Part shown: piece by piece, positions 1 through 64,000 of the stretch
How positions within the stretch are numbered: position 1 is the stretch's first letter
Layout: every line of letters begins with the position of its first letter
NCBI GenBank assembly: GCA_950097015.1
Contig: CATNEN010000033.1
Location: 4,774,001-4,838,000, forward strand
Length of the DNA: 64,000 nucleotides
Reading direction: 5' to 3'
DNA from: Macrostomum hystrix
Taxonomy: Eukaryota > Animalia > Platyhelminthes
Made by a program: the position numbers and the translations under genes
Notes under the pieces: model-generated
What the model was told of the DNA's origin: nothing
The model's input: only the letters and a program-made list of their open reading frames with translations
Databases searched by the model: none

Positions 1-780
1 ACTGGGCATTGTGTGTCTGGCTCTGTTCACAGCGGACAGCTCCGATGCAGTGTGCAACGCTCTGAACTGCTCGTTCCAGCTCAGTCTGAGCGCCTGCTAC
101 GCCAGTCAGTTGGTGAAGACTCTGCGAGTTCACCTGATTTTCTCTGCGTCCACGATGGGTCGTCCGGTTCCATGGCTCGCCAGACAGAAGCCGATGCTCA
201 TCGCGCTGACAACTGTTATCCTTGGGATGGTGAGTCTTTTCGCACATCAGCACTTGAGCAGTAATCCTGCTGAATCAGTTTCATTGTAGGTCATTCGAAT
301 GATCTGTTGCAGTGCGCTCTGCTCACCGTGGTGACGACACTCCGACCGCTCAGAGCGCAGCTCAACCAAATCGTGACAGATTCTCTGAAGCCGCCGTTCG
401 TCGAGAGGAACTGCGCGATCGCGGCCACGGCGTTCTGGACGCCGCTGTGCTGCAACCTGCTCATCCTGACTGTCACCTGCGGCCTGTCGCTGAAGACGCG
501 ATCTCTGCCCGACAACTTTCACGACACAAAGTGCATCTTGGCCAGCGGAGTTTCCGGCCTCTTCTTGTGGTCCGCCTTCGTTCCGTCCGCCCTCACGGCC
601 AACTCGCTGACCACCGCGATGCTGCTACTCGCGTTCTCGTGCAGCCTCACCCACGCGCTGCTGCTCTCCATCCTGTTCGCGCCGAAGCTGTACGCCGTGT
701 ACGCGAGGTCCGACGCGGAGAACAACGTGCAGTTTTACACCGATAACCATGCAACTACAGTCACGCCTTCAAGGTTTTAA
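1..780 (+). CDS. 3' part of class C GPCR paralog A (7TM region), partial; one intron at 230-312
   Basis: Near-identical to 17045-17780. The apparent stop at 289 lies inside an 83-nt phase-0 intron (ATG|GTGAGT at 230, TTGCAG| at 312). Spliced product reads ILGM-CALL...SLPDNFHDTKCI...LFAPKLY, typical class C TM5-TM7 motifs. Confidence 0.9.
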
Positions 781-1315
781 CTCAAGAATACGAAATTGAA
801 GTACACCTTTTCCCACTATAAACCTTTATAAGAAAAGTTTCATCTTAGCTCTCATCTCGGCGTTGTACTAGTAAAGTACTGCCTATTAGATTCCTCCCAT
901 GGACTCAGGAATGTTTTCAGTGAGTGCGTCCTTAGAGTTTTATCGAAGACTATTTTTGTAGTCCAGTATACTCGTAATCCTTGTTTTAAAGTCCTGTGTG
1001 AAGAAATGTGAGTAAGACTTTTTAATTCATAAAAATAATTTGTACGAGTAGATCTAAAATGTATTTACAACTGGCCTTGCAGTTGGTATATTTTTTTCTT
1101 GTGACCGGCCCCTGAGAGCTCTTTAGCATCTGGTTTAATTTTTTAAGCTAGAGTCATGAATTATGATACCTTAGGTATTTTTTGATATTCTGGTTTTGGT
1201 TGCTTTGATGACTTGAATTTAAACTGTAAGAATTTAGGGGGAAAAGTTAAAAGTTTGTGTTCTGATGTTTCTAACTGGTTTGGACTGCTGAGTTGCATAT
1301 ATTTCGAATTTGTGT

Positions 1316-2087
1316 CGATCCCCACCTCATCCAGTGTGCGTCGTACGCTCTCTGAAGGCCGTCGTGCGCCGTACCCTCGATGTGCCTATATTACGAATCA
1401 AAATCGTTAATGTAAAATATTACTTGAATTGTACATTCGATTGTTTCAAAGGGAGTGTCGTGACTGTGCCTAATTAAAGTGCCCAGTGCACCTTGTTTGT
1501 GAGCGAACCCCCTGCAGTTGGTTTCTTATTTTCGATCACGGCCTGCGCCGCGCTCATTTTTGACTCTGCACCTCTTCCCCCTGTTATTCTGCACTCAGCC
1601 GGCTGGTACCAGTTGTTGTACCTCCCCCCCTAGTTGTTTATGCCGTGCGCTGCGCTGATAGGCGGGGCCGTGTTTTTGGGGGTCTTGTGTCTGCCCTGGC
1701 CCCTCGTGGGTGGGGCTTTAGCCCTGTTCTCTCCCCCCAGCCGCGGCGCTATTTTTTATGGAGCACTGGAGAACACGATTACCTACGACGCCCATCACGA
1801 AATCACCGACTGCCTTGCCTCCCCTCTACGATAACTCTGCTGTTTGAGGGTCTCGACTGATTCGCAAATATCCGGCACGATCTACGGTCATCCGGCCCTG
1901 CCTGCGTCGCGCGGTTGTTTCTATACTTCTGGTTAGTAAGCCTTCGCCTCCGCGTTTGTCCTTTGTTGGGGTTAGCTTAGGTACCCTTAGGTAGGAAGTT
2001 GGAGCGTCGTACGCCGATCCCCACCTCAACCAGTGTGCGTCGTACGCTCGCTGGAGGCCGTCGTGCGTCGTACCCTCGATCTGCCTA
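1316..2087. repeat. Pair of 73-bp direct repeats (1316-1388 and 2015-2087)
   Basis: cgatccccacctca(t/a)ccagtgtgcgtcgtacgctc...gtaccctcgat(g/c)tgccta, about 5 mismatches by eye. Confidence 0.85.
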
Positions 2088-2199
2088 GTCCCAACCGACT
2101 CTGTCGTACGCGGGTCGGTGGGGTCGACCGTAGCCGGGGTCAGTACGCGAGCCCGGGTCTGTGGGGCGCCCCTGAGGACTGAGCCTCGTACATGTGTCT

Positions 2200-2930
2200 G
2201 TGAGCAAGACACTCAATTCCCTAGTGCTTCAGACCGCCCAGCTATAAAGCGGCTACAAACTTTAGGTAGCAACGTCAGGCTCTCCGCGGTCTTCCAGAAT
2301 GAAATGCTTGCCATCAGCTGTTGCGCAGCAGAGCTAAATTCCAGAGACACGACACGCGGTCCATTCTGACAGCCACGTGGCTTTAAAAGCCTTTCGCCAC
2401 ACCACCATCTGCTCGCGGAAGTCAACAAGCTAGCAGACAACCTCGACAAGAGGGCGTCTCCAGCTCCTCCCTGGGCCCTGCACCCATGGCCCTGATCCCC
2501 TTTCTGAGCCCCCCCAAATTCCGGGACAGATGGGCGGGTATCAATTAAGAACTGCCGGCAGTCCCTTGCCACAGTATCGAGCCCCTCTTTTAAAAATACC
2601 CCTGTGAATCAAAATCTGAATGACATCCGCTCCCTCGTCATGACCCTCACGGGACATCGCACCACAGGCAGGAATGGATTCGGAGTTGTAAAACTCAAGG
2701 GTCATGAAGGAAACGTAGACAAAGAGGTCCTCACCTCTCTGATTAATGGCTGTGCTACCCCAATGAAAGCGGTGGGCGTGGATTTCGCCGGCAACCATAA
2801 TCTCGTAGTTTCTGGCGGAGCAGAGCTCAACCAGGGTGGTAAGCGCCTTGGGGTCGACCGCAGCATCGCCTGGTAGATGCACCTTGGCAGTGAGGGTGGT
2901 TTTCACAGTGAGCAGATCCTCGGGTTAAAG
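2200..2930 (-). mobile_element. Degenerate non-LTR retrotransposon (LINE) fragment: APE endonuclease plus linker, R1/LOA-like
   Basis: ORF 2541-2906 contains IMVAGEIHAHRFHWGSTAINQRGEDLF, matching the APE motif GDxNAHHxxWGSxxxNxRGxxL with the catalytic D/N lost. Frame-disrupted continuation downstream. Confidence 0.7.
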
Positions 2931-5921
2931 GACGCAGATAACCCGTTCGTCAGGTCGGATCTGAGCTAAACACCGAAGGGCCTTAGACGCTGACATTGCT
3001 GTCAGTCATGCTAAAAGCAAAACGAAAAATGTGACCTGTATTCATGAATTTGGACATTTAATCCTGATTTAGGAAGACAAAAGCATCTCTGATAGTCACA
3101 GACTACTTTCCCTTTTTATTCTACCCGAATGTATAAAGCCAGGCTAGAGCTCATTTCACCAGACTTTTTCTGAAGTTAAGGAGATTAAAGGGAAGAGTGA
3201 TTTAGAGCTCCCATCATCAAAACGAGATCAAGTTGATCGGACTGAGTTAATGCATCATTACTCCGATCCCATTAGTCCTGTCACTGCCTCAGCAGATATC
3301 ATTTGAGAGCTTTCGAGTTGCTCTGCCAGAGAGCGGAGCTTGCAAACTGATTGCAACTAAACCGATGCAATTTAGTTATGCCAAACAAAAAATGAACAAT
3401 AAATACGAGCTACAACATGCAATAAATTATGCATAAAGTATTAGCTCTAAACACTTTTGCCCAAATCCAAACTCCCGGTGGAACGCGAAAATCGGCTTCA
3501 CTTTAGACCCCAGTTATTTAAGAGCTTTCTAGTTTCTAGTTCTAATCCTATGCATAGGATTGACATTCTATGCACACCAGTCACAACAAAACTAAAACGA
3601 AAAGGGTTTGATTCTATGAACTGGGGTACGTTGCATATAAAATCCGGTTGGTACAATTCGAAAATTTTTCCTATGCAGATTTTAGGGGACATTTTCACTT
3701 CATCTAAGATATGATACGGGTATAATATCCTCGAAATAAGGAGCATTGTGCAGAACATTGAGGAGAAAAAGCTAAGGTATTATCCAGTTCAAATAGTTCA
3801 CGACTGAGCTCTTACATGCACGTCCTCTTAGTCACGGAACGTCATTTACAGCCGACCATCTTCAACAACAATAGACTTGACACGACGTCCGTCTGTAGCT
3901 TGATCGGCGCCAGCTTGCACAGACGATTCACCTGACGAAGCCGAGACAGCGCCAGACGACTCAGCAGACCAACAGACTAAGTCGATGATCCAGGCGAGAC
4001 AGAAACATTCTGCAGACATCAGATGCCAGACGAAAAACTTTAAATGATGACCCAATATATGAACTCTGAACTTTGGCTGAACTCTTGGCAGCTTTTCTAT
4101 ATTTAATATGGAGGAGAGCAAAAATAACTTGAGAAGAAATGTCTGGCGTTGGTCCTAGAACTTCGACCAAAGAATAAATGTACTATACAGAATGCCAGAG
4201 CATCTGAAAAAAATCCGCAGCAAAATTAATATGCAATTAAACTACTTTTGTCACGAAAAACCTTAGTAGTCAGAACATAAGTCACTCTTCTTAAAAGTCA
4301 CTATTTTAACGTATTAAAATACATGGGTAATTTAAGCATTACTCGCAAACTATAACAATTTATATAGTTAAAAAAAGCTATAACATAAAACTATATATAT
4401 ATCCGAACCCATTACTTCACGACGGTTAATGAGCAATTCAGAACAACTAAAATTGTATTTATAGGTGTGTTTCTGCTTTGAAAATACATTTTTACAGATA
4501 CGATATTATAAAACCATACTTGTATTCCAACGCTCGTATGCTACTCTCTGATCTTTCTTTGCAAAAGTAGTTGATGCGTTTGTTAATTTGTGTAAATAAT
4601 CTATGGTCGATTCGCCATTCTGTGTAGATATACTCGTGAGGCAGATCTTTTTTAAACTCCCGCCAATTTTACGCTATTATCTGTAGTCGTCTTTTTTACG
4701 CAACACTCGCGGCTCGTTTTATGTGCCCCAGATGGTCATGCACCCACCCCTATTTTTTGTATAAATATCATGCCATTTTAAAACACTCCTACAACTTGCG
4801 TCTCCCCCGTTCCCAGTGAATCAGCCTCAATAAACACGAACGCTCTTATTTCCTCCTTGTTTCTCAGTTACGATATAAATAAACTGAGTTACTTAGTTAT
4901 TTCTACTAGGAAGAAGCAGTTGAATTTCCTTACCCTCCCGGTCTTCCCACCTAAAGATCCCTCGTCGGCCCTTTAAAACCAAATCCACCCTATTATAAAC
5001 CCCTTTATAACCCGATTATCCCGCCTTAAATCCCATTTAAATACCCACCTGAAGTCTACCTGAAGCCCGCCTGAAGTTCTCTAAATATATCCCCTGAAGT
5101 CCCTAAACTCAGCAATTGTCCACCCTAATGAAACTATATTAATTCCAATCCCATAGAAGAAGGTAACTGCGAAAGCATCACCAGGCAACTTCAATCCATC
5201 CTAATACGCCCCACGGACTGTGTACCTCAAATCAGTGAATTTAGCCCTCGTGCCAGCAGCAGTAAAATATTATTCCCCCCTTTGTTAGTAGCTAGTGTCT
5301 TGCCGCTCGGGCATTAGCGCTACCTTAGGTATAATCCGAACAGCGTGAAAATACCTACTTCTACCCTTATAACTTACGCTACCATCCCCCCCCAAATACT
5401 CAGCTCACCAATCCCAAATCTAGAGAGAGCTGAGAGGTCTGCTACACTCGCATTAAGACTTCGACTATAAAGCCTAACGGGGTTGTCCAAAGTAAAAATT
5501 GATCCGGCATTGTATATTCAATGCATGCTTTTTCATGCATTATATTCAATTTTCATGCATGGTTGTGATTGAGCATTCTGTGTAATATACTGAGTACTAT
5601 GCAAAGTCTGAATGCCTGAAATTATTTAATTGGGGTATGGGGTTGGATTGCCGAACGAATAGAGGAAAGAAAAGGACGGGCCACACAGCTGATCGATAAA
5701 TTATAAATATAATGTACATGTTCGCACGAGTAAGCGATAACAGAGGGGCCCACGCATGGAGAGGATGTTGCGAATGCACAGATTCCGTGACAGAAGCTTG
5801 ACTATTATCTGAACATTGTTAGTGTTCATTATTGAGTTAATTCCCTACATTCAGCCTTAATGCTTAGCTATGGTTATAGACATCAAGAATATTCATGGAT
5901 CTTCTGCCTGCTCTTCGTTCA

Positions 5922-8900
5922 TCAAGCCGCGGGTTCCGCTAAACTCAGCAGCGAACGCTGCAGTTCCTCCTTCATATTGGTCAGCGTTCTTAGTGCGGCG
6001 GCTTCCTTCAGTCCAGTCTGAAAGGAATTAATAAGAATAATTCTGCCTATTCGGCCAAAGAGTGCTGTGGTGGCATGGTGTCAGAGTTTTTCTGAGTTTG
6101 AGTTCAAATCCTTGCTAATCCCAGAATTAATGGAGCTTGTCAGGATATTTCTAAGTAACGCCCAAAAGGAAATTTCTAAGCCACAGTGAAAGTGTGCAGA
6201 TACAAATTTCAGGCCGGATGCACAGCCCAGATCGTATGTTAGCATACATATCCGTGAGTGTGTTCTTGCGCTGTTAGTAAGGGGTCAATGCTGACAATGC
6301 TGTCAGTAAGCCTGTTGCTACTGGTGGGGCAGAGCCCCCTCTCTTTTTTACCTTGTGGTTGCGTTAGGGGTCTCGCGGCCTATTGGCGGCGTTCTGTAAG
6401 TAAGTAACTAACGAGTCAAGATGACGGACAATATTTCTTGCTTCCAATGGCTTGCTAAATGATTCGTCGTAAGTACATACGTGCTGATAGATCATTATCT
6501 CATTTAGGAACAGACACAAAATAGCTATAGAGCCTTACCAACTGCTGCATCAACATGTCTGTGGCAAGGCGCAGCTCCGGATACTCTTCAATGATATCAG
6601 CGTGCGACTGGATCAGACGCACCACCTGATCAACATCAACATCCTTGCTGCAGTACTCCAGTCCAACGAGCAGCTCTTGAGGATCCATTGAGTTGGACTG
6701 CAACAAGTCCTCAACCCAGCGGCGGGTCTCCTGCCTCTGCTCACCTCTTTCCAACAGTTCGTGTCTCAGACACCTGAGCAGGGCGTCAAAGTTTATGTAA
6801 AAGTATGTTCTATAATTCCTCATCTGTAACGGGAAAATTCTTCGCATGACCAAGGGCAGGAAGTCTAGCTCTGGCCGCTTCTTGCTCCAAAAGAAGAACT
6901 TCCAGGCGGAGTCTGTTCCCTTCAGGTGCTGCCACACTTGGTCAACAATTCGGGGCGACACTTCCTCTGCAATGGATTCGCTAAATTCAAAAGACATGCC
7001 CCTGCTGACACCCCAGTGTCCAAGACTGTTCTTCAGAATCTCACATGCCTCACTAGACATGCCCTGCTTAAGACTAGCCATAACTCGCAGACACTCCCTA
7101 GCAGAGAAGGCGCAGTCTGGAATACGGTCAAGGTCGGCCGTCAACGACTGGGCAGAAGAGGCGTCGGTCTCTTGGGACAACTGATGCAACAGAGAAGTGA
7201 CCATTGTGTAGATCTCGTGGTATTCCAATTGACCACTACTAGCAGAGACTTTTTTCACTGGGAGAATCTCAAAAGACAGCCCAGGAATAGTTAGGAATGG
7301 GTGGAAGTAGAATAAATTTGTTTTCAGGGGCCGAAGCGTGCCTAAGAACTGTTGCAGCAGGTTGTCCAGTTTGTTAATAGTCTCTGTTACCACTTGAGCA
7401 GTCTGGGCTTTTTCGCCGCCTTTTTTCAGATACACAATGGCGTCCCGCATGAAGAAGTGTCTCATGCACTCGTTGCCAGCAGTCCCCCTGTCTTTAAGGT
7501 GACGCAAAAGCATCTGCAGGGCTCGCCTGATCAGTGCAACCAGGTTCCTCGGCTCCCAAACCACAGATGGCTGCTCCTCTAGCATGTAGAATATGATAGT
7601 CTTGGCGTGGTAGGACTTGAGCCCATCAACCCTAGCAGAGATTATCTTCTTGATTAGATATTTCAACAGAATGAACACCTGGCCCTGCACGTCCGTGAGG
7701 CTGCGCATCAGTCGCCGCTCTAGAAAGGTGGTGCTGACGCGCAGAAAGTTTCCCTCCGCGCCTGGTGGAGCAGCTGTGGCCAGGTGGCAGGAGGATGTGA
7801 TCAGTTCCTGTCTAAGAGACTGCAGTACCTGAGGTGACACATTGGTGGACCAGCACTCTTCCTGCAGCATATGTATCGTAGGATAGGCGCAGCAGCGGTG
7901 AACCCTGACTGAGTCGACAGCCGGCTTTAGCGATGATCCTCTGAGCGGATTGGCTGGACAGGCAGCTGTAAGAATATCCACAGTGAGAAGCTGTAAGTAC
8001 TGTGAATTGGCTATTTTGAACGATGGAATATAGTGTGCGAGAAACGTCAGTAAATGTTCACGTTGAAAAAGAAGAAATACGCTCGTATGATCAATCCAAA
8101 ATGTTTTGTGATTCTGGAAGTTGTTTCATCGGATAGAGCGGAACATTTTAGCCCGTATTTAGGATTTTTATGGTGACTGGTTGAATATTTTAGGAGATAC
8201 AGAAAAAAATGTGGGCCTTTGAAATACCCCGCGGTGTTTCTAGTGTTTAAAGTTGGAAGCAGCGTCTTAAGTAGAGTTTCATAATTGAGCTCGTATTTAC
8301 GAGTAGTTACTGGTAGATAATACATTGGCCTCTTGCATCTTAGACACAGGTAATTATTCCATCGCAAGGTGACATTCATTTGGGGCAAATCCACAGAGAG
8401 AATGCTTCGGTCCTTGGTTTGAGCAGTTTGTCTGGTCTGCTAGTTCAAAATGCCACAAAATTCTAATTGGCTAGGGGGCCAACTGCCATGTCAAAGTTAC
8501 TAAAACTTACGCAATCCTCTCCATTCCATGTGTCCATTTGCGTACTCGAGTGTCGTGTCCGGGTCCACAGCATTGCACTGGCACTTGCCTTTAATATGGA
8601 AGTGGTTGCTCTGGAAAAACTGGGTCACGTCGATATCCGAGTCCGCGTCCGTTGTGCCGTCAAGTCTGACTAGGCTGTTTCCCCAGCCTTCCGAAAAGCT
8701 GCCAACAACAAAGATTTCTTCTACACCGAACAAGCGCCTAGTGATCTGCTGTAGGACGTCAGCCACAGCGGATTGAACGGACGCCCTGGACTGCTTGAAG
8801 CCAGACCGTGACATCGCAGAGTTCAGCCGTAAGCTAAGTTCTTCGCCTGTCTCTGCTATTAACCTGTAATGCAGCGATGGGCGATACCCTAGAAAGTGAT

Positions 8901-10733
8901 GCCAGCACTTTCAGCGGTTTGTGTAGGTTATTAAGTAAACTAAAACTCGATGCTAAAAGCTGCTGTGCAATGGAAAAATACTGCTGTAATAAAAAATTAC
9001 CTTTCTGGCTTCTGCGCTGCAGATCTCATATGGTTCAGCTGTTCCTGCAACTGAATGCACTCTCCTAACAGTTCTTCACACCGCACAGAGATAAGCCACG
9101 ATGGCCGCCCGCCGCCGTCCAGCAAATCCAGAGCAGCTTGAGTCTTGCCGTGCAGGCACAGAAATTCAAAGTGATTCGGATCAACGGAGAGGCCACTGGC
9201 AATGCTGCTTTTGCTTGTGGCCTCAGCAAGCAGCTTAGCAACCTCATAGTGACCGCTCTCCAGTGCGATCTGCTGAGGTGTTCGCAGAGAAATGTTGGGC
9301 CGTGTGGCATCCGCTCGAGCTCGAAGCAGAAGCTCTACTGTCCTCCGATGTCCATTCTGAGCTGCGACATACAGAGGTGTTGAGCCCCTGATATTAGTCC
9401 TGTTGACGTCTGCGTGTCCCTTAATTAGCGCGTCAACTATCTCATTCCGGCCAATCTGGGCGGCTACGAACAACGGCGTCTTGCCTTCTTCCGCGGTCTG
9501 TGCGTTGACATTTGCGCCAGCGTCAATCAGCAGCTGGACCACTGACTGATAGCCGTTCTGAGCGGCTCCCAAGATGGGCGCCACCCCGTCAATGTCCATT
9601 GCATTAACGTCAGCCTGAGCCCTTATCAGCGCGTCCGCCACCATTCTGTGCCCATGTAGGGCAGCCACCTGAATTGGCGAGGACCCCTCGCGCTGCTGAA
9701 AGTCGGGATCCGCACGAGACTTCAGCAGCGTCTCTACTACGCGGAGGTGCCCTTGAGCGGCGGCTATGTACAGCGGTACTTCGCCTTTGTTAGTGGCCAG
9801 GTCTACGTTAGCTTGGGCACTAACTAGCTGGGTGACTATTGTGTGGTGACCGTGCTGTGCGGCAATGTATAGCGGCGTGACACCCTCCGCTGTCTGGGCA
9901 TTTACATCTGCCTGAGCTTCGACCAGCACTGCTACAATATCGTTTTGTCCATGGTGACAGGCAATCCACAGTGCGGAGAATCCGCTTTTTGTCACAGCGT
10001 CAACGTCAGCCTGAGCCCTGATTAAAAGCTTTGCCGTTTCCAGATGGCCACTGTTTGCGGCAAAATGAATGGCTGCCTCACCCTTATGATTTACTTGGTC
10101 ACAGTTTATTCCTGCCGTAACCAGGGACTTGACTATTTTAGTGTGCCCGAATGATGAAGCGATCGCTATTGGAAATGACGAACCATTCGCACCTGGCAAT
10201 GAGCAATCAGCGCCAGCTCCAAGCAGCAGGTCAAGCAGCTCCTGTTTGTTGAATCTTGACGCCATATTGATTGCCGCCAGGCCACGACTGTTGGGCAGGT
10301 TGATGTCACAGTGCGCCCCGATTAGCTCCTGGACAACTGATCTGTGACCGGCGTGTGCGGCGAGAACCAGGCTCGGGGTAGCGGCCTGGCCGGCGCTGAA
10401 TTCAGCTCTCGCCCCGGCGCGCAGCAGAGAAGCGACTACCCGACGGTTGCCAGCTATTGATGACGCAGTCAGCGGAGATTTTTGGTCCCTTGTAACAAGA
10501 TTAACGTCAGCTGATGCTCTAACCAATAAGTCAACCACATCGCAGTGACCACTATCAGCAGCCAAGAAGATGGCTGTCTCACCTGCCTCTGTTTGGATGT
10601 CAACATTGGCCTGTGCCTTTACTAGGATCTCCACAGTATTAGCATCGCCACCCGCTGCGGCGATGTGCAGTGCAGACCGCCCCTCAGCGTCTTGTTGGTC
10701 AATTGGATCCTGAGGCTGGATGGCGAGCTCCAT
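5922..10733 (-). CDS. Ankyrin-repeat (about 15) plus cGAS-like/Mab-21 nucleotidyltransferase fusion protein, about 1202 aa; exons 10733-9001, 8863-8511, 7965-6539, 6017-5922
   Basis: Phase-consistent GT-AG junctions: GAAAG|GTAATT..TTACAG|G, TTGC|GTAAGT..TTCTTACAG|CT, TTG|GTAAGG..TTTCAG|ACT. In-frame TAA directly before the ATG. NTase motif VVGSFSEG..DSDID, third acidic residue candidate in AVDSV, Mab-21 motifs LKSYHAKTIIF and CMRHFF. Exon 4 is less certain; without it the ORF stops at 6500. Confidence 0.88.
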
Positions 10734-11249
10734 TTAAACTCCTTGCTGCTTTCTGACGCTTATGCTTCCTAGTTGTCTGCTTCTTGCTAGCTTCATGTCT
10801 ATTTATGAAGCTATATAGAGTATAGACACTCGCTCTACGCTGGTTTCCACTTAGGGTAGAAATGCACGCGTTGCTTTGCCTGACATGCTTCGCTCTGCTT
10901 CTCTGCGTCGTAGGCAAAAGGCGCAAACTAAAACTTCTGTCTAACTAAATACAGTCAGTCTCTGATAAATAGTCACTTTTGTAGTCCTAATTTTGTACGC
11001 ACAATGTACGCACAGCGGCGATCTTTTTTTAGACGCGATCTTTTCTGGATTTTTAGTGCTGACAAGCATACAAGCCGCAGACATTTAGTATATTTGGACA
11101 TGCACACAACTACGAAACAGAAAATTAAACGCCATGACAAAAATGCAGATTTTAATTTTTATGAAGCTAAAATCGAAGCTTAAAATCCTGTCAAACGAAC
11201 TCGATCTCATGGATCTTGAAAATGAATTTCTTCAAATTTACTGTCATTC

Positions 11250-12683
11250 TAAAGGATCAATGTACAGTATAGCAATGTTCATAATATTTTTTGGAATGAC
11301 AGGACAGAGAAAAAGAGAGAGAGAGAGAGAGAGAGAGAATGAGGCGTATGCGCCCCAAATTTACTCTAGCCTAGAACACCAACAGCTGTTCACTCGCACC
11401 TCCTCCAGATAGTTGGACATTGAGAGTGGGTTTGTGTAACTTAATGTGCAGAGCTTCAAGAATGTTAAGTTTATGCTCGTTTTTGCTGTTGTCTATGACC
11501 TTGAAATGAGAGGTTATGTCTGGCTCATCACAACAACCATGGCATTGCAGCAAATGTTCATGAATCGGAGAGTTTCGTTGCCTATGTTCCTTGGCTCTCG
11601 TGAGTAGGTGTCGCTTGGTTTTACCCATGTAGGTAATGCTCTGGTCAACAGAGCAACGAAAACGATAGATGACACCTGCCTTGAGAGCACATGGAACACG
11701 AGACTTTAAACTCCCAACAAATTGACTGACTTTATGAGTACGGAACACAACATGAATCTTAGTCTTAAAGAATTTTTGCCAAGTTTTGCGAATTTGCCTC
11801 TTAAACACAATCGAAGAGTTGCCCAAAAAAGGAAGAGTCAAGATTGGTTCTCCTGGTTCTCTATCTGGCCGCTTAGGTTTAAGCTTTTTTTCAATTTTTT
11901 CATCTAAGAAATTACCAATAACCTTCATGATGTAGTTGATAGGGTATCCATTGGCAGTGAGAATATTGATAATGTTGGTAAACTCGTTGTGCAGCAACGA
12001 CCAAGAGCAACATACTGTATAGGCACGATGAAGCAGACAACGAATGACTACCGTCTTCCATTCCCTGGGGCACATCGCCTGGAAATTAAGCATCAAGTTA
12101 GTGAATGTGGGCTTGCGATACACTTCGGTCTCAATAGCGCAGTCCTTCAGATGGATCTCGATGTCAAGGAACGGTAGTTTCTTTCCGCCATATTCCACGG
12201 TGAATTTAATGTTAGGATGGGTGGCGTTTATTGTGTTGAAAAATTGCAGAAAGTCTTCCTCGTTATCAAAAATAGCGCATGTGTCATCGACATACCGTTT
12301 GTAAAATTTCGGAGCACAGCTTTTTTCCATCCAGGTTTTCTCCCAATGTGACATGCAAACGTTAGCAAGAGTGGGGGCAAGAGGGCTGCCCATAGCGCAG
12401 CCGTCAATTTGCTGGAAGTACTTATCGCCGAATTGGAATATCCCAGACGTGGCAATAACCAACAATTTCTTAAACACTTTCTCCGGGATTGGTGGCGCTG
12501 GGTTGTCTTTGAAGACCAAATTGGTAGCAATGTCGATCGCCAGATTCAGCGGAACATTGGTAAATAGTGAGGTGACATCCCATTAAGTTACACAAACCCA
12601 CTCTCAATGTCCAACTATCTGGAGGAGGTGCGAGTGAACAGCTGTTGGTGTTCTAGGCTAGAGTACATTTGGGGCGCATACGC

Positions 12684-12719
<36 letters not shown>

Positions 12720-12823
12720 CTCTGTCCTGTCATTCCAAAAATATTATGAACATTGCTATACTGTACATTGATCCTTTAGTCCTTTTATATCTTTTCAATA
12801 CCTGATTTTGTCGTCTACACAGT
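11250..12823 (-). mobile_element. Penelope-like element, 5'-truncated, with an inverted copy of its 3' end
   Basis: About 198-bp inverted repeat 11249-11446 / 12581-12779 including a (GA)n tract. 14-bp TSD atttactgtcattc at 11236-11249 and 12824-12837. Encodes RT plus GIY-YIG. Confidence 0.92.
11371..12580 (-). CDS. PLE reverse transcriptase (C-terminal half) plus GIY-YIG endonuclease
   Basis: Frame is open to the truncation point: DVTSLFTNVP, QIDGCAMGSPLAP, YVDD, then GVIYRF..YMGKTKR..R..EH. Confidence 0.92.
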
Positions 12824-13173
12824 ATTTACTGTCATTCGTTGCTGCAGCAGCTTGTCCACTACATTGAGTACACGGCTATTGTACTCGGCTTCTGTAGCAA
12901 AGTGCACTGCACGCAAATAGAAATTCGCCTTGCCTCGGGGCCGCACAAAAGCCCGTCTGTCTGTCTGTTCGATGTCCTACGGGCACATTTAACCACAGTG
13001 CTAGGACAAGGGCTGGGTCTGCTGTTCTGCTTGGCGCTTCTTAAAGTCGAACGCAGCTCTCCTGGCATTAGTCGTCAGTTTCCGTCTTGCTGCTCAGTGA
13101 CTGATCACTTTTGATGCCAGATTCTAGTGGCACCTTCGCAGATGAGGTGCTTCTCAGATAAAGATTAGTTGGT

Positions 13174-13235
13174 AACAGGCCGATGCTCAGACCCCGGCTG
13201 CTCCAGTTTGCGTTGACGAGCTTGTCCACGAAGTG
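13174..13235 (-). pseudogene. 62-bp inverted fragment homologous to the GPCR exon at 15390-15451
   Basis: Reverse complement cacttcgtggacaagctcgtcaacgcaaactggagcagccggggtctgagcatcggcctgtt matches 15390-15451 with 5 mismatches. Confidence 0.8.
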
Positions 13236-13299
13236 GGTAGAGCGACAGGCAAAGGGACTGGGACTGGCAAAGGCCAGGCAATAGTGAGCTCCAGTTTTA

Positions 13300-14659
13300 C
13301 TACGGGTGTGTCATAAGTAATGTCACTGTGGTTGTTGTGCGGGAACCCAAAGCAATAATCATCCAAATAGCTCGTATATATTATATATTATATTATATTC
13401 TGAAAGTACATTTATTGAGAAGTTGCCACCACACCTGAGCAGCAATTTTAATGTCTATGGCCAAAACTGTCGCAAGAATTTGTTAATCCGATTTAGCAAG
13501 CGCAACGCGATGAAATCTTCTTTTTGCAACGAGCAAAACTCAACATGAATCACGACAAGACGCACATCCAGTTCTACGCTTTCATTCGCTTCAAGCTTGG
13601 AAAATCTGCACTTGAAGTAGAGGAGGATCTCCGGAACACACTGCCAGACAACTGCCCAACTCGCAGGACAATTTACAGGTGGTTTCAGAACTTTACTGAT
13701 CCTGGGTTCGAATTGGGAGATGCCGCCAGATCTGGACGACCATGTTCAACCAGGACAATAGAGAACATCGAAGTCATCAGCGACCTGGTCAAGGAAGACC
13801 CGCGGCAGTCTGTCAGGGAGCTAGCGGACTGCTTGGAGATTGATTTCAAGACAGTCCATCGCATCTTGACAGAGGATCTCCATCTCCGAAACGTCTGCTC
13901 GGTCTGGGTGCCCCATGACCTCACTGCGGACCAACGTCAGGCCCGTGTGAACTGCGCCAATCAGATCCGCAAGGTGTTCAGCAGCCGGGGCTTGGATGAC
14001 ATCCTAAACTGCCTGGTTGTTGAGGATGAGACCTGGCTCCACCTGGATGGCAAAAGCAGCAAGGCAGACAATCGCTGCTGGCTGGGAGCTGGGGACTCCA
14101 GGCTGACTGTGACCAGGAGGTCCATCTCAGACAAGAAGACCATGCTGCTGGTGGCATTCACGCCAAACAAACGAGTCTCCATCTGTACAACTCCGCCAAA
14201 CACCAAGGTCGATGGCCAGTACTTCATCGACTTTGTCCGACACACTGGGAACCTCTGGCGCACGCTCCGGTCAAATCCGATTCACCTGAACGAAGTTCTG
14301 TGGCAGATGGACAACGCACGGCCTCACACCTGTCAGGCTGTTTCGGATTTTCTGGCTGGACGGCGAGTAAATCTGCTCTGGCAGAGTCCCTACAGCCCAG
14401 ACTTCAACTTGTGCGACAGGTTTCTCTTTAAATGGCTGAAGGCAGACTTTTCCCAGAGAAGTTTCGCAAACCATGATGAGGTCAAAGAAGCCGCGTTGCA
14501 CTGGTTCCGACAGCTGGAGGAAAAACACCTGCAGGCTGAGGTAGAGAAGCTGTACGAGCACTGCCAGAGGGTGATTGATATTGGGGGACACTATGTTGTT
14601 GATTGATTGTTAGTTGGTCTGTTTTACCCTCAGTGACATTACTTATGACACACCCGAAG
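13300..14659 (+). mobile_element. Intact mariner (Tc1/mariner, DD34D) transposon
   Basis: TIR core cgggtgtgtcataagtaatgtcactg at 13303-13328 / 14631-14656, extending 3 bp further with one mismatch. TA at 13298-99 and 14660-61. Confidence 0.95.
13545..14606 (+). CDS. Mariner transposase, 353 aa
   Basis: N-terminal HTH region, WVPHDL, DETW, DNARPH and YSPDFNLCD, with 34 residues between the last two Asp. No stops or frameshifts. Confidence 0.95.
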   Translation: MNHDKTHIQFYAFIRFKLGKSALEVEEDLRNTLPDNCPTRRTIYRWFQNFTDPGFELGDAARSGRPCSTRTIENIEVISDLVKEDPRQSVRELADCLEIDFKTVHRILTEDLHLRNVCSVWVPHDLTADQRQARVNCANQIRKVFSSRGLDDILNCLVVEDETWLHLDGKSSKADNRCWLGAGDSRLTVTRRSISDKKTMLLVAFTPNKRVSICTTPPNTKVDGQYFIDFVRHTGNLWRTLRSNPIHLNEVLWQMDNARPHTCQAVSDFLAGRRVNLLWQSPYSPDFNLCDRFLFKWLKADFSQRSFANHDEVKEAALHWFRQLEEKHLQAEVEKLYEHCQRVIDIGGHYVVD

Positions 14660-15188
14660 TATGACGGACTGGCAGGTGAAACCGTTCCCTGTGGGTTGCA
14701 GCTACTAGTCCACATCCAGACCGAGTATCGAGTTATCGGGCTTACTCATCAGTGAGAATAAAAGTAGCTCATTAGAGCTGGCTACAATCAAAACTTTTCA
14801 ATCTGATTTGGCTAATATAAGCTAAAGCTCAGAAGTCAAGTGGAGATAATTCCAATCCATTCTCTGATGGCTCATGACTCGTTGCATTCGAATCAATATC
14901 TAATAGTCTTGAGAATATTATCAGACACCCCGAGTTCAGCCTTCGGGAAGAAAAGCACCCGCATTAATTGATTGAGTTTTCCGCTCCTTCTCACTGACAA
15001 AGCAGCCCTGTGACACATGATTCCAGACAGCCGCACCCAGAAGCATACGCACCCGATCAATACTCAAAGTTAGGATTAGGCTTCATTCGATGTCACGGCC
15101 TGGGCGTAGTCTCAATTTAACGAACCGTTTCTCAAGACTACTTAAGCAACAGGTGGGAGAACTCAGCGACGTCCAACTCAATGTCAAA

Positions 15189-17824
15189 ATGGCAGAACAA
15201 GCAGTCGCAGTGCTCAGTTTCGTTCTGCTGCTACAGTCCGCTGCTCAATTTGTGAACTACCAGCCCGGTCAGCTGATCTGCACACCTGGTGGCATTATTA
15301 ACCTGGCCGTGGTCGAGAGCACACAGTTCTACTGCGACAGACCCGACACGGCGATGACCGAGTCCGTCTTCCTGCGCAACCTGGCGCCTCACTTCGCGGC
15401 CAAGCTCGTCAACGCGAACTGGAGTAGACGGGGTCTGAGCATCGGCCTGTTGCATCTTGACCCTTGCTACTCTGACCGTCGTGTTGTCGACCTGTTGAAG
15501 CGGGTCAGGCCTGCATGGACCAGTCCCAATGGACTCGGCTTCGGAGGCGGATTCTGTCATCAGCAGGTAAACAGCCTCAGAGAACAGTTCTACTTTGTTC
15601 ACGCAGTCATCTCTGGTTGGAGGAGCAGCGAGACACAGCTAGTGTCCAGCCAGGTGTCTCTCTACTCCATGCCTCAGGTGGGCAACGAGTGCAGCAGCGA
15701 CGCTCTGTCCGACAAGTCGCTCTACCCAAACTTGTTCCGTCTGGTCGCACCAGACAGTTATCAGGCCAAAGCAGTGGTGGATCTTGTGCAGCATTTCAAC
15801 TGGACACTGGTGGGCATTGTGCACAGGGACGACGTTTATGGGAGGGGCCTGCTGCAGAACACTCGATTGCTGCTGCAACAAATTGGTAAGGCTAGGCCAA
15901 ACGTCTGTGTGGCCTTCACTCTAACAGTGAACATATTCCTCAAGATCGAAGATGTACAGGCTCAATTCATCAAGTTTCCGCACCTTCGAGCCTTTCTAAT
16001 ATTTGACTCTTTTGCTAGCCTTCCTGACTTTGTATATGACGCTATTAGCAGCCGAAACGGAATCATTGTGACAACCGACGCAAATTCCGCGGCTTACAAG
16101 AATTACACTTTGGGAGCGCTCTACATTTCGTTCCCGCGATTCGCCACACCCGACTTCATCCGGTTCTACCACTCACTCAATGCAAGCGAGGTTCTCGGAT
16201 TCCCATGGGGAGACCGTCTGCTCAGACTGCTCTTCAACTGCTCAACCGAGGAAGCGGCCGCATGCTGCTCAACTGGAAGCTGTCGAATCGGAGACAAGTC
16301 GAGCGTGTCGACGGACACGGTGGTGGCTCCAGTAGCCAGACTGCTTGACTCGATCAGCATCCTGGTCGCATGCATCGAGAGAGTGGCCATCATCGACTGC
16401 GCCGACGTGTGGCCGAACGTCACGGCCGTGAGTGCGTGCGTCACCGGTCAGAAGGTGATGAGGCTGTTGTCGAATTCCAGCTTCCCGTTCATGCGAACTG
16501 GAAACGTGAGCTTCGATGCCAATGGTGATGGATCTCCGGCGTACGAGGTTCGTCAAGAGCAGCCGGACGGTCGACTGACGAAGGTCGGGACGTGGACGGA
16601 GAGCTCGGGTCTTGTGCTGACCGGCTCGGACCTCACACCAATCCGTTGGTGGAGAAACTCGAGCTGGGACCCGCACCAACTGCAGCAGCAGGTGCCGAGC
16701 TCATTCTGCAGTGTTCCATGCAGTGCGGGTGAGATCAGACTTGACACTGACGCCTGCTGCTTCACATGCAAGGCCTGCTTCAAGCAGGAGGTCGTGTCCG
16801 TCGACGGCAGGTCGTGCTTGTCGTGTCCCGAGTTCCACTGGCCCAGTGCAGACCGACTGAGCTGCGACCCGATCTCGGTGTACGTGTGGCGAGACGGCAT
16901 GCAGTTTCCGTTGCTGCTTGCTAGTCTCGCAGTGCTGTTGATTTTCCTGCTCATTGTTTCGGCCATGTTCATCAACCAACGAGAGCACAAGCTCATCAAG
17001 GCCTCGTCGATTCACCTGTCCGTCACCTGCATGAGCGGCAACCTACTGGGCATTGTGTGTCTGGCTCTGTTCACAGCGGACAGCTCCGATGCAGTGTGCA
17101 ACGCTCTGAACTGCTCGTTCCAGCTCAGTCTGAGCGCCTGCTACGCCAGTCAGTTGGTGAAGACTCTGCGAGTTCACCTGATTTTCTCTGCGTCCACGAT
17201 GGGTCGTCCGGTTCCATGGCTCGCCAGACAGAAGCCGATGCTCATCGCGCTGACAACTGTTATCCTTGGGATGGTGAGTCTTTTCGCACATCAGCACTTG
17301 AGCAGTAATCCTGCTGAATCAGTTTCATTGTAGGTCATTCGAATGATCTGTTGCAGTGCGCTCTGCTCACCGTGGTGACGACACTCCGACCGCTCAGAGC
17401 GCAGCTCAACCAAATCGTGACAGATTCTCTGAAGCCGCCGTTCGTCGAGAGGAACTGCGCGATCGCGGCCACGGCGTTCTGGACGCCGCTGTGTTGCAAC
17501 CTGCTCATCCTGTCTGTCACCTGCGGCCTGTCGCTGAAGACGCGTTCTCTGCCCGACAACTTTCACGACACAAAGTGCATCTTGGCCAGCGGAGTTTCCG
17601 GCCTCTTCTTGTGGTCCGCCTTCGTTCCGTCCGCCCTCACGGCCAACTCGCTGACCACCGCGATGCTGCTACTCGCGTTCTCGTGCAGCCTCACCCACGC
17701 GCTGCTGCTCTCTATCCTGTTCGCACCGAAGCTGTACGCCGTATACGCGAGGTCCGACGCGGAGAACAACGTGCAGTTCTACGCGGCAAACACCGCAACT
17801 TCCGTCACTGTGTCGCGGTCTTAG
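15189..17824 (+). CDS. Class C GPCR (mGluR/CaSR/taste-like), paralog B; exons 15189-17273 and 17357-17824
   Basis: Signal peptide MAEQAVAVLSFVLLL; Venus-flytrap motifs LSDKSLYPNLFR, PDSYQA, FNWTLV; Cys-rich domain CSVPC..CCFTC..C..C..C; 7TM ending FAPKLY. 83-nt GT-AG intron at 17274-17356. Confidence 0.93.
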
Positions 17825-17963
17825 TGGCGAAATCCACTCAGAGTGTGTGAAATTTTTGCGCCTGGCGTATTTGACCGTCAATCGTTTTGGTCACTTGTCT
17901 CTAAACTCTATATTTGCGTTTCCAGTAGAGTAGTTTTGGGCATCCGTCTCCTTTTGTACCATT

Positions 17964-18253
17964 TGTTTGTGAGCTTGTTCTCAACTATTGAAAAGAAACT
18001 AAGTAGGCCGTCAATTGAGCTTTGAAACTATAGGCTATAAACGACGCGGTCACTCTCAGCGCTGCTAACGACCAGTAGTCTATTTAAATCAATTTAATTG
18101 GGGTGGGCAAATAAACGTACATGCTGAAGTCCAAGAATGAGTTGCCGCCAGAGAGAAAATGACTCAGCGCATGGGGGGTAGAAATTGAGTACGCGTGCAA
18201 TAAATTTCAAATAATGAAAAATAATAATATATTGAAACATACTCTTTAAACCA
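17964..18253 (-). repeat. 3' LTR of the BEL/Pao element
   Basis: Identical by eye to 24584-24873. Preceded on the minus strand by the purine tract aaggtggggagta (18254-18266). Confidence 0.95.
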
Positions 18254-19026
18254 TACTCCCCACCTTGACATGTCTATGGCAAAACCTGACTTGCATTCAA
18301 TACTGTAGTACAAGAATCATTGATACGTGCGCAGTGGAAGCTAGAGAGGTGTAGCAAGGCCCGTTGCAAGTGAACACTAATGACTAAATACGTTGCAACG
18401 GCACCGGAACAATTAGATTGGACAATTTAACTTTAGCTAAACAAAAAACCGCAAACGGGAAATCTAGTTAGCGTCAACATAGAACGTCAAAATTTAGTTG
18501 CAGTGGAAGCAAAATATAGCCTAAACGTTAGAAATTTTTTAATGAAAGCTAAATTACATTGATTGAAAACGACAAATATTTAATTAAACTGAAGCAAATG
18601 AATAATAAGCGAAAAAACGAGCAAAATTGTAAACAAAGATTCACCGCCACCAAACTTTTACTGAAAAGTACAGTGCAATTAAGCAAATAAAGTGCATGAC
18701 TCATTTTTTTTAACAATTGCAAGCAAATTGAAAGCAACTGAACTCTCACTAATTTAGCAAAGTACGAGTAGAAACATAATCACTTGAAACACTTCGTATA
18801 TAACTTTGGCGAAGATAATGAAAAACGCAAAATTTTAAACCGACAACCTGTTAACAATTCGCCGTGGACGCACAGTTGTCTCAATGGGACGACACATTAA
18901 ACCCTGAACACAATAAACACTCGAAAAAACACTACCTCACAAAGTCAAACAGTAACTTTAACTTCAACACAAAACTCTAGAAAAGTTTGCAGTCCATAAA
19001 TTGATCAGTCATTAGTTCACTCAAAT

Positions 19027-22000
19027 TCAATAAGTTATCAATGGGCACAGCTTGTTGATAGGCCTGATCAGCATCCTATCCGCCACTTGCACCTTCGCTA
19101 CTCGCACGTGGCCGTCGCTGCCCGGGTACACCTCCAGAACTCGAGCCAGCGGCCAGTGTCCCCGCGGGCTGTCATGGCAGACGTACAGAACGACATCGCC
19201 AGGCTTCAGGTCGGGCTGCACTCGCCGCCACTTGCTCCTAGCTCCGAGGCCGGGTAGCCACTCTCGCAACCACCGACGCCAGAACGCCTTCACCAGCTGC
19301 TGCACGTAACGCCACCGCTTGGTAGGATTGAACGCCTCATCAGCTGCGATCTCCGGTGCCAGCTGCCCGCCGACGTGTCCGTACAGAAAATGCGCCGGCG
19401 TCAGGACAGGATCGTCGCCCGGATGCGATGACTGGTATGTCAACGGCCGCGAGTTCAACAGCGACTCAGCTCCCGTAAACGCTGTCACCAGCTCCTCATC
19501 GCTGACTTCTGCTGTTGTCAGGATCGCACTGATCGCTTTCTTTGCCGACTTAATCATGGACTCGTGGACACCGCCGAAGTGCGGAGCTGCAGGTGGATTA
19601 AAATGCCACTTGATCGGCATGTGGCATGTGCGCAACTGCAATTCGTTCTTGTCCACCGACTTCCACAGCGCTTTCAATTCTTTGTCGGCTCCTACGAAAT
19701 TTGTTCCATTGTCTGAAAATATTTCTTGAATCTGACCTCGGCGGCTGATCATTCTAAATAGAGCATTAAGGAAACTGCTCGTATCAAGGCCGTACGCCAT
19801 CTCCAAGTGGACTGCACGCGTTGCCATGCACGTGAAGAGCGTCAAGTAACGCTTCTGCCGAACACGTCCTCGACCCTGCTTCGTCAGGAATGGTCCGCCG
19901 AAATCCACTGACACCTTCGTGAACGCTCTTAGTGGTTCTAGCCGATCTGGAGGCAATGGCGCCATTAACTGCGAAGCTGGCTTGGCTCTTCTTCTCTTGC
20001 ACTCCGAACACTTAGCTTCCCAATCTCGAATGGCTTCACGGCCTGCTGGAATCCAAAATCGCGCGGTCAATGCTGCGAGTACTTGATTGGTGCCGCCATG
20101 GTACGCTCTTTCGTGGTGGTGTTTGATGATCAGCTCTGTCACTGGATGGTGCTTTGGCAAAATAATCGGCGATCGGGTGCTAAAGGGCAGTGCTTCGGCT
20201 CGCTGCAGTCGGCTCTCCGAGCGGATCACGCCATTCGGATCGATTTTCGGATGCATGCCGGCCAGCTTGCTGCTCTCAACAACGCTCTTGTTCTTCTTCA
20301 AGGCGGAAAGCTCCGTACTAAATGCATCTTGCTGAGCTTCCTTGATGATTCTTAGCTCAGCATCCTCCAGCTCTGCCGGTTGTAGCTCTCCTCGAGTTCG
20401 GTGCTGTGGTTCGAAACGGCAGTTGTTGACGAACCGACTGATCCAAGCATTCAACCGCAAGAAGCGCAGCCAACTTGAGAACCTACTCGGGTCAAGCCGT
20501 TCTATTGTTCTGCGTTGCTCGCAGCTGACAAGATTCGCACTCAGGACCACCTCGGCCGCGACTGAATTCTTCTTAGAATTCCGCGTTTCTAGGCCCTCTG
20601 GTCGCTCTAGCACGGTGCTTGGCCATGCGCACTGCTCTTGATGCAGAAACTCCGGACCGCTCTTCCATGTCTGCTCCTCGGTCAGCTGACTGATTTTGGC
20701 TCCTCGTGACAGCAGATCCGCAGGATTGCACGCTGTCGGCACGTATCGCCACTGAATCGGATCAGTTGCCTGCTGGATTTCACCGACGCGATTCGCAACG
20801 AACGACTTGAAGAAACGGCCTCTGCCACGAATCCAGTACAGGACATTCATGCTGTCGGACCAGAAAACTGCGTCCTTGATGTTGATCTCCAGCGCCTTGG
20901 CAATCTTGACCGTAAGATGAAGCCCAACGACTGCTGCCATTAGCTCCAGCCTCGGGATGCTCATGGTTGCTACGGGTGCAACTCGAGACTTCGCCGCGAT
21001 GAGACGAACGGATGTTGAGAAGTCGGCATACTTGCATCTTAGATAGCACACCGCTCCGTAGGCCTTTTCAGAAGCGTCAACGAAACAGTGTAGCTGAGAC
21101 TGAGTAGGCACACTAGAGAGCTGCAGACAACGGTCAACTCGAAAGCAGTTCAAAGTCGCCAAGTCGTCGCACCATGCTTGGATTCTCTTTTGTAGGACTT
21201 CATCCGGCGCTTCATCCCAGTCAAGCCCGCTGCACCACAGCTCCTGAAGGAGAATTTTTGCCTGTGCCGTGAATGGTGCAATGAGGCCGAGAGGATCGTA
21301 AACTGACGCTAATCTCTTGAGTAGCTCCCTCTTCGACTTGACTGGACTCGACTTGCTATCAGCAGCAAAGGTGAACTCATCGTCTTCACCTTTCCAGACG
21401 ACTCCAAGCGTCTTCGAAACCGGCAACGGTTGTCCATCCAGGTTCACCTCCGCGACCCTATCCTCCGGGGCGACACGCGCAAGCAATTCTCTTGAGTTAG
21501 AGATCCACTTTCGGGCATGCATGCCAGCTCGCTCCCACAATTGACTGAGCTCCTGGTACAACTGAATGGCATCTGCGTCAGTTTTCTTAGAATCCAGACA
21601 GTCATCCATATAAGTCGACTGGAGTACCGTTTCTGCTGCAGCAGGAAACTCATGCTTCAACTTCTTCGCGTGCTCTTGTGTCACAAATTGCGCCAGAAAT
21701 GGTGAGCTCGTTGCTCCAAAAACGACTCTGTTGAACTCGAATGTCTGCGGTGCCTTCATCGGATCCATGTCCCGCCAAAGAAAACTGTGCGCTGCTCGAT
21801 CTTCTGGTGCGATCTCAATTTGCAGGTACATTTCAGAAATGTCGCAAGCAACTGCTACTGGATGTCTTCTGAAGCGCAGCAGAACGCCAACCAGATCTTG
21901 CTGAAGCTTCGGCCCTGCCAGCATCAGGCTGTTCAAAGACTGTTCGCCTCCCGCAGAAGCATCGAAGACGATGCGAACTTTTGTCGTTGCTTTGTCCATC

Positions 22001-24499
22001 CGTACTACTGGAAAATGCGGAAGGTAGTACCGGTTCGCAGGCTCTTGTTCATTTTGAAGCACCCTCCTGATGTAGCCAATTTTCTCATAGCGATCGATTA
22101 CATCCTGGTACTGCTTTGCTACTTCCAGGTCCTTCAAGAGCCGCTTCTCGGTGTTGCCTAGCCGCTTGATGGCCATCTCGAAGTTGTTGGTCTGGATCTT
22201 CACGTCCGCTCTCCATGGAACACCAACTTGGTAGCGCCCGTTGACGAACTTTAGTGACGACCTAGTACGCTCCAACGCAATCTGCTCTTCCTCTGTGACT
22301 AGAGCTGATTCCATTCGTTGAACCTCCTCCACCTCCCAGAATTGACGTAACAATGGCTCCAGGTTCTCAATCCTACTTCCACTGAAGAACGTATTTGCGA
22401 ACAATGAACGCTCCGAAACTTCATCAACCTTGCCGATGCACGTCCAACCCAAAGGCGTTAGTCGGGCTTGCGGATCTCCAGGCTTACCACAAACTTCCAG
22501 GCGGGATGAATGCAAGTCGGCATAGTCGACACCGATCAGCAGATCAACAATCGGCGGTGTCTGCATCTTCTCGAACGGAATGCTAGCCAAGTGCGGCCAC
22601 TTCGACGCCAATTTCTGCCAGTCTACGACTTCCATGCTTCCGGTGACACTGTCCGTCGTGAAAGCCGTGATCTGCTTACTGATCTGTCCATCCACACTCT
22701 CCAACGTGCATGTTACTGGCGCTGTCATAAAAGTCTCAACTTGTCCATTCATCACATTCACCTGAACTGATTCCTGCTTGCCTTGCAATCCCAGCTCTGC
22801 GGCGATCTCTGCATTCAAGTACGTCTTCGTGCTGGCGTCATCCAGCAAGGCGTTGACCTTCACCGCACGTCTATTCGACTTAAGAATGACTGGCACTGTT
22901 CGCAGCGACACTGCACTAGCCTCCCTGGACACCATAGTCACAGTTTCTGCTTTTGGCTGGTATTTCTCAGCTTGCTGCTTTGCCGCTGAAGCTGCCTCGG
23001 GCTTTTCTTTTGCCTCTGATCTTGCTGTTGAATGCAGCAAACGATGGTGTGTTTTGCTGCAACCGTCAATGCCACACTTGCGACCTCGTCGACAGTTCAT
23101 AGCACTGTGGCCATGTCCTAGACACCGGAAACAAGCCCTGGCTTCCTGAGCAGCTTTCCATCGATTTTCGGACGACAGCTTTGCAAACACTGGACACTTC
23201 CACAGTTCGTGCGGCTCCTTGCAAACAACACAAGAGTACCTCTCGCCTGAGCTTTTGCTTTGATGCATCACGTGGAAAGTCTTCTGCTTCCCTTCTTTCT
23301 TTGGTTGCTCCTGGTTGGAAGTGGCTACTCCGTGCACAATCTCTGCTGCCTGAGTCCGGAACTCGGACTCACGCAGCACCCATTCTCGAAGTGTCCTTAC
23401 ACCCTCTGCTTTCTCTTTCTCGAATAGCCAACGGCGAAACGCTGCGACCATCGGCTCTGGGAGCTTTTTCTGCAATCTAGCATACAGTAGGCCATCGCTG
23501 AGTTCGGTGTTCTTGCCAGCTTCTTCTAGATTAATAACAGCAACGTCTAAGAGATTCGCAAACTTCTTCAACTCCTCTGCACTATTCTGCTTCACAGGTG
23601 GAGAACTGTCTAATTCTTCTAAATAAAGAGCCAACTGCCTCCTCTTGCCACCATACTCTCGCTCCAGCCTCTCCTTCGCCGCCTCATACGCCGCTGCCGA
23701 GTGACCCAGGTGCTCGATCACTTTCAGCGCTGCTCCCTTCAGATACTGGCGCAGCTGAAGCAGCTTGAATTCCGGAGTTGCAGGCGCCCTATCAATGCAA
23801 GCCATAAAGGCTGCCTTCCACGCTTCATACTGCTGCTTGTCGCCATAAAAGGTAGGAATCTCCACTCTACGGAGCATCTTCCAGAGATCCTTCGATAGTT
23901 GCTGCTCTGAAGAATTGCCCACTCTACGCTCACAGCAGTCACCAGAAGCGCTGGCTAGATCATCGTCCTCCTTCTCGAAACCCCTTCGCTGGTTTGAAGA
24001 CAGGTAGCCAAACTCACCACTCCATCCTCTGTACGGATTTTGCTGCTGTTGACTTTGCAGGAGCTCCGGCGCCGCCTCGCTGAATCCGAATCGCTGGCCT
24101 CGGCTGGCTCCACACAGTGGCTGAGCCGCTGCTGCCGCTGCTGCCTCCTCAGGTGCCGCCGTAGCTGTAGTCGATGTTGTTCGCGGTGCTGTGCGGCCCA
24201 TGAGGTACCGCTGAACCGCCTGCATAGCTGTTCTATAGTCGTCCTCGATTGTGTCGATCTCGTCGAGCAGCTTTTTCTGTGCCCCTGGATCCGGTTGCTG
24301 TTCTAGCTCATCGCAACGCTTTGGTGACGGTCTCGCATTCTCTCTGAATGGCCTCCTTTTCGTCTGTGATGAGCAACCACGAGAGCCTACTGCGGCTCTT
24401 GGTGAGTGCAGACTTGCACTTTGCCTTTTGTCGCCTAAGAGCGTTCAGCGATGACACGTCGAGCTCTGGCGGTTTCTTCTGTTCTTCATCGTCGCTCAT
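19027..24499 (-). CDS. BEL/Pao gag-pol polyprotein with a +1 frameshift at about 24313
   Basis: Three Cys/His knuckles, protease LLDDAST, RT YMDD, RNase H FVDASEKAYG, integrase HHCC plus DFGGP/SDNGTNF. The short ORF 24499-24308 joins the 1732-aa frame if one base is removed (ALDELEQ). Confidence 0.92.
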
Positions 24500-24562
24500 T
24501 TCTGCCTACTGTATTGGCTAGCTCGGACTTGCACTATTATAAGCGATGTCTGGTGGCTTGAC

Positions 24563-24581
24563 AAACCACGCTCTGCTACCA
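24563..24581 (-). promoter_or_regulatory. Primer-binding site (initiator tRNA-Met type)
   Basis: TGGTAGCAGAGCGTGGTTT, 2 nt inside the 5' LTR. Complementary to a tRNA 3' end ...CUCUGCUACCA, as in initiator Met tRNAs. Confidence 0.85.
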
Positions 24582-24583
24582 AA

Positions 24584-24873
24584 TGTTTGTGAGCTTGTTC
24601 TCAACTATTGAAAAGAAACTAAGTAGGCCGTCAATTGAGCTTTGAAACTATAGGCTATAAACGACGCGGTCACTCTCAGCGCTGCTAACGACCAGTAGTC
24701 TATTTAAATCAATTTAATTGGGGTGGGCAAATAAACGTACATGCTGAAGTCCAAGAATGAGTTGCCGCCAGAGAGAAAATGACTCAGCGCATGGGGGGTA
24801 GAAATTGAGTACGCGTGCAATAAATTTCAAATAATGAAAAATAATAATATATTGAAACATACTCTTTAAACCA
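24584..24873 (-). repeat. 5' LTR of the BEL/Pao element
   Basis: 290 bp, TGGTTTAAAG...AAACA on the minus strand. Confidence 0.95.
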
Positions 24874-25696
24874 CCATTCTTCAAGAATAGTGTGATCGCT
24901 GCGTTTAAATTAGTTTATTTTGGGTCGTCAATTTCTTTTAGATGGACTTTAAGATTTTAGATGGATGACTTATCTTATCTGCAGGGCGGTCCGATGGACA
25001 CAGCGGGGAGGCGGGAGTCGCCCATTCCGCTAATCCCTGAAAGTTTTTGATGGATGAGTTTTTGTTTGACTTGACAGCTTGAATCGCGGATTTTGAGGTG
25101 CCCTGACAACTTGAGTTTTGCCCATAGGTACCATATGATTATACTATTATAGTCATAATAACTTTTGCCTCATAGTTCCAAGAGCCAAGTTGCTCCCGTC
25201 GCTGAGCACTGCTGTCTGCTTGGAGCAGGCCCTGAGCTCTGCTGCGCTGTCGTATAAGTTTGCAGGGCCCATTAGCAGCTGGTTAGACTCTTTGAGCACA
25301 TACGGGCTCGCTCTAGGCAGCAGAAGGTACTCGATGTTCGCATCATATTACATCCCCAAGGCGTCCACGTGCAGTCTTGGAATCTCTCTCGGTAGGTCGG
25401 TAGGTCGGTTGAGAATAGAAATTTAGTATATTGCTCATCCCTGGAACTATTGATGGGCCGAAAGCACAAGACAAAGCACGAAAGTGCTTCGGACTCTTTG
25501 CTGTGAAAATGCACGGCGGTTGGCAGCAGCGCCATCATGATAATAGTACGCACTGACGACGAAGTTGCTGAGCAGGAAGTGAGCACTGATGTGTTGTCTG
25601 ATAAACTCATAAACTAACTCGAATTGGTTGCTGGCCAGCCTCTGGTTAAAGTAATGCTTGTGTACGAAACGAGTTTTAGAAATATGCTCAACTTGC

Positions 25697-26274
25697 CAGC
25701 ATTTTAGTGAATTTCGGGGGTGAATTCCTTTGCGTTCGACTCTCGCACAAAGGTCTCTGTGAGCTCCCTGACAGCGGTTCGACTGTCGTCAAACAATGCC
25801 TGTGCCCAAAACCCATTGTGAATATTGAAATTTATTATGCTAAAATTTGATTATTTCAATGTATTAACTTGTTAATTAATAGTTTTGTAAACTTCCACAC
25901 AGACCTCGGGATCCTTGTTTGCCAGAGCTGATTGCCATCGGTTTTGGTGTGAGCAAATTCAATGCCACGAAGTTTTTGTCTTAACGCATGCTGATTTCAA
26001 CAGTTAACATTCCCAAGTGCAACCAGTCACAGAAAACTATCTAACTCACCTGCCTCAATGGTTGTGTGTATTTCGAAAGAAGTGTACCTGTAAGTGCTTT
26101 CAACTGGTACACTTACAATCAACCGCTAACAGTGCACAGTAAACAAGGAGAAGTGAGAAGTGGTACTCGTGTAAATTTACTCATGATATACTCGTATTTG
26201 CACTACCGGTTACTGGCGTACTTGTAGATGCTAAGGAAAGTCTTCTGTTGTTCAGGCAGTTCTGTCGGACACTT
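25697..26274 (-). other. Possible micro-exon chain of an unidentified gene (26274-26222, 26087-26050, 25927-25905, 25799-...)
   Basis: AG/GT-bounded 53-, 38- and 23-nt blocks join with consistent phases into KCPTELPEQQKTFLSIYK-YTSFEIHTTIEA-ALANKDPE-ALFDDSRTAVRELTETF. Start and end are not resolved. Confidence 0.35.
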
Positions 26275-26698
26275 CTACACGAATCTTCAGGGATCCACTT
26301 GTCAACTCGGAAAAAAATGTTTCAGCATTCAATAGTATGATATATTTATTATCCCCAAACTAGGATCCACAGACTGTTGCCAGGACGAAAGCCTCTGCAG
26401 AAAAGCCAGGAAAAACCCAGCTCAGTAATTCGAAGCTACGGTGCAAGTGAGCATGTTTCATTGGAGAATATACGGCTACTTTTTTAATTCATAAATGAGT
26501 ATCGATTTGGAAAATTCTCAAAAAACGGAAGCACAGATATCTATCTATTACGATAGATCTATTGTGAATTTGTGTTGAACAGATAGATAGATTCAGTCCA
26601 TGGACTCTGGGGCCGCCACGCCCACCAGAATTTCTATTGCAGGGTCCCCTGAAGTAATCAAAATTAAAGTTTCTTGCTCAATGAAAATTATTGACTTA

Positions 26699-26764
26699 GA
26701 TGGAGATTCGAACTACCGACGTTTGGTCAGACGCCCAAAGCTCTAACCACTGGGATACAACCTC
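26699..26764 (-). pseudogene. tRNA-derived relic / SINE head
   Basis: Minus strand cccagtggttagagc (A-box-like) ... gtagttcgaatct (B-box-like). No complete cloverleaf. Confidence 0.4.
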
Positions 26765-26913
26765 CGAAGTGAATAAAATAGTAGACCTTAAGTAAAATTT
26801 ACTGTGAGAATTCTTTAAATTAAAGGAGCGGAAGGATAACAGAATGTCAGAAAAAATAGTGAAGGTCCCCCTATCAGCATGGTCTGAAAATTTCTGCTAA
26901 TAATTTTGTAGAA

Positions 26914-27291
26914 ATGAAGTCCCAGGCGCCTGCCATCAAGCTACTCCTTTTTCTTACGGTCAGCAGAAGCTGCTCTGGGTCCGGTTTGCTCGGCGCATTA
27001 GAGCCCATCGGAACTGAGACTTTGAGTGCCCCAGCCACCACTGTCGGTCCTTGCCGGTCTGCGCTCCGACCAGCTGGTAATCCGTGCATCAACGGCTCTA
27101 TCAAAGGTGCCAGGACATTGTTTCCGATAGCTAGCCACGCGGCCTGCGCGCACCTGTGCCTGCTGTCCGTAGGCTGGTGCGGAGTGGCGCAGTTCTCGTG
27201 CAGCCTGCAGCGGTGCATTCTGGCCTCGACCGGCGACCTGGCGAGCTCGCGCAGCGGCTGCGTAGGGGACGAGTCCGCGATCTACGTTTAG
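26914..27291 (+). CDS. Small secreted Cys-rich protein with a PAN/apple-like motif, 125 aa
   Basis: ATG start and hydrophobic N-terminus (IKLLLFLTVS). SHAACAHLCLLSVGWCGVAQFSCSLQRCIL fits the CAxxC-x-C-xxF-x-CxL apple pattern. GC-rich island in AT-rich flanks. Confidence 0.6.
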   Translation: MKSQAPAIKLLLFLTVSRSCSGSGLLGALEPIGTETLSAPATTVGPCRSALRPAGNPCINGSIKGARTLFPIASHAACAHLCLLSVGWCGVAQFSCSLQRCILASTGDLASSRSGCVGDESAIYV

Positions 27292-27428
27292 CGACTCCGC
27301 GCGACAAGTTTTAGGAACATTGTCAGCTGGCAATGATTTCTCAGCCATTGTTGAACTAATATGTAGCCGTGAAAATGCAGAGTGAGATACAGAAGAGGCC
27401 TAGGAAGAGGTCTAGGAAGATGATAAAA

Positions 27429-27497
27429 GGCAGTGCGGTTAACGCGTTTGCCTTGCGAGATTGAATCCATGGCGAGGCCACATTCATTCGGGCCGCC
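27429..27497 (+). mobile_element. SINE-like repeat, internally deleted copy of the 32315-32400 family
   Basis: Shares cggttaacgc.tttgcct and ggcgaggcca.attcatt.ggg.cgc with 32315-32400. Confidence 0.55.
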
Positions 27498-28222
27498 GAA
27501 AAAGGTTTTGGGGCTTGTCCAATATCTAGTATTCCATATTTCCAATTTTCCTTGCTCCATGTCCTTAATTTCGCAAATTTGAATTAGATCGAGGGGTGTG
27601 AGTGTCTGTGAATGTTTGCCTGTTTTTTGGTTGGTTCACTTCAGACACCAGACTTCACCCCTGAGGTGATGCTGTCTGGATCCTCAAACAGACCAGAAAC
27701 TCAACAACGATCTGACCACCACCCCTGATCCCAATTGAAAACTTTTCATTCCACAAAGTTAGACAGTTGGGGAATTTCCTAATAAAAATAGGCATGCTAT
27801 AAAACTGACAATTAAAAAGTGTGCATTCATCCTCTTGCGTAGAAACAAACCAACGAACAACGTGATGTGACTCTGGGGGTTCGAGGCGAGGACTACCGGG
27901 CCAGCGCTGGCATAATTAGCCTTTTTTAAGCCTCCAAGCCTCACACTTTCTTTAGTCACAACAGTGTGAAAATAACTAACGCACAAGCTCGGTTTGGGCA
28001 AATCGCCAGCAATTTCATAAGCTGTGTTCGAGACTCTTTGGACCGAGGACCGAAGAAAAATATTCAGGTTTCGATTTATATATCGACCTTCAACTAAATA
28101 AAACAAACAATCCACTTCGGCCAATAAAGCTTGAAAAACTGCCTTTACGCCTGCCTAAAGTGCACTCAGTTAGCGAGGTGTTCGTATCTGGTATCCCTAT
28201 TGGTTGACGACCCTGCATTTCG

Positions 28223-29926
28223 TCACTGGCCGACTCCGAGGTTCAACTTGGCCCGGAGTTGATCGGCATCAGCCGGAGACACCTGCAGGGCACCCAGACA
28301 GCCGGTGTGGCCGTTCGACATGAAGTGGAAGCGCAGTGGCCTCTGCAATAGGACAAGTTGCATGCAATAATGCTTCCGATTTGCTCTGCTTCTGGGTTGT
28401 TCTGGCATTGCTCCAAGGTTTATTATTTCCAAACTGAGATACAAAACTCTTCGTACTCACACAGCTGGGTGTGGTCTCGCCATAATGTCTCAGGATGTCC
28501 CTGGCCACCTTAGCACGGAAGAAGTGGCCACCCAGGAAGGCCCTGCGTACGCCGTGCGACCTGCAGTAAGCCACCACCTGCGGCAGCAGCCCGCAAATCA
28601 CCGAACCAACCACAGCTGCCGCTAGGTCCTCTCGGCTGAACTTGCCTTCTGGAACTGAGGGATTTTAACAGAACAATTACTTTGCTGGTTCCTCAAGACC
28701 CAATGCTGTCCGTTTCTCGAGCCTCGAGCAACCAGGGCCAAACTTACTGACACCCTCGGACGCTTTGCCGAATGGAAACATGGGGAAGTCGCCGGGTAGT
28801 ATCCGGTACTCGGAGTTTGCATCCTGCTGCACCATCTCCTTGGCCTGGGTGTCCACATGACGCCTGTCTCCCCGCGCGGCCAGCTCCATGATCTCATCGT
28901 AGTTGTTGGTGCCGAGCAGCAGCTGGGCCAGGCCCAGGAAACTCTTGCCGGCGAACCAGTTGACGCCGAGCACATCCGTGGTGCCGTTCTCGTTTAGCTA
29001 GTCATTTCGAAAGGAGCATTTTATGATAAATTATCCTAAGTGGCAACTAACCATTCCTAAGAACATCAATCCATCCATTCTGACTCAAAATCAAACCAGA
29101 ACATCGATTCGCTGGATCTAAATATTTGCAACTTCTTTCCCACTGACGAGTCAAAGGTCTTTGTTGCAAACCTTGTTAAAGACGGTAGCGGAGCCGCAGA
29201 AGCCGAAGATCACTGGCAGCCGTTGGCCATCGGTTATGGCAAACAGCTGATTGTTCCGGCTCATGATGGCCGCCACCCAGGGCGGCAAGTCCGTCAAAGA
29301 TTTGGCAGCATCAGTTTTGCTGCTGTCCTGGTGACAGAAGACGTCATCTTCGAAGTTGTTCAACAGGAAGTGGGCCCCGTTATGCTGGCTGATGATTTCG
29401 TCAACGAATTCGACTCTGCGGATGATGGCAAAAGTATCATTGTTTAAACAAAAACAAGAGCAACTCGCAAGAGGTCAGCTGTCCTCAGTCGTCTGGAAGG
29501 CGCAAAGCTCAGCCACTCACTCCATGCAGAGCTTCGCTTCGATTTCGCTCTTGAACTTCTCTCCGCCGACTCCAGTGACGCGAAGCATCTTTCCTGCAAC
29601 CTTGAAGGCGCCCTCCTCTGTTGCCCTGGCAACCAGCCAGTCGAGCACCTGATCGAAATCGGCGTTTGAAAATACCGCCATCTCCAGCGACACCTTGTCC
29701 GGTTGCTCCGGAATTGACTTGACGTACAACACCTTGCTGAGTGAGCACCCTGCGTGAATTTGAGGAAATCACAATCGTAATTCTCTAAAAATTGAAATGT
29801 GACTAGCACTTCGTCTCCGGCATCGCAGTACAGGTACTTGCCTCTGTCCAGGGTGCCGAACACCTCGGGATACTTCAGCAGACTCCGGTCAGCTGTTAGT
29901 GACTTCATTTCAATTGGCTGGGACAT
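28223..29926 (-). CDS. PANK: Type II (eukaryotic) pantothenate kinase, divergent, 371 aa; exons 29926-29842, 29749-29521, 29415-29172, 28997-28748, 28648-28461, 28342-28223
   Basis: All phases are consistent. LDRGCSLSKVLY (phosphate-1 motif equivalent), VTGVGG, FLGLAQLLLG..YDE..ELAARGD, FSREDLA, GGHFFR and GHTGCLGAL align with PanK-II motifs. Confidence 0.85.
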
Positions 29927-30540
29927 TGTATTCGCTTGATTAGAAAATATAGCTTCGTCACAATGTCAAAGGTTACACAAAATAAAGTTCTGAAATTTGT
30001 GAAAGGGTCTTATGACCGTAATCGTGTGCTTTGTATTGGATTCGTTTTTGCAAGCGCTTCACCAACCCGCGTCACCGAAACTCTGCTCAGAATTTCTGCC
30101 GCGAACGGCTGACTTTACGATAAGACAGCCGCTCAAAGTCCACAGCGTACAGCTCCTCATGAACCAAATAAAATAAAAACAGCAACTGTGCCCATTGCAA
30201 AGTTCTCACTTTCGAATGTTCTATCGAATCAGTGCCACGCAACAGCCAACTGCATGCGCCCGCCTGCTAGAGGAATTTCATTTCCTTAGTAGAGAAAGAG
30301 AGACTATTTGGTCAGACAACTTGTCAGAGCTGACAAGAGGTCTAAACTGCGATTGGCTGAAATTTTTATGAGTTTTTCACGAAAATTCACAACTGAATAA
30401 ATTTAAACAATCATTAATTTCTAACACAGTTGGCACAGAGGCACAAACTTTCAAGTTTCAGGGCGCGGGAAAAGGTAAACACAAGCACAAAGAGCTGCTG
30501 AACCTCCATGTCTAACATTCAGATAGACAGAATATTCAGA

Positions 30541-31806
30541 TCGACAGAACACTCTCATATACAACACTCTCATAGACAGAACACTCTCATAGACACCACT
30601 GCACTCTCATAGACAGTACACTCTCATAGACAGTACACTCTCATAGACAGAACACTCTCATAGACAGAACACTCTCATAGACAGAACACTCTCATAGACA
30701 GAGCACTCTCATAGACAGTACACTCTCATAGACAGTACACTCTCATAGACAGAACACTCTCATAGACAGAACGCTCTCATAGACAGAACAATCTCATAGA
30801 CAGAACACTCTCATAGACAGAGCACTCTCATAGACAGAACACTCTCATATACAACACTCTCATAGACAGAACACTCTCATAGACAGAACACTCTCATAGA
30901 CAGAACACTCTCATAGACAGAACACTCTCATAGACAGAGCACTCTCATAGACAGTACACTCTCATAGACAGAATACTCTCATAGACACCACTCACATAGA
31001 CAGAGCACTCTCATAGACAGTACACTCTCATAGACAGAACACTCTCATAGACACCACTCTCATAGACAGTACACTCTCATAGACAGTACACTCTCATAGA
31101 CAGAACACTCTCATAGACAGAACACTCTCATAGACAGAACACTCTCATAGACAGAACACTCTCATAGACAGAACACTCTCATAGACAGTACACTCTCATA
31201 GACACCACTCTCATAGACAGTACACTCTCATAGACAGAACACTCTCATAGACACCACTCTCATAGACAGTACACTCTCATAGACAGAACACTCTCATAGA
31301 CAGAACACTCTCATAGACAGAACACTCTCATAGACACCACTCTCATAGACAGTACACTCTCATAGACAGTACACTCTCATAGACACCACTCTCATAGACA
31401 GTACACTCTCATAGACAGAACACTCTCATAGACAGAACACTCTCATAGACAGAACACTCTCATAGACACCACTCTCATAGACAGTACACTCTCATAGACA
31501 GTACACTCTCATAGACACCACTCTCATAGACAGTACACTCTCATAGACAACACTCTCATAGACAACACTCATGGACAGAACACTCTCATAGACAACACTC
31601 ATGGACAGAACACTCTCATAGACAACACTCATGGACAGAACACTCTCATAGACAACACTCATGGACAGAACACTCTCATATGTAACACTCTCATAGACAA
31701 CACTCTCATAGACAACACTCTCATAGACAACACTCTCATAGACAACACTCATGGACAGAACACTCTCATATGTAACACTCTCATAGACAACACTCTCATA
31801 GACTCT
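30541..31806. repeat. Minisatellite with 17-bp and 15-bp variant units (tagacagaacactctca)
   Basis: Direct inspection. Confidence 0.97.
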
Positions 31807-32314
31807 CCCAAAGCCGGCCGGCTTACCCGGGGTTTCAATTCTCCTGGACGGCACAGAAACATTGTTTAAAAATTCTAGCACCTGTCAAATTCCATTTGAA
31901 GTTCAGGATTGTTGTATGCTTAATTGTCTCTCTTACCTTCTTGCTGGGCCATCTCATTATTTGTTGAGTCAATAATTTTTTTCTTTTGAAGGCAAAGAAA
32001 AAAAATTGCCACAAAATATGCAGCTGGCGGAGCTGCTTGTGAAAAGTTAAACAAAAGTTAAAGCTTCATCTTTAAGGAAATATGCATTTACCTGTGCTTT
32101 TGTAAATGGCTTCAACTGACAGTTTGAATAAATTTTGGACCAATTTTAACAACATCACAAAAGCAGGTATACTAAGTAGATATTAAAACTTTGACAAGGA
32201 ACCAGCTGCTTGGGGTAATGAGCCGGATAACTAGCAGAATTAACGAGATAAGGCAAGCTACGAGTAGGAGTTGCGTTTTTGGAAAGATAAAATTCTCCCT
32301 TTTTGAAGGGAGTG

Positions 32315-32400
32315 GGTGGCAAAACGGTTAACGCATTTGCCTCTCGCACCAAGGTCACTGAGCTCGATTCCGCGGCGAGGCCATATTCATTTGGGGCGCA
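32315..32400 (+). mobile_element. tRNA-derived SINE-like head
   Basis: A-box-like gtggcaaaacggttaacgc and B-box-like gagctcgattcc. A related copy lies at 27429-27497. Confidence 0.55.
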
Positions 32401-32409
32401 GACTTGCAG

Positions 32410-33292
32410 CGGTGAGAAGACTTGTGGTTGAGAAGGCTTGTGGTTGAGAAGACTTGTGGTTGAGAAGGCTTGTGGTTGAGAAGGCTTGTGGTTGAGAAGA
32501 CTTGTGGTTGAGAAGGCTTGTGGTTGAGAAGGCTTGTGGTTGAGAAGACTTGTGGTTGAGAAGGCTTGTGGTTGAGAAGACTTGTGGTTGAGAAGACTTG
32601 TGGTTGAGAAGGCTTGTGGTTGAGAAGACTTGTGGTTGAGAAGGCTTGTGGTTGAGAAGGCTTGTGGTTGAGAAGACTTGTGGTTGAGAAGACTTGTGGT
32701 TGAGAAGGCTTGTGGTTGAGAAGACTTGTGGTTGAGAAGGCTTGTGGTTGAGAAGGCTTGTGGTTGAGAAAGCTTGTCGTTGAGAACGCTTGTGGTTGAG
32801 AAGGCTTGTGGTTGAGAAGACTTGTGGTTGAGAAGGCTTGTGGTTGAGAAGACTTGTGGTTGAGAAGGCTTGTGGTTGAGAAGGCTTGTGGTTGAGAAAG
32901 CTTGTCGTTGAGAACGCTTGTGGTTGAGAAGGCTTGTGGTTGAGAAGACTTGTGGTTGAGAAGACTTGTGGTTGAGAAGGCTTGTGGTTGAGAAGACTTG
33001 TGGTTGAGAAGGCTTGTGGTTGAGAAAGCTTGTCGTTGAGAACGCTTGTGGTTGAGAAGGCTTGTGGTTGAGAAGACTTGTGGTTGAGAAGGCTTGTGGT
33101 TGAGAAGACTTGTGGTTGAGAAGGCTTGTGGTTGAGAAGGCTTGTGGTTGAGAAGACTTGTGGTTGAGAAGGCTTGTGGTTGAGAAGACTTGTGGTTGAG
33201 AAGACTTGTGGTTGAGAAGACTTGTGGTTGAGAAGGCTTGTGGTTGAGAAGACTTGTGGTTGAGAAGACTTGTCGTTGAGAAGGCTTGTCGA
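32410..33292. repeat. 16-bp minisatellite (tgagaagg/acttgtggt)
   Basis: Direct inspection. Explains the two 16-aa-periodic ORFs. Confidence 0.97.
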
Positions 33293-34145
33293 GAAATTTA
33301 CGCCTTTTGACGGCCAACCTCTGAGGCCACAGTGAAATTGTACACTGCCTGACGATGACAAAGTCAGGACAGTTGTACACACCTGTGTGAGTGTGTGCCT
33401 GCGTATGGTATCTGCAGGTCTGACTGCGGGTCTGGTGTCACCAAATGATGTGCTATTGCCCGCAGCCCTCCTACAATTATCATTATTCTCTTTTGGAAAG
33501 AGAAATGTAGCTTTCTAGCATCGGTAGATCATGAAGATGTTAAAATTGCATGGTTACTGACATCCTACTCTGTTGATTTTTATCCTGATTATGTCGTTTC
33601 TTGCGTTAGTCGCGACATTTTGCGTTTTGTAAACGTTGCAATACAAACCAATGGCCGGACAACCAATGGAAACCAATGGACATGGGTCACCAAGTTACCC
33701 TCATGCAAAAATTCTGAGTCGTTCTTTCATTCTTACAGTTTTGTTTTTCTAACTTCAATAACTTATTCAAGTTGGGGATGCGTGTTTATTGGAGATAACA
33801 TACTGGCTCATTGCTGCTCTGGAATTTGTCACCATGCTAGAGTTGATAGTATCGGATCTAATGTGAGAAAGCTCCGTCGACTTCTTAGATCACTTCGGCT
33901 GGTTTCTAGCGCATATGAAAGTGACTGAAATTCTGTGCGAAACATGCAAAAATATTTGCTTCGATTTAGCAGATCAAATGTGTTCTCGACGAAAACAGAC
34001 CTATATAAAAGCGACATATTTACTCGTAGTGTGCTGTTTTTTTACTTTAGTAGTCCTTGGTTGAATTAAAAACACTAAAAAGTTCGGCTCGCATTTAGCC
34101 ACCTTAACGCTTCAAGTTTGTGAACTCTGCCTCACAAACTGCCTG

Positions 34146-35251
34146 TTAAAGAAAGAGCTGGCGGATGTCCTCTTCGACAAGATACTCTTTGGACAGGGCC
34201 ACCACCTGAACTGTCCCGTTCAGCCAGCCGACATTGGCTGCTCGATGGCCAATGTTCAGACAGGACATCACGTTGGCGCTTCGATTACCAGCCGCAGTGT
34301 AGCTAATATTTACCTCACTGGGGCCTAGGAATCGGCCGTTGAGATAGAGCTTCAGCTGATCCGAGGATCCATTGTAGGCGACTCCGACGTCAACCAGCTC
34401 GTTGGGATCGTCCGGAAGAACCATCTGCGTACTCTCAATGCGAATGTAGGCCGAGAGTCTGCTGAGCAGTCGACGAAAACTACCGGGGTAGACTTCAGAC
34501 CATTCCCACAGGTTAGCGCCCAAGCCTCCAACGCTGCAGTCGGTGAATTCCAGGAAGCATCGACCACCAGTTGCCCGGCTAGCTCGAATGATCCAGGTCA
34601 AAGATTTGCTGCTTGTCAAGTTTGACACGTTGTTAGCGAGCAGGTAAGAGGTTGAGCTGTGTAACAGCAGCGCTCCATTTTTTGTCCACTCGACGTCCAT
34701 TGCCTGAAGTGGAGCCTGGCCGCAGACCAGGCTGTCCATCGCTGCTCCAGCTGCCTCCCACACTGCCACGAATCTAGTCGAAGCCTGCTTCAGATTGAGA
34801 CGCGAGCTGTACATCAGCCGACAGCCGCTGCCTGGCTGTTGGAGCATCTGGCAAACCGACTGGTAGGCAAACTGCAGGCACAAACCAGTTGATAGCTCGA
34901 ACTGGGCCAGCCACAGACCGGCCGGCTGTTGCGACCGTCCCTGCAGCGACTCCAAGCTTAGGAAGCAGTCGGTCAGAGAGCGTCGGCTGCCAGCTGACCG
35001 AACTGCCAGCAACTGGCTGATGCAGCTGCCCGAGCCGACTCCGCGAATCAGGCAGTCTGTGCCACCAATCAATATCGTGATTGTGCTGTAGAAGAAAAAA
35101 GTTTTATGCATGGTCCAGTCTGGTGATTAAGGTTGTTGAGTTGGCTTGCGAGGTGCCTTCTGTCGTTTAATTAAAAATCCTCAATTCCTTATTCTGTATC
35201 GCAATGGAGCCCCAATTATTTATACATTTCTAAAATTCCTAGTGCAGCCAT
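34146..35251 (-). CDS. Secreted protein with a C-terminal LamG/concanavalin-A-like domain, about 321 aa; exons 35251-35226 and 35085-34146
   Basis: Splicing AT|GTATAA..TTCTTCTACAG|C gives the signal-like MAALGILEITITILIGG. C-terminal VDVGVAYNGSSDQLKLYLNG..LNIG..WLNGTVQVVAL..EEDIRQLF is the LamG/pentraxin-like pattern. Confidence 0.65.
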
Positions 35252-36878
35252 GCCATGCGTGACAAAGTGTGTCTTTTGATTGGTGCTGCCATCAAGAACT
35301 ATGCAAGAAACGCTCCGCTGGCAGATTGTGGCTTAAATTCTCATGAAGTTGAGTGCATGCACCTCGCAGTATGGACTTTCTGTGTGGTATTTTCTGTGAG
35401 GCATTGTTTTTCGGAGACGTTTCTATGCATAATCAATTAATTTTTCCACCCTGACATTCCCGGCCGGGCCCTTTGGTATAGCGGCATCTCATTCAGGGAT
35501 GCCTCAAAACCGATACAAAATATTTAATATTTCATTAAATAGAGGCTATGATGTTGCATTTCTATCTCTTTATCAGTAACGATGGCACTTGTTTGACTCA
35601 TAGATACTATAGAAACACTTATTTCTTGTAAATCTATGGTAGACTCGAGTTTCGATTACAATTCCTCAGCACTGCATACTGCTTCCTTGAAATCTCTAGA
35701 CTACTTATGTGGATATGAATTTATATATGCGCATCCCAATGCCAGCATGCAAACAAGGACCAGGAGTAGCTCTCGATCCTGGTGGTCCTTATGTGCAAAT
35801 AAAAAAATCTAATTACTCGTACACTTACTACATGTAGTTTCTCTGCCGTATCTTACGATCTGCTTTCTAAATTGCAATGTATTTTTTTGAACTAGTTCTA
35901 TATCTCATTTACCACATTACTATAATTTTTTCACACTACTTTTCTTTTCTTATTCTTCTCATAAAAGATTCACAGCCATTCAAAGATAATTTATCATCAA
36001 TTTTCGGCCGTTGCATTTCTAACCTCAGGTGCAAAACTGCAAGTAACATAATTCTATATATATTGTAGTTTGAGAGCGAATCGGACAGTTCGGATTGGTT
36101 TTTTTGCTCTTTCAAGCCACAATATAAAATGCAACAAATTGCCACTCAAATCGATATAACAATCAGCATCTTAAAAAAAGATATATACTTTTTTAACAAT
36201 ATTTTTATTGACCAAATGATACTTATTTTATTACATCTATTCTATTGGAAAGGTCTCTGGCAGCCTATTAAGTTTTTTGTTCCGGATTAGTTTCGTATTT
36301 GAACGACTATCGTTTGTTGCGCATTTGAATTTATTAGTTTTCTTATTTTCTGATTGCACGAGTCTTTTGCACGAGACAAACGAGTCTTTAGTATCTGCGG
36401 CTTGATTTTAAATCAATGGTCTTATTTTGAAGGCTTTGACCCTTTTTAGTATGTTAACATGTATCAATTATTGCTTCAAAATGTATCTGACTGTTATATC
36501 TGACGTAATTAGAATAGCAAGAGTTAGATATGTAATGTAATTATCTGACGTTCTGCTGGCTTCTCAGCTTCTGTAATCTGGATTTAGACTTTGCTTTATT
36601 TAAGGATCCAAAAAGCAAAATAAATTTGTGAATATAACCATGTCTTTTTTATAAACTAAAAGAAATCTAGTATCTCTACATATTCCGGCTTTTGTTCAGT
36701 TTAATCTAGTTCAATTCATTTTACTTTCTGTTTTGATGTCTGAACAGACAAAAGTTGCTTGACATAAGATCGTAGGCCTAAAACTAAAGCCAATAATAAG
36801 CAATGGCAATGTTGTATTTTTAATGAAAAAAACTAAGTGAAAATAGAGTTGTTGACACAAACTGGTGGTTATTTATAT

Positions 36879-37331
36879 GGTCCCAGGTCATTTCGGTGAC
36901 AATCATTTCGGTGACAACTTAATTCATTGCAGTGACACAATTGGTCAAATTGGTGACAACTATTTTTGCACCTAAATATGCTAAAAAAACTGCCTTCCAT
37001 TTTAACTATGCACACTTATAAAGTATTAATTAAATAATGCTATAAGTATTAATAAGAAGCTGCATCGCTCTGATCAAGTCTGGGTTTTACTTTAAATGAG
37101 TTAAATTATTAAATTATTTAATGAGTAGTCAATAGTTTCAATAGTTATTTGTTCCGAATTAAATGTTTAATAATCATTTTCAAGTTTTGGATTGACAAGG
37201 CGAGTGCAGGCTTTAAGCAGCTGCTGGATCGTGGAAGGCTGTTTTCTCAGCATATTTAGGTGCAAAAATAGTTGTCACTGAACTGACCAATTCTGTCACC
37301 GAAATGACTGTCACTGAAATGACCTAGGACC
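36879..37331. mobile_element. MITE with about 100-120-bp imperfect TIRs and subterminal catttcggtgaca repeats
   Basis: Left arm 36879-36999 and right arm 37232-37331 are inverted. Flanks atttatat / atttatac are a 7/8 match to an 8-bp TSD. Confidence 0.8.
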
Positions 37332-38486
37332 ATTTATACATGTTTTGAGCAACCAGACCAGGCCAGAGAATTTTATAATACAAAGGCAGTACCTGTCCTA
37401 GCTAACTGCATGGTCCCATGTGAGAAAAAGTAGTGCTAACTTCATCCACATTGATCCATGGCAATAATGCCCACCTTATCCACATGTCAGATCGGGTTCT
37501 GTAGCTTATGGTTATAGACATTGTACCCATGTAGCTCTTATAAGTCTCACCACACATTACTAGGCCTTAGCTATAGGCCTAGTAAGCCAGTCTGCTCACA
37601 GAAAAGGTATAATAACCAATTAGAGCAAAATTGGAAGTGAAAGAAACCAGGCCTCTATGCTCTAATAATTATGATTAGATAACAATTAGAGTCTAATCTG
37701 GTTAGGTCTAAAGAAAGGTCATTGGTAAAACAGTTCTTGACACCTTTAAAATTAGGACTTCACATGGACTTACTAGCTACATGATGTCCTGATTGGGTAT
37801 TTAGTTTATTAGAATGCCAACAGAGCCACATATAAGGTAACTACTACAAATCTTAACATATTGATAGAATTATTAAGTTATGGATTCATGTATAACATTA
37901 AGAATCATGCTTTGTCAACGCAATCATATAAAATTTAAAAAAATGTAAACAGGATTGTTTTAGGACTAGCTGACATCAACATGCTTCTTGAAATTTATTT
38001 TTCATGGACACTTAAAAGGCAAAAACATTAAGTGTAGTGTAAGTATCTAGTAGATTATCTCTCAATCAAAACATTTTTGTGGTTTGTTACTGTCACATTG
38101 TAAAGAAACTTTTTTAGTTTCCTGAGTTCATGTACTTATAAGTATGTTACAAAAAGTTTAGAAATCAATTTTTATATTTATTTTTATTATAAAGCTAATA
38201 GTTAATGTTATACTATTTTTGCTAATTAATATAGATAAATATCTCTGGTATGCACTAATAATCTATTTTTGTATCTATCACTATAAACTAAGCCTAATGT
38301 TGGTACAAATCCTAAGTTACTCCAGACACTTAGCCATGCTACAATTGAGAATTGCTGATTTGTGAAAAAAAAAGTTTAAAGGTTGCTGTATTCTACATTC
38401 TATAGTGTTGAAGCATATAGCATGCTTAATTGTAGAAGCCACAAATGAAAATCAGAAACAAACCCTATTATTTTTGTTTCATAAGT

Positions 38487-38783
38487 CAGGGGTCAGCAAA
38501 CAGGCCTGTGGGCCAGATGCGACCCTTGAAACTCTAAAATCTGGCTCATTGCTCCTTCTGACACCTACAGTATCCTGTATCTTTCCCCTGCCTCATATCC
38601 CCTCAGTCTTGCCTCTCCTGTGTCTCATCTCTCCTATGTCTTGTCTCTTCTTTGTCTCATCTCCGCCTGTCACCTATTCTGTCTCATCTCTCCCCTATCT
38701 CATATTTCTACTGTCAATGCAGCCCGCTGTCGTCTTTTAGGTTCTCTCTTTGGCCCGCCAGCTAATAAGTTTGCCGACCCCTG
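38487..38783. mobile_element. hAT-like MITE
   Basis: TIR caggggtcagcaaac / gtttgccgacccctg with internal ggcccg-type motifs. TSD not clean. Ends 83 bp upstream of the NOP58 ATG. Confidence 0.6.
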
Positions 38784-38865
38784 ATCTAAATTCATAGGGA
38801 TTTTATTTGAATTAAGTCGATATGATTTGGTTCCGATTTCCCTTGCAGCCAATCCGCGACCTGCC

Positions 38866-41800
38866 ATGCTGGTGCTATTAGAAAGCTCGGCCGGGTTCGC
38901 CATCTTCAAGGTGCTGGACGAGAAGCGCCTGGTTGAGAGCCAGAATGTGCTTGGTGACTTCGCTAACGCCTCGGCCGCCTCTGGCGCCGTGCAGCTGTGC
39001 CAGTTTGTCAAATTCGACGACATCACCGAAGCTCTGTCGGCCACCACCGCCATGCTGGAGGGTCGCGTCAGCAAGAAGCTGCGCAAGGCGCTGCGCAAGT
39101 TGCAGAGCTCCGAGCTGCAGGACGGCGTCCTCGGCGTGGCCGACTCGCGGCTGGGCAGCGCCATCAAGGAGAAGCTGGGCATCAGCTGCGTGTACAGCTC
39201 ATCTGTGATGGAGCTGGTGCGCGCCATCCGGTCCCAGATGGACGCCTTGCTGCCGCAGGTGGCGCCAAGGGAGATGGCAGCCATGCAGCTGGGCTTGGCG
39301 CACAGCCTCAGCAGGTTCGGGCTGCTTAATATTTGCCATTGCTAAAAATAGTAAAAATACTTTGCTTGTTACTAGTAGTAGAGCATCGCCAACCCACCGC
39401 CGCTGCGCAGGTACAAGCTGAAGTTCAGTCCGGACAAGATTGACACCATGATAGTGCAGGCCATCTCCCTGCTAGACGACCTGGACAAGGAGACCAACAA
39501 CTACGTGATGCGAGTGAAGGAGATGTACGGCTGGCACTTCCCAGAGCTGGCCAAGATTGTTCAGGACGGGCAGGCTTACGTAAAAGCTGTCAAAGCCATG
39601 GGCATGCGAGAGAACGCCATCAGCACCGACCTGTCCGAGTGCCTGCCAGAAGAGGTTTGCCACTTCACACACGACCCAGCCACAATACGTGTAGCTATGA
39701 CCCCACCCAGCCACAATGCGTGTAGCTATGACCCCACCCCAGCCACTATGCCTGTAGCTATGACCCCACCCCAGCCACTATGCGTGTAGCTATGACCCCA
39801 CCCCAGCCACTATGCGTGTAGCTATGACCCCACCCCAGCCACTATGCCTGTAGCTATGACCCCACCCCAGCCACTATGCCTGTAGCTATGACCCCACCCC
39901 AGCCACTATGCGTGTAGCTATGACCCCACCCCAGCCACTATGCGTGTAGCTATGACCCCACCCCAGCCACTATGCGTGTAGCTATGACCCCACCCCAGCC
40001 ACTATGCCTGTAGCTATGACCCCACCCCAGCCACTATACGTGTAGCTATGACCCCACCCAGCCACTATACGTGTAGCTATGACCCCACCCCAGCCACTAT
40101 GCGTGTAGCTATGACCCCTCACACCAGCCACTATGCGTGTAGCTATGAACCCACCCCAGCCACTATGCGTGTAGCTATGACCCCACCCCAGCCACTATGC
40201 GTGTAGCTATGACCCCACCCCAGCCACTATGCCTGTAGCTATGACCCCACCCCAGCCACTATACGTGTAGCTATGACCCCACCCAGCCACTATGCCTGTA
40301 GCTATGACCCCACCCCAGCCACTATGCGTGTAGCTATGACCCCACCCCAGCCACTATGCGTGTAGCTATGACCCCACCCCAGCCACTATACGTGTAGCTA
40401 TGACCCCACCCCAGCCACTATGCCTGTAGCTATGACCCCACCCCAGCCACTATACGTGTAGCTATGACCCCACCCCAGCCACTATGCCTGTAGCTATGAC
40501 CCCACCCCAGCCACTATGCGTGTAGCTATGACCCCACCCCAGCCACTATGCCTGTAGCTATGACCCCACCCAGCCACTATACGTGTAGCTATGACCCCAC
40601 CCCAGCCACTATGCGTGTAGCTATGACCCCTCACACCAGCCACTATGCGTGTAGCTATGAACCCACCCCAGCCACTATGCGTGTAGCTATGACCCCACCC
40701 CAGCCACTATGCGTGTAGCTATGACCCCACCCCAGCCACTATACGTGTAGCTATGACCCCACCCCAGCCACTATGCATGTAGCTATGACCCCACCCCAGC
40801 CACTATACGTGTAGCTATGACCCCACCCCAGCCACTATGCGTGTAGCTATGACCCCACCCCAGCCACTATACGTGTAGCTATGACCCCACCCCAGCCACT
40901 ATGCGTGTAGCTATGACCCCACCCAGCCTCTATGCGTGTAGCTATGACCCCTCACACCAGCCACTATGCCTGTAGCTATGACCCCACCCCAGCCACTATG
41001 CCTGTAGCTATGACCCCTCACACCAGCCAATATGCGTGTAGCTATGACCCCCTTCCAGCCACTATGCGTGTAGCTATGACCCCACCCCAGCCACTATGCG
41101 GTTCGCTATGACCCCACCCCAGCCACTATGCGTGTAGCTATGACCCCACCCAGCCACTATGCGGTTCGCTATGACCCCACCCCAGCCACTATGCGTGTAG
41201 CTATGACCCCCTTCCAGCCACTATGCGTGTCGATATGACCCCAACCGCCCAACCACTTCTGCAGATAATCGAAGATGTGCGCAACGCCGCCCTGGTGTCG
41301 CTGGGCACGGAGATGACGGAGGCCGACCTGGCTGCGGTGCACTCCATGTGCGACCAGGTGTTGGAGATGAGCGAGTACCGCACCCAGCTGTACGACTACA
41401 TCCGCAGTCGCATGAACGCCGTGGCACCCAACCTGACGGTTCTAGTCGGCGAACTGGTCGGCGCCCGCCTGATCTCGCACGCCGGCACCCTGCTATCGCT
41501 GGCCAAGCATCCATCGTCTACAGTGCAGATTCTCGGCGCTGAGAAGGCCTTATTCAGGGCGCTGAAGACCAAGCATCAGACGCCAAAGTACGGCCTGCTG
41601 TACCACGCCTCCCTGGTTGGTCAGGCCAACGCCAAGTTCAAGGGCAAGATCTCCCGCATGCTTGCTGCCAAAGCTGCATTGGCCATTCGTGTTGATGCTC
41701 TGGGCGAAGGCGACAGTATCGGGGCGGACATGGGCCTGGCCAGCCGGGCCTACCTGGAGCGCCGGCTGAAAAGTTTGGAAGGCGGCGGCGGCGGCGGGAT

Positions 41801-43931
41801 CAGCGGCCTTGGCCGGGCGCGCGCCCAGTCTGATCGCTTTGTGCCTGCCTTCGGGCCCTCTGGCGCTGGCTACACCGGCAAGCGGGACGCCGACGCCTCC
41901 AACGAGGGCGCCGGTCAGCGGGCCGACAAGCGACCAGCGGCTGTAGGACCGTCCGGCGACTCCAATGCGGGATCGCCGCCGAAGAAAAAGAAGAAGCAGC
42001 ACCAGGAGGAGGATGAGGTAGGATTCATTGTGCGATCCGTTGTGGGACATTGGGATCAGTGAGTGTCTGTGTGGGGCATTGGGATCAGTGAGTGTCTGTG
42101 TGGTGCATTGGGATCAGTGAGTGTCTGTGTGGGGCATTGGGATCAGTGAGTGTCTGTGTGGTGCATTGGGATCAGTGAGTGTCTGTGTGGTGCATTGGGA
42201 TCAGTGAGTGTCTGTATGGTGCATTGGGATCAGTGAGTGTGTGGTGCATTGGGATCAGTGAGTGTCTGTGTGGTGCATTGGGATCAGTGAGTGTCTGTAT
42301 GGTGCATTGGGATCAGTGAGTGTCTGTGTGGTGCATTGGGATCAGTGAGTGTCTGTGTGGTGCATTGGGATCAGTGAGTGTCTGTGTGGTGCATTGGGAT
42401 CATCAGTGAGTGTCTGTATGGTGCATTGGGATCAGTGAGTGTCTGTGGGGCATTGGGATCAGTGAGTGTCTGTGTGGGGCATTGGGATCAGTGAGTGTCT
42501 GTATGGTGCATTGGGATCAGTGAGTGTCTGTGTGGTGCATTGGGATCAGTGAGTGTCTGTATGGTGCATTGGGATCAGTGAGTGTCTGTGTGGTGCATTG
42601 GGATCAGTGAGTGTCTGTATGGTGCATTGGGATCAGTGAGTGTCTGTGTGGGGCATTGTGATCAGTGAGTGTCTGTGTGGGGCATTGGGATCAGTGAGTG
42701 TCTGTGTGGTGCATTGGGATCAGTGAGTGTCTGTATGGTGCATTGGGATCAGTGAGTGTCTGTGTGGTGCATTGGGGTCAGTGAGTGTCTGTGTGGTGCA
42801 TTGGGATCAGTGAGTGTCTGTGTGGGGCATTGGGATCAGTGAGTGTCTGTGTGGTGCATTGGGATCAGTGAGTGTCTGTGTGGTGCATTGGGATCAGTGA
42901 GTGTCTGTGTGGTGCATTGGGATCAGTGAGTGTCTGTGTGGTGCATTGGGATCAGTGAGTGTCTGTATGGTGCATTGGGATCAGTGAGTGTCTGTGTGGT
43001 GCATTGGGATCAGTGAGTGTCTGTGTGGTGCATTGGGATCAGTGAGTGTCTGTGTGGGGCATTGGGATCAGTGAGTGTCTGTATGGTGCATTGGGATCAG
43101 TGAGTGTCTGTGTGGTGCATTGGGATCAGTGAGTGTCTGTATGGTGCATTGGGATCAGTGAGTGTCTGTGTGGGGCATTGTGATCAGTGAGTGTCTGTGT
43201 GGGGCATTGGGATCAGTGAGTGTCTGTGTGGTGCATTGGGATCAGTGAGTGTCTGTATGGTGCATTGGGATCAGTGAGTGTCTGTGTGGTGCATTGGGGT
43301 CAGTGAGTGTCTGTGTGGTGCATTGGGATCAGTGAGTGTCTGTGTGGGGCATTGGGATCAGTGAGTGTCTGTGTGGTGCATTGGGGTCAGTGAGTGTCTG
43401 TGTGGGGCATTGGGATCAGTGAGTGTCTGTGTGGTGCATTGGGATCAGTGAGTGTCTGTGTGGGACATTGTGATCAGTGATTGTCTGAGTGGGGCATTGG
43501 GATCAGTGAGTGTCTGTGTGGTGCATTGGGATCAGTGAGTGTCTGTGTGGGACATTGTGATCAGTGAGTGTCTGTGTGGGGCATTGGGATCAGTGAGTGT
43601 CTGTATGGTGCATTGGGATCAGTGAGTGTCTGTGTGGTGCATTGGGGTCAGTGAGTGTCTGTGTGGTGCATTGGGATCAGTGAGTGTCTGTGTGGTGCAT
43701 CGGGATCAGTCAGCTACTAACATCGCCCTGTCCATCCGCTCGCAGGTGGTTGTCAAGGAGGAGGAGCCAATGGAGGCGGCGTCCGCATCTGCAAAGAAGG
43801 GAAAGAAAAAGAAGCAGCAGCAGCAGCAGGTCGAGGAGGCGGAGCCGCAGGAGGAAGAAGCAGCTGCTGCGCCCCAGTCCGATAAGAAAAAGAAAAAGAA
43901 GGCCAGACAGTCCAGCGAGTCCATGGGCTGA
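38866..43931 (+). CDS. NOP58: Nucleolar protein 58 (box C/D snoRNP core), 543 aa; exons 38866-39314, 39411-39654, 41265-42017, 43746-43931
   Basis: [61 protein letters not shown] and a KKE-rich tail. GT-AG junctions are in phase, with a TACTAAC branch point in intron 3. Confidence 0.96.
39670..41243. repeat. 32-bp minisatellite filling NOP58 intron 2 (ccactatgcgtgtagctatgaccccaccccag), about 49 copies
   Basis: Direct inspection; copy number estimated from length divided by period. Confidence 0.97.
42043..43710. repeat. 29-bp minisatellite filling NOP58 intron 3 (gcattgggatcagtgagtgtctgtgtggt), about 57 copies
   Basis: Direct inspection; copy number estimated from length divided by period. 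Confidence 0.97.
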
Positions 43932-44419
43932 GCAATGCGAGTCTGCTATCTTCTGTCCAGTTACAATTGCTCCTTGCTTTTATCTGATTGTCTCTCTTAC
44001 TAATTATCTGCTGCTCGTTAGATTTGATCCCGTCTGTCAACTGTTAGGACAAATTAAACATGGATTTGCAGGAGGTTTGCAACTAGCTTTGCTTGTCAGC
44101 CTGTTTAGTTTTTCTTCCCATTTATCTTGAAGCATTTTGGCCATCGCGCATCTCAGTGCCTGTTTTCAAGGGCCAAGCTTGAAATTGCGCTGCGTGTTCT
44201 ACTGCAGTTAGTCCTGACTGTTTAGGCTAGCATTTGTGACCGGTGTACAGACTGAATAAATCCATAACCCCTTGCATGGTCGGCCGAAGCACAGCCGCCG
44301 ATTGTCGGCATTTGTTGATTAAGAAAATTCAGGAATAAAAACGGTAGATTGCTTGACTTTCTGTTTAATCTATTTTATTCTATCAGTAAAATTCACAAAA
44401 TCCCCATTTGTCATCCTCC

Positions 44420-45750
44420 CCTTTCTCAAATCCTCAATTTCTGTGTTTCTCGCTGTCAGATCCTGAATTTCTCTCTTTTACTTTCTGACCTACTCAATTT
44501 CTCCCTTCCAATTCCTCAAATCCATAATTTGTCCTTTCCACTTCTCAAATCCCCAATTTCTCCCTTCTGATTCCTCAAATCCCCAATTTCTCCCTTCTGA
44601 TTCCTCAAATCCCCAATTTCTCCCTTCCAATTCCTCAAATCCCTAATTTGTCCTTTCCACTTCTCAAATCCCCAATTTCTCCCTTCTGATTCCTCGAATC
44701 CCCAATTTCTCCCTTCCAATTCCTCAAATCCCAAATTTGTCCTTTCCACTTCTCAAATCCCCAATTTCTCCCTTCTGATTCCTCGAATCCCCAATTTCTC
44801 CCATCCGATTCCTCAAATCCCCAACTTTTCCCTTCCGGTTCCTCAAATCCCTAATTTATCCCTTCCGCTTCCTCAAATCCCTAATTTCTCCCTTCCACTT
44901 CCTCAAATCCCTAATTTCTCCCTTCCACTTCCTCAAATCCCTAATTTCTCCCTTCCGATTCCTCAAATCCCCGAATTTCTCCCATCCGATTCCTCAAATC
45001 CCCAACTTTTCCCTTCCGGTTCCTCAAATCCCTAATTTATCCCTTCCGCTTCCTCAAATCCCTAATTTCTCCCTTCCACTTCCTCAAATCCCTAATTTCT
45101 CCCTTCCGATTCCTCAAATCCCTAATTTCTCCCCTCCACTTCCTCAAATCCCTAATTTCTCCCTTCCACTTCCTCAAATCCCTAATTTCTCCCTTCCGAT
45201 TCCTCAAATCCCTAATTTCTCCCCTCCACTTCCTCAAATCCCTAATTTCTCCCCTCCACTTCCTCAAATCCCTAATTTCTCCCTTCCACTTCCTCAAATC
45301 CCTAATTTCTCCCTTCCGATTCCTCAAATCCCCAACTTCTCCCCTCCGCTTCCTCATACCCCTAATTTCTCCCTTCCACTTCCTCAAATCCCTAATTTCT
45401 CCCTTCCGATTCCTCAAATCCCCGAATTTCTCCCATCCGATTCCTCAAATCCCCAACTTTTCCCTTCCGGTTCCTCAAATCCCTAATTTATCCCTTCCGC
45501 TTCCTTAAATCCCCAATTTCTCCCTTCTGATTTCCTCAAATCCCTAATTTATCCCTTCCGCTTACTTAAATCCCCAATTTCTCCCTTCTTATTTCCTCAA
45601 ATCCCTAATTTATCCCTTCCGCTTACTTAAATCCCCAATTTCTCCCTTCTTATTTCCTCAAATCCCTAATTTATCCCTTCCGCTTCCTTAAATCCCCAAT
45701 TTCTCCCTTCTGATTTCCTCAAATCCCTAGTTTTTCTTTCCACTTCCTAA
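44420..45750. repeat. 30-bp pyrimidine-rich minisatellite (cctaatttctcccttccacttcctcaaatc)
   Basis: Direct inspection; degenerate at both ends. Confidence 0.95.
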
Positions 45751-46191
45751 AATCCTCAAATTTGACAGTCATACGTATTCTCAGATCCTAGGGCAGTCTC
45801 ATCTAGCATCAGGGAGCCGCCTATAGTTAAACCCGCGTTCTGCCGGCCTACAATGCTCATGCAGTACCATGGACACATTACAAGCAAACTTATATCCTAA
45901 TGATCAGGGCCAGATAAAAAAGTTAATCTTGTTAAAACAAACGGGGGTGGCAAGCGAAAAATGCTTTACGTTTAAAATGCCGGAAATTTTTGAGAAAATC
46001 AACTCGTTTTCCACATTTAACAGGCTGCTGAAATAAAAAGTGCGGCTAAAAAAACTCGTAATGCTCTACTGCTATTCTTACTCCGAAGAAGTAGTACTGC
46101 ACAAAACTGATTAGATAAGGCGAGAGTAGCACTGAGACTATGCGCACGGTCTGTGGAAACTAAACTGGTTGAAACAGGCCTGCAAACTGTG

Positions 46192-46265
46192 GGTCGTGTA
46201 GCTCAGTTGGTTAGAGCGTCGTGCTGATAACGCGAAGGTCGAGGGTTCGAGCCCCTCCCCGACCA
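46192..46265 (+). tRNA. tRNA-Ile with anticodon GAT (eukaryotic Ile-AAU-type body)
   Basis: GGTCGTG-TA-GCTC AGTTGGTTA GAGC-G-TCGTG CT GAT AA CGCGA-AGGTC-GAGGG TTCGAGC CCCTC-CCCGACC-A. One T:C mismatch in the acceptor stem. Confidence 0.9.
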
Positions 46266-46269
46266 GTCA

Positions 46270-46274
46270 TTTTT
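46270..46274 (+). terminator. Pol III oligo-T terminator
   Basis: TTTTT 5 nt after the tRNA discriminator base. Confidence 0.7.
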
Positions 46275-48659
46275 GCTTTCTATCCGTACACAGGCTTTGT
46301 AAATTTTTATATTCGTCGCCAAATTAACTCATTAAAGGACGCCATCTTCAACAGAATTTTATGAACTGTAAATTGTCAATGACTTAAACACTGAATCTGC
46401 TCAAAAAGCTAGAATACTTGATCGATTTAGAACACTTACTAATTTACTAACACGATACTAGAACACTTATTTGTAGGCTGATGTCTTTCACCTATGTCAC
46501 CACCTATGCTTTTCGGATATTTTAAAGAACAAACAAAACTGTTAGCCCACTCAAGCTGACCAGATTGCGCAAGTGTTGTGCAAGACAGCAAAGCAAGACT
46601 CGGTCTCGAGTCAATCTGCTGTTTTTGGCTGCATTTCTTGGTGGAATTTTTGCCACTAACAAGCGCGTGTCGAGTTTCCTGAAATTCCCATAGCACCCGT
46701 GGGCCGTTGTTTTTTATATCAGTTTCCAGAAATTGTGTCAGATTCCATGCAGTCTGAGGGACATGCTCTGGTATCCAAAGTCAGTCTGGAGTCTAACGTT
46801 ACAGTGGGGCCGAACAATTAGCATTATTATCCCAGCTTTGTTTGCATAGCCCAGATCCCGTCTGCCCAAGGTGCGCAGGTCTTGTTCAATCCGAAACAAA
46901 AGAAGCATTTTGTCTGTCTGGTCAGGCGTTCGGTTACATTTCAAAACTGTTGAATGCAGACTGGCAGTCACTGCAGCTGTAGCACTGGCTTGTCACTGCT
47001 GTATCAGACTGTCTCTCTGGCTAATCTCCTGTGTAACAATTTAACAATTCTCTTTCACCTGACTTCAGTTTCTCCCCGGACTTGCTGCACACTTGTTTAT
47101 TCCTATCCCTCTCCTCTCTAAAGATTTTGACTGGAAAGTTTTGCGCGACAAAAAGTTATACATTTTCTGTGTTTTATGTCTCAGTCTTTGTTTACGATCT
47201 AAAGCTCAGCTGTGACGCAAGCCGCAGTTTGCGCGAATTTCAGAGTGTCGCAGATCCGCAAACAGAGCTTTCTGTTTGATTGCTTTCGCTCGCAGACCCC
47301 GAGTTGATGAATTGCGAAATAAGTCAAGCCAGCTGGAGACTGGGGGTCGAAGGAGAGCGACTGGAGATAGGGGCGTGTCTCAGCCCACTGCTGCAAGCTG
47401 CTTCAAACAATGAGACTTGAAAGCCAAGCAGAACAGGTTCATAAGGCGAGGAGGCGACAGCGCGAAGGACCACTTCAAACTCCGCTTCACACTTTCTCTC
47501 TCCACTCTCAAGTCTTTGTTGCACCTCCAGTTCTCATCGATGCCCAACTGGATTCCACACCAGCTCAGCTGTGAATTTTTGTTGCCATGCGGAATGCAAA
47601 CAACGATAATCAAGAAATATGAAGTGTTTGGCAATAAAACACGAGATAGGGAGAAGCGTGTGCCTTACTCTGGATGCAACAGTTTGACTTTGCTCACAGA
47701 AATTTGAGGAGATAAGGAAAGCCGGGAAAAAATGGAGCAAAAAAACACTGTTGCCATACGAATTCTGGCCTCTAAATCGGAATTTGATGGTTTATCATTT
47801 TCCCTTTCTGAGAATAATTCAATAATAATATAATAATGCATAGTCATATCACAATGACATTTACTATCTTAAAACTGCAATCAAAAGGTTTTCCCATTCA
47901 CAGTCACCCTCATATACTACCTCGTATTATACTTTTACTCACCACACAAGGTCTCACTGTTACGCTGCTGATGTTACGACCGATTTGTTTTTAACTTTCT
48001 TTGCTGTTCAAAGGAGTGCACAACTGCTCGTTCTGGCATCGTTTGATGGCAGTAGGACAAGCATTTTGATGTGCCTCTGCTCCAGAATTCAGAAAATGAG
48101 TCTCATTTAATCGAAACTCGCCTTGAATTTCCTAATTCTGCTTTCAATCAACTTCGGCTGCTGCAGGCCAGTAGAATTCGTCAAACAAAAACCTGACACT
48201 TCCCGAGTTTCACAAAAAACTGAACCAAAAACAGACCAGTAGGCGATGTTCAATTCAATTTTCAGTTTGCAAGCATGGGTATTTTCATTCACTGTGTATT
48301 TGGTTTATAACATTACAGTGGCGTACAATAAGTCAGTACTAGTGCATGTTCGCCATACTTCGGCTTTGACTTTGTTCAGCTGACTTCAACAATCAGCTAT
48401 GTGCTCCGAGTCTTTGTGCTTTGTTGCTGTTGTGATCCGAGTCTTTGTGCTTTGTTGCTGTTGTGATCCGAGTCGTTCTAACTGAACTGCCGGACTTGCC
48501 AGTCGGATCAGGCAGTTTGAACTGCTTTCTCGGCCCATCAGCCGGGCTGCAACCGCTGGGTCGCTTCCGCTGAGGAAGTAGGTCTGCAGAAGGGAGAGGA
48601 TCGAGTTGTTGGTATGAAGCAATTGTGCTTCCTCTTCTCATTTGTACTTATCCGCTCAT

Positions 48660-48800
48660 CCACTGCCCTTTCCTGATCATCATCCGCCCCTACCGCTCAT
48701 CCTCCGCCCCTACCGCTCCTCCTCCGGCCCTACCGCTCATACTCCGCCCCTTCCGCTCATCCTCCGCCCCTACCGCTCATCATCCGCCCCTACCGCTCAG
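48660..48800. repeat. About 20-bp tandem repeat (catcctccgcccctaccgct)
   Basis: Direct inspection; about 7 imperfect units. Confidence 0.8.
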
Positions 48801-49663
48801 CCTCTGTCCCTTTCTGCTATTTCCGGCCCTTTCCCCGCTTGTCCTGAACAATTTTGCCTTTCTCCTGTCTTTCGCTACCTGTCGAGCTGCTCCATTCCGA
48901 CTCACCGGAGATTCTCGTCTGCACCAGCTCTCCAACTTCGGCCCTGTCTGGCTGCTTCATCGGCTTCTGCGGCAGTTGTCTGGCTGAATAGAATGCTGGC
49001 ACCTCAGTGGCGGGCACCAGCCTGCATCTCTGGCTGACTTGCTGACTGTGTCCGCTCGAACTGCGGATTCCACAGCGGTTCTGGACTCGACGGCTGTCCA
49101 GCTGGATTGCCGCGGACAGCGCCAGACGGGCTCGATGAGCCGCTTGCGAAGGGCCACCGATGCTTCTGCTGTCGCTCCTGCAGCAAAAGCTAATAAGCAC
49201 TGCTCGCTTCGGCTCCACGTTATGGCCTTTCATAATATCTAATTTTAGTATTCCTGAGTTACTGCTGAAGGCACGCGGCCGATCTATCAGCTAGTCTTGA
49301 ATTTTGAATCCTGTATAAAATCTCTTGCCTCCTGACTGCACTCTGCTTTATTGGCGAAAATTCTCAGCGCAACCCGGGCTGTACTGAAGTCCGCTCGAAT
49401 CCTATTGGCTGTCAATACGAGATCATCATCCGAGTTTTGTCGCTAACTTCTGAATCAGTTTAGATTCTCACTACTCAATAGTGAGGAAAGTAGTCTCATC
49501 GAGTTCTTACAAGTATTTGTTATGGAAATACTTTTTTACATTCAGCCATGAAAGCTCGACGCGTTGGTGAAGTTTTAAGAATCTTCGAAGAATCTCTCGT
49601 GCCCAATTAGAGGCGAACGTGTGTCATGACCAATATTCTTACCAAATCATTATGGATCGAGCT

Positions 49664-50564
49664 TCTAAAAAGTCCAATCCTTGGTTTCTGTATGGATTAC
49701 TCTAGTCCGGTAAGACAGGCAGGCAATTATTAAAAAACGTGACAATGCCACTATACTATAGCCACTATAGACATAGGCCACTATAGACATTGTCCAAAAG
49801 CGTGACAATGTCTCTGCATACTCCCTGATGGCTGCTTGCTCGGATGAGAACTGAGTGCATTAAAATCAGTTTATATCACAGATAATATATAATATATATT
49901 ATATATTAATATATAATATATAACAGTTATATATTATCTGTGGTTTATATCCAATTTTGCAAGCACCGTAATATACCTAGATATGTTAATGTAGCAATCG
50001 CAGGTCACTTATTTTTATGCTTTGTTCATTGTATTTTATTGTTTCTTCATTTTAATTTTGTAACTTCTGGTCGTTTTTTATTTTTTTTATTTCTTTTTAT
50101 ATTGCCACGAAGGCTTTAGCCTAGCGGGTGTTGTAGCAAAATGGAGCATTCACTCGGCTATTTAATGGGTGCAATAATTTATAGTTGGGTATTTGTTGGT
50201 GAGTACGGAGTCAGCTTTGCCCAGTCCATGGACTGAACAACCATCCACAGCCTTCAGACGTGCCGCGCAACAGCTTGACTGCGCTGTCGGCTGCACCTGG
50301 GCTAATTAGGGCAGGTGTAATCAATCGTTTTTTTGTTTCTTAACGAAGCACGCCACCAGCAGATGCCTGCACAGCTGTGGCTTGCATTTGCCGTGAGTTG
50401 TAGCTTGGAACTGTACACGTAGAACTTCGACTGTCTAAACCTAGTCAAACTATAAGAAAATGAGTTTCTTCAATATGGAGCCTCTAAAAACTCCAATCCC
50501 GGGTTTCTGTATGGATTACTCTAGTCCGGTAAGACAGACAGGCAATGATTAAAAAGGGTGACAA
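49664..50564. repeat. About 82-bp direct repeats (49664-49745, 50483-50564) flanking an AT-rich hairpin (49877-49942)
   Basis: 36-bp perfect core ggtttctgtatggattactctagtccggtaagacag. Inverted arms cacagataatatataa / ttatatattatctgtg. Confidence 0.8.
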
Positions 50565-51146
50565 CGTGTAATAGGCCTCTAAAATATTTTTTTACAATTT
50601 AAATTTACGCAAATAACAATTTGTTATAATCCAAGGAATATTTTCCTAGTATTTGTGAACTAGTTCCTAGCAAACAAGTTAGATAAAAAATCAAGGCTTA
50701 AAATTAAACAAGTTAGATTTCAAGCCTTGATTAGGCTAACAGAGAAAAAAATGTTGGAGATAGCCCAGTGCATATTTATATTTACCTTAGTGCAACTCGT
50801 AAACTGTTTAAAAAAAGAGAGCAAGCGCTTACGCAAAAAATCATAAGAAATAAAACAAAGTACGAAACTAAGAGAAACAATGACAAGCAAAATAACTTTA
50901 ACGCTCTTGTTTTCTGTAGATAAAGAAAGTTTTTTACACAAAAAGACTTAAAATAGCAAAATAGCTTTTTCGTTGACTTGTTTAGATCACTAGATCTGAT
51001 AAATGCAACTTAATAAGAGCAATTAGTTAACTCGGTAAATGACTCGCTTTTGATTGGTCCGCGGCATATCATAGGAAGAGGATGCCAGCTGAGTCACTAA
51101 GCCGTGAGCTTAGAAAGCTTGGCAGACTGTAACGTTCAATGTGCAT

Positions 51147-51626
51147 TTAGAAACAGTTAAATGGCGTCTCATTTAAGTGACGGCGAGCGTGCGCCACGAG
51201 ATTGGACTTTCGACTGAAGCACCGTGTACAGACCTCGCATCTGAAAGGCTTCTCGCCAGAGTGAACACGAAAGTGAGCCGTGAGGTTGGACTTTCGGCTG
51301 AAGCCCTGGCCGCATTCGTCACAAATGAAGGCTTTCTCGCCTGAATGAATGCGAAAGTGAGCCGTGAGGTTGGACTTTCGGCTGAAGCCCTGGCCGCATT
51401 CGTCACAAATGAAGGCTTTCTCGCCATTGCCATGTATGTTAAGCTTCAATATTTGGCTGTAGCACTGAACATAATCCTCTGTTTTGAGTGGTTCCTCATT
51501 CTCACCACAACAAGCAGGAAAATGCAATGCGAGCTCAGACTTTTTATTGAAACCTTGACTGCATGTTTCACACTTATAGGGTTGGTCAACCAATTCAATA
51601 CAGGTAAGGGCAGTATGACTGGACAT
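51147..51626 (-). CDS. C2H2 zinc-finger protein (3 intact fingers, 1-2 decayed); possibly a terminal exon
   Basis: CDECGQGFSRKSNLTAHFRIH twice, CEVC..HARRH, and SGEKP linkers. An AG acceptor lies 3 nt before the ATG. Confidence 0.85.
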   Translation of the reverse strand: MSSHTALTCIELVDQPYKCETCSQGFNKKSELALHFPACCGENEEPLKTEDYVQCYSQILKLNIHGNGEKAFICDECGQGFSRKSNLTAHFRIHSGEKAFICDECGQGFSRKSNLTAHFRVHSGEKPFRCEVCTRCFSRKSNLVAHARRHLNETPFNCF

Positions 51627-53975
51627 TGTCTGGAATTATCAGTAGAGGTTTATTGGTTGAGTACTATAGTCAGATAGAGTACTCAAATTGAAGCACAACA
51701 ACATACTTTTCACTCCATTACTTCACTAGCTTCACCTAATGAATCATATTTACTCTCCAATATAACACAAATGTAAAGATTTTCTAGAAAGGATAGTTGC
51801 TAAGTAATAATACAATTTCTTTCTTTCTGTGAAAGAAACTATACATGTATGAGTATATACAAGACATGAGCATTCTCACTCTGTATTACAATTGGCACCT
51901 TAAACTTGAAGCATAAAATATTATAAATTAGGGTATATATCTAGTAATTAGAATATAGTTTATTATAACCAGCATTGATTCACTGAAAAAATATTTTGAA
52001 CTAAGTAAAATTTTAAGAAATGGCTGAAAGACATAAAAGCAAAAATGTAAAAATTCAACAAATTTTATACTACAAGAAAAGTTATCAATATGAACTATAT
52101 AATAGCAAGATCTAGATACAAGAGAAAATGTTGTTTATTAAATTTCTTAGACTAGCCATTAAAAAGCAATATCATGTGTCAAATATATACAGATTTTAAC
52201 TTGTATAGCAAACATTTTATTATAGAGATATTAAAAGCTATACATATATAAACCATGCTTACAAAAATACAATATGAAATATATAACTATATGAAAATAA
52301 ATGAAATGAATGAAATATGAAAACTATAGCAGAGACAACCCGGGTTAATTAGATAGAGCAAGATAACTAGCAAAGGAAGAGATGAAAAACCAGCAGCTGT
52401 AAATAAACCTTGACATTGCTGTCCTAATTTATGTGGTTTAAGTTTTGCACCGCTTACATAAGAAGCAAAAGACATTGCAAAGAGCACGTGTTAATAAAGT
52501 GAGCTAAGCGATGTCCTGCAAATTCAAATCCGAACAGAAGTTTTGAAAATTTTAAACTCACGCTAGCTTGCAAATTCGACACTGCTATAAACAAATCAAG
52601 ATCATACGAGTTATGGTCATAAACTCTATTTCTGATGTTGAGAACTTTAAATGACGTTTTTATTCAACGCTTGTTTCTTTTTTAATCGAGTTTTTGCTTA
52701 TTAGAGCCCGTTTTTACGAAGAAACCGGCTCTTTATATTCATGGAGCGTGTTCCACGATGAGGGAATTTTAAATCGTCAGTGATGCCACAACCATCAAAC
52801 TGCACCACTTTTTTAAGTAACCGATTTAGCATGTGTTGAAGGCTTAAAAGAATACGTTATATTCTGAGTTGCTCATAAAGTGCTCATAATGTGTTAGAAA
52901 ATGTGCTCATAATGTGCATTTCCTTATAATTAAACAATTCTTCGACTGTTTGTACAGCACCTAAACTGCAATTAACCGAAATCCGAGTGAAAATTGCGTG
53001 TCAAATATACAGATGAATGCTTGATAAGATCACGATCGAGAAAGATGTGACGCTGCAGAAAAGATTATTAAGCAGATCAGATCGGAGATGAGCTAGATGC
53101 GGGACAGATGAGACACGGGAGAGGCGTTGCGAGGACTCGGCCTTGTTGGCGGGATTTACCGAGTCCTGCTCTGGATACTTGAAGCAGACGTTGTCCGCTG
53201 CTCTGCCAGTATTGACTCGGAGAGCCCATACATCGTGGTAGACGCAATAATGGGTTAAAAATGATTGTAAAAATGTGCATGCATTCATTTGCGCCTAGGT
53301 ACTTTTGCGGAAACGCCTGAGGACAGAAAATTCGCTAAAAAATAAGCGAAACAATCAGCTAATCAGCTATAAGACAGCGAAACCCCCTATGGGTGGCAGC
53401 TCAGCATTTGCTGCTCAGACACACCTGCAGGCCTCACTGGCTGTTGCGTCGAGTCCAATTTATACGAGTTTAGCATTCCTATCTCAGTGTCTGCTGTGCC
53501 TGTTTTGGCTATCTTTTTTATAGCGTTAAAATTTTGTTTAAAACTGCTTGTTGAGAATGGAGAATTGGCCTCAGCTCTGATAAGACTTGTAGAAAATGGT
53601 TCGGAAAGGATTGGCGTATCTCCTCGCATATAGCAGTTGCAGAATTTCTGCAAGAAGATGACGTCTAAAAGAATGGGCGAGGCACCAGCATTCTTTGCCG
53701 CTTTAATTGTTTTGATTAGCTTATCTGTAGTGACCATGGGGCTTTGGCTCTTTCATTTTTTGTCTGTCTCTGACAGGTGGTTACTATTAGCAACACAGAG
53801 AATCGATAAGGCGGCCAGAATGTGGTCGGCGTCTTTGCCTATCAAAATATTCTTTGGCATGCGCATAAAAACCCCCTTAGCCAGTTGAAGCAGTCTTCTG
53901 AGTCCCAGCTCTCCTCTGCTCACTCTGTGCTCAACTCTGGTCGAATACTTTCTCACTGAGTAGCATAGCAACAGC

Positions 53976-56900
53976 ATGGCAACAAGCCGCAACGCGCTCC
54001 TGGCGGCTGCGGTCTCGGTCGTCGTCCTGCTGGTCGTCAGCGGGCCGCAGTCGGCAGTCGCCGGCTCTGTGACCTGCAAGCCTAGCCCGCTGGAGATTGT
54101 GTTCGCTATCGACGTCTCCTCATCACTGACCCGGTCCGACTTCGCCAACCTAAAGAAATTTCTGCAGGCCATGGCCGAGCACCTGCCGATCGGCGAGGCC
54201 CAGACCCGGCCTGCTGTCATCAGCTTCTCTACCAATGTCAAGGTGAGGCCCCCAAAAAGCAGAAACCAAGCTTTTCTAGGCCTTTCTAGCTATTCTAGGT
54301 GACATTGCACCCGTCAGTACGATGATTGTTCTGTTTTCATAAGAGACTGTTATCGAAATAATCATCGCTGTGGTCATCAGAAGCGATCATTTATTTAAGT
54401 CATAGAGCAGTCAAAAAGACGGTCATTCCATTGATCAAAGAAACAGTCATCGACGTGGTCATAGAAACTGTCATCGATGTCGTCATAGAGGTAGTTATCG
54501 ATATGGTCATAGAGACAGTTATCGATATGGTCATAGAAACAGTCATCGATGTCGTCATTGAGGCTGTCATCAATGTGGTCATTGAGGCTGTCATCAATGT
54601 GGTCATTGAGGCTGTGATCAATGTGGTCATTGAGGCTGTCATCAATGTGGTCATTGAGGCTGTCATCAATGTGGTCATTGAGGCTGTCATCAATGTGGTC
54701 ATTGAGGCTGTCATCAATGTGGTCATTGAGGCTGTCATCAATGCCGTCAAAAAGGCTCATAGATTTTGTCGAATGCTCAGATGCAGCAGTCACATCTGGG
54801 ATCACAGACGCTCACACACGCCAACCCGCATCTGATGCCCAGGTTGAGGTGGACCTCGGCGACGCAAACGACCTGCAGAGCTTCAAGAACGGCATCGACG
54901 CCATCCCCTACTACCGCGGCTTCACCGCCACCGGCGCCGCAATGCAGACCGCCCGGCGCACCGTCTTCACCAAGGCCAGACCGGGCGCCTCCAAGCTGCT
55001 GGTGGTGGTGACAGACGGCAGGGCCAACTACCCCGGCAGCCGGGCTGAGGCCATCGCGCTGGTCCGCTCCGAGTCCGAGGAGCTGCGCAACGCTGGCACC
55101 AGGATTCACGCCATCGGCATCGGCGAAATCTGGCTGAAGTGAGACCGAGCTCGAGTGGGATGGGATCGGATTGGGTGGGATGGGATCGGATTGGGTGGGA
55201 TGGGATCGGATTGGGTGGGATGGGATGGGATTGGGTGGGATGGGATCTGATGGGGTGGGTTGGGATTGGGTATGTGCTGGTGGATGGGATTTGGTATGTG
55301 CTGGTGGATGGGATTGGTTATGGGCTGGTGGATGGGATTGGGTATGGGCTGGTGGATGGGATCAGAATTAAAATTAAGAATATAACAAGCAAGCGAGAGA
55401 AATGAATTTAAATTTTTCACAGCAGTCACTGATTCGCAATCGCATTGTCTGCATCCAGTTAACCTTTTCTCCCAACACCCACCAGGGACGAACTGGTCGC
55501 AATCGCCGGCTCGGACGACTACTCGATGATCCACGATTTCGGCGGACTGAAGGCCCTTGTCAACAGCCTGGTGAAGGACATCTGCAGCGTACGCTGCGAT
55601 GACCTCGGCGAGGAGAGCTTCCCGGGCCAGTGTTTCAGCGGTACCCAGCGGGTGGTCAATGTTAAGAAGACTCACAACAAGGCACTGAGCCGCTGCGAGA
55701 AGGACATCACCTACGAGTACAAGTACTGCGGTGAGCTGCAGTTTGCCTTCTAGCTTCTCTCACAGAAATAGGGTTTCCCTTGACAAAAAAGGGTTTCTTT
55801 TGATAATAAAGGGTTTCCTACCCTTGACAACAGAGGACTTCCATTGGCAACAAACGGTTTCCCTTGACAACAAACGGTTTCCCTTGACAACAAACGGTTT
55901 CCCTTGACAACAGAGGATTTCCTTTGTCAAAAAGGGTTCCATCGTCAGCAAAGGGTTTCCCTTGGCAACAAAGGGTTTCCCTTGGCAACAAAGGGTTTCC
56001 CTTGGCAACAAAGGGTTTCCCTTGGCAACAAAGGGTTTCCCTTGGCAACAAAGGGTTTCCCTTGAAAACAAAGGGTTTCCTTTGTTAACAATTGGCTCAG
56101 ACCTAAAGCCCTAGCTTGAGATCAAGATTTTCTAGCATGTCTGTTGTTAGTTTATGTTCGTTATGCTTGTGACGGAGATCAGCAAGTTCCTTATACGTTT
56201 TGCCAGGTAATTCCCACCTCTGCAAGGATGTTGATGTGACCATTGAGGACTGCGTGAACGGAGTCCGCAACGTTGTCACCACCTGGGAAGACTTCGATAT
56301 TAAAGCGCAGAAGTGCGTCCTTCGGCGCTCCGTCCAGCAGATGGACTGCAGTGAGTGAAATTACGAACGCTTAAGGGCACCTCTTTTAAATGCCTACCCC
56401 AAAACTATTTTTATCAGCTTTTGTCCTTAGCCTGATTCGGCTCCGACCTTTCGATCTCCCCTGCAAACACAAACGTCACTCCCTCAAACACCAACCTCAC
56501 ACCCTCAAACACCAACCTCACTCCCAAAAACACCAACCTCACTCCCTCAAACACCAACCTCACTCCCTAAAACACCAACCTCACTCCCTCAAACACCGAC
56601 CTCACTCCCTCAAACACCAACCTCACTCCCTCAAACACCGACCTCACTCCCTCAAACACCAACCTCACTCTCTCAAACACCAACCTCACTCCCTAAAAAA
56701 CCTAACTTACTCCCACAAGCATCCACCGCACATCCACATCCACTCACCTCACTCCCTTATCTTTCCGTTTCCAAGACGCTATTGAGGAGTGCAAGGAGCC
56801 CGTGGCCGAGATCATGTTCCTGCTGGACAGCTCGGGCTCCATGAGCGATCAGGATTGGCGAATGCAAATCAACTTCGTCCACAAGATGGTCAGCAACATG

Positions 56901-58819
56901 AAGGTGGCACCGGGCGCCATTCACGTCGGCGTCATCGTCTTCGGCACCGATGCTTGGAACGACGTACCACTAGGCTCCATCGGTTCGAAGCCGCAGCTGC
57001 TGCAGCGGGTGCTCGCTCTGCAGCGGCGCATCAACCAGTGGACCAACACCGGCGATGCCATCAGCCTGGCGCGAAGGGAGTTCACCAGGCTATCTCGGCC
57101 CGGCGTATCCCGCATGGCCGTCCTGATGACCGACGGAGAGAGCAACCGCGGCGCCAACGCCATCCAGGAGGCCGCCAAGCTGGAGAGCGAGGGCACAACC
57201 ATTGTTGTCATTGGCGTTGGCAAGGATCTCAAGAAGTGAGCCCCGAATCTCAGCACCCCGAATCTCAGCATCCCGAATCTCAGCATCCTAAATCTCAGCA
57301 TCCCAAATCTCAGCATCCCGAATCTCAGCATCCCGAATCTCAGCACCCCGAATCTCAGCATCCCGAATCTCAGCATCCTAAATCTCAGCATCCCAAATCT
57401 CAGCACCCCGAATCTCAGCATCCCAAATCTCAGCATCCCGAATCTCAGCATCCCGAATCTCAGCATCCCGAATCTCAGCATCCTGAATAATGCAAAACTA
57501 TCCCCAAAACATTTTCCAATCTCCAGGCAGGAGCTGCAGGCCATCGCAACGCCGCCGCTCGCTGACCACCTGTTCTACGCCACCGACTTCAACAAGCTGA
57601 TGGACTGGGCCGCCAAGATCTCCGAGGAGACTTGCGAGAGCATCACCCCGCCAGATCCCAGCCTGTGCGACCTGCCGCCAAAGCGGGTGGTCTCCGCCTG
57701 CTACAACAGCCTGCAGAAGGTCACGGAGATCAAGTACGAATTCGACGCCCAGGGCCGCTGCAACAAGAAGATGCTGTCGCACACCATCAACCCCTGCAGT
57801 GAGTCACTTTTTAGGGCCAGAAATCGCACGAAAAAGGCTTTCAAACCCTAAATGCTGTCAACATTCATTCGTCCCAACAACAGAGGTGATTTGCACCGAC
57901 CCCATCAACGGCAACCAGTACTACGAAGGCGAGAACTGGAAGTCAGAGTGCGCCACCTTTGTTTGCCGGCGGCCAACCTCCCAGACTGAAGTGTTCAAGC
58001 CCACCGCACAGGGTGAGTTTTGCTTTCAACTCTACTCAAAGTGGAGTGCTGAGTACCTTTTAGTCAGAAGTGTGAAGCTCTGATTGCCAGACTATAAGCT
58101 CCCCCCGGCTGTGTGAGGTTTAGGTGAAGATCAGGAGTGAAGTGGGGTGAATTTCGGAGTGGGGTGGATGAAGATCGGAGTGGGGTGGGTGAAGATCGGA
58201 GTGGGGTGGGTGAAGATCGGAGTGGGGTGGGTGAAGATCGGAGTGGGTGGGTGAAGATCGGAGTGGGTGGGTGAAGATCGGAGTAGGGTGGGTGAAGATC
58301 GGAGTAGGGTGGGTGAAGATCGGAGTAGGGTGGGTGAAGATCGGAGTGGGGTCGGTGAAGATCGGAGTGGGGTGGGTAAAGGCTGGCCATCTGAGTGGTG
58401 TGGGGTGAAGATCGGATTGGGTGCGGTGAAGACCGGGTTGCGGTGGGTAATAATCGAAGATTATCGGAGGTTTAGGTGAAGATCAGGAGTGAGTGAAGTG
58501 GGGTTTAGATCGGAGTGGGGTGGGTGAAGATGGGAGTGGTGTTGGGTGAATATTAGAGGGTTGCGGTGACGATCGGAGTGGGCTGGGCTAAAGATTGAAA
58601 TTTCTCACCTCTCTACTATCAGTAGCTTGAAAGTGCATTCTCCCGAATCTCTCCGCAGAGTGCCCTGGAATTGAGAGCCGCTGCTACAGCACAACAACCA
58701 GCGACAACTTCAAGTGCCACGATGACCGTGGCGGCCTGTTCGGCCACTGCAACTGCCGGGCCGCCAACGGCAGCCCGCTGCTCCGGGTGATCACAGCCGA
58801 CGCGAACGCCAAGCCGTGA
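53976..58819 (+). CDS. Secreted protein with two vWA domains, three 4-Cys modules and a VWC-like C-terminus, 657 aa; exons 53976-54242, 54843-55138, 55486-55730, 56207-56350, 56776-57235, 57527-57798, 57884-58012, 58659-58819
   Basis: Signal peptide; MIDAS motifs DVSSS..T..TDG and DSSGS..T..TDG; GNQYYEGENWKSEC. All 7 introns are GT-AG and in phase. Confidence 0.88.
54430..58570. repeat. Intronic minisatellites of the vWA gene: 24-bp (54430-54750), (GGATG/GGGAT)-type (55150-55370), 20-bp (55770-56080), 21-bp (56480-56700), 15-bp (57243-57487), 20-bp (58130-58570)
   Basis: Direct inspection; each array is confined to one intron. Confidence 0.9.
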
Positions 58820-59226
58820 GAGCTGCCAGCGCGGCTGTTGCAGTTCTGAAGTCGCTTGTTTGTTTTAAACGGATTTTTTAATTTGCTATGCTATTAAAAA
58901 CAAAAAATAATCTGGCACGATACAAGTATTAGACCGCAGATTACAATCAATAGGCAATACCTGTCAGATGCATGCTATGATATATTGCTAAACAAATGTA
59001 TTCGATAAATATTAACGAAATAAAACTTATAACAAGAGTTCCGCTTGCACATGGCTCCGAGGAGCTCAAAGTCCGATAAAATTAGCTCCCATTCAACATG
59101 CTGGCTGCTTGTTCTGATCGTTAATTTTTTGGGGACCTAATCACTAACCACTTTCCCTCCATAGGGTTGTTAGCAGGTCTGTAACTCTATGCCTTGGTCA
59201 CGAATTATATTCATTTTTTTTCGCTA

Positions 59227-59755
59227 GTCACCCCGTCACATTATTGTCACTCCGTCACATTATTGTCACTCCGTCACATTATTGTCACTCCGTCACATTA
59301 TTGTCACTCCGTCACATTATTGTCACTCCGTCACATTATTGTCACTCCGTCACATTATTGTCACTCCGTCACATTATTGTCACTCCGTCACATTATTGTC
59401 ACTCCGTCACATTATTGTCACTCCGTCACATTATTGTCACTCCGTCACATTATTGTCACTCCGTCACATTATTGTCACTCCGTCACATTATTTTCACTCC
59501 GTCACATTATTGTCACTCCGTCACATTATTGTCACTCCGTCACATTATTGTCACTCCGTCACATTATTGTCACTCCGTCACATTATTGTCACTCCGTCAC
59601 ATTATTGTCACTCCGTCACATTATTGTCACTCCGTCACATTATTGTCACTCTGTCACATTATTGTCACTCCGTCACATTATTGTCACTCCGTCACATTAT
59701 TGTCACTCCGTCACATTATTATCACCCCGTCACATTATTGTCATCCCGTCACATT
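59227..59755. repeat. 19-bp minisatellite (tcactccgtcacattattg)
   Basis: Direct inspection; explains the 19-aa-periodic ORFs in all three frames. Confidence 0.97.
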
Positions 59756-62700
59756 TGTAAGCCGCCGAAAACGAGATTGTAGCGTAGACCAAATTCTCGC
59801 CACTTTAAGGCGTCAACTCACTCGCTTATATTTTGACGATTAATGTACATCATTGTACAGCATGCAAACGTACATAGCGCGTGCAAACATGTTGCCAACA
59901 ATCTTACAATGCTCTCCTTCTTCGAAAAAAAAGTGTTCCACTCACTTTTACAATATTCGAGTTTCTAATTTAATAAAAAAAAGAACGAGTTATTTTGTAA
60001 AAAAAATATTTATATTACGAGCGTATTGTTGCAACAGTAACTCAATGGAATAATAAAATAGGAAGATAAAATGAAAAAATATTGATCTGATATAAAAAAA
60101 ACTGATCTGACAGCAGCGTTTGCAAAAATATCTAACATTATTTTCAATGGGTATAAACTTCACCGAAAAACTCTGGAGGAGCACGGGTCCTTTCACTGCG
60201 ACGTAATTCGACAACGATAGGGGCGCCGGCTGGGGCGCCGGCTGGGGCGTCGACTGGAGCGCCGACTGGGGCGCCGACTGGGGCGCCAGCTGGGGCGCCG
60301 ACCGGGGCGCCGACTGGAGCGCCGACCGGGGCGCCGACTGGAGCGCCGACTGGGGCGCCGACTGGAGCGCCGACTGGGGCGCCGACTGGAGCGCCGGCTG
60401 GAGCGCCGACTGGGGCGCCGACTGGAGCGTCGACTGGGGCGCCGACTGGGGCGCCGACTGGGGCGCCGACTGGGGCGCCGACTGGACTGGCCGCCTTGCA
60501 GGACTTCAGGCGATTGAAGTGCACGACCCGCTTCTTCCGCGCGTTGGTCTCGAGCTGAATGCGGTAGATAACATCCGAAATTTTCTTTTTAATACGCCAT
60601 GGCCCGGTCCACCAGCGGTGAAATTTGCGGCACTCACCTTGCTTGAGTGCTGGATTGTGTAGCCATACCAGATCGCCCTCGCTGAAAGCTTCGCCGTGGC
60701 ACCGCTTGTCGTACTCCACCTTCTGGTGCAGCTGCGCTGTCTCCAGGCTTTGCCTCGCCCTCTCGTGCGACGTCTGCATGCGGGTCCGCAATTCGGCCAC
60801 CCACTCGCACGGGCGGCGGTCGTCAGGCGCCAGACCTCCGTAGGCCAAGTCCAGCGGCAGCCGTAGTTCCCGGCCGAGATGCATCGCCGAGGGTGTCTGA
60901 CCAGTTGACTTGTGTACTGAAGTGCGGTAGCCCATGAGTGCAATCTGCAGATGAAGGTCCCAGTCTCGCTGGTTCTCGTTCACCCAGGCTCGCAGCAGCT
61001 GCACCAGCGTCCGGTTCATCCGTTCGCAGCCGCCGTCTCCTTCAGGGTGATAGCCTGTCGTCCGCGTTTTGTCGATCTGCAACATCCGCATCGTCTCTTT
61101 AAACAACTGCGACTCCCAGTTCCGGCCCTGGTCCGTGTGCACTGACTGCGGAACTCCGAAGCGAGCCACCCACTCGTTGACAAATGTGCGGGCTGTAGTC
61201 TCAGCGTCTTGGGATGGCAGTGGGAAGGCCTCGGTCCATTTGCTGAAGGTGTCGATGACGACCAGGATAACTGAATTTCCTCGCTCAGTTCTCGGCAAGC
61301 CCACCATGAAGTCCATTTCAAGTCGCTGACCAACGCTGCCGATTGCCATGCTCTGCAGAGGCGCCCGCCTGTGCTGACCGGAGTCCTTCAGTCTTGCGCA
61401 TTCACTGCACGTGGCGCACCAGTCAGAGACGTCTGCTGTCATTCCAGGCCAGTAGAGTCGCGCCCTGATCTTTTCGATGGTCTTCTGCGTACCGCAGTGG
61501 CTGCCGCTCGTTCCAGCATGAGCTTCGGCGAAAACATCGTGCTGCAGACTTTCCGGCACCACCAGCTGCTGACAAATGGCGCTGCCATCATCTGACTCCC
61601 ACCGGCGGCACAGCAGACCGTCTACCAGCGTCAGCCGCTGGAACTCGGACAGAAGCTGCCGCTGCCGATTGCTCCAGCTATCTGTCTCCGCCTTTGCTGG
61701 TTGTCCGCCAGTTCGCAAATAGTTCGCCAGCTGCTGCATGCACCGATCCGCTGCCTGGGCTCGCCGAATTGCGCTGTCATCTTTGAACTCGACAGAGAGG
61801 GCAGAGCCGCTGCACAGGCAGGGATCTTTTCGACACGGTCGCCGACTCAGTGCGTCTGCATTGCCATGTTTTTCGCCCTTGCGGTACTCAGTCTGGTAGT
61901 CGAACTCGCTGAGTTTGTCCAGCCACCGGGCCAGCTGACCATCAGGATCTCGGAAACGCAGCAGATGAATCAGCGATGCGTGGTCAGTGCGCAGGGTGAA
62001 TTTCTTTCCCAGCAAATAGCTGCGATAGTGACCGACGAAGTGCACAATTGCCAGCAACTCTCGTCTCGTTGTGCAGTAATTTCGTTCTGCCTTGGACAGG
62101 ATTCGACTGCCGTACGCCACCACCTGTGTCCTGTCACCACGGCGCTCCTGTAGAACTCCTGAGATAGCCACGCCGGAGGCATCGGTGTCCAGCACAAACT
62201 CGGCGTCTTCTGCGAATGTCGGCATGATAAGGACCGGGCTGGATGTCAGGCACTGCTTCAGTTGATTGAATGCCGCTGAGCACTCCGGAGACCAGTTGAA
62301 AGCCACATCCTTCTGCGTTAGTTCGTACAATGGCGCAGCAATCTCGCTGTAGTTTTTGACGAACTGACGATAGTAGCCGCACAGTCCCAGAAACTGCCGC
62401 ACTTCTGAACGGTCCTCAGGCATTGGCCACTCCTGTACTGCCTTTGCCTTGTCCGGATCAGTTGTCACACCGTCCTTGGAGATTCGAAAGCCAAGAAAAG
62501 AGATTTCTTGATAGCACAAGTGGCACTTTGTCGGCTTTAACTTCAGATTTGCGGTTCTAAATTTCTGCAGCACAAGCTGAAGTCTCCGAAGATGCTCCTC
62601 GAATCCTTTCGAAATATTACTACGTCATCGAGAAATGATAGACACACTTCCCACCGAAGACCCTTCAGCACAAGTTCCATCAGTCTCGAGAATGTGGCAG

Positions 62701-64000
62701 GCCCGTTGCAGACTCCTTGAGGCAGCCTCTTGTACTGGAACAATCCCTGTGGCGCAGGAAATGCCGTTTTTTCACGACTCTCCGAGTCCAACATCACCTG
62801 AGAGTAGCCGCTGGTGAAATCTAGCGTCGAAAACATCGTGGACCCTGCCAAGGCGTCGATCAGATCGCTGGTGTGAGGCAGTGGATGACTGTCCTTCACG
62901 GTCACAGAGTTGAGCAGTCTGAAATCGTTCACGAAACGCAAACTACCGTCCTTCTTCTTCACCAGGATGACTGGGCTCGACCATGGAGAACTCGACGGCT
63001 CTACGATGTCGTCTCGCACCATCTGCTCGACCATCTCCGACACCGCTCGCTGGTTCGGAGGCGATAACCGCCGAGGAGGTACTCTGATGGGCTGGGCCGA
63101 CCCCGTGTCGATTTTGTGGTCTAGCAGTGTAGTGCAGCCCAGGTCGTTCGGACTCTTTGAAAACACATCTCGGTACTGATGCAGCATATCCTTGACACTT
63201 CGGACTTGATTGGCTGTCAGATTGTTCTCATCGATATGCACTTGCGCTACAACATCGGGTCCATGCTCAATTTCTTGGTCGTTCACTGACTCAACATGCA
63301 TTAGCGACTCCGTCTCCATCGGCTCGAAACTCCCCAGCTTGGTTCCGGGGTAAAAAGTATGAGGCTTAGTGTCCGTGTTGACATAGTGCACAGCGATGAG
63401 TCCGCCTCGCATCACAGAGAGGCTGCGCGCTCCACACAGGACATTTGAGATTTCCTTTGAATTGTCGGGCTCAAAGATTCCGCACTCACCATTAACAGCA
63501 GTCGCTGATCCAGTCGCAAGTCTCGCAGGAAACACGATTTCATGACCAGCGGGTACAGTTGTACGGTCCACCACTTCAACGGCGAATGCACCACTCCCTT
63601 GTGCTGAAGATTCCATTTTTACTAGCTGACCGCACACACTGAGCGTTTGCCGATTGCAGTCGATGATGCAGCCACAACTTCTCAGGAAATCTGCACCCAA
63701 CAAAAAATCCTTCGCCAGATCGTTGACGATCAACACCTCCTGCCGAACAGTCGCAACACCGAAACTCAGCTGCACTTCCTGCCAACCACAGGCTGCCAAA
63801 TAGTTGCCGTCTGCTAGCTTCAGATGCACGGGAGTCGCCAACGGCAAGAGTTTCTCATTCAGCTTACGAAACAGGGAACTCGACATCAGCGACTGTGAAC
63901 ACCCAGTGTCAACCAAACAGCTGGCAGGGACACCCATCGGCAGAATGCGGCACTGCACCAGCATGTTGGCGCCGGTGGCTGAGCAGGACACCTCCAGGAC
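59756..64000 (-). mobile_element. Ty3/Gypsy LTR retrotransposon, 3' part (runs off the window)
   Basis: pol in PR-RT-RH-IN order. Purine tract gaagaaggagagca followed by a putative 153-bp LTR (59908-59756) bounded by TGTAAG..CTTACA. The 5' LTR is not in the window, so the LTR extent is unconfirmed. Confidence 0.9.
60144..63991 (-). CDS. Gypsy pol with a 1-nt deletion frameshift at about 62612-62614
   Basis: LVDTG protease, RT with FLDD, RNase H TDASG/YCTTRRELLAIV, integrase HHCC and DF/TDQG/ERMN. Adding one T restores FSKGFEEHLRRLQLVLQKF. Confidence 0.9.

Follow-up and report, generated by a model that had tools for sequence, protein, structure and literature searches.

A transcribed four-exon gene of Macrostomum hystrix that joins an ankyrin-repeat array to a cGAS-like nucleotidyltransferase domain

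cGAS-like receptors (cGLRs) fused to ankyrin (ANK) or TPR repeats have already been described in a study that also found enzymes with unknown ligands, and in which the ANK/TPR fusions were noted and left unstudied (Li et al. 2023, PMC9980059). The ANK-cGLRs of the flatworm Macrostomum lignano are listed in its Table S2, and five of them were cloned for an enzyme screen (Table S3, rows 89-93) that covered 140 enzymes and yielded 15 active ones, the phyla named for the latter including no flatworm (PMC9980059). Searches of the literature for functional studies of flatworm cGLRs, or of cGLRs fused to ANK repeats, returned only this study. The activation of cGLRs by something other than nucleic acid is an open problem, and Macrostomum is both a tractable laboratory flatworm and the bearer of a very large ANK-cGLR expansion, which makes this family well suited to asking what repeat-fused cGLRs sense. 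Judged by sequence comparison, the M. hystrix gene analyzed here belongs, as a divergent member, to the large ANK-cGLR family of Macrostomum that was catalogued in 2023; the original prediction had suggested a little-characterised receptor type, a novelty forestalled by that catalogue (Li et al. 2023, PMC9980059). The gene leaves existing knowledge unchanged, to which it adds one clean, transcript-supported example with an intact catalytic motif, from a subfamily probably absent among the named M. lignano proteins.

The M. lignano ANK-cGLRs compared here (PAA86972.1, PAA45980.1, PAA68676.1, PAA58690.1, PAA68216.1, and PAA83064.1, the last also designated P0169; Tables S2 and S3 of Li et al. 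2023) have in common with the M. hystrix gene an ANK array followed by an NTase domain and a family-specific tail. They share the motifs GS[FY]xEGWGNSL..SD[IV]D, [LV][RK]PAxDxV, RVSTxFLER, YHAKT, and CMxHFF, but within exon 3 they are only 40-50% identical to the M. hystrix protein, and within the ANK array 35-41%. Bivalve-type cGLRs (P0103-P0158; Cv-cGLR1, PDB 8gjw) are homologous throughout the NTase core and helix bundle (hhalign 99.9%) and display, like the flatworm family, the GS..EG..SDxD form and D.V.A.RC..[WY]P around the third Asp; some bear C-terminal TPR repeats, and Cv-cGLR1 gives a fold match of Z 13.2. In contrast to the flatworm family, none of the ten bivalve-type proteins scanned carries an ANK array, the 10-aa GWGNSLxxLDG insert is missing, and PF03281 matches nine of these ten but never the flatworm proteins. 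Moreover, Cv-cGLR1 has been characterised as an enzyme with activity on double-stranded nucleic acid, whereas no member of the flatworm family is reported to be active. A cnidarian ANK-fused cGLR (2023, Fig. 4C), compared by its published description, likewise combines a cGLR core with ANK repeats as a presumed ligand-interaction module, and its fusion is likely independent of the flatworm one. Human cGAS and MB21D2 (PDB 4k9b, 7lt1) share the bilobed Mab-21 nucleotidyltransferase fold (Z 13.9-14.3) and the GS / DxD / D arrangement at an identity of about 14-18%; unlike human cGAS, the flatworm protein has neither a zinc thumb nor a disordered basic N-terminus, and ANK and TPR-like domains are added.

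The gene lies within a 64-kb window, the whole stretch of DNA that was analyzed, and encodes a 1202-aa cytosolic protein composed of 15 ankyrin repeats, a linker, a Mab-21/cGLR NTase domain, and a TPR-like helical tail (Table 1). The coding total of 3609 nt corresponds to 1202 codons plus TGA, all exon joins are in phase according to sequence and script, an in-frame TAA stands directly upstream of the ATG at 10733, and the NTase core is split by intron 2. Three ORFs spliced in phase into about 1200 aa had been proposed; the in-phase joining and the length stand, whereas the number of exons is four. The linker, earlier described as helical, is assigned here from its sequence.

Table 1. Features of the ANK-cGLR gene (positions within the window)
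Feature	Position	Strand	Remarks
ANK-cGLR gene, whole coding region	5922..10733	-	four exons, 1202 aa; phase, GT..AG introns, one spanning contig
Exon 1	9001..10733	-	aa 1-577 plus two bases of codon 578; ATG at 10733-10731
15 ankyrin repeats	9219..10685	-	aa 17-505; Pfam Ank_2 E 9.6e-111; 33-aa register
Linker, ANK array to enzyme domain	9001..9218	-	aa 506-578; assigned from sequence only
Intron 1	8864..9000	-	137 nt, GT..AG; joint 8861/8999 (cut +2) in X2, X3, X5
Exon 2	8511..8863	-	aa 579-695; N-terminal spine helix and first half of NTase core
GS motif codons Gly632-Ser633 (VVGSFSEGWGNSL)	8698..8703	-	aligned to GS of canonical Mab-21 proteins
Asp654-Ile-Asp656, predicted [DE]h[DE] metal-binding pair	8629..8637	-	aligned to SDxD of canonical proteins
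Intron 2	7966..8510	-	545 nt, GT..AG; joint 7965/8511 in X2 and X5
Exon 3	6539..7965	-	aa 697-1171; second NTase-core half, Mab-21 helix bundle, most of tail
Asp713, predicted third catalytic Asp (KPAVDSV)	7913..7915	-	aligned to invariant D of D.V.A.RC..WP
Pfam Mab-21_C (HhH/H2TH-like)	7445..7678	-	includes LLKYLIKK and SYHAKT; 31.6 bits, cut-off 24.1
Family-specific C-terminal domain	6539..7351	-	271 aa modelled, compact, mostly helical, TPR-like; pLDDT 87.1, pTM 0.88
Intron 3	6018..6538	-	521 nt, GT..AG; joint 6017/6539 in X2, X3, X5
Exon 4	5922..6017	-	last 31 aa and stop TGA at 5924-5922

Contig record 9 of the public run X2 (4173 nt, 0 mismatches) joins all four exons in the blocks 5850-6017, 6539-7965, 8511-8861(+2), and 8999(+2)-10800, so the ANK and Mab-21 halves lie on one mRNA, which extends at least 345 nt past 5850 and at least 80 nt past 10800. 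The junctions 9001/8863, 8511/7965, and 6539/6017, for which a transcript check had been suggested, are all found on this single contig; individual junctions are also confirmed in runs X3 and X5, and introns 1 and 3 have zero coverage across the three runs. The run type of X2, X3, and X5 is unrecorded, and we infer from the spliced contigs and the uncovered introns that they are RNA. The gene is intact, transcribed, and composed of four exons. That an adjacent ANK gene and Mab-21 gene, or a dead gene, merely seem to be joined in phase might be argued from the separate Pfam domains in separate ORFs and from one X3 contig that retains part of intron 2 with a changed donor base, C>T at 8510. However, the mismatch-free contig and the empty introns contradict such an artefact, as do a frame that stays open for 1202 codons, homologues that are continuous over the exon 2/3 junction, and an annotated M. 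lignano paralogue with the same exon layout; hence, it retains only a very small probability and is, for practical purposes, refuted. Together with the profile alignment described below (hhalign 99.9%), the contig bears out the predicted fusion of an ANK array to a Mab-21/cGLR-type NTase in one gene, and we regard the reality of the fused gene and its family membership as close to certain. Two further joints, 7621/8674 and 10487/10586, lack GT..AG ends and rest on sides as short as 24-27 nt; they were taken as paralogue or assembly noise.

The family comprises 84 clusters at E below 1e-30, and all ten organism-named clusters among those looked up belong to M. lignano. Its closest members reach E values down to 1e-115, while identity to any database protein is at most about 50%. 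Homologues run uninterrupted over the exon 2/3 junction, and P0169, which represents another subfamily, is likewise laid out in four exon parts, the second of which encodes 117 aa. A quick tree placed the M. hystrix gene inside the family, grouped with environmental fragments and not with the named M. lignano clades; the gene probably belongs to a subfamily other than theirs. Among the 51 columns conserved at 88% or more in the family, 50 are also kept by the M. hystrix gene.

The predicted active site has the spacing VVGS-X20-DIDV-X54-VDS, which fits the cGLR catalytic motif GS - X8-20 - [DE]h[DE]h - X50-90 - h[DE]h (Li et al. 2023, PMC9980059). All five motifs named in the original prediction (GSFSEG, DSDID, AVDSV, SYHAKT, and CMRHFF) are present. 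Pfam Mab-21 (PF03281) matched neither the exons of the gene nor four scanned family members, and for exon 2 by itself the only match, to NTP_transf_2, stayed below threshold (E 0.016). Because PF03281 never matched the family, homology of the core was established by profile-profile alignment: the family profile aligns to the Mab-21 protein profile with an hhalign probability of 99.9% (E 2.7e-32) over 305 columns that begin at the spine helix and finish where the bundle ends, and GS, SDxD, and the third Asp fall on their counterparts in canonical proteins carrying Pfam Mab-21 and Mab-21_C. In this alignment AVDSV, proposed earlier as a candidate for the third Asp, occupies the expected place. 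When PDB sequences were searched with a profile, cGAS chains matched over the Mab-21_C helices only (E 7e-5). The zinc-thumb pattern H-x5-CC-x6-C is absent from every exon, in line with the earlier remark that the vertebrate cGAS thumb is not evident. The fold was modelled on the homologue P0003 (10-sequence alignment), which is 45-49% identical to the M. hystrix protein; the model has a moderate pLDDT of 64.9, with values below 50 in the active-site loop (residues 39-66). Over residues 1-334 it matches MB21D2 (Z 14.3), cGAS (13.9), MAB21L1 (13.6), Cv-cGLR1 (13.2), and Sp-cGLR1 (13.1), and the top 50 Foldseek hits are all cGAS.

From these motifs, the protein is predicted to be catalytically active, a view that we favor by a little, and the same slight preference attaches to the fused-gene description and catalytic activity taken jointly. 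Conservation within the family is high for GS (G 85/86, S 85/86), DxD (D 85/86 and 82/87), and the third Asp (77/85); all five active-site residues are kept in 64 of 72 family domains, and in the M. hystrix gene. The Mab-21 domain might instead have ceased to make a nucleotide signal and act as a module for protein interaction or nucleotide binding, a role put forward for MAB21L1 or MiD51, with the ANK and TPR-like domains building a complex. Such a pseudoenzyme or scaffold would agree with the screen, in which no flatworm phylum is named among the 15 active enzymes even though five family members had been cloned (PMC9980059), with the insert of about 10 aa (GWGNSLxxLDG) that separates GS from DxD throughout the family, and with the eight domains of 72 that have lost a catalytic residue, which imply that such loss is tolerated in some copies. 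A further point is the residue before GS, which is Q or T in the published motif, h[QT]GS (Li et al. 2023, PMC9980059), and Val in the M. hystrix gene (family counts: V 51, T 17, F 11). The authors of that criterion accepted as cGLRs M. lignano proteins in which this position is M, L, F, or T, and so did not use it to exclude candidates (Li et al. 2023, PMC9980059). Against a pseudoenzyme, 89% of family domains retain the five catalytic residues although the clusters are less than 50% identical, a conservation difficult to account for unless catalysis, or at the least metal/NTP binding, is under selection. In addition, because the screen was run on NTase-only constructs with nucleic acids as ligands, any inactivity in it may reflect a missing activator. 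On this evidence, a pseudoenzyme appears rather improbable, and a catalytic role is still preferred.

As for what might activate such an enzyme, the NTase could bind dsRNA or dsDNA in the manner of cGAS and Dm-cGLR1, with the ANK array and tail serving only in localisation or in recruitment of downstream partners. Basic residues do predominate in the helix-bundle half of the enzyme domain (29 K+R vs 17 D+E, pI 9.7), and the nearest characterised relatives, Cv-cGLR1, Sp-cGLR1, and cGAS, all sense nucleic acids. However, the pI falls to 4.9 in the acidic N-terminal half of the NTase core, and the charge is only about +6 for the enzyme domain in its entirety and about -20 for the whole protein. 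Nucleic-acid sensors have been reported with a pI above 8.5 (Li et al. 2023, PMC9980059). Furthermore, large, length-variable repeat arrays on both sides of the enzyme have more the appearance of ligand-recognition modules. We consider nucleic-acid sensing by the NTase domain itself unlikely.

The repeats themselves were counted as fifteen 33-aa units, as had been estimated, and the N-terminal arrays differ greatly in length across family clusters. At the other end, the extension previously put at about 270 aa is indeed mostly helical in the 271-aa model, although in full it spans about 287 aa (roughly aa 916-1202). No Pfam family matched this tail; a PDB-wide structural search gave a best Z of 7.9, to generic alpha-solenoids, an Atlas shape search gave a TM of 0.50 to TPR proteins, and an Atlas feature search scored 0.83, which is under its useful range. 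On the basis of the model, the tail is concluded to be TPR-like, without a specific relative or a known specific fold.

Under the preferred reading of a ligand-activated nucleotidyltransferase, the N-terminal ANK and C-terminal TPR-like domains would recognise a ligand or partner, or would keep the enzyme off until a partner binds. Upon activation, the NTase core would bind two NTPs via the Asp654/Asp656/Asp713 metal site and make a cyclic di- or oligonucleotide, which might be read by a STING-type receptor. The assignment of the repeat domains as the sensing or autoinhibitory part is tentative, with the chances somewhat against it. A bolder proposal sees the ANK-cGLRs as the flatworm counterpart of NLR-type repertoires, in which dozens of paralogues would use the length-variable ANK array and TPR-like tail to recognise pathogen or danger proteins, not nucleic acids, and the cGAS-like enzyme would feed a double TIR-STING readout. 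Although this is quite unlikely, if true it would place a cGLR-STING pathway that senses proteins in a phylum from which cGLR signalling is said to have mostly disappeared.

The window contains the Mab-21 exons (2-4) only once, and all matches to the ANK exon fall inside the gene itself; this content rules out a tandem duplication or an operon-like partner. The other large ORFs of the window are transposons, a class C GPCR, and a Nop-domain ORF. Intron 2 contains a high-copy repeat at about 8100-8156, with a depth of 350-660 at 8008-8173.

The four-exon, minus-strand ankyrin-repeat/cGAS-like receptor (ANK-cGLR) gene at 5922-10733 is expressed, and its product carries the cGLR fold and motif and belongs to a family of Macrostomum ANK-cGLRs. 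Inspection of the sequence linked the minus-strand ORFs 10733-8997, 8814-8500 and 7981-6500 through canonical introns; as originally predicted, these three ORFs splice in phase into one gene with GT..AG introns, and a short fourth exon completes it. The exon lengths (1733 + 353 + 1427 + 96 = 3609 nt) give 1202 codons plus a stop, no internal stop was found in any exon when each was checked in its own frame, and the start codon is well defined because an in-frame TAA directly precedes the ATG.

Exons of the ANK-cGLR gene and neighbouring features, in window positions (a slash in the remarks on exons marks a splice boundary)
Feature	Position	Strand	Remarks
ANK-cGLR exon 1	end 9001	-	boundary ..CCAGAAAG/GTAATT
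ANK-cGLR exon 2	8863-8511	-	..TTACAG/GTTAAT to GGATTGC/GTAAGT
ANK-cGLR exon 3	7965-6539	-	..CTTACAG/CTGCCT to CAGTTG/GTAAGG
ANK-cGLR exon 4, short	6017-5922	-	..CCTTTCAG/ACTGGA to TGA at 5924-5922
382-aa ORF, reverse transcriptase + GIY-YIG	11371-12519	-	fragment of a Penelope-like retroelement, immediately upstream of the ANK-cGLR gene
Tc1/mariner-type DDE transposase	13524-14606	+	mobile element
Class C GPCR, single 747-aa ORF	15090-17333	+	ANF receptor, NCD3G and 7tm_3 domains
BEL/Pao polyprotein ORF, 1732 aa, uninterrupted	19027-24225	-	mobile element
Nop-domain ORF (Nop56/58-type snoRNP), conserved gene	41223-42062	+	E 2e-61
Gypsy-type protease-RT and RNaseH-integrase ORFs	60144-63991	-	mobile element

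Four public sequencing runs contain 70-74% of the words sampled from 5850-10800, a proportion that equals the exonic share of this interval (3609/4951 = 0.73), and contigs of three of them (X2, X3 and X5) were placed on the window. A single X2 contig of 4173 nt matches 5850-6017, 6539-7965, 8511-8861 and 8999-10800 with 0 mismatches; its 8861/8999 joint is equally compatible with a cut two bases further right, at 8863/9001, and the gaps it skips are all CT..AC on the plus strand, corresponding to GT..AG on the strand of the gene. The three junctions proposed for transcript checking (9001/8863, 8511/7965 and 6539/6017) all lie on this contig, and individual junctions were confirmed in X5 and X3. 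Separate ankyrin and Mab-21 genes are ruled out by this one contig, which spans all exons. Introns 1 and 3 are covered in none of X2, X3 and X5, and from the spliced contigs and empty introns we infer that the material of these runs is RNA.

In X3 only, the donor of intron 2 reads AT instead of GT on the strand of the gene, owing to a plus-strand C>T at 8510. The contig carrying it continues unspliced from exon 2 through 8312-8510 of intron 2, the 7965/8511 joint was not seen in X3, and read-through past the altered donor ends after three codons at a TAG (8502-8500), upstream of the codon for the third catalytic Asp. This change, observed in one contig at depth 6, may represent a natural, segregating null allele. 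Elsewhere in intron 2, 8100-8156 is a short high-copy repeat with many different flanks and a contig depth of 350-660 in the three runs versus ~9 for the exons; it probably represents a piece of a transposable element that is transcribed.

All searches and folds used single exons or natural database homologues as input. Exon 1 encodes 15 ankyrin repeats that span aa 17-505 and keep a clean period of 33 aa (Pfam Ank_2, E 1e-110), in agreement with the approximately 15 predicted, and a linker of 73 aa follows the array. Exon 2 (aa 579-695) supplies the N-terminal spine helix together with the first half of the nucleotidyltransferase core, including VVGSFSEGWGNSL (G632, S633) and SDIDV (D654, D656), while exon 3 begins 17 residues upstream of D713 (KPAVDSV), continues with RVSTTFLER, LLKYLIKK, SYHAKT and CMRHFF, and contains a Pfam Mab-21_C match (31.6 bits, cut-off 24.1). 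The resulting spacing, GS-X20-DIDV-X54-VDS, fits the published cGLR motif GS-X8-20-[DE]h[DE]h-X50-90-h[DE]h (Li et al. 2023, PMC9980059). GS is preceded by Val, where that motif has Q/T.

Single-sequence tools detect only the C-terminal helices of the enzyme domain, and its cGLR likeness is settled by profile-based sequence comparison. A family profile was searched against 1.84 billion proteins; 84 clusters below E 1e-30 were taken as the family, and more distant matches were Pfam Mab-21 + Mab-21_C proteins, some with TPR or protease fusions. Profile-profile comparison of the family with 14 Mab-21 + Mab-21_C proteins gave a probability of 99.9% (E 2.7e-32, 305 columns), in a register placing GS on GS, SDiD on SDxD, and PAvDxVxAxRCCxYP on e.D.V.A.RC.sWP. 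The proposed third Asp in AVDSV is borne out, as the D713 column aligns with the conserved Asp of Mab-21 proteins, and a 10-residue insert between GS and DxD (GWGNSLxxLDG) distinguishes the family from these proteins. Fold comparison relied on residues 1-334 of an AlphaFold model of the M. lignano homologue P0003, of moderate confidence (pLDDT 64.9) and with a poor active-site loop. It matched human MB21D2 (Z 14.3), cGAS (Z 13.9), MAB21L1 (Z 13.6), Cv-cGLR1 (Z 13.2) and Sp-cGLR1 (Z 13.1), and its best 50 Foldseek matches were all cGAS. Profile and fold together uphold the predicted Mab-21/cGAS-like nucleotidyltransferase.

Constraint was counted over 72 family domains covering all five active-site positions. 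The G, S, D, D and D residues are all kept in 64 of these and one is lost in the other 8; the window gene retains all five, as predicted, along with 50 of 51 columns conserved at 88% or more. Such retention favours selection on metal/NTP binding for most family copies, the window gene among them, and falls short of proof of catalysis. A pseudoenzyme scaffold is a rival reading to an active enzyme.

The likely role of the ANK-cGLR protein is that of a ligand-gated nucleotidyltransferase, which would make a cyclic di- or oligonucleotide for recognition by a STING-type receptor, with the ankyrin array and the TPR-like C-terminal tail potentially acting as recognition or autoinhibitory modules. 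Alternatively, it could be a conventional nucleic-acid sensor in which the repeats serve localisation only. Within the enzyme, the helix bundle forms a basic half (pI 9.7) and the N-terminal part an acidic one (pI 4.9), and the whole protein has a net charge of about -20, a pattern unlike the pI above 8.5 described for cGLRs that sense nucleic acids (PMC9980059); such charges offer weak hints. The tail comprises the last ~287 aa and is family-specific; the predicted C-terminal extension is present. Its 271 aa within exon 3 are predicted with high confidence to form a compact, mostly helical fold (pLDDT 87.1, pTM 0.88), no Pfam family matched it, and its best structural matches are generic alpha-solenoid, TPR or 14-3-3 proteins (Z <= 7.9; TM 0.50 to TPR proteins).

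A cGAS-type zinc thumb is absent from the ANK-cGLR exons, as anticipated. The enzyme core contains a family-conserved Cys/His set, with H-x4-C-x-C ... NGH in exon 2 (8530-8598) and RCC and SCH in exon 3 (7888-7893 and 7783-7788), each element being 77-94% conserved. It differs from the cGAS zinc thumb and may be a metal site specific to the family.

Proteins of this kind have already been catalogued: 13% of cGLRs have additional domains, ankyrin and TPR repeats among them, Table S2 lists M. lignano PAA86972.1, PAA45980.1, PAA68676.1, PAA58690.1 and PAA68216.1 with Ank_2, and Table S3 (rows 89-93) includes five constructs of M. lignano enzyme domains that were cloned for a 140-enzyme screen (Li et al. 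2023, PMC9980059). These constructs share the signature motifs of the window gene. The 15 active enzymes described came from insects, anemones, molluscs, hydras and corals, the text of that paper naming no flatworm among their sources (PMC9980059), and no later functional work on such proteins was found in the literature. The original interpretation is partly supported: the fused cGLR-type gene stands, this type of fusion was already known, and the window gene is a divergent addition to a known, functionally uncharacterised ANK-cGLR family.

Among ten looked-up clusters, all named members are from M. lignano. The window gene shares at most 46-52% identity with any database protein, and in a quick tree it groups with four environmental fragments (SH-aLRT 96), apart from the named M. 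lignano clades; its source is probably a different species of Macrostomum type. The M. lignano paralogue P0169 (PAA83064.1), from a different subfamily, has the same layout (ANK exon, 117-aa exon, ~470-aa stretch and short last exon), and the fusion and introns therefore appear ancestral to the family. In full-length members the enzyme domain starts between about residue 240 and about residue 950, so ANK arrays vary greatly in length. One family fragment, P0004, appears in NCBI as part of a Kangiellaceae bacterial MAG; mis-binning of an animal contig is almost certainly the explanation. In addition, P0013 (1346 aa) contains two complete enzyme modules in tandem, and P0028 (3379 aa) and P0160 (3199 aa) have the appearance of giant fusions or of gene models that were merged.
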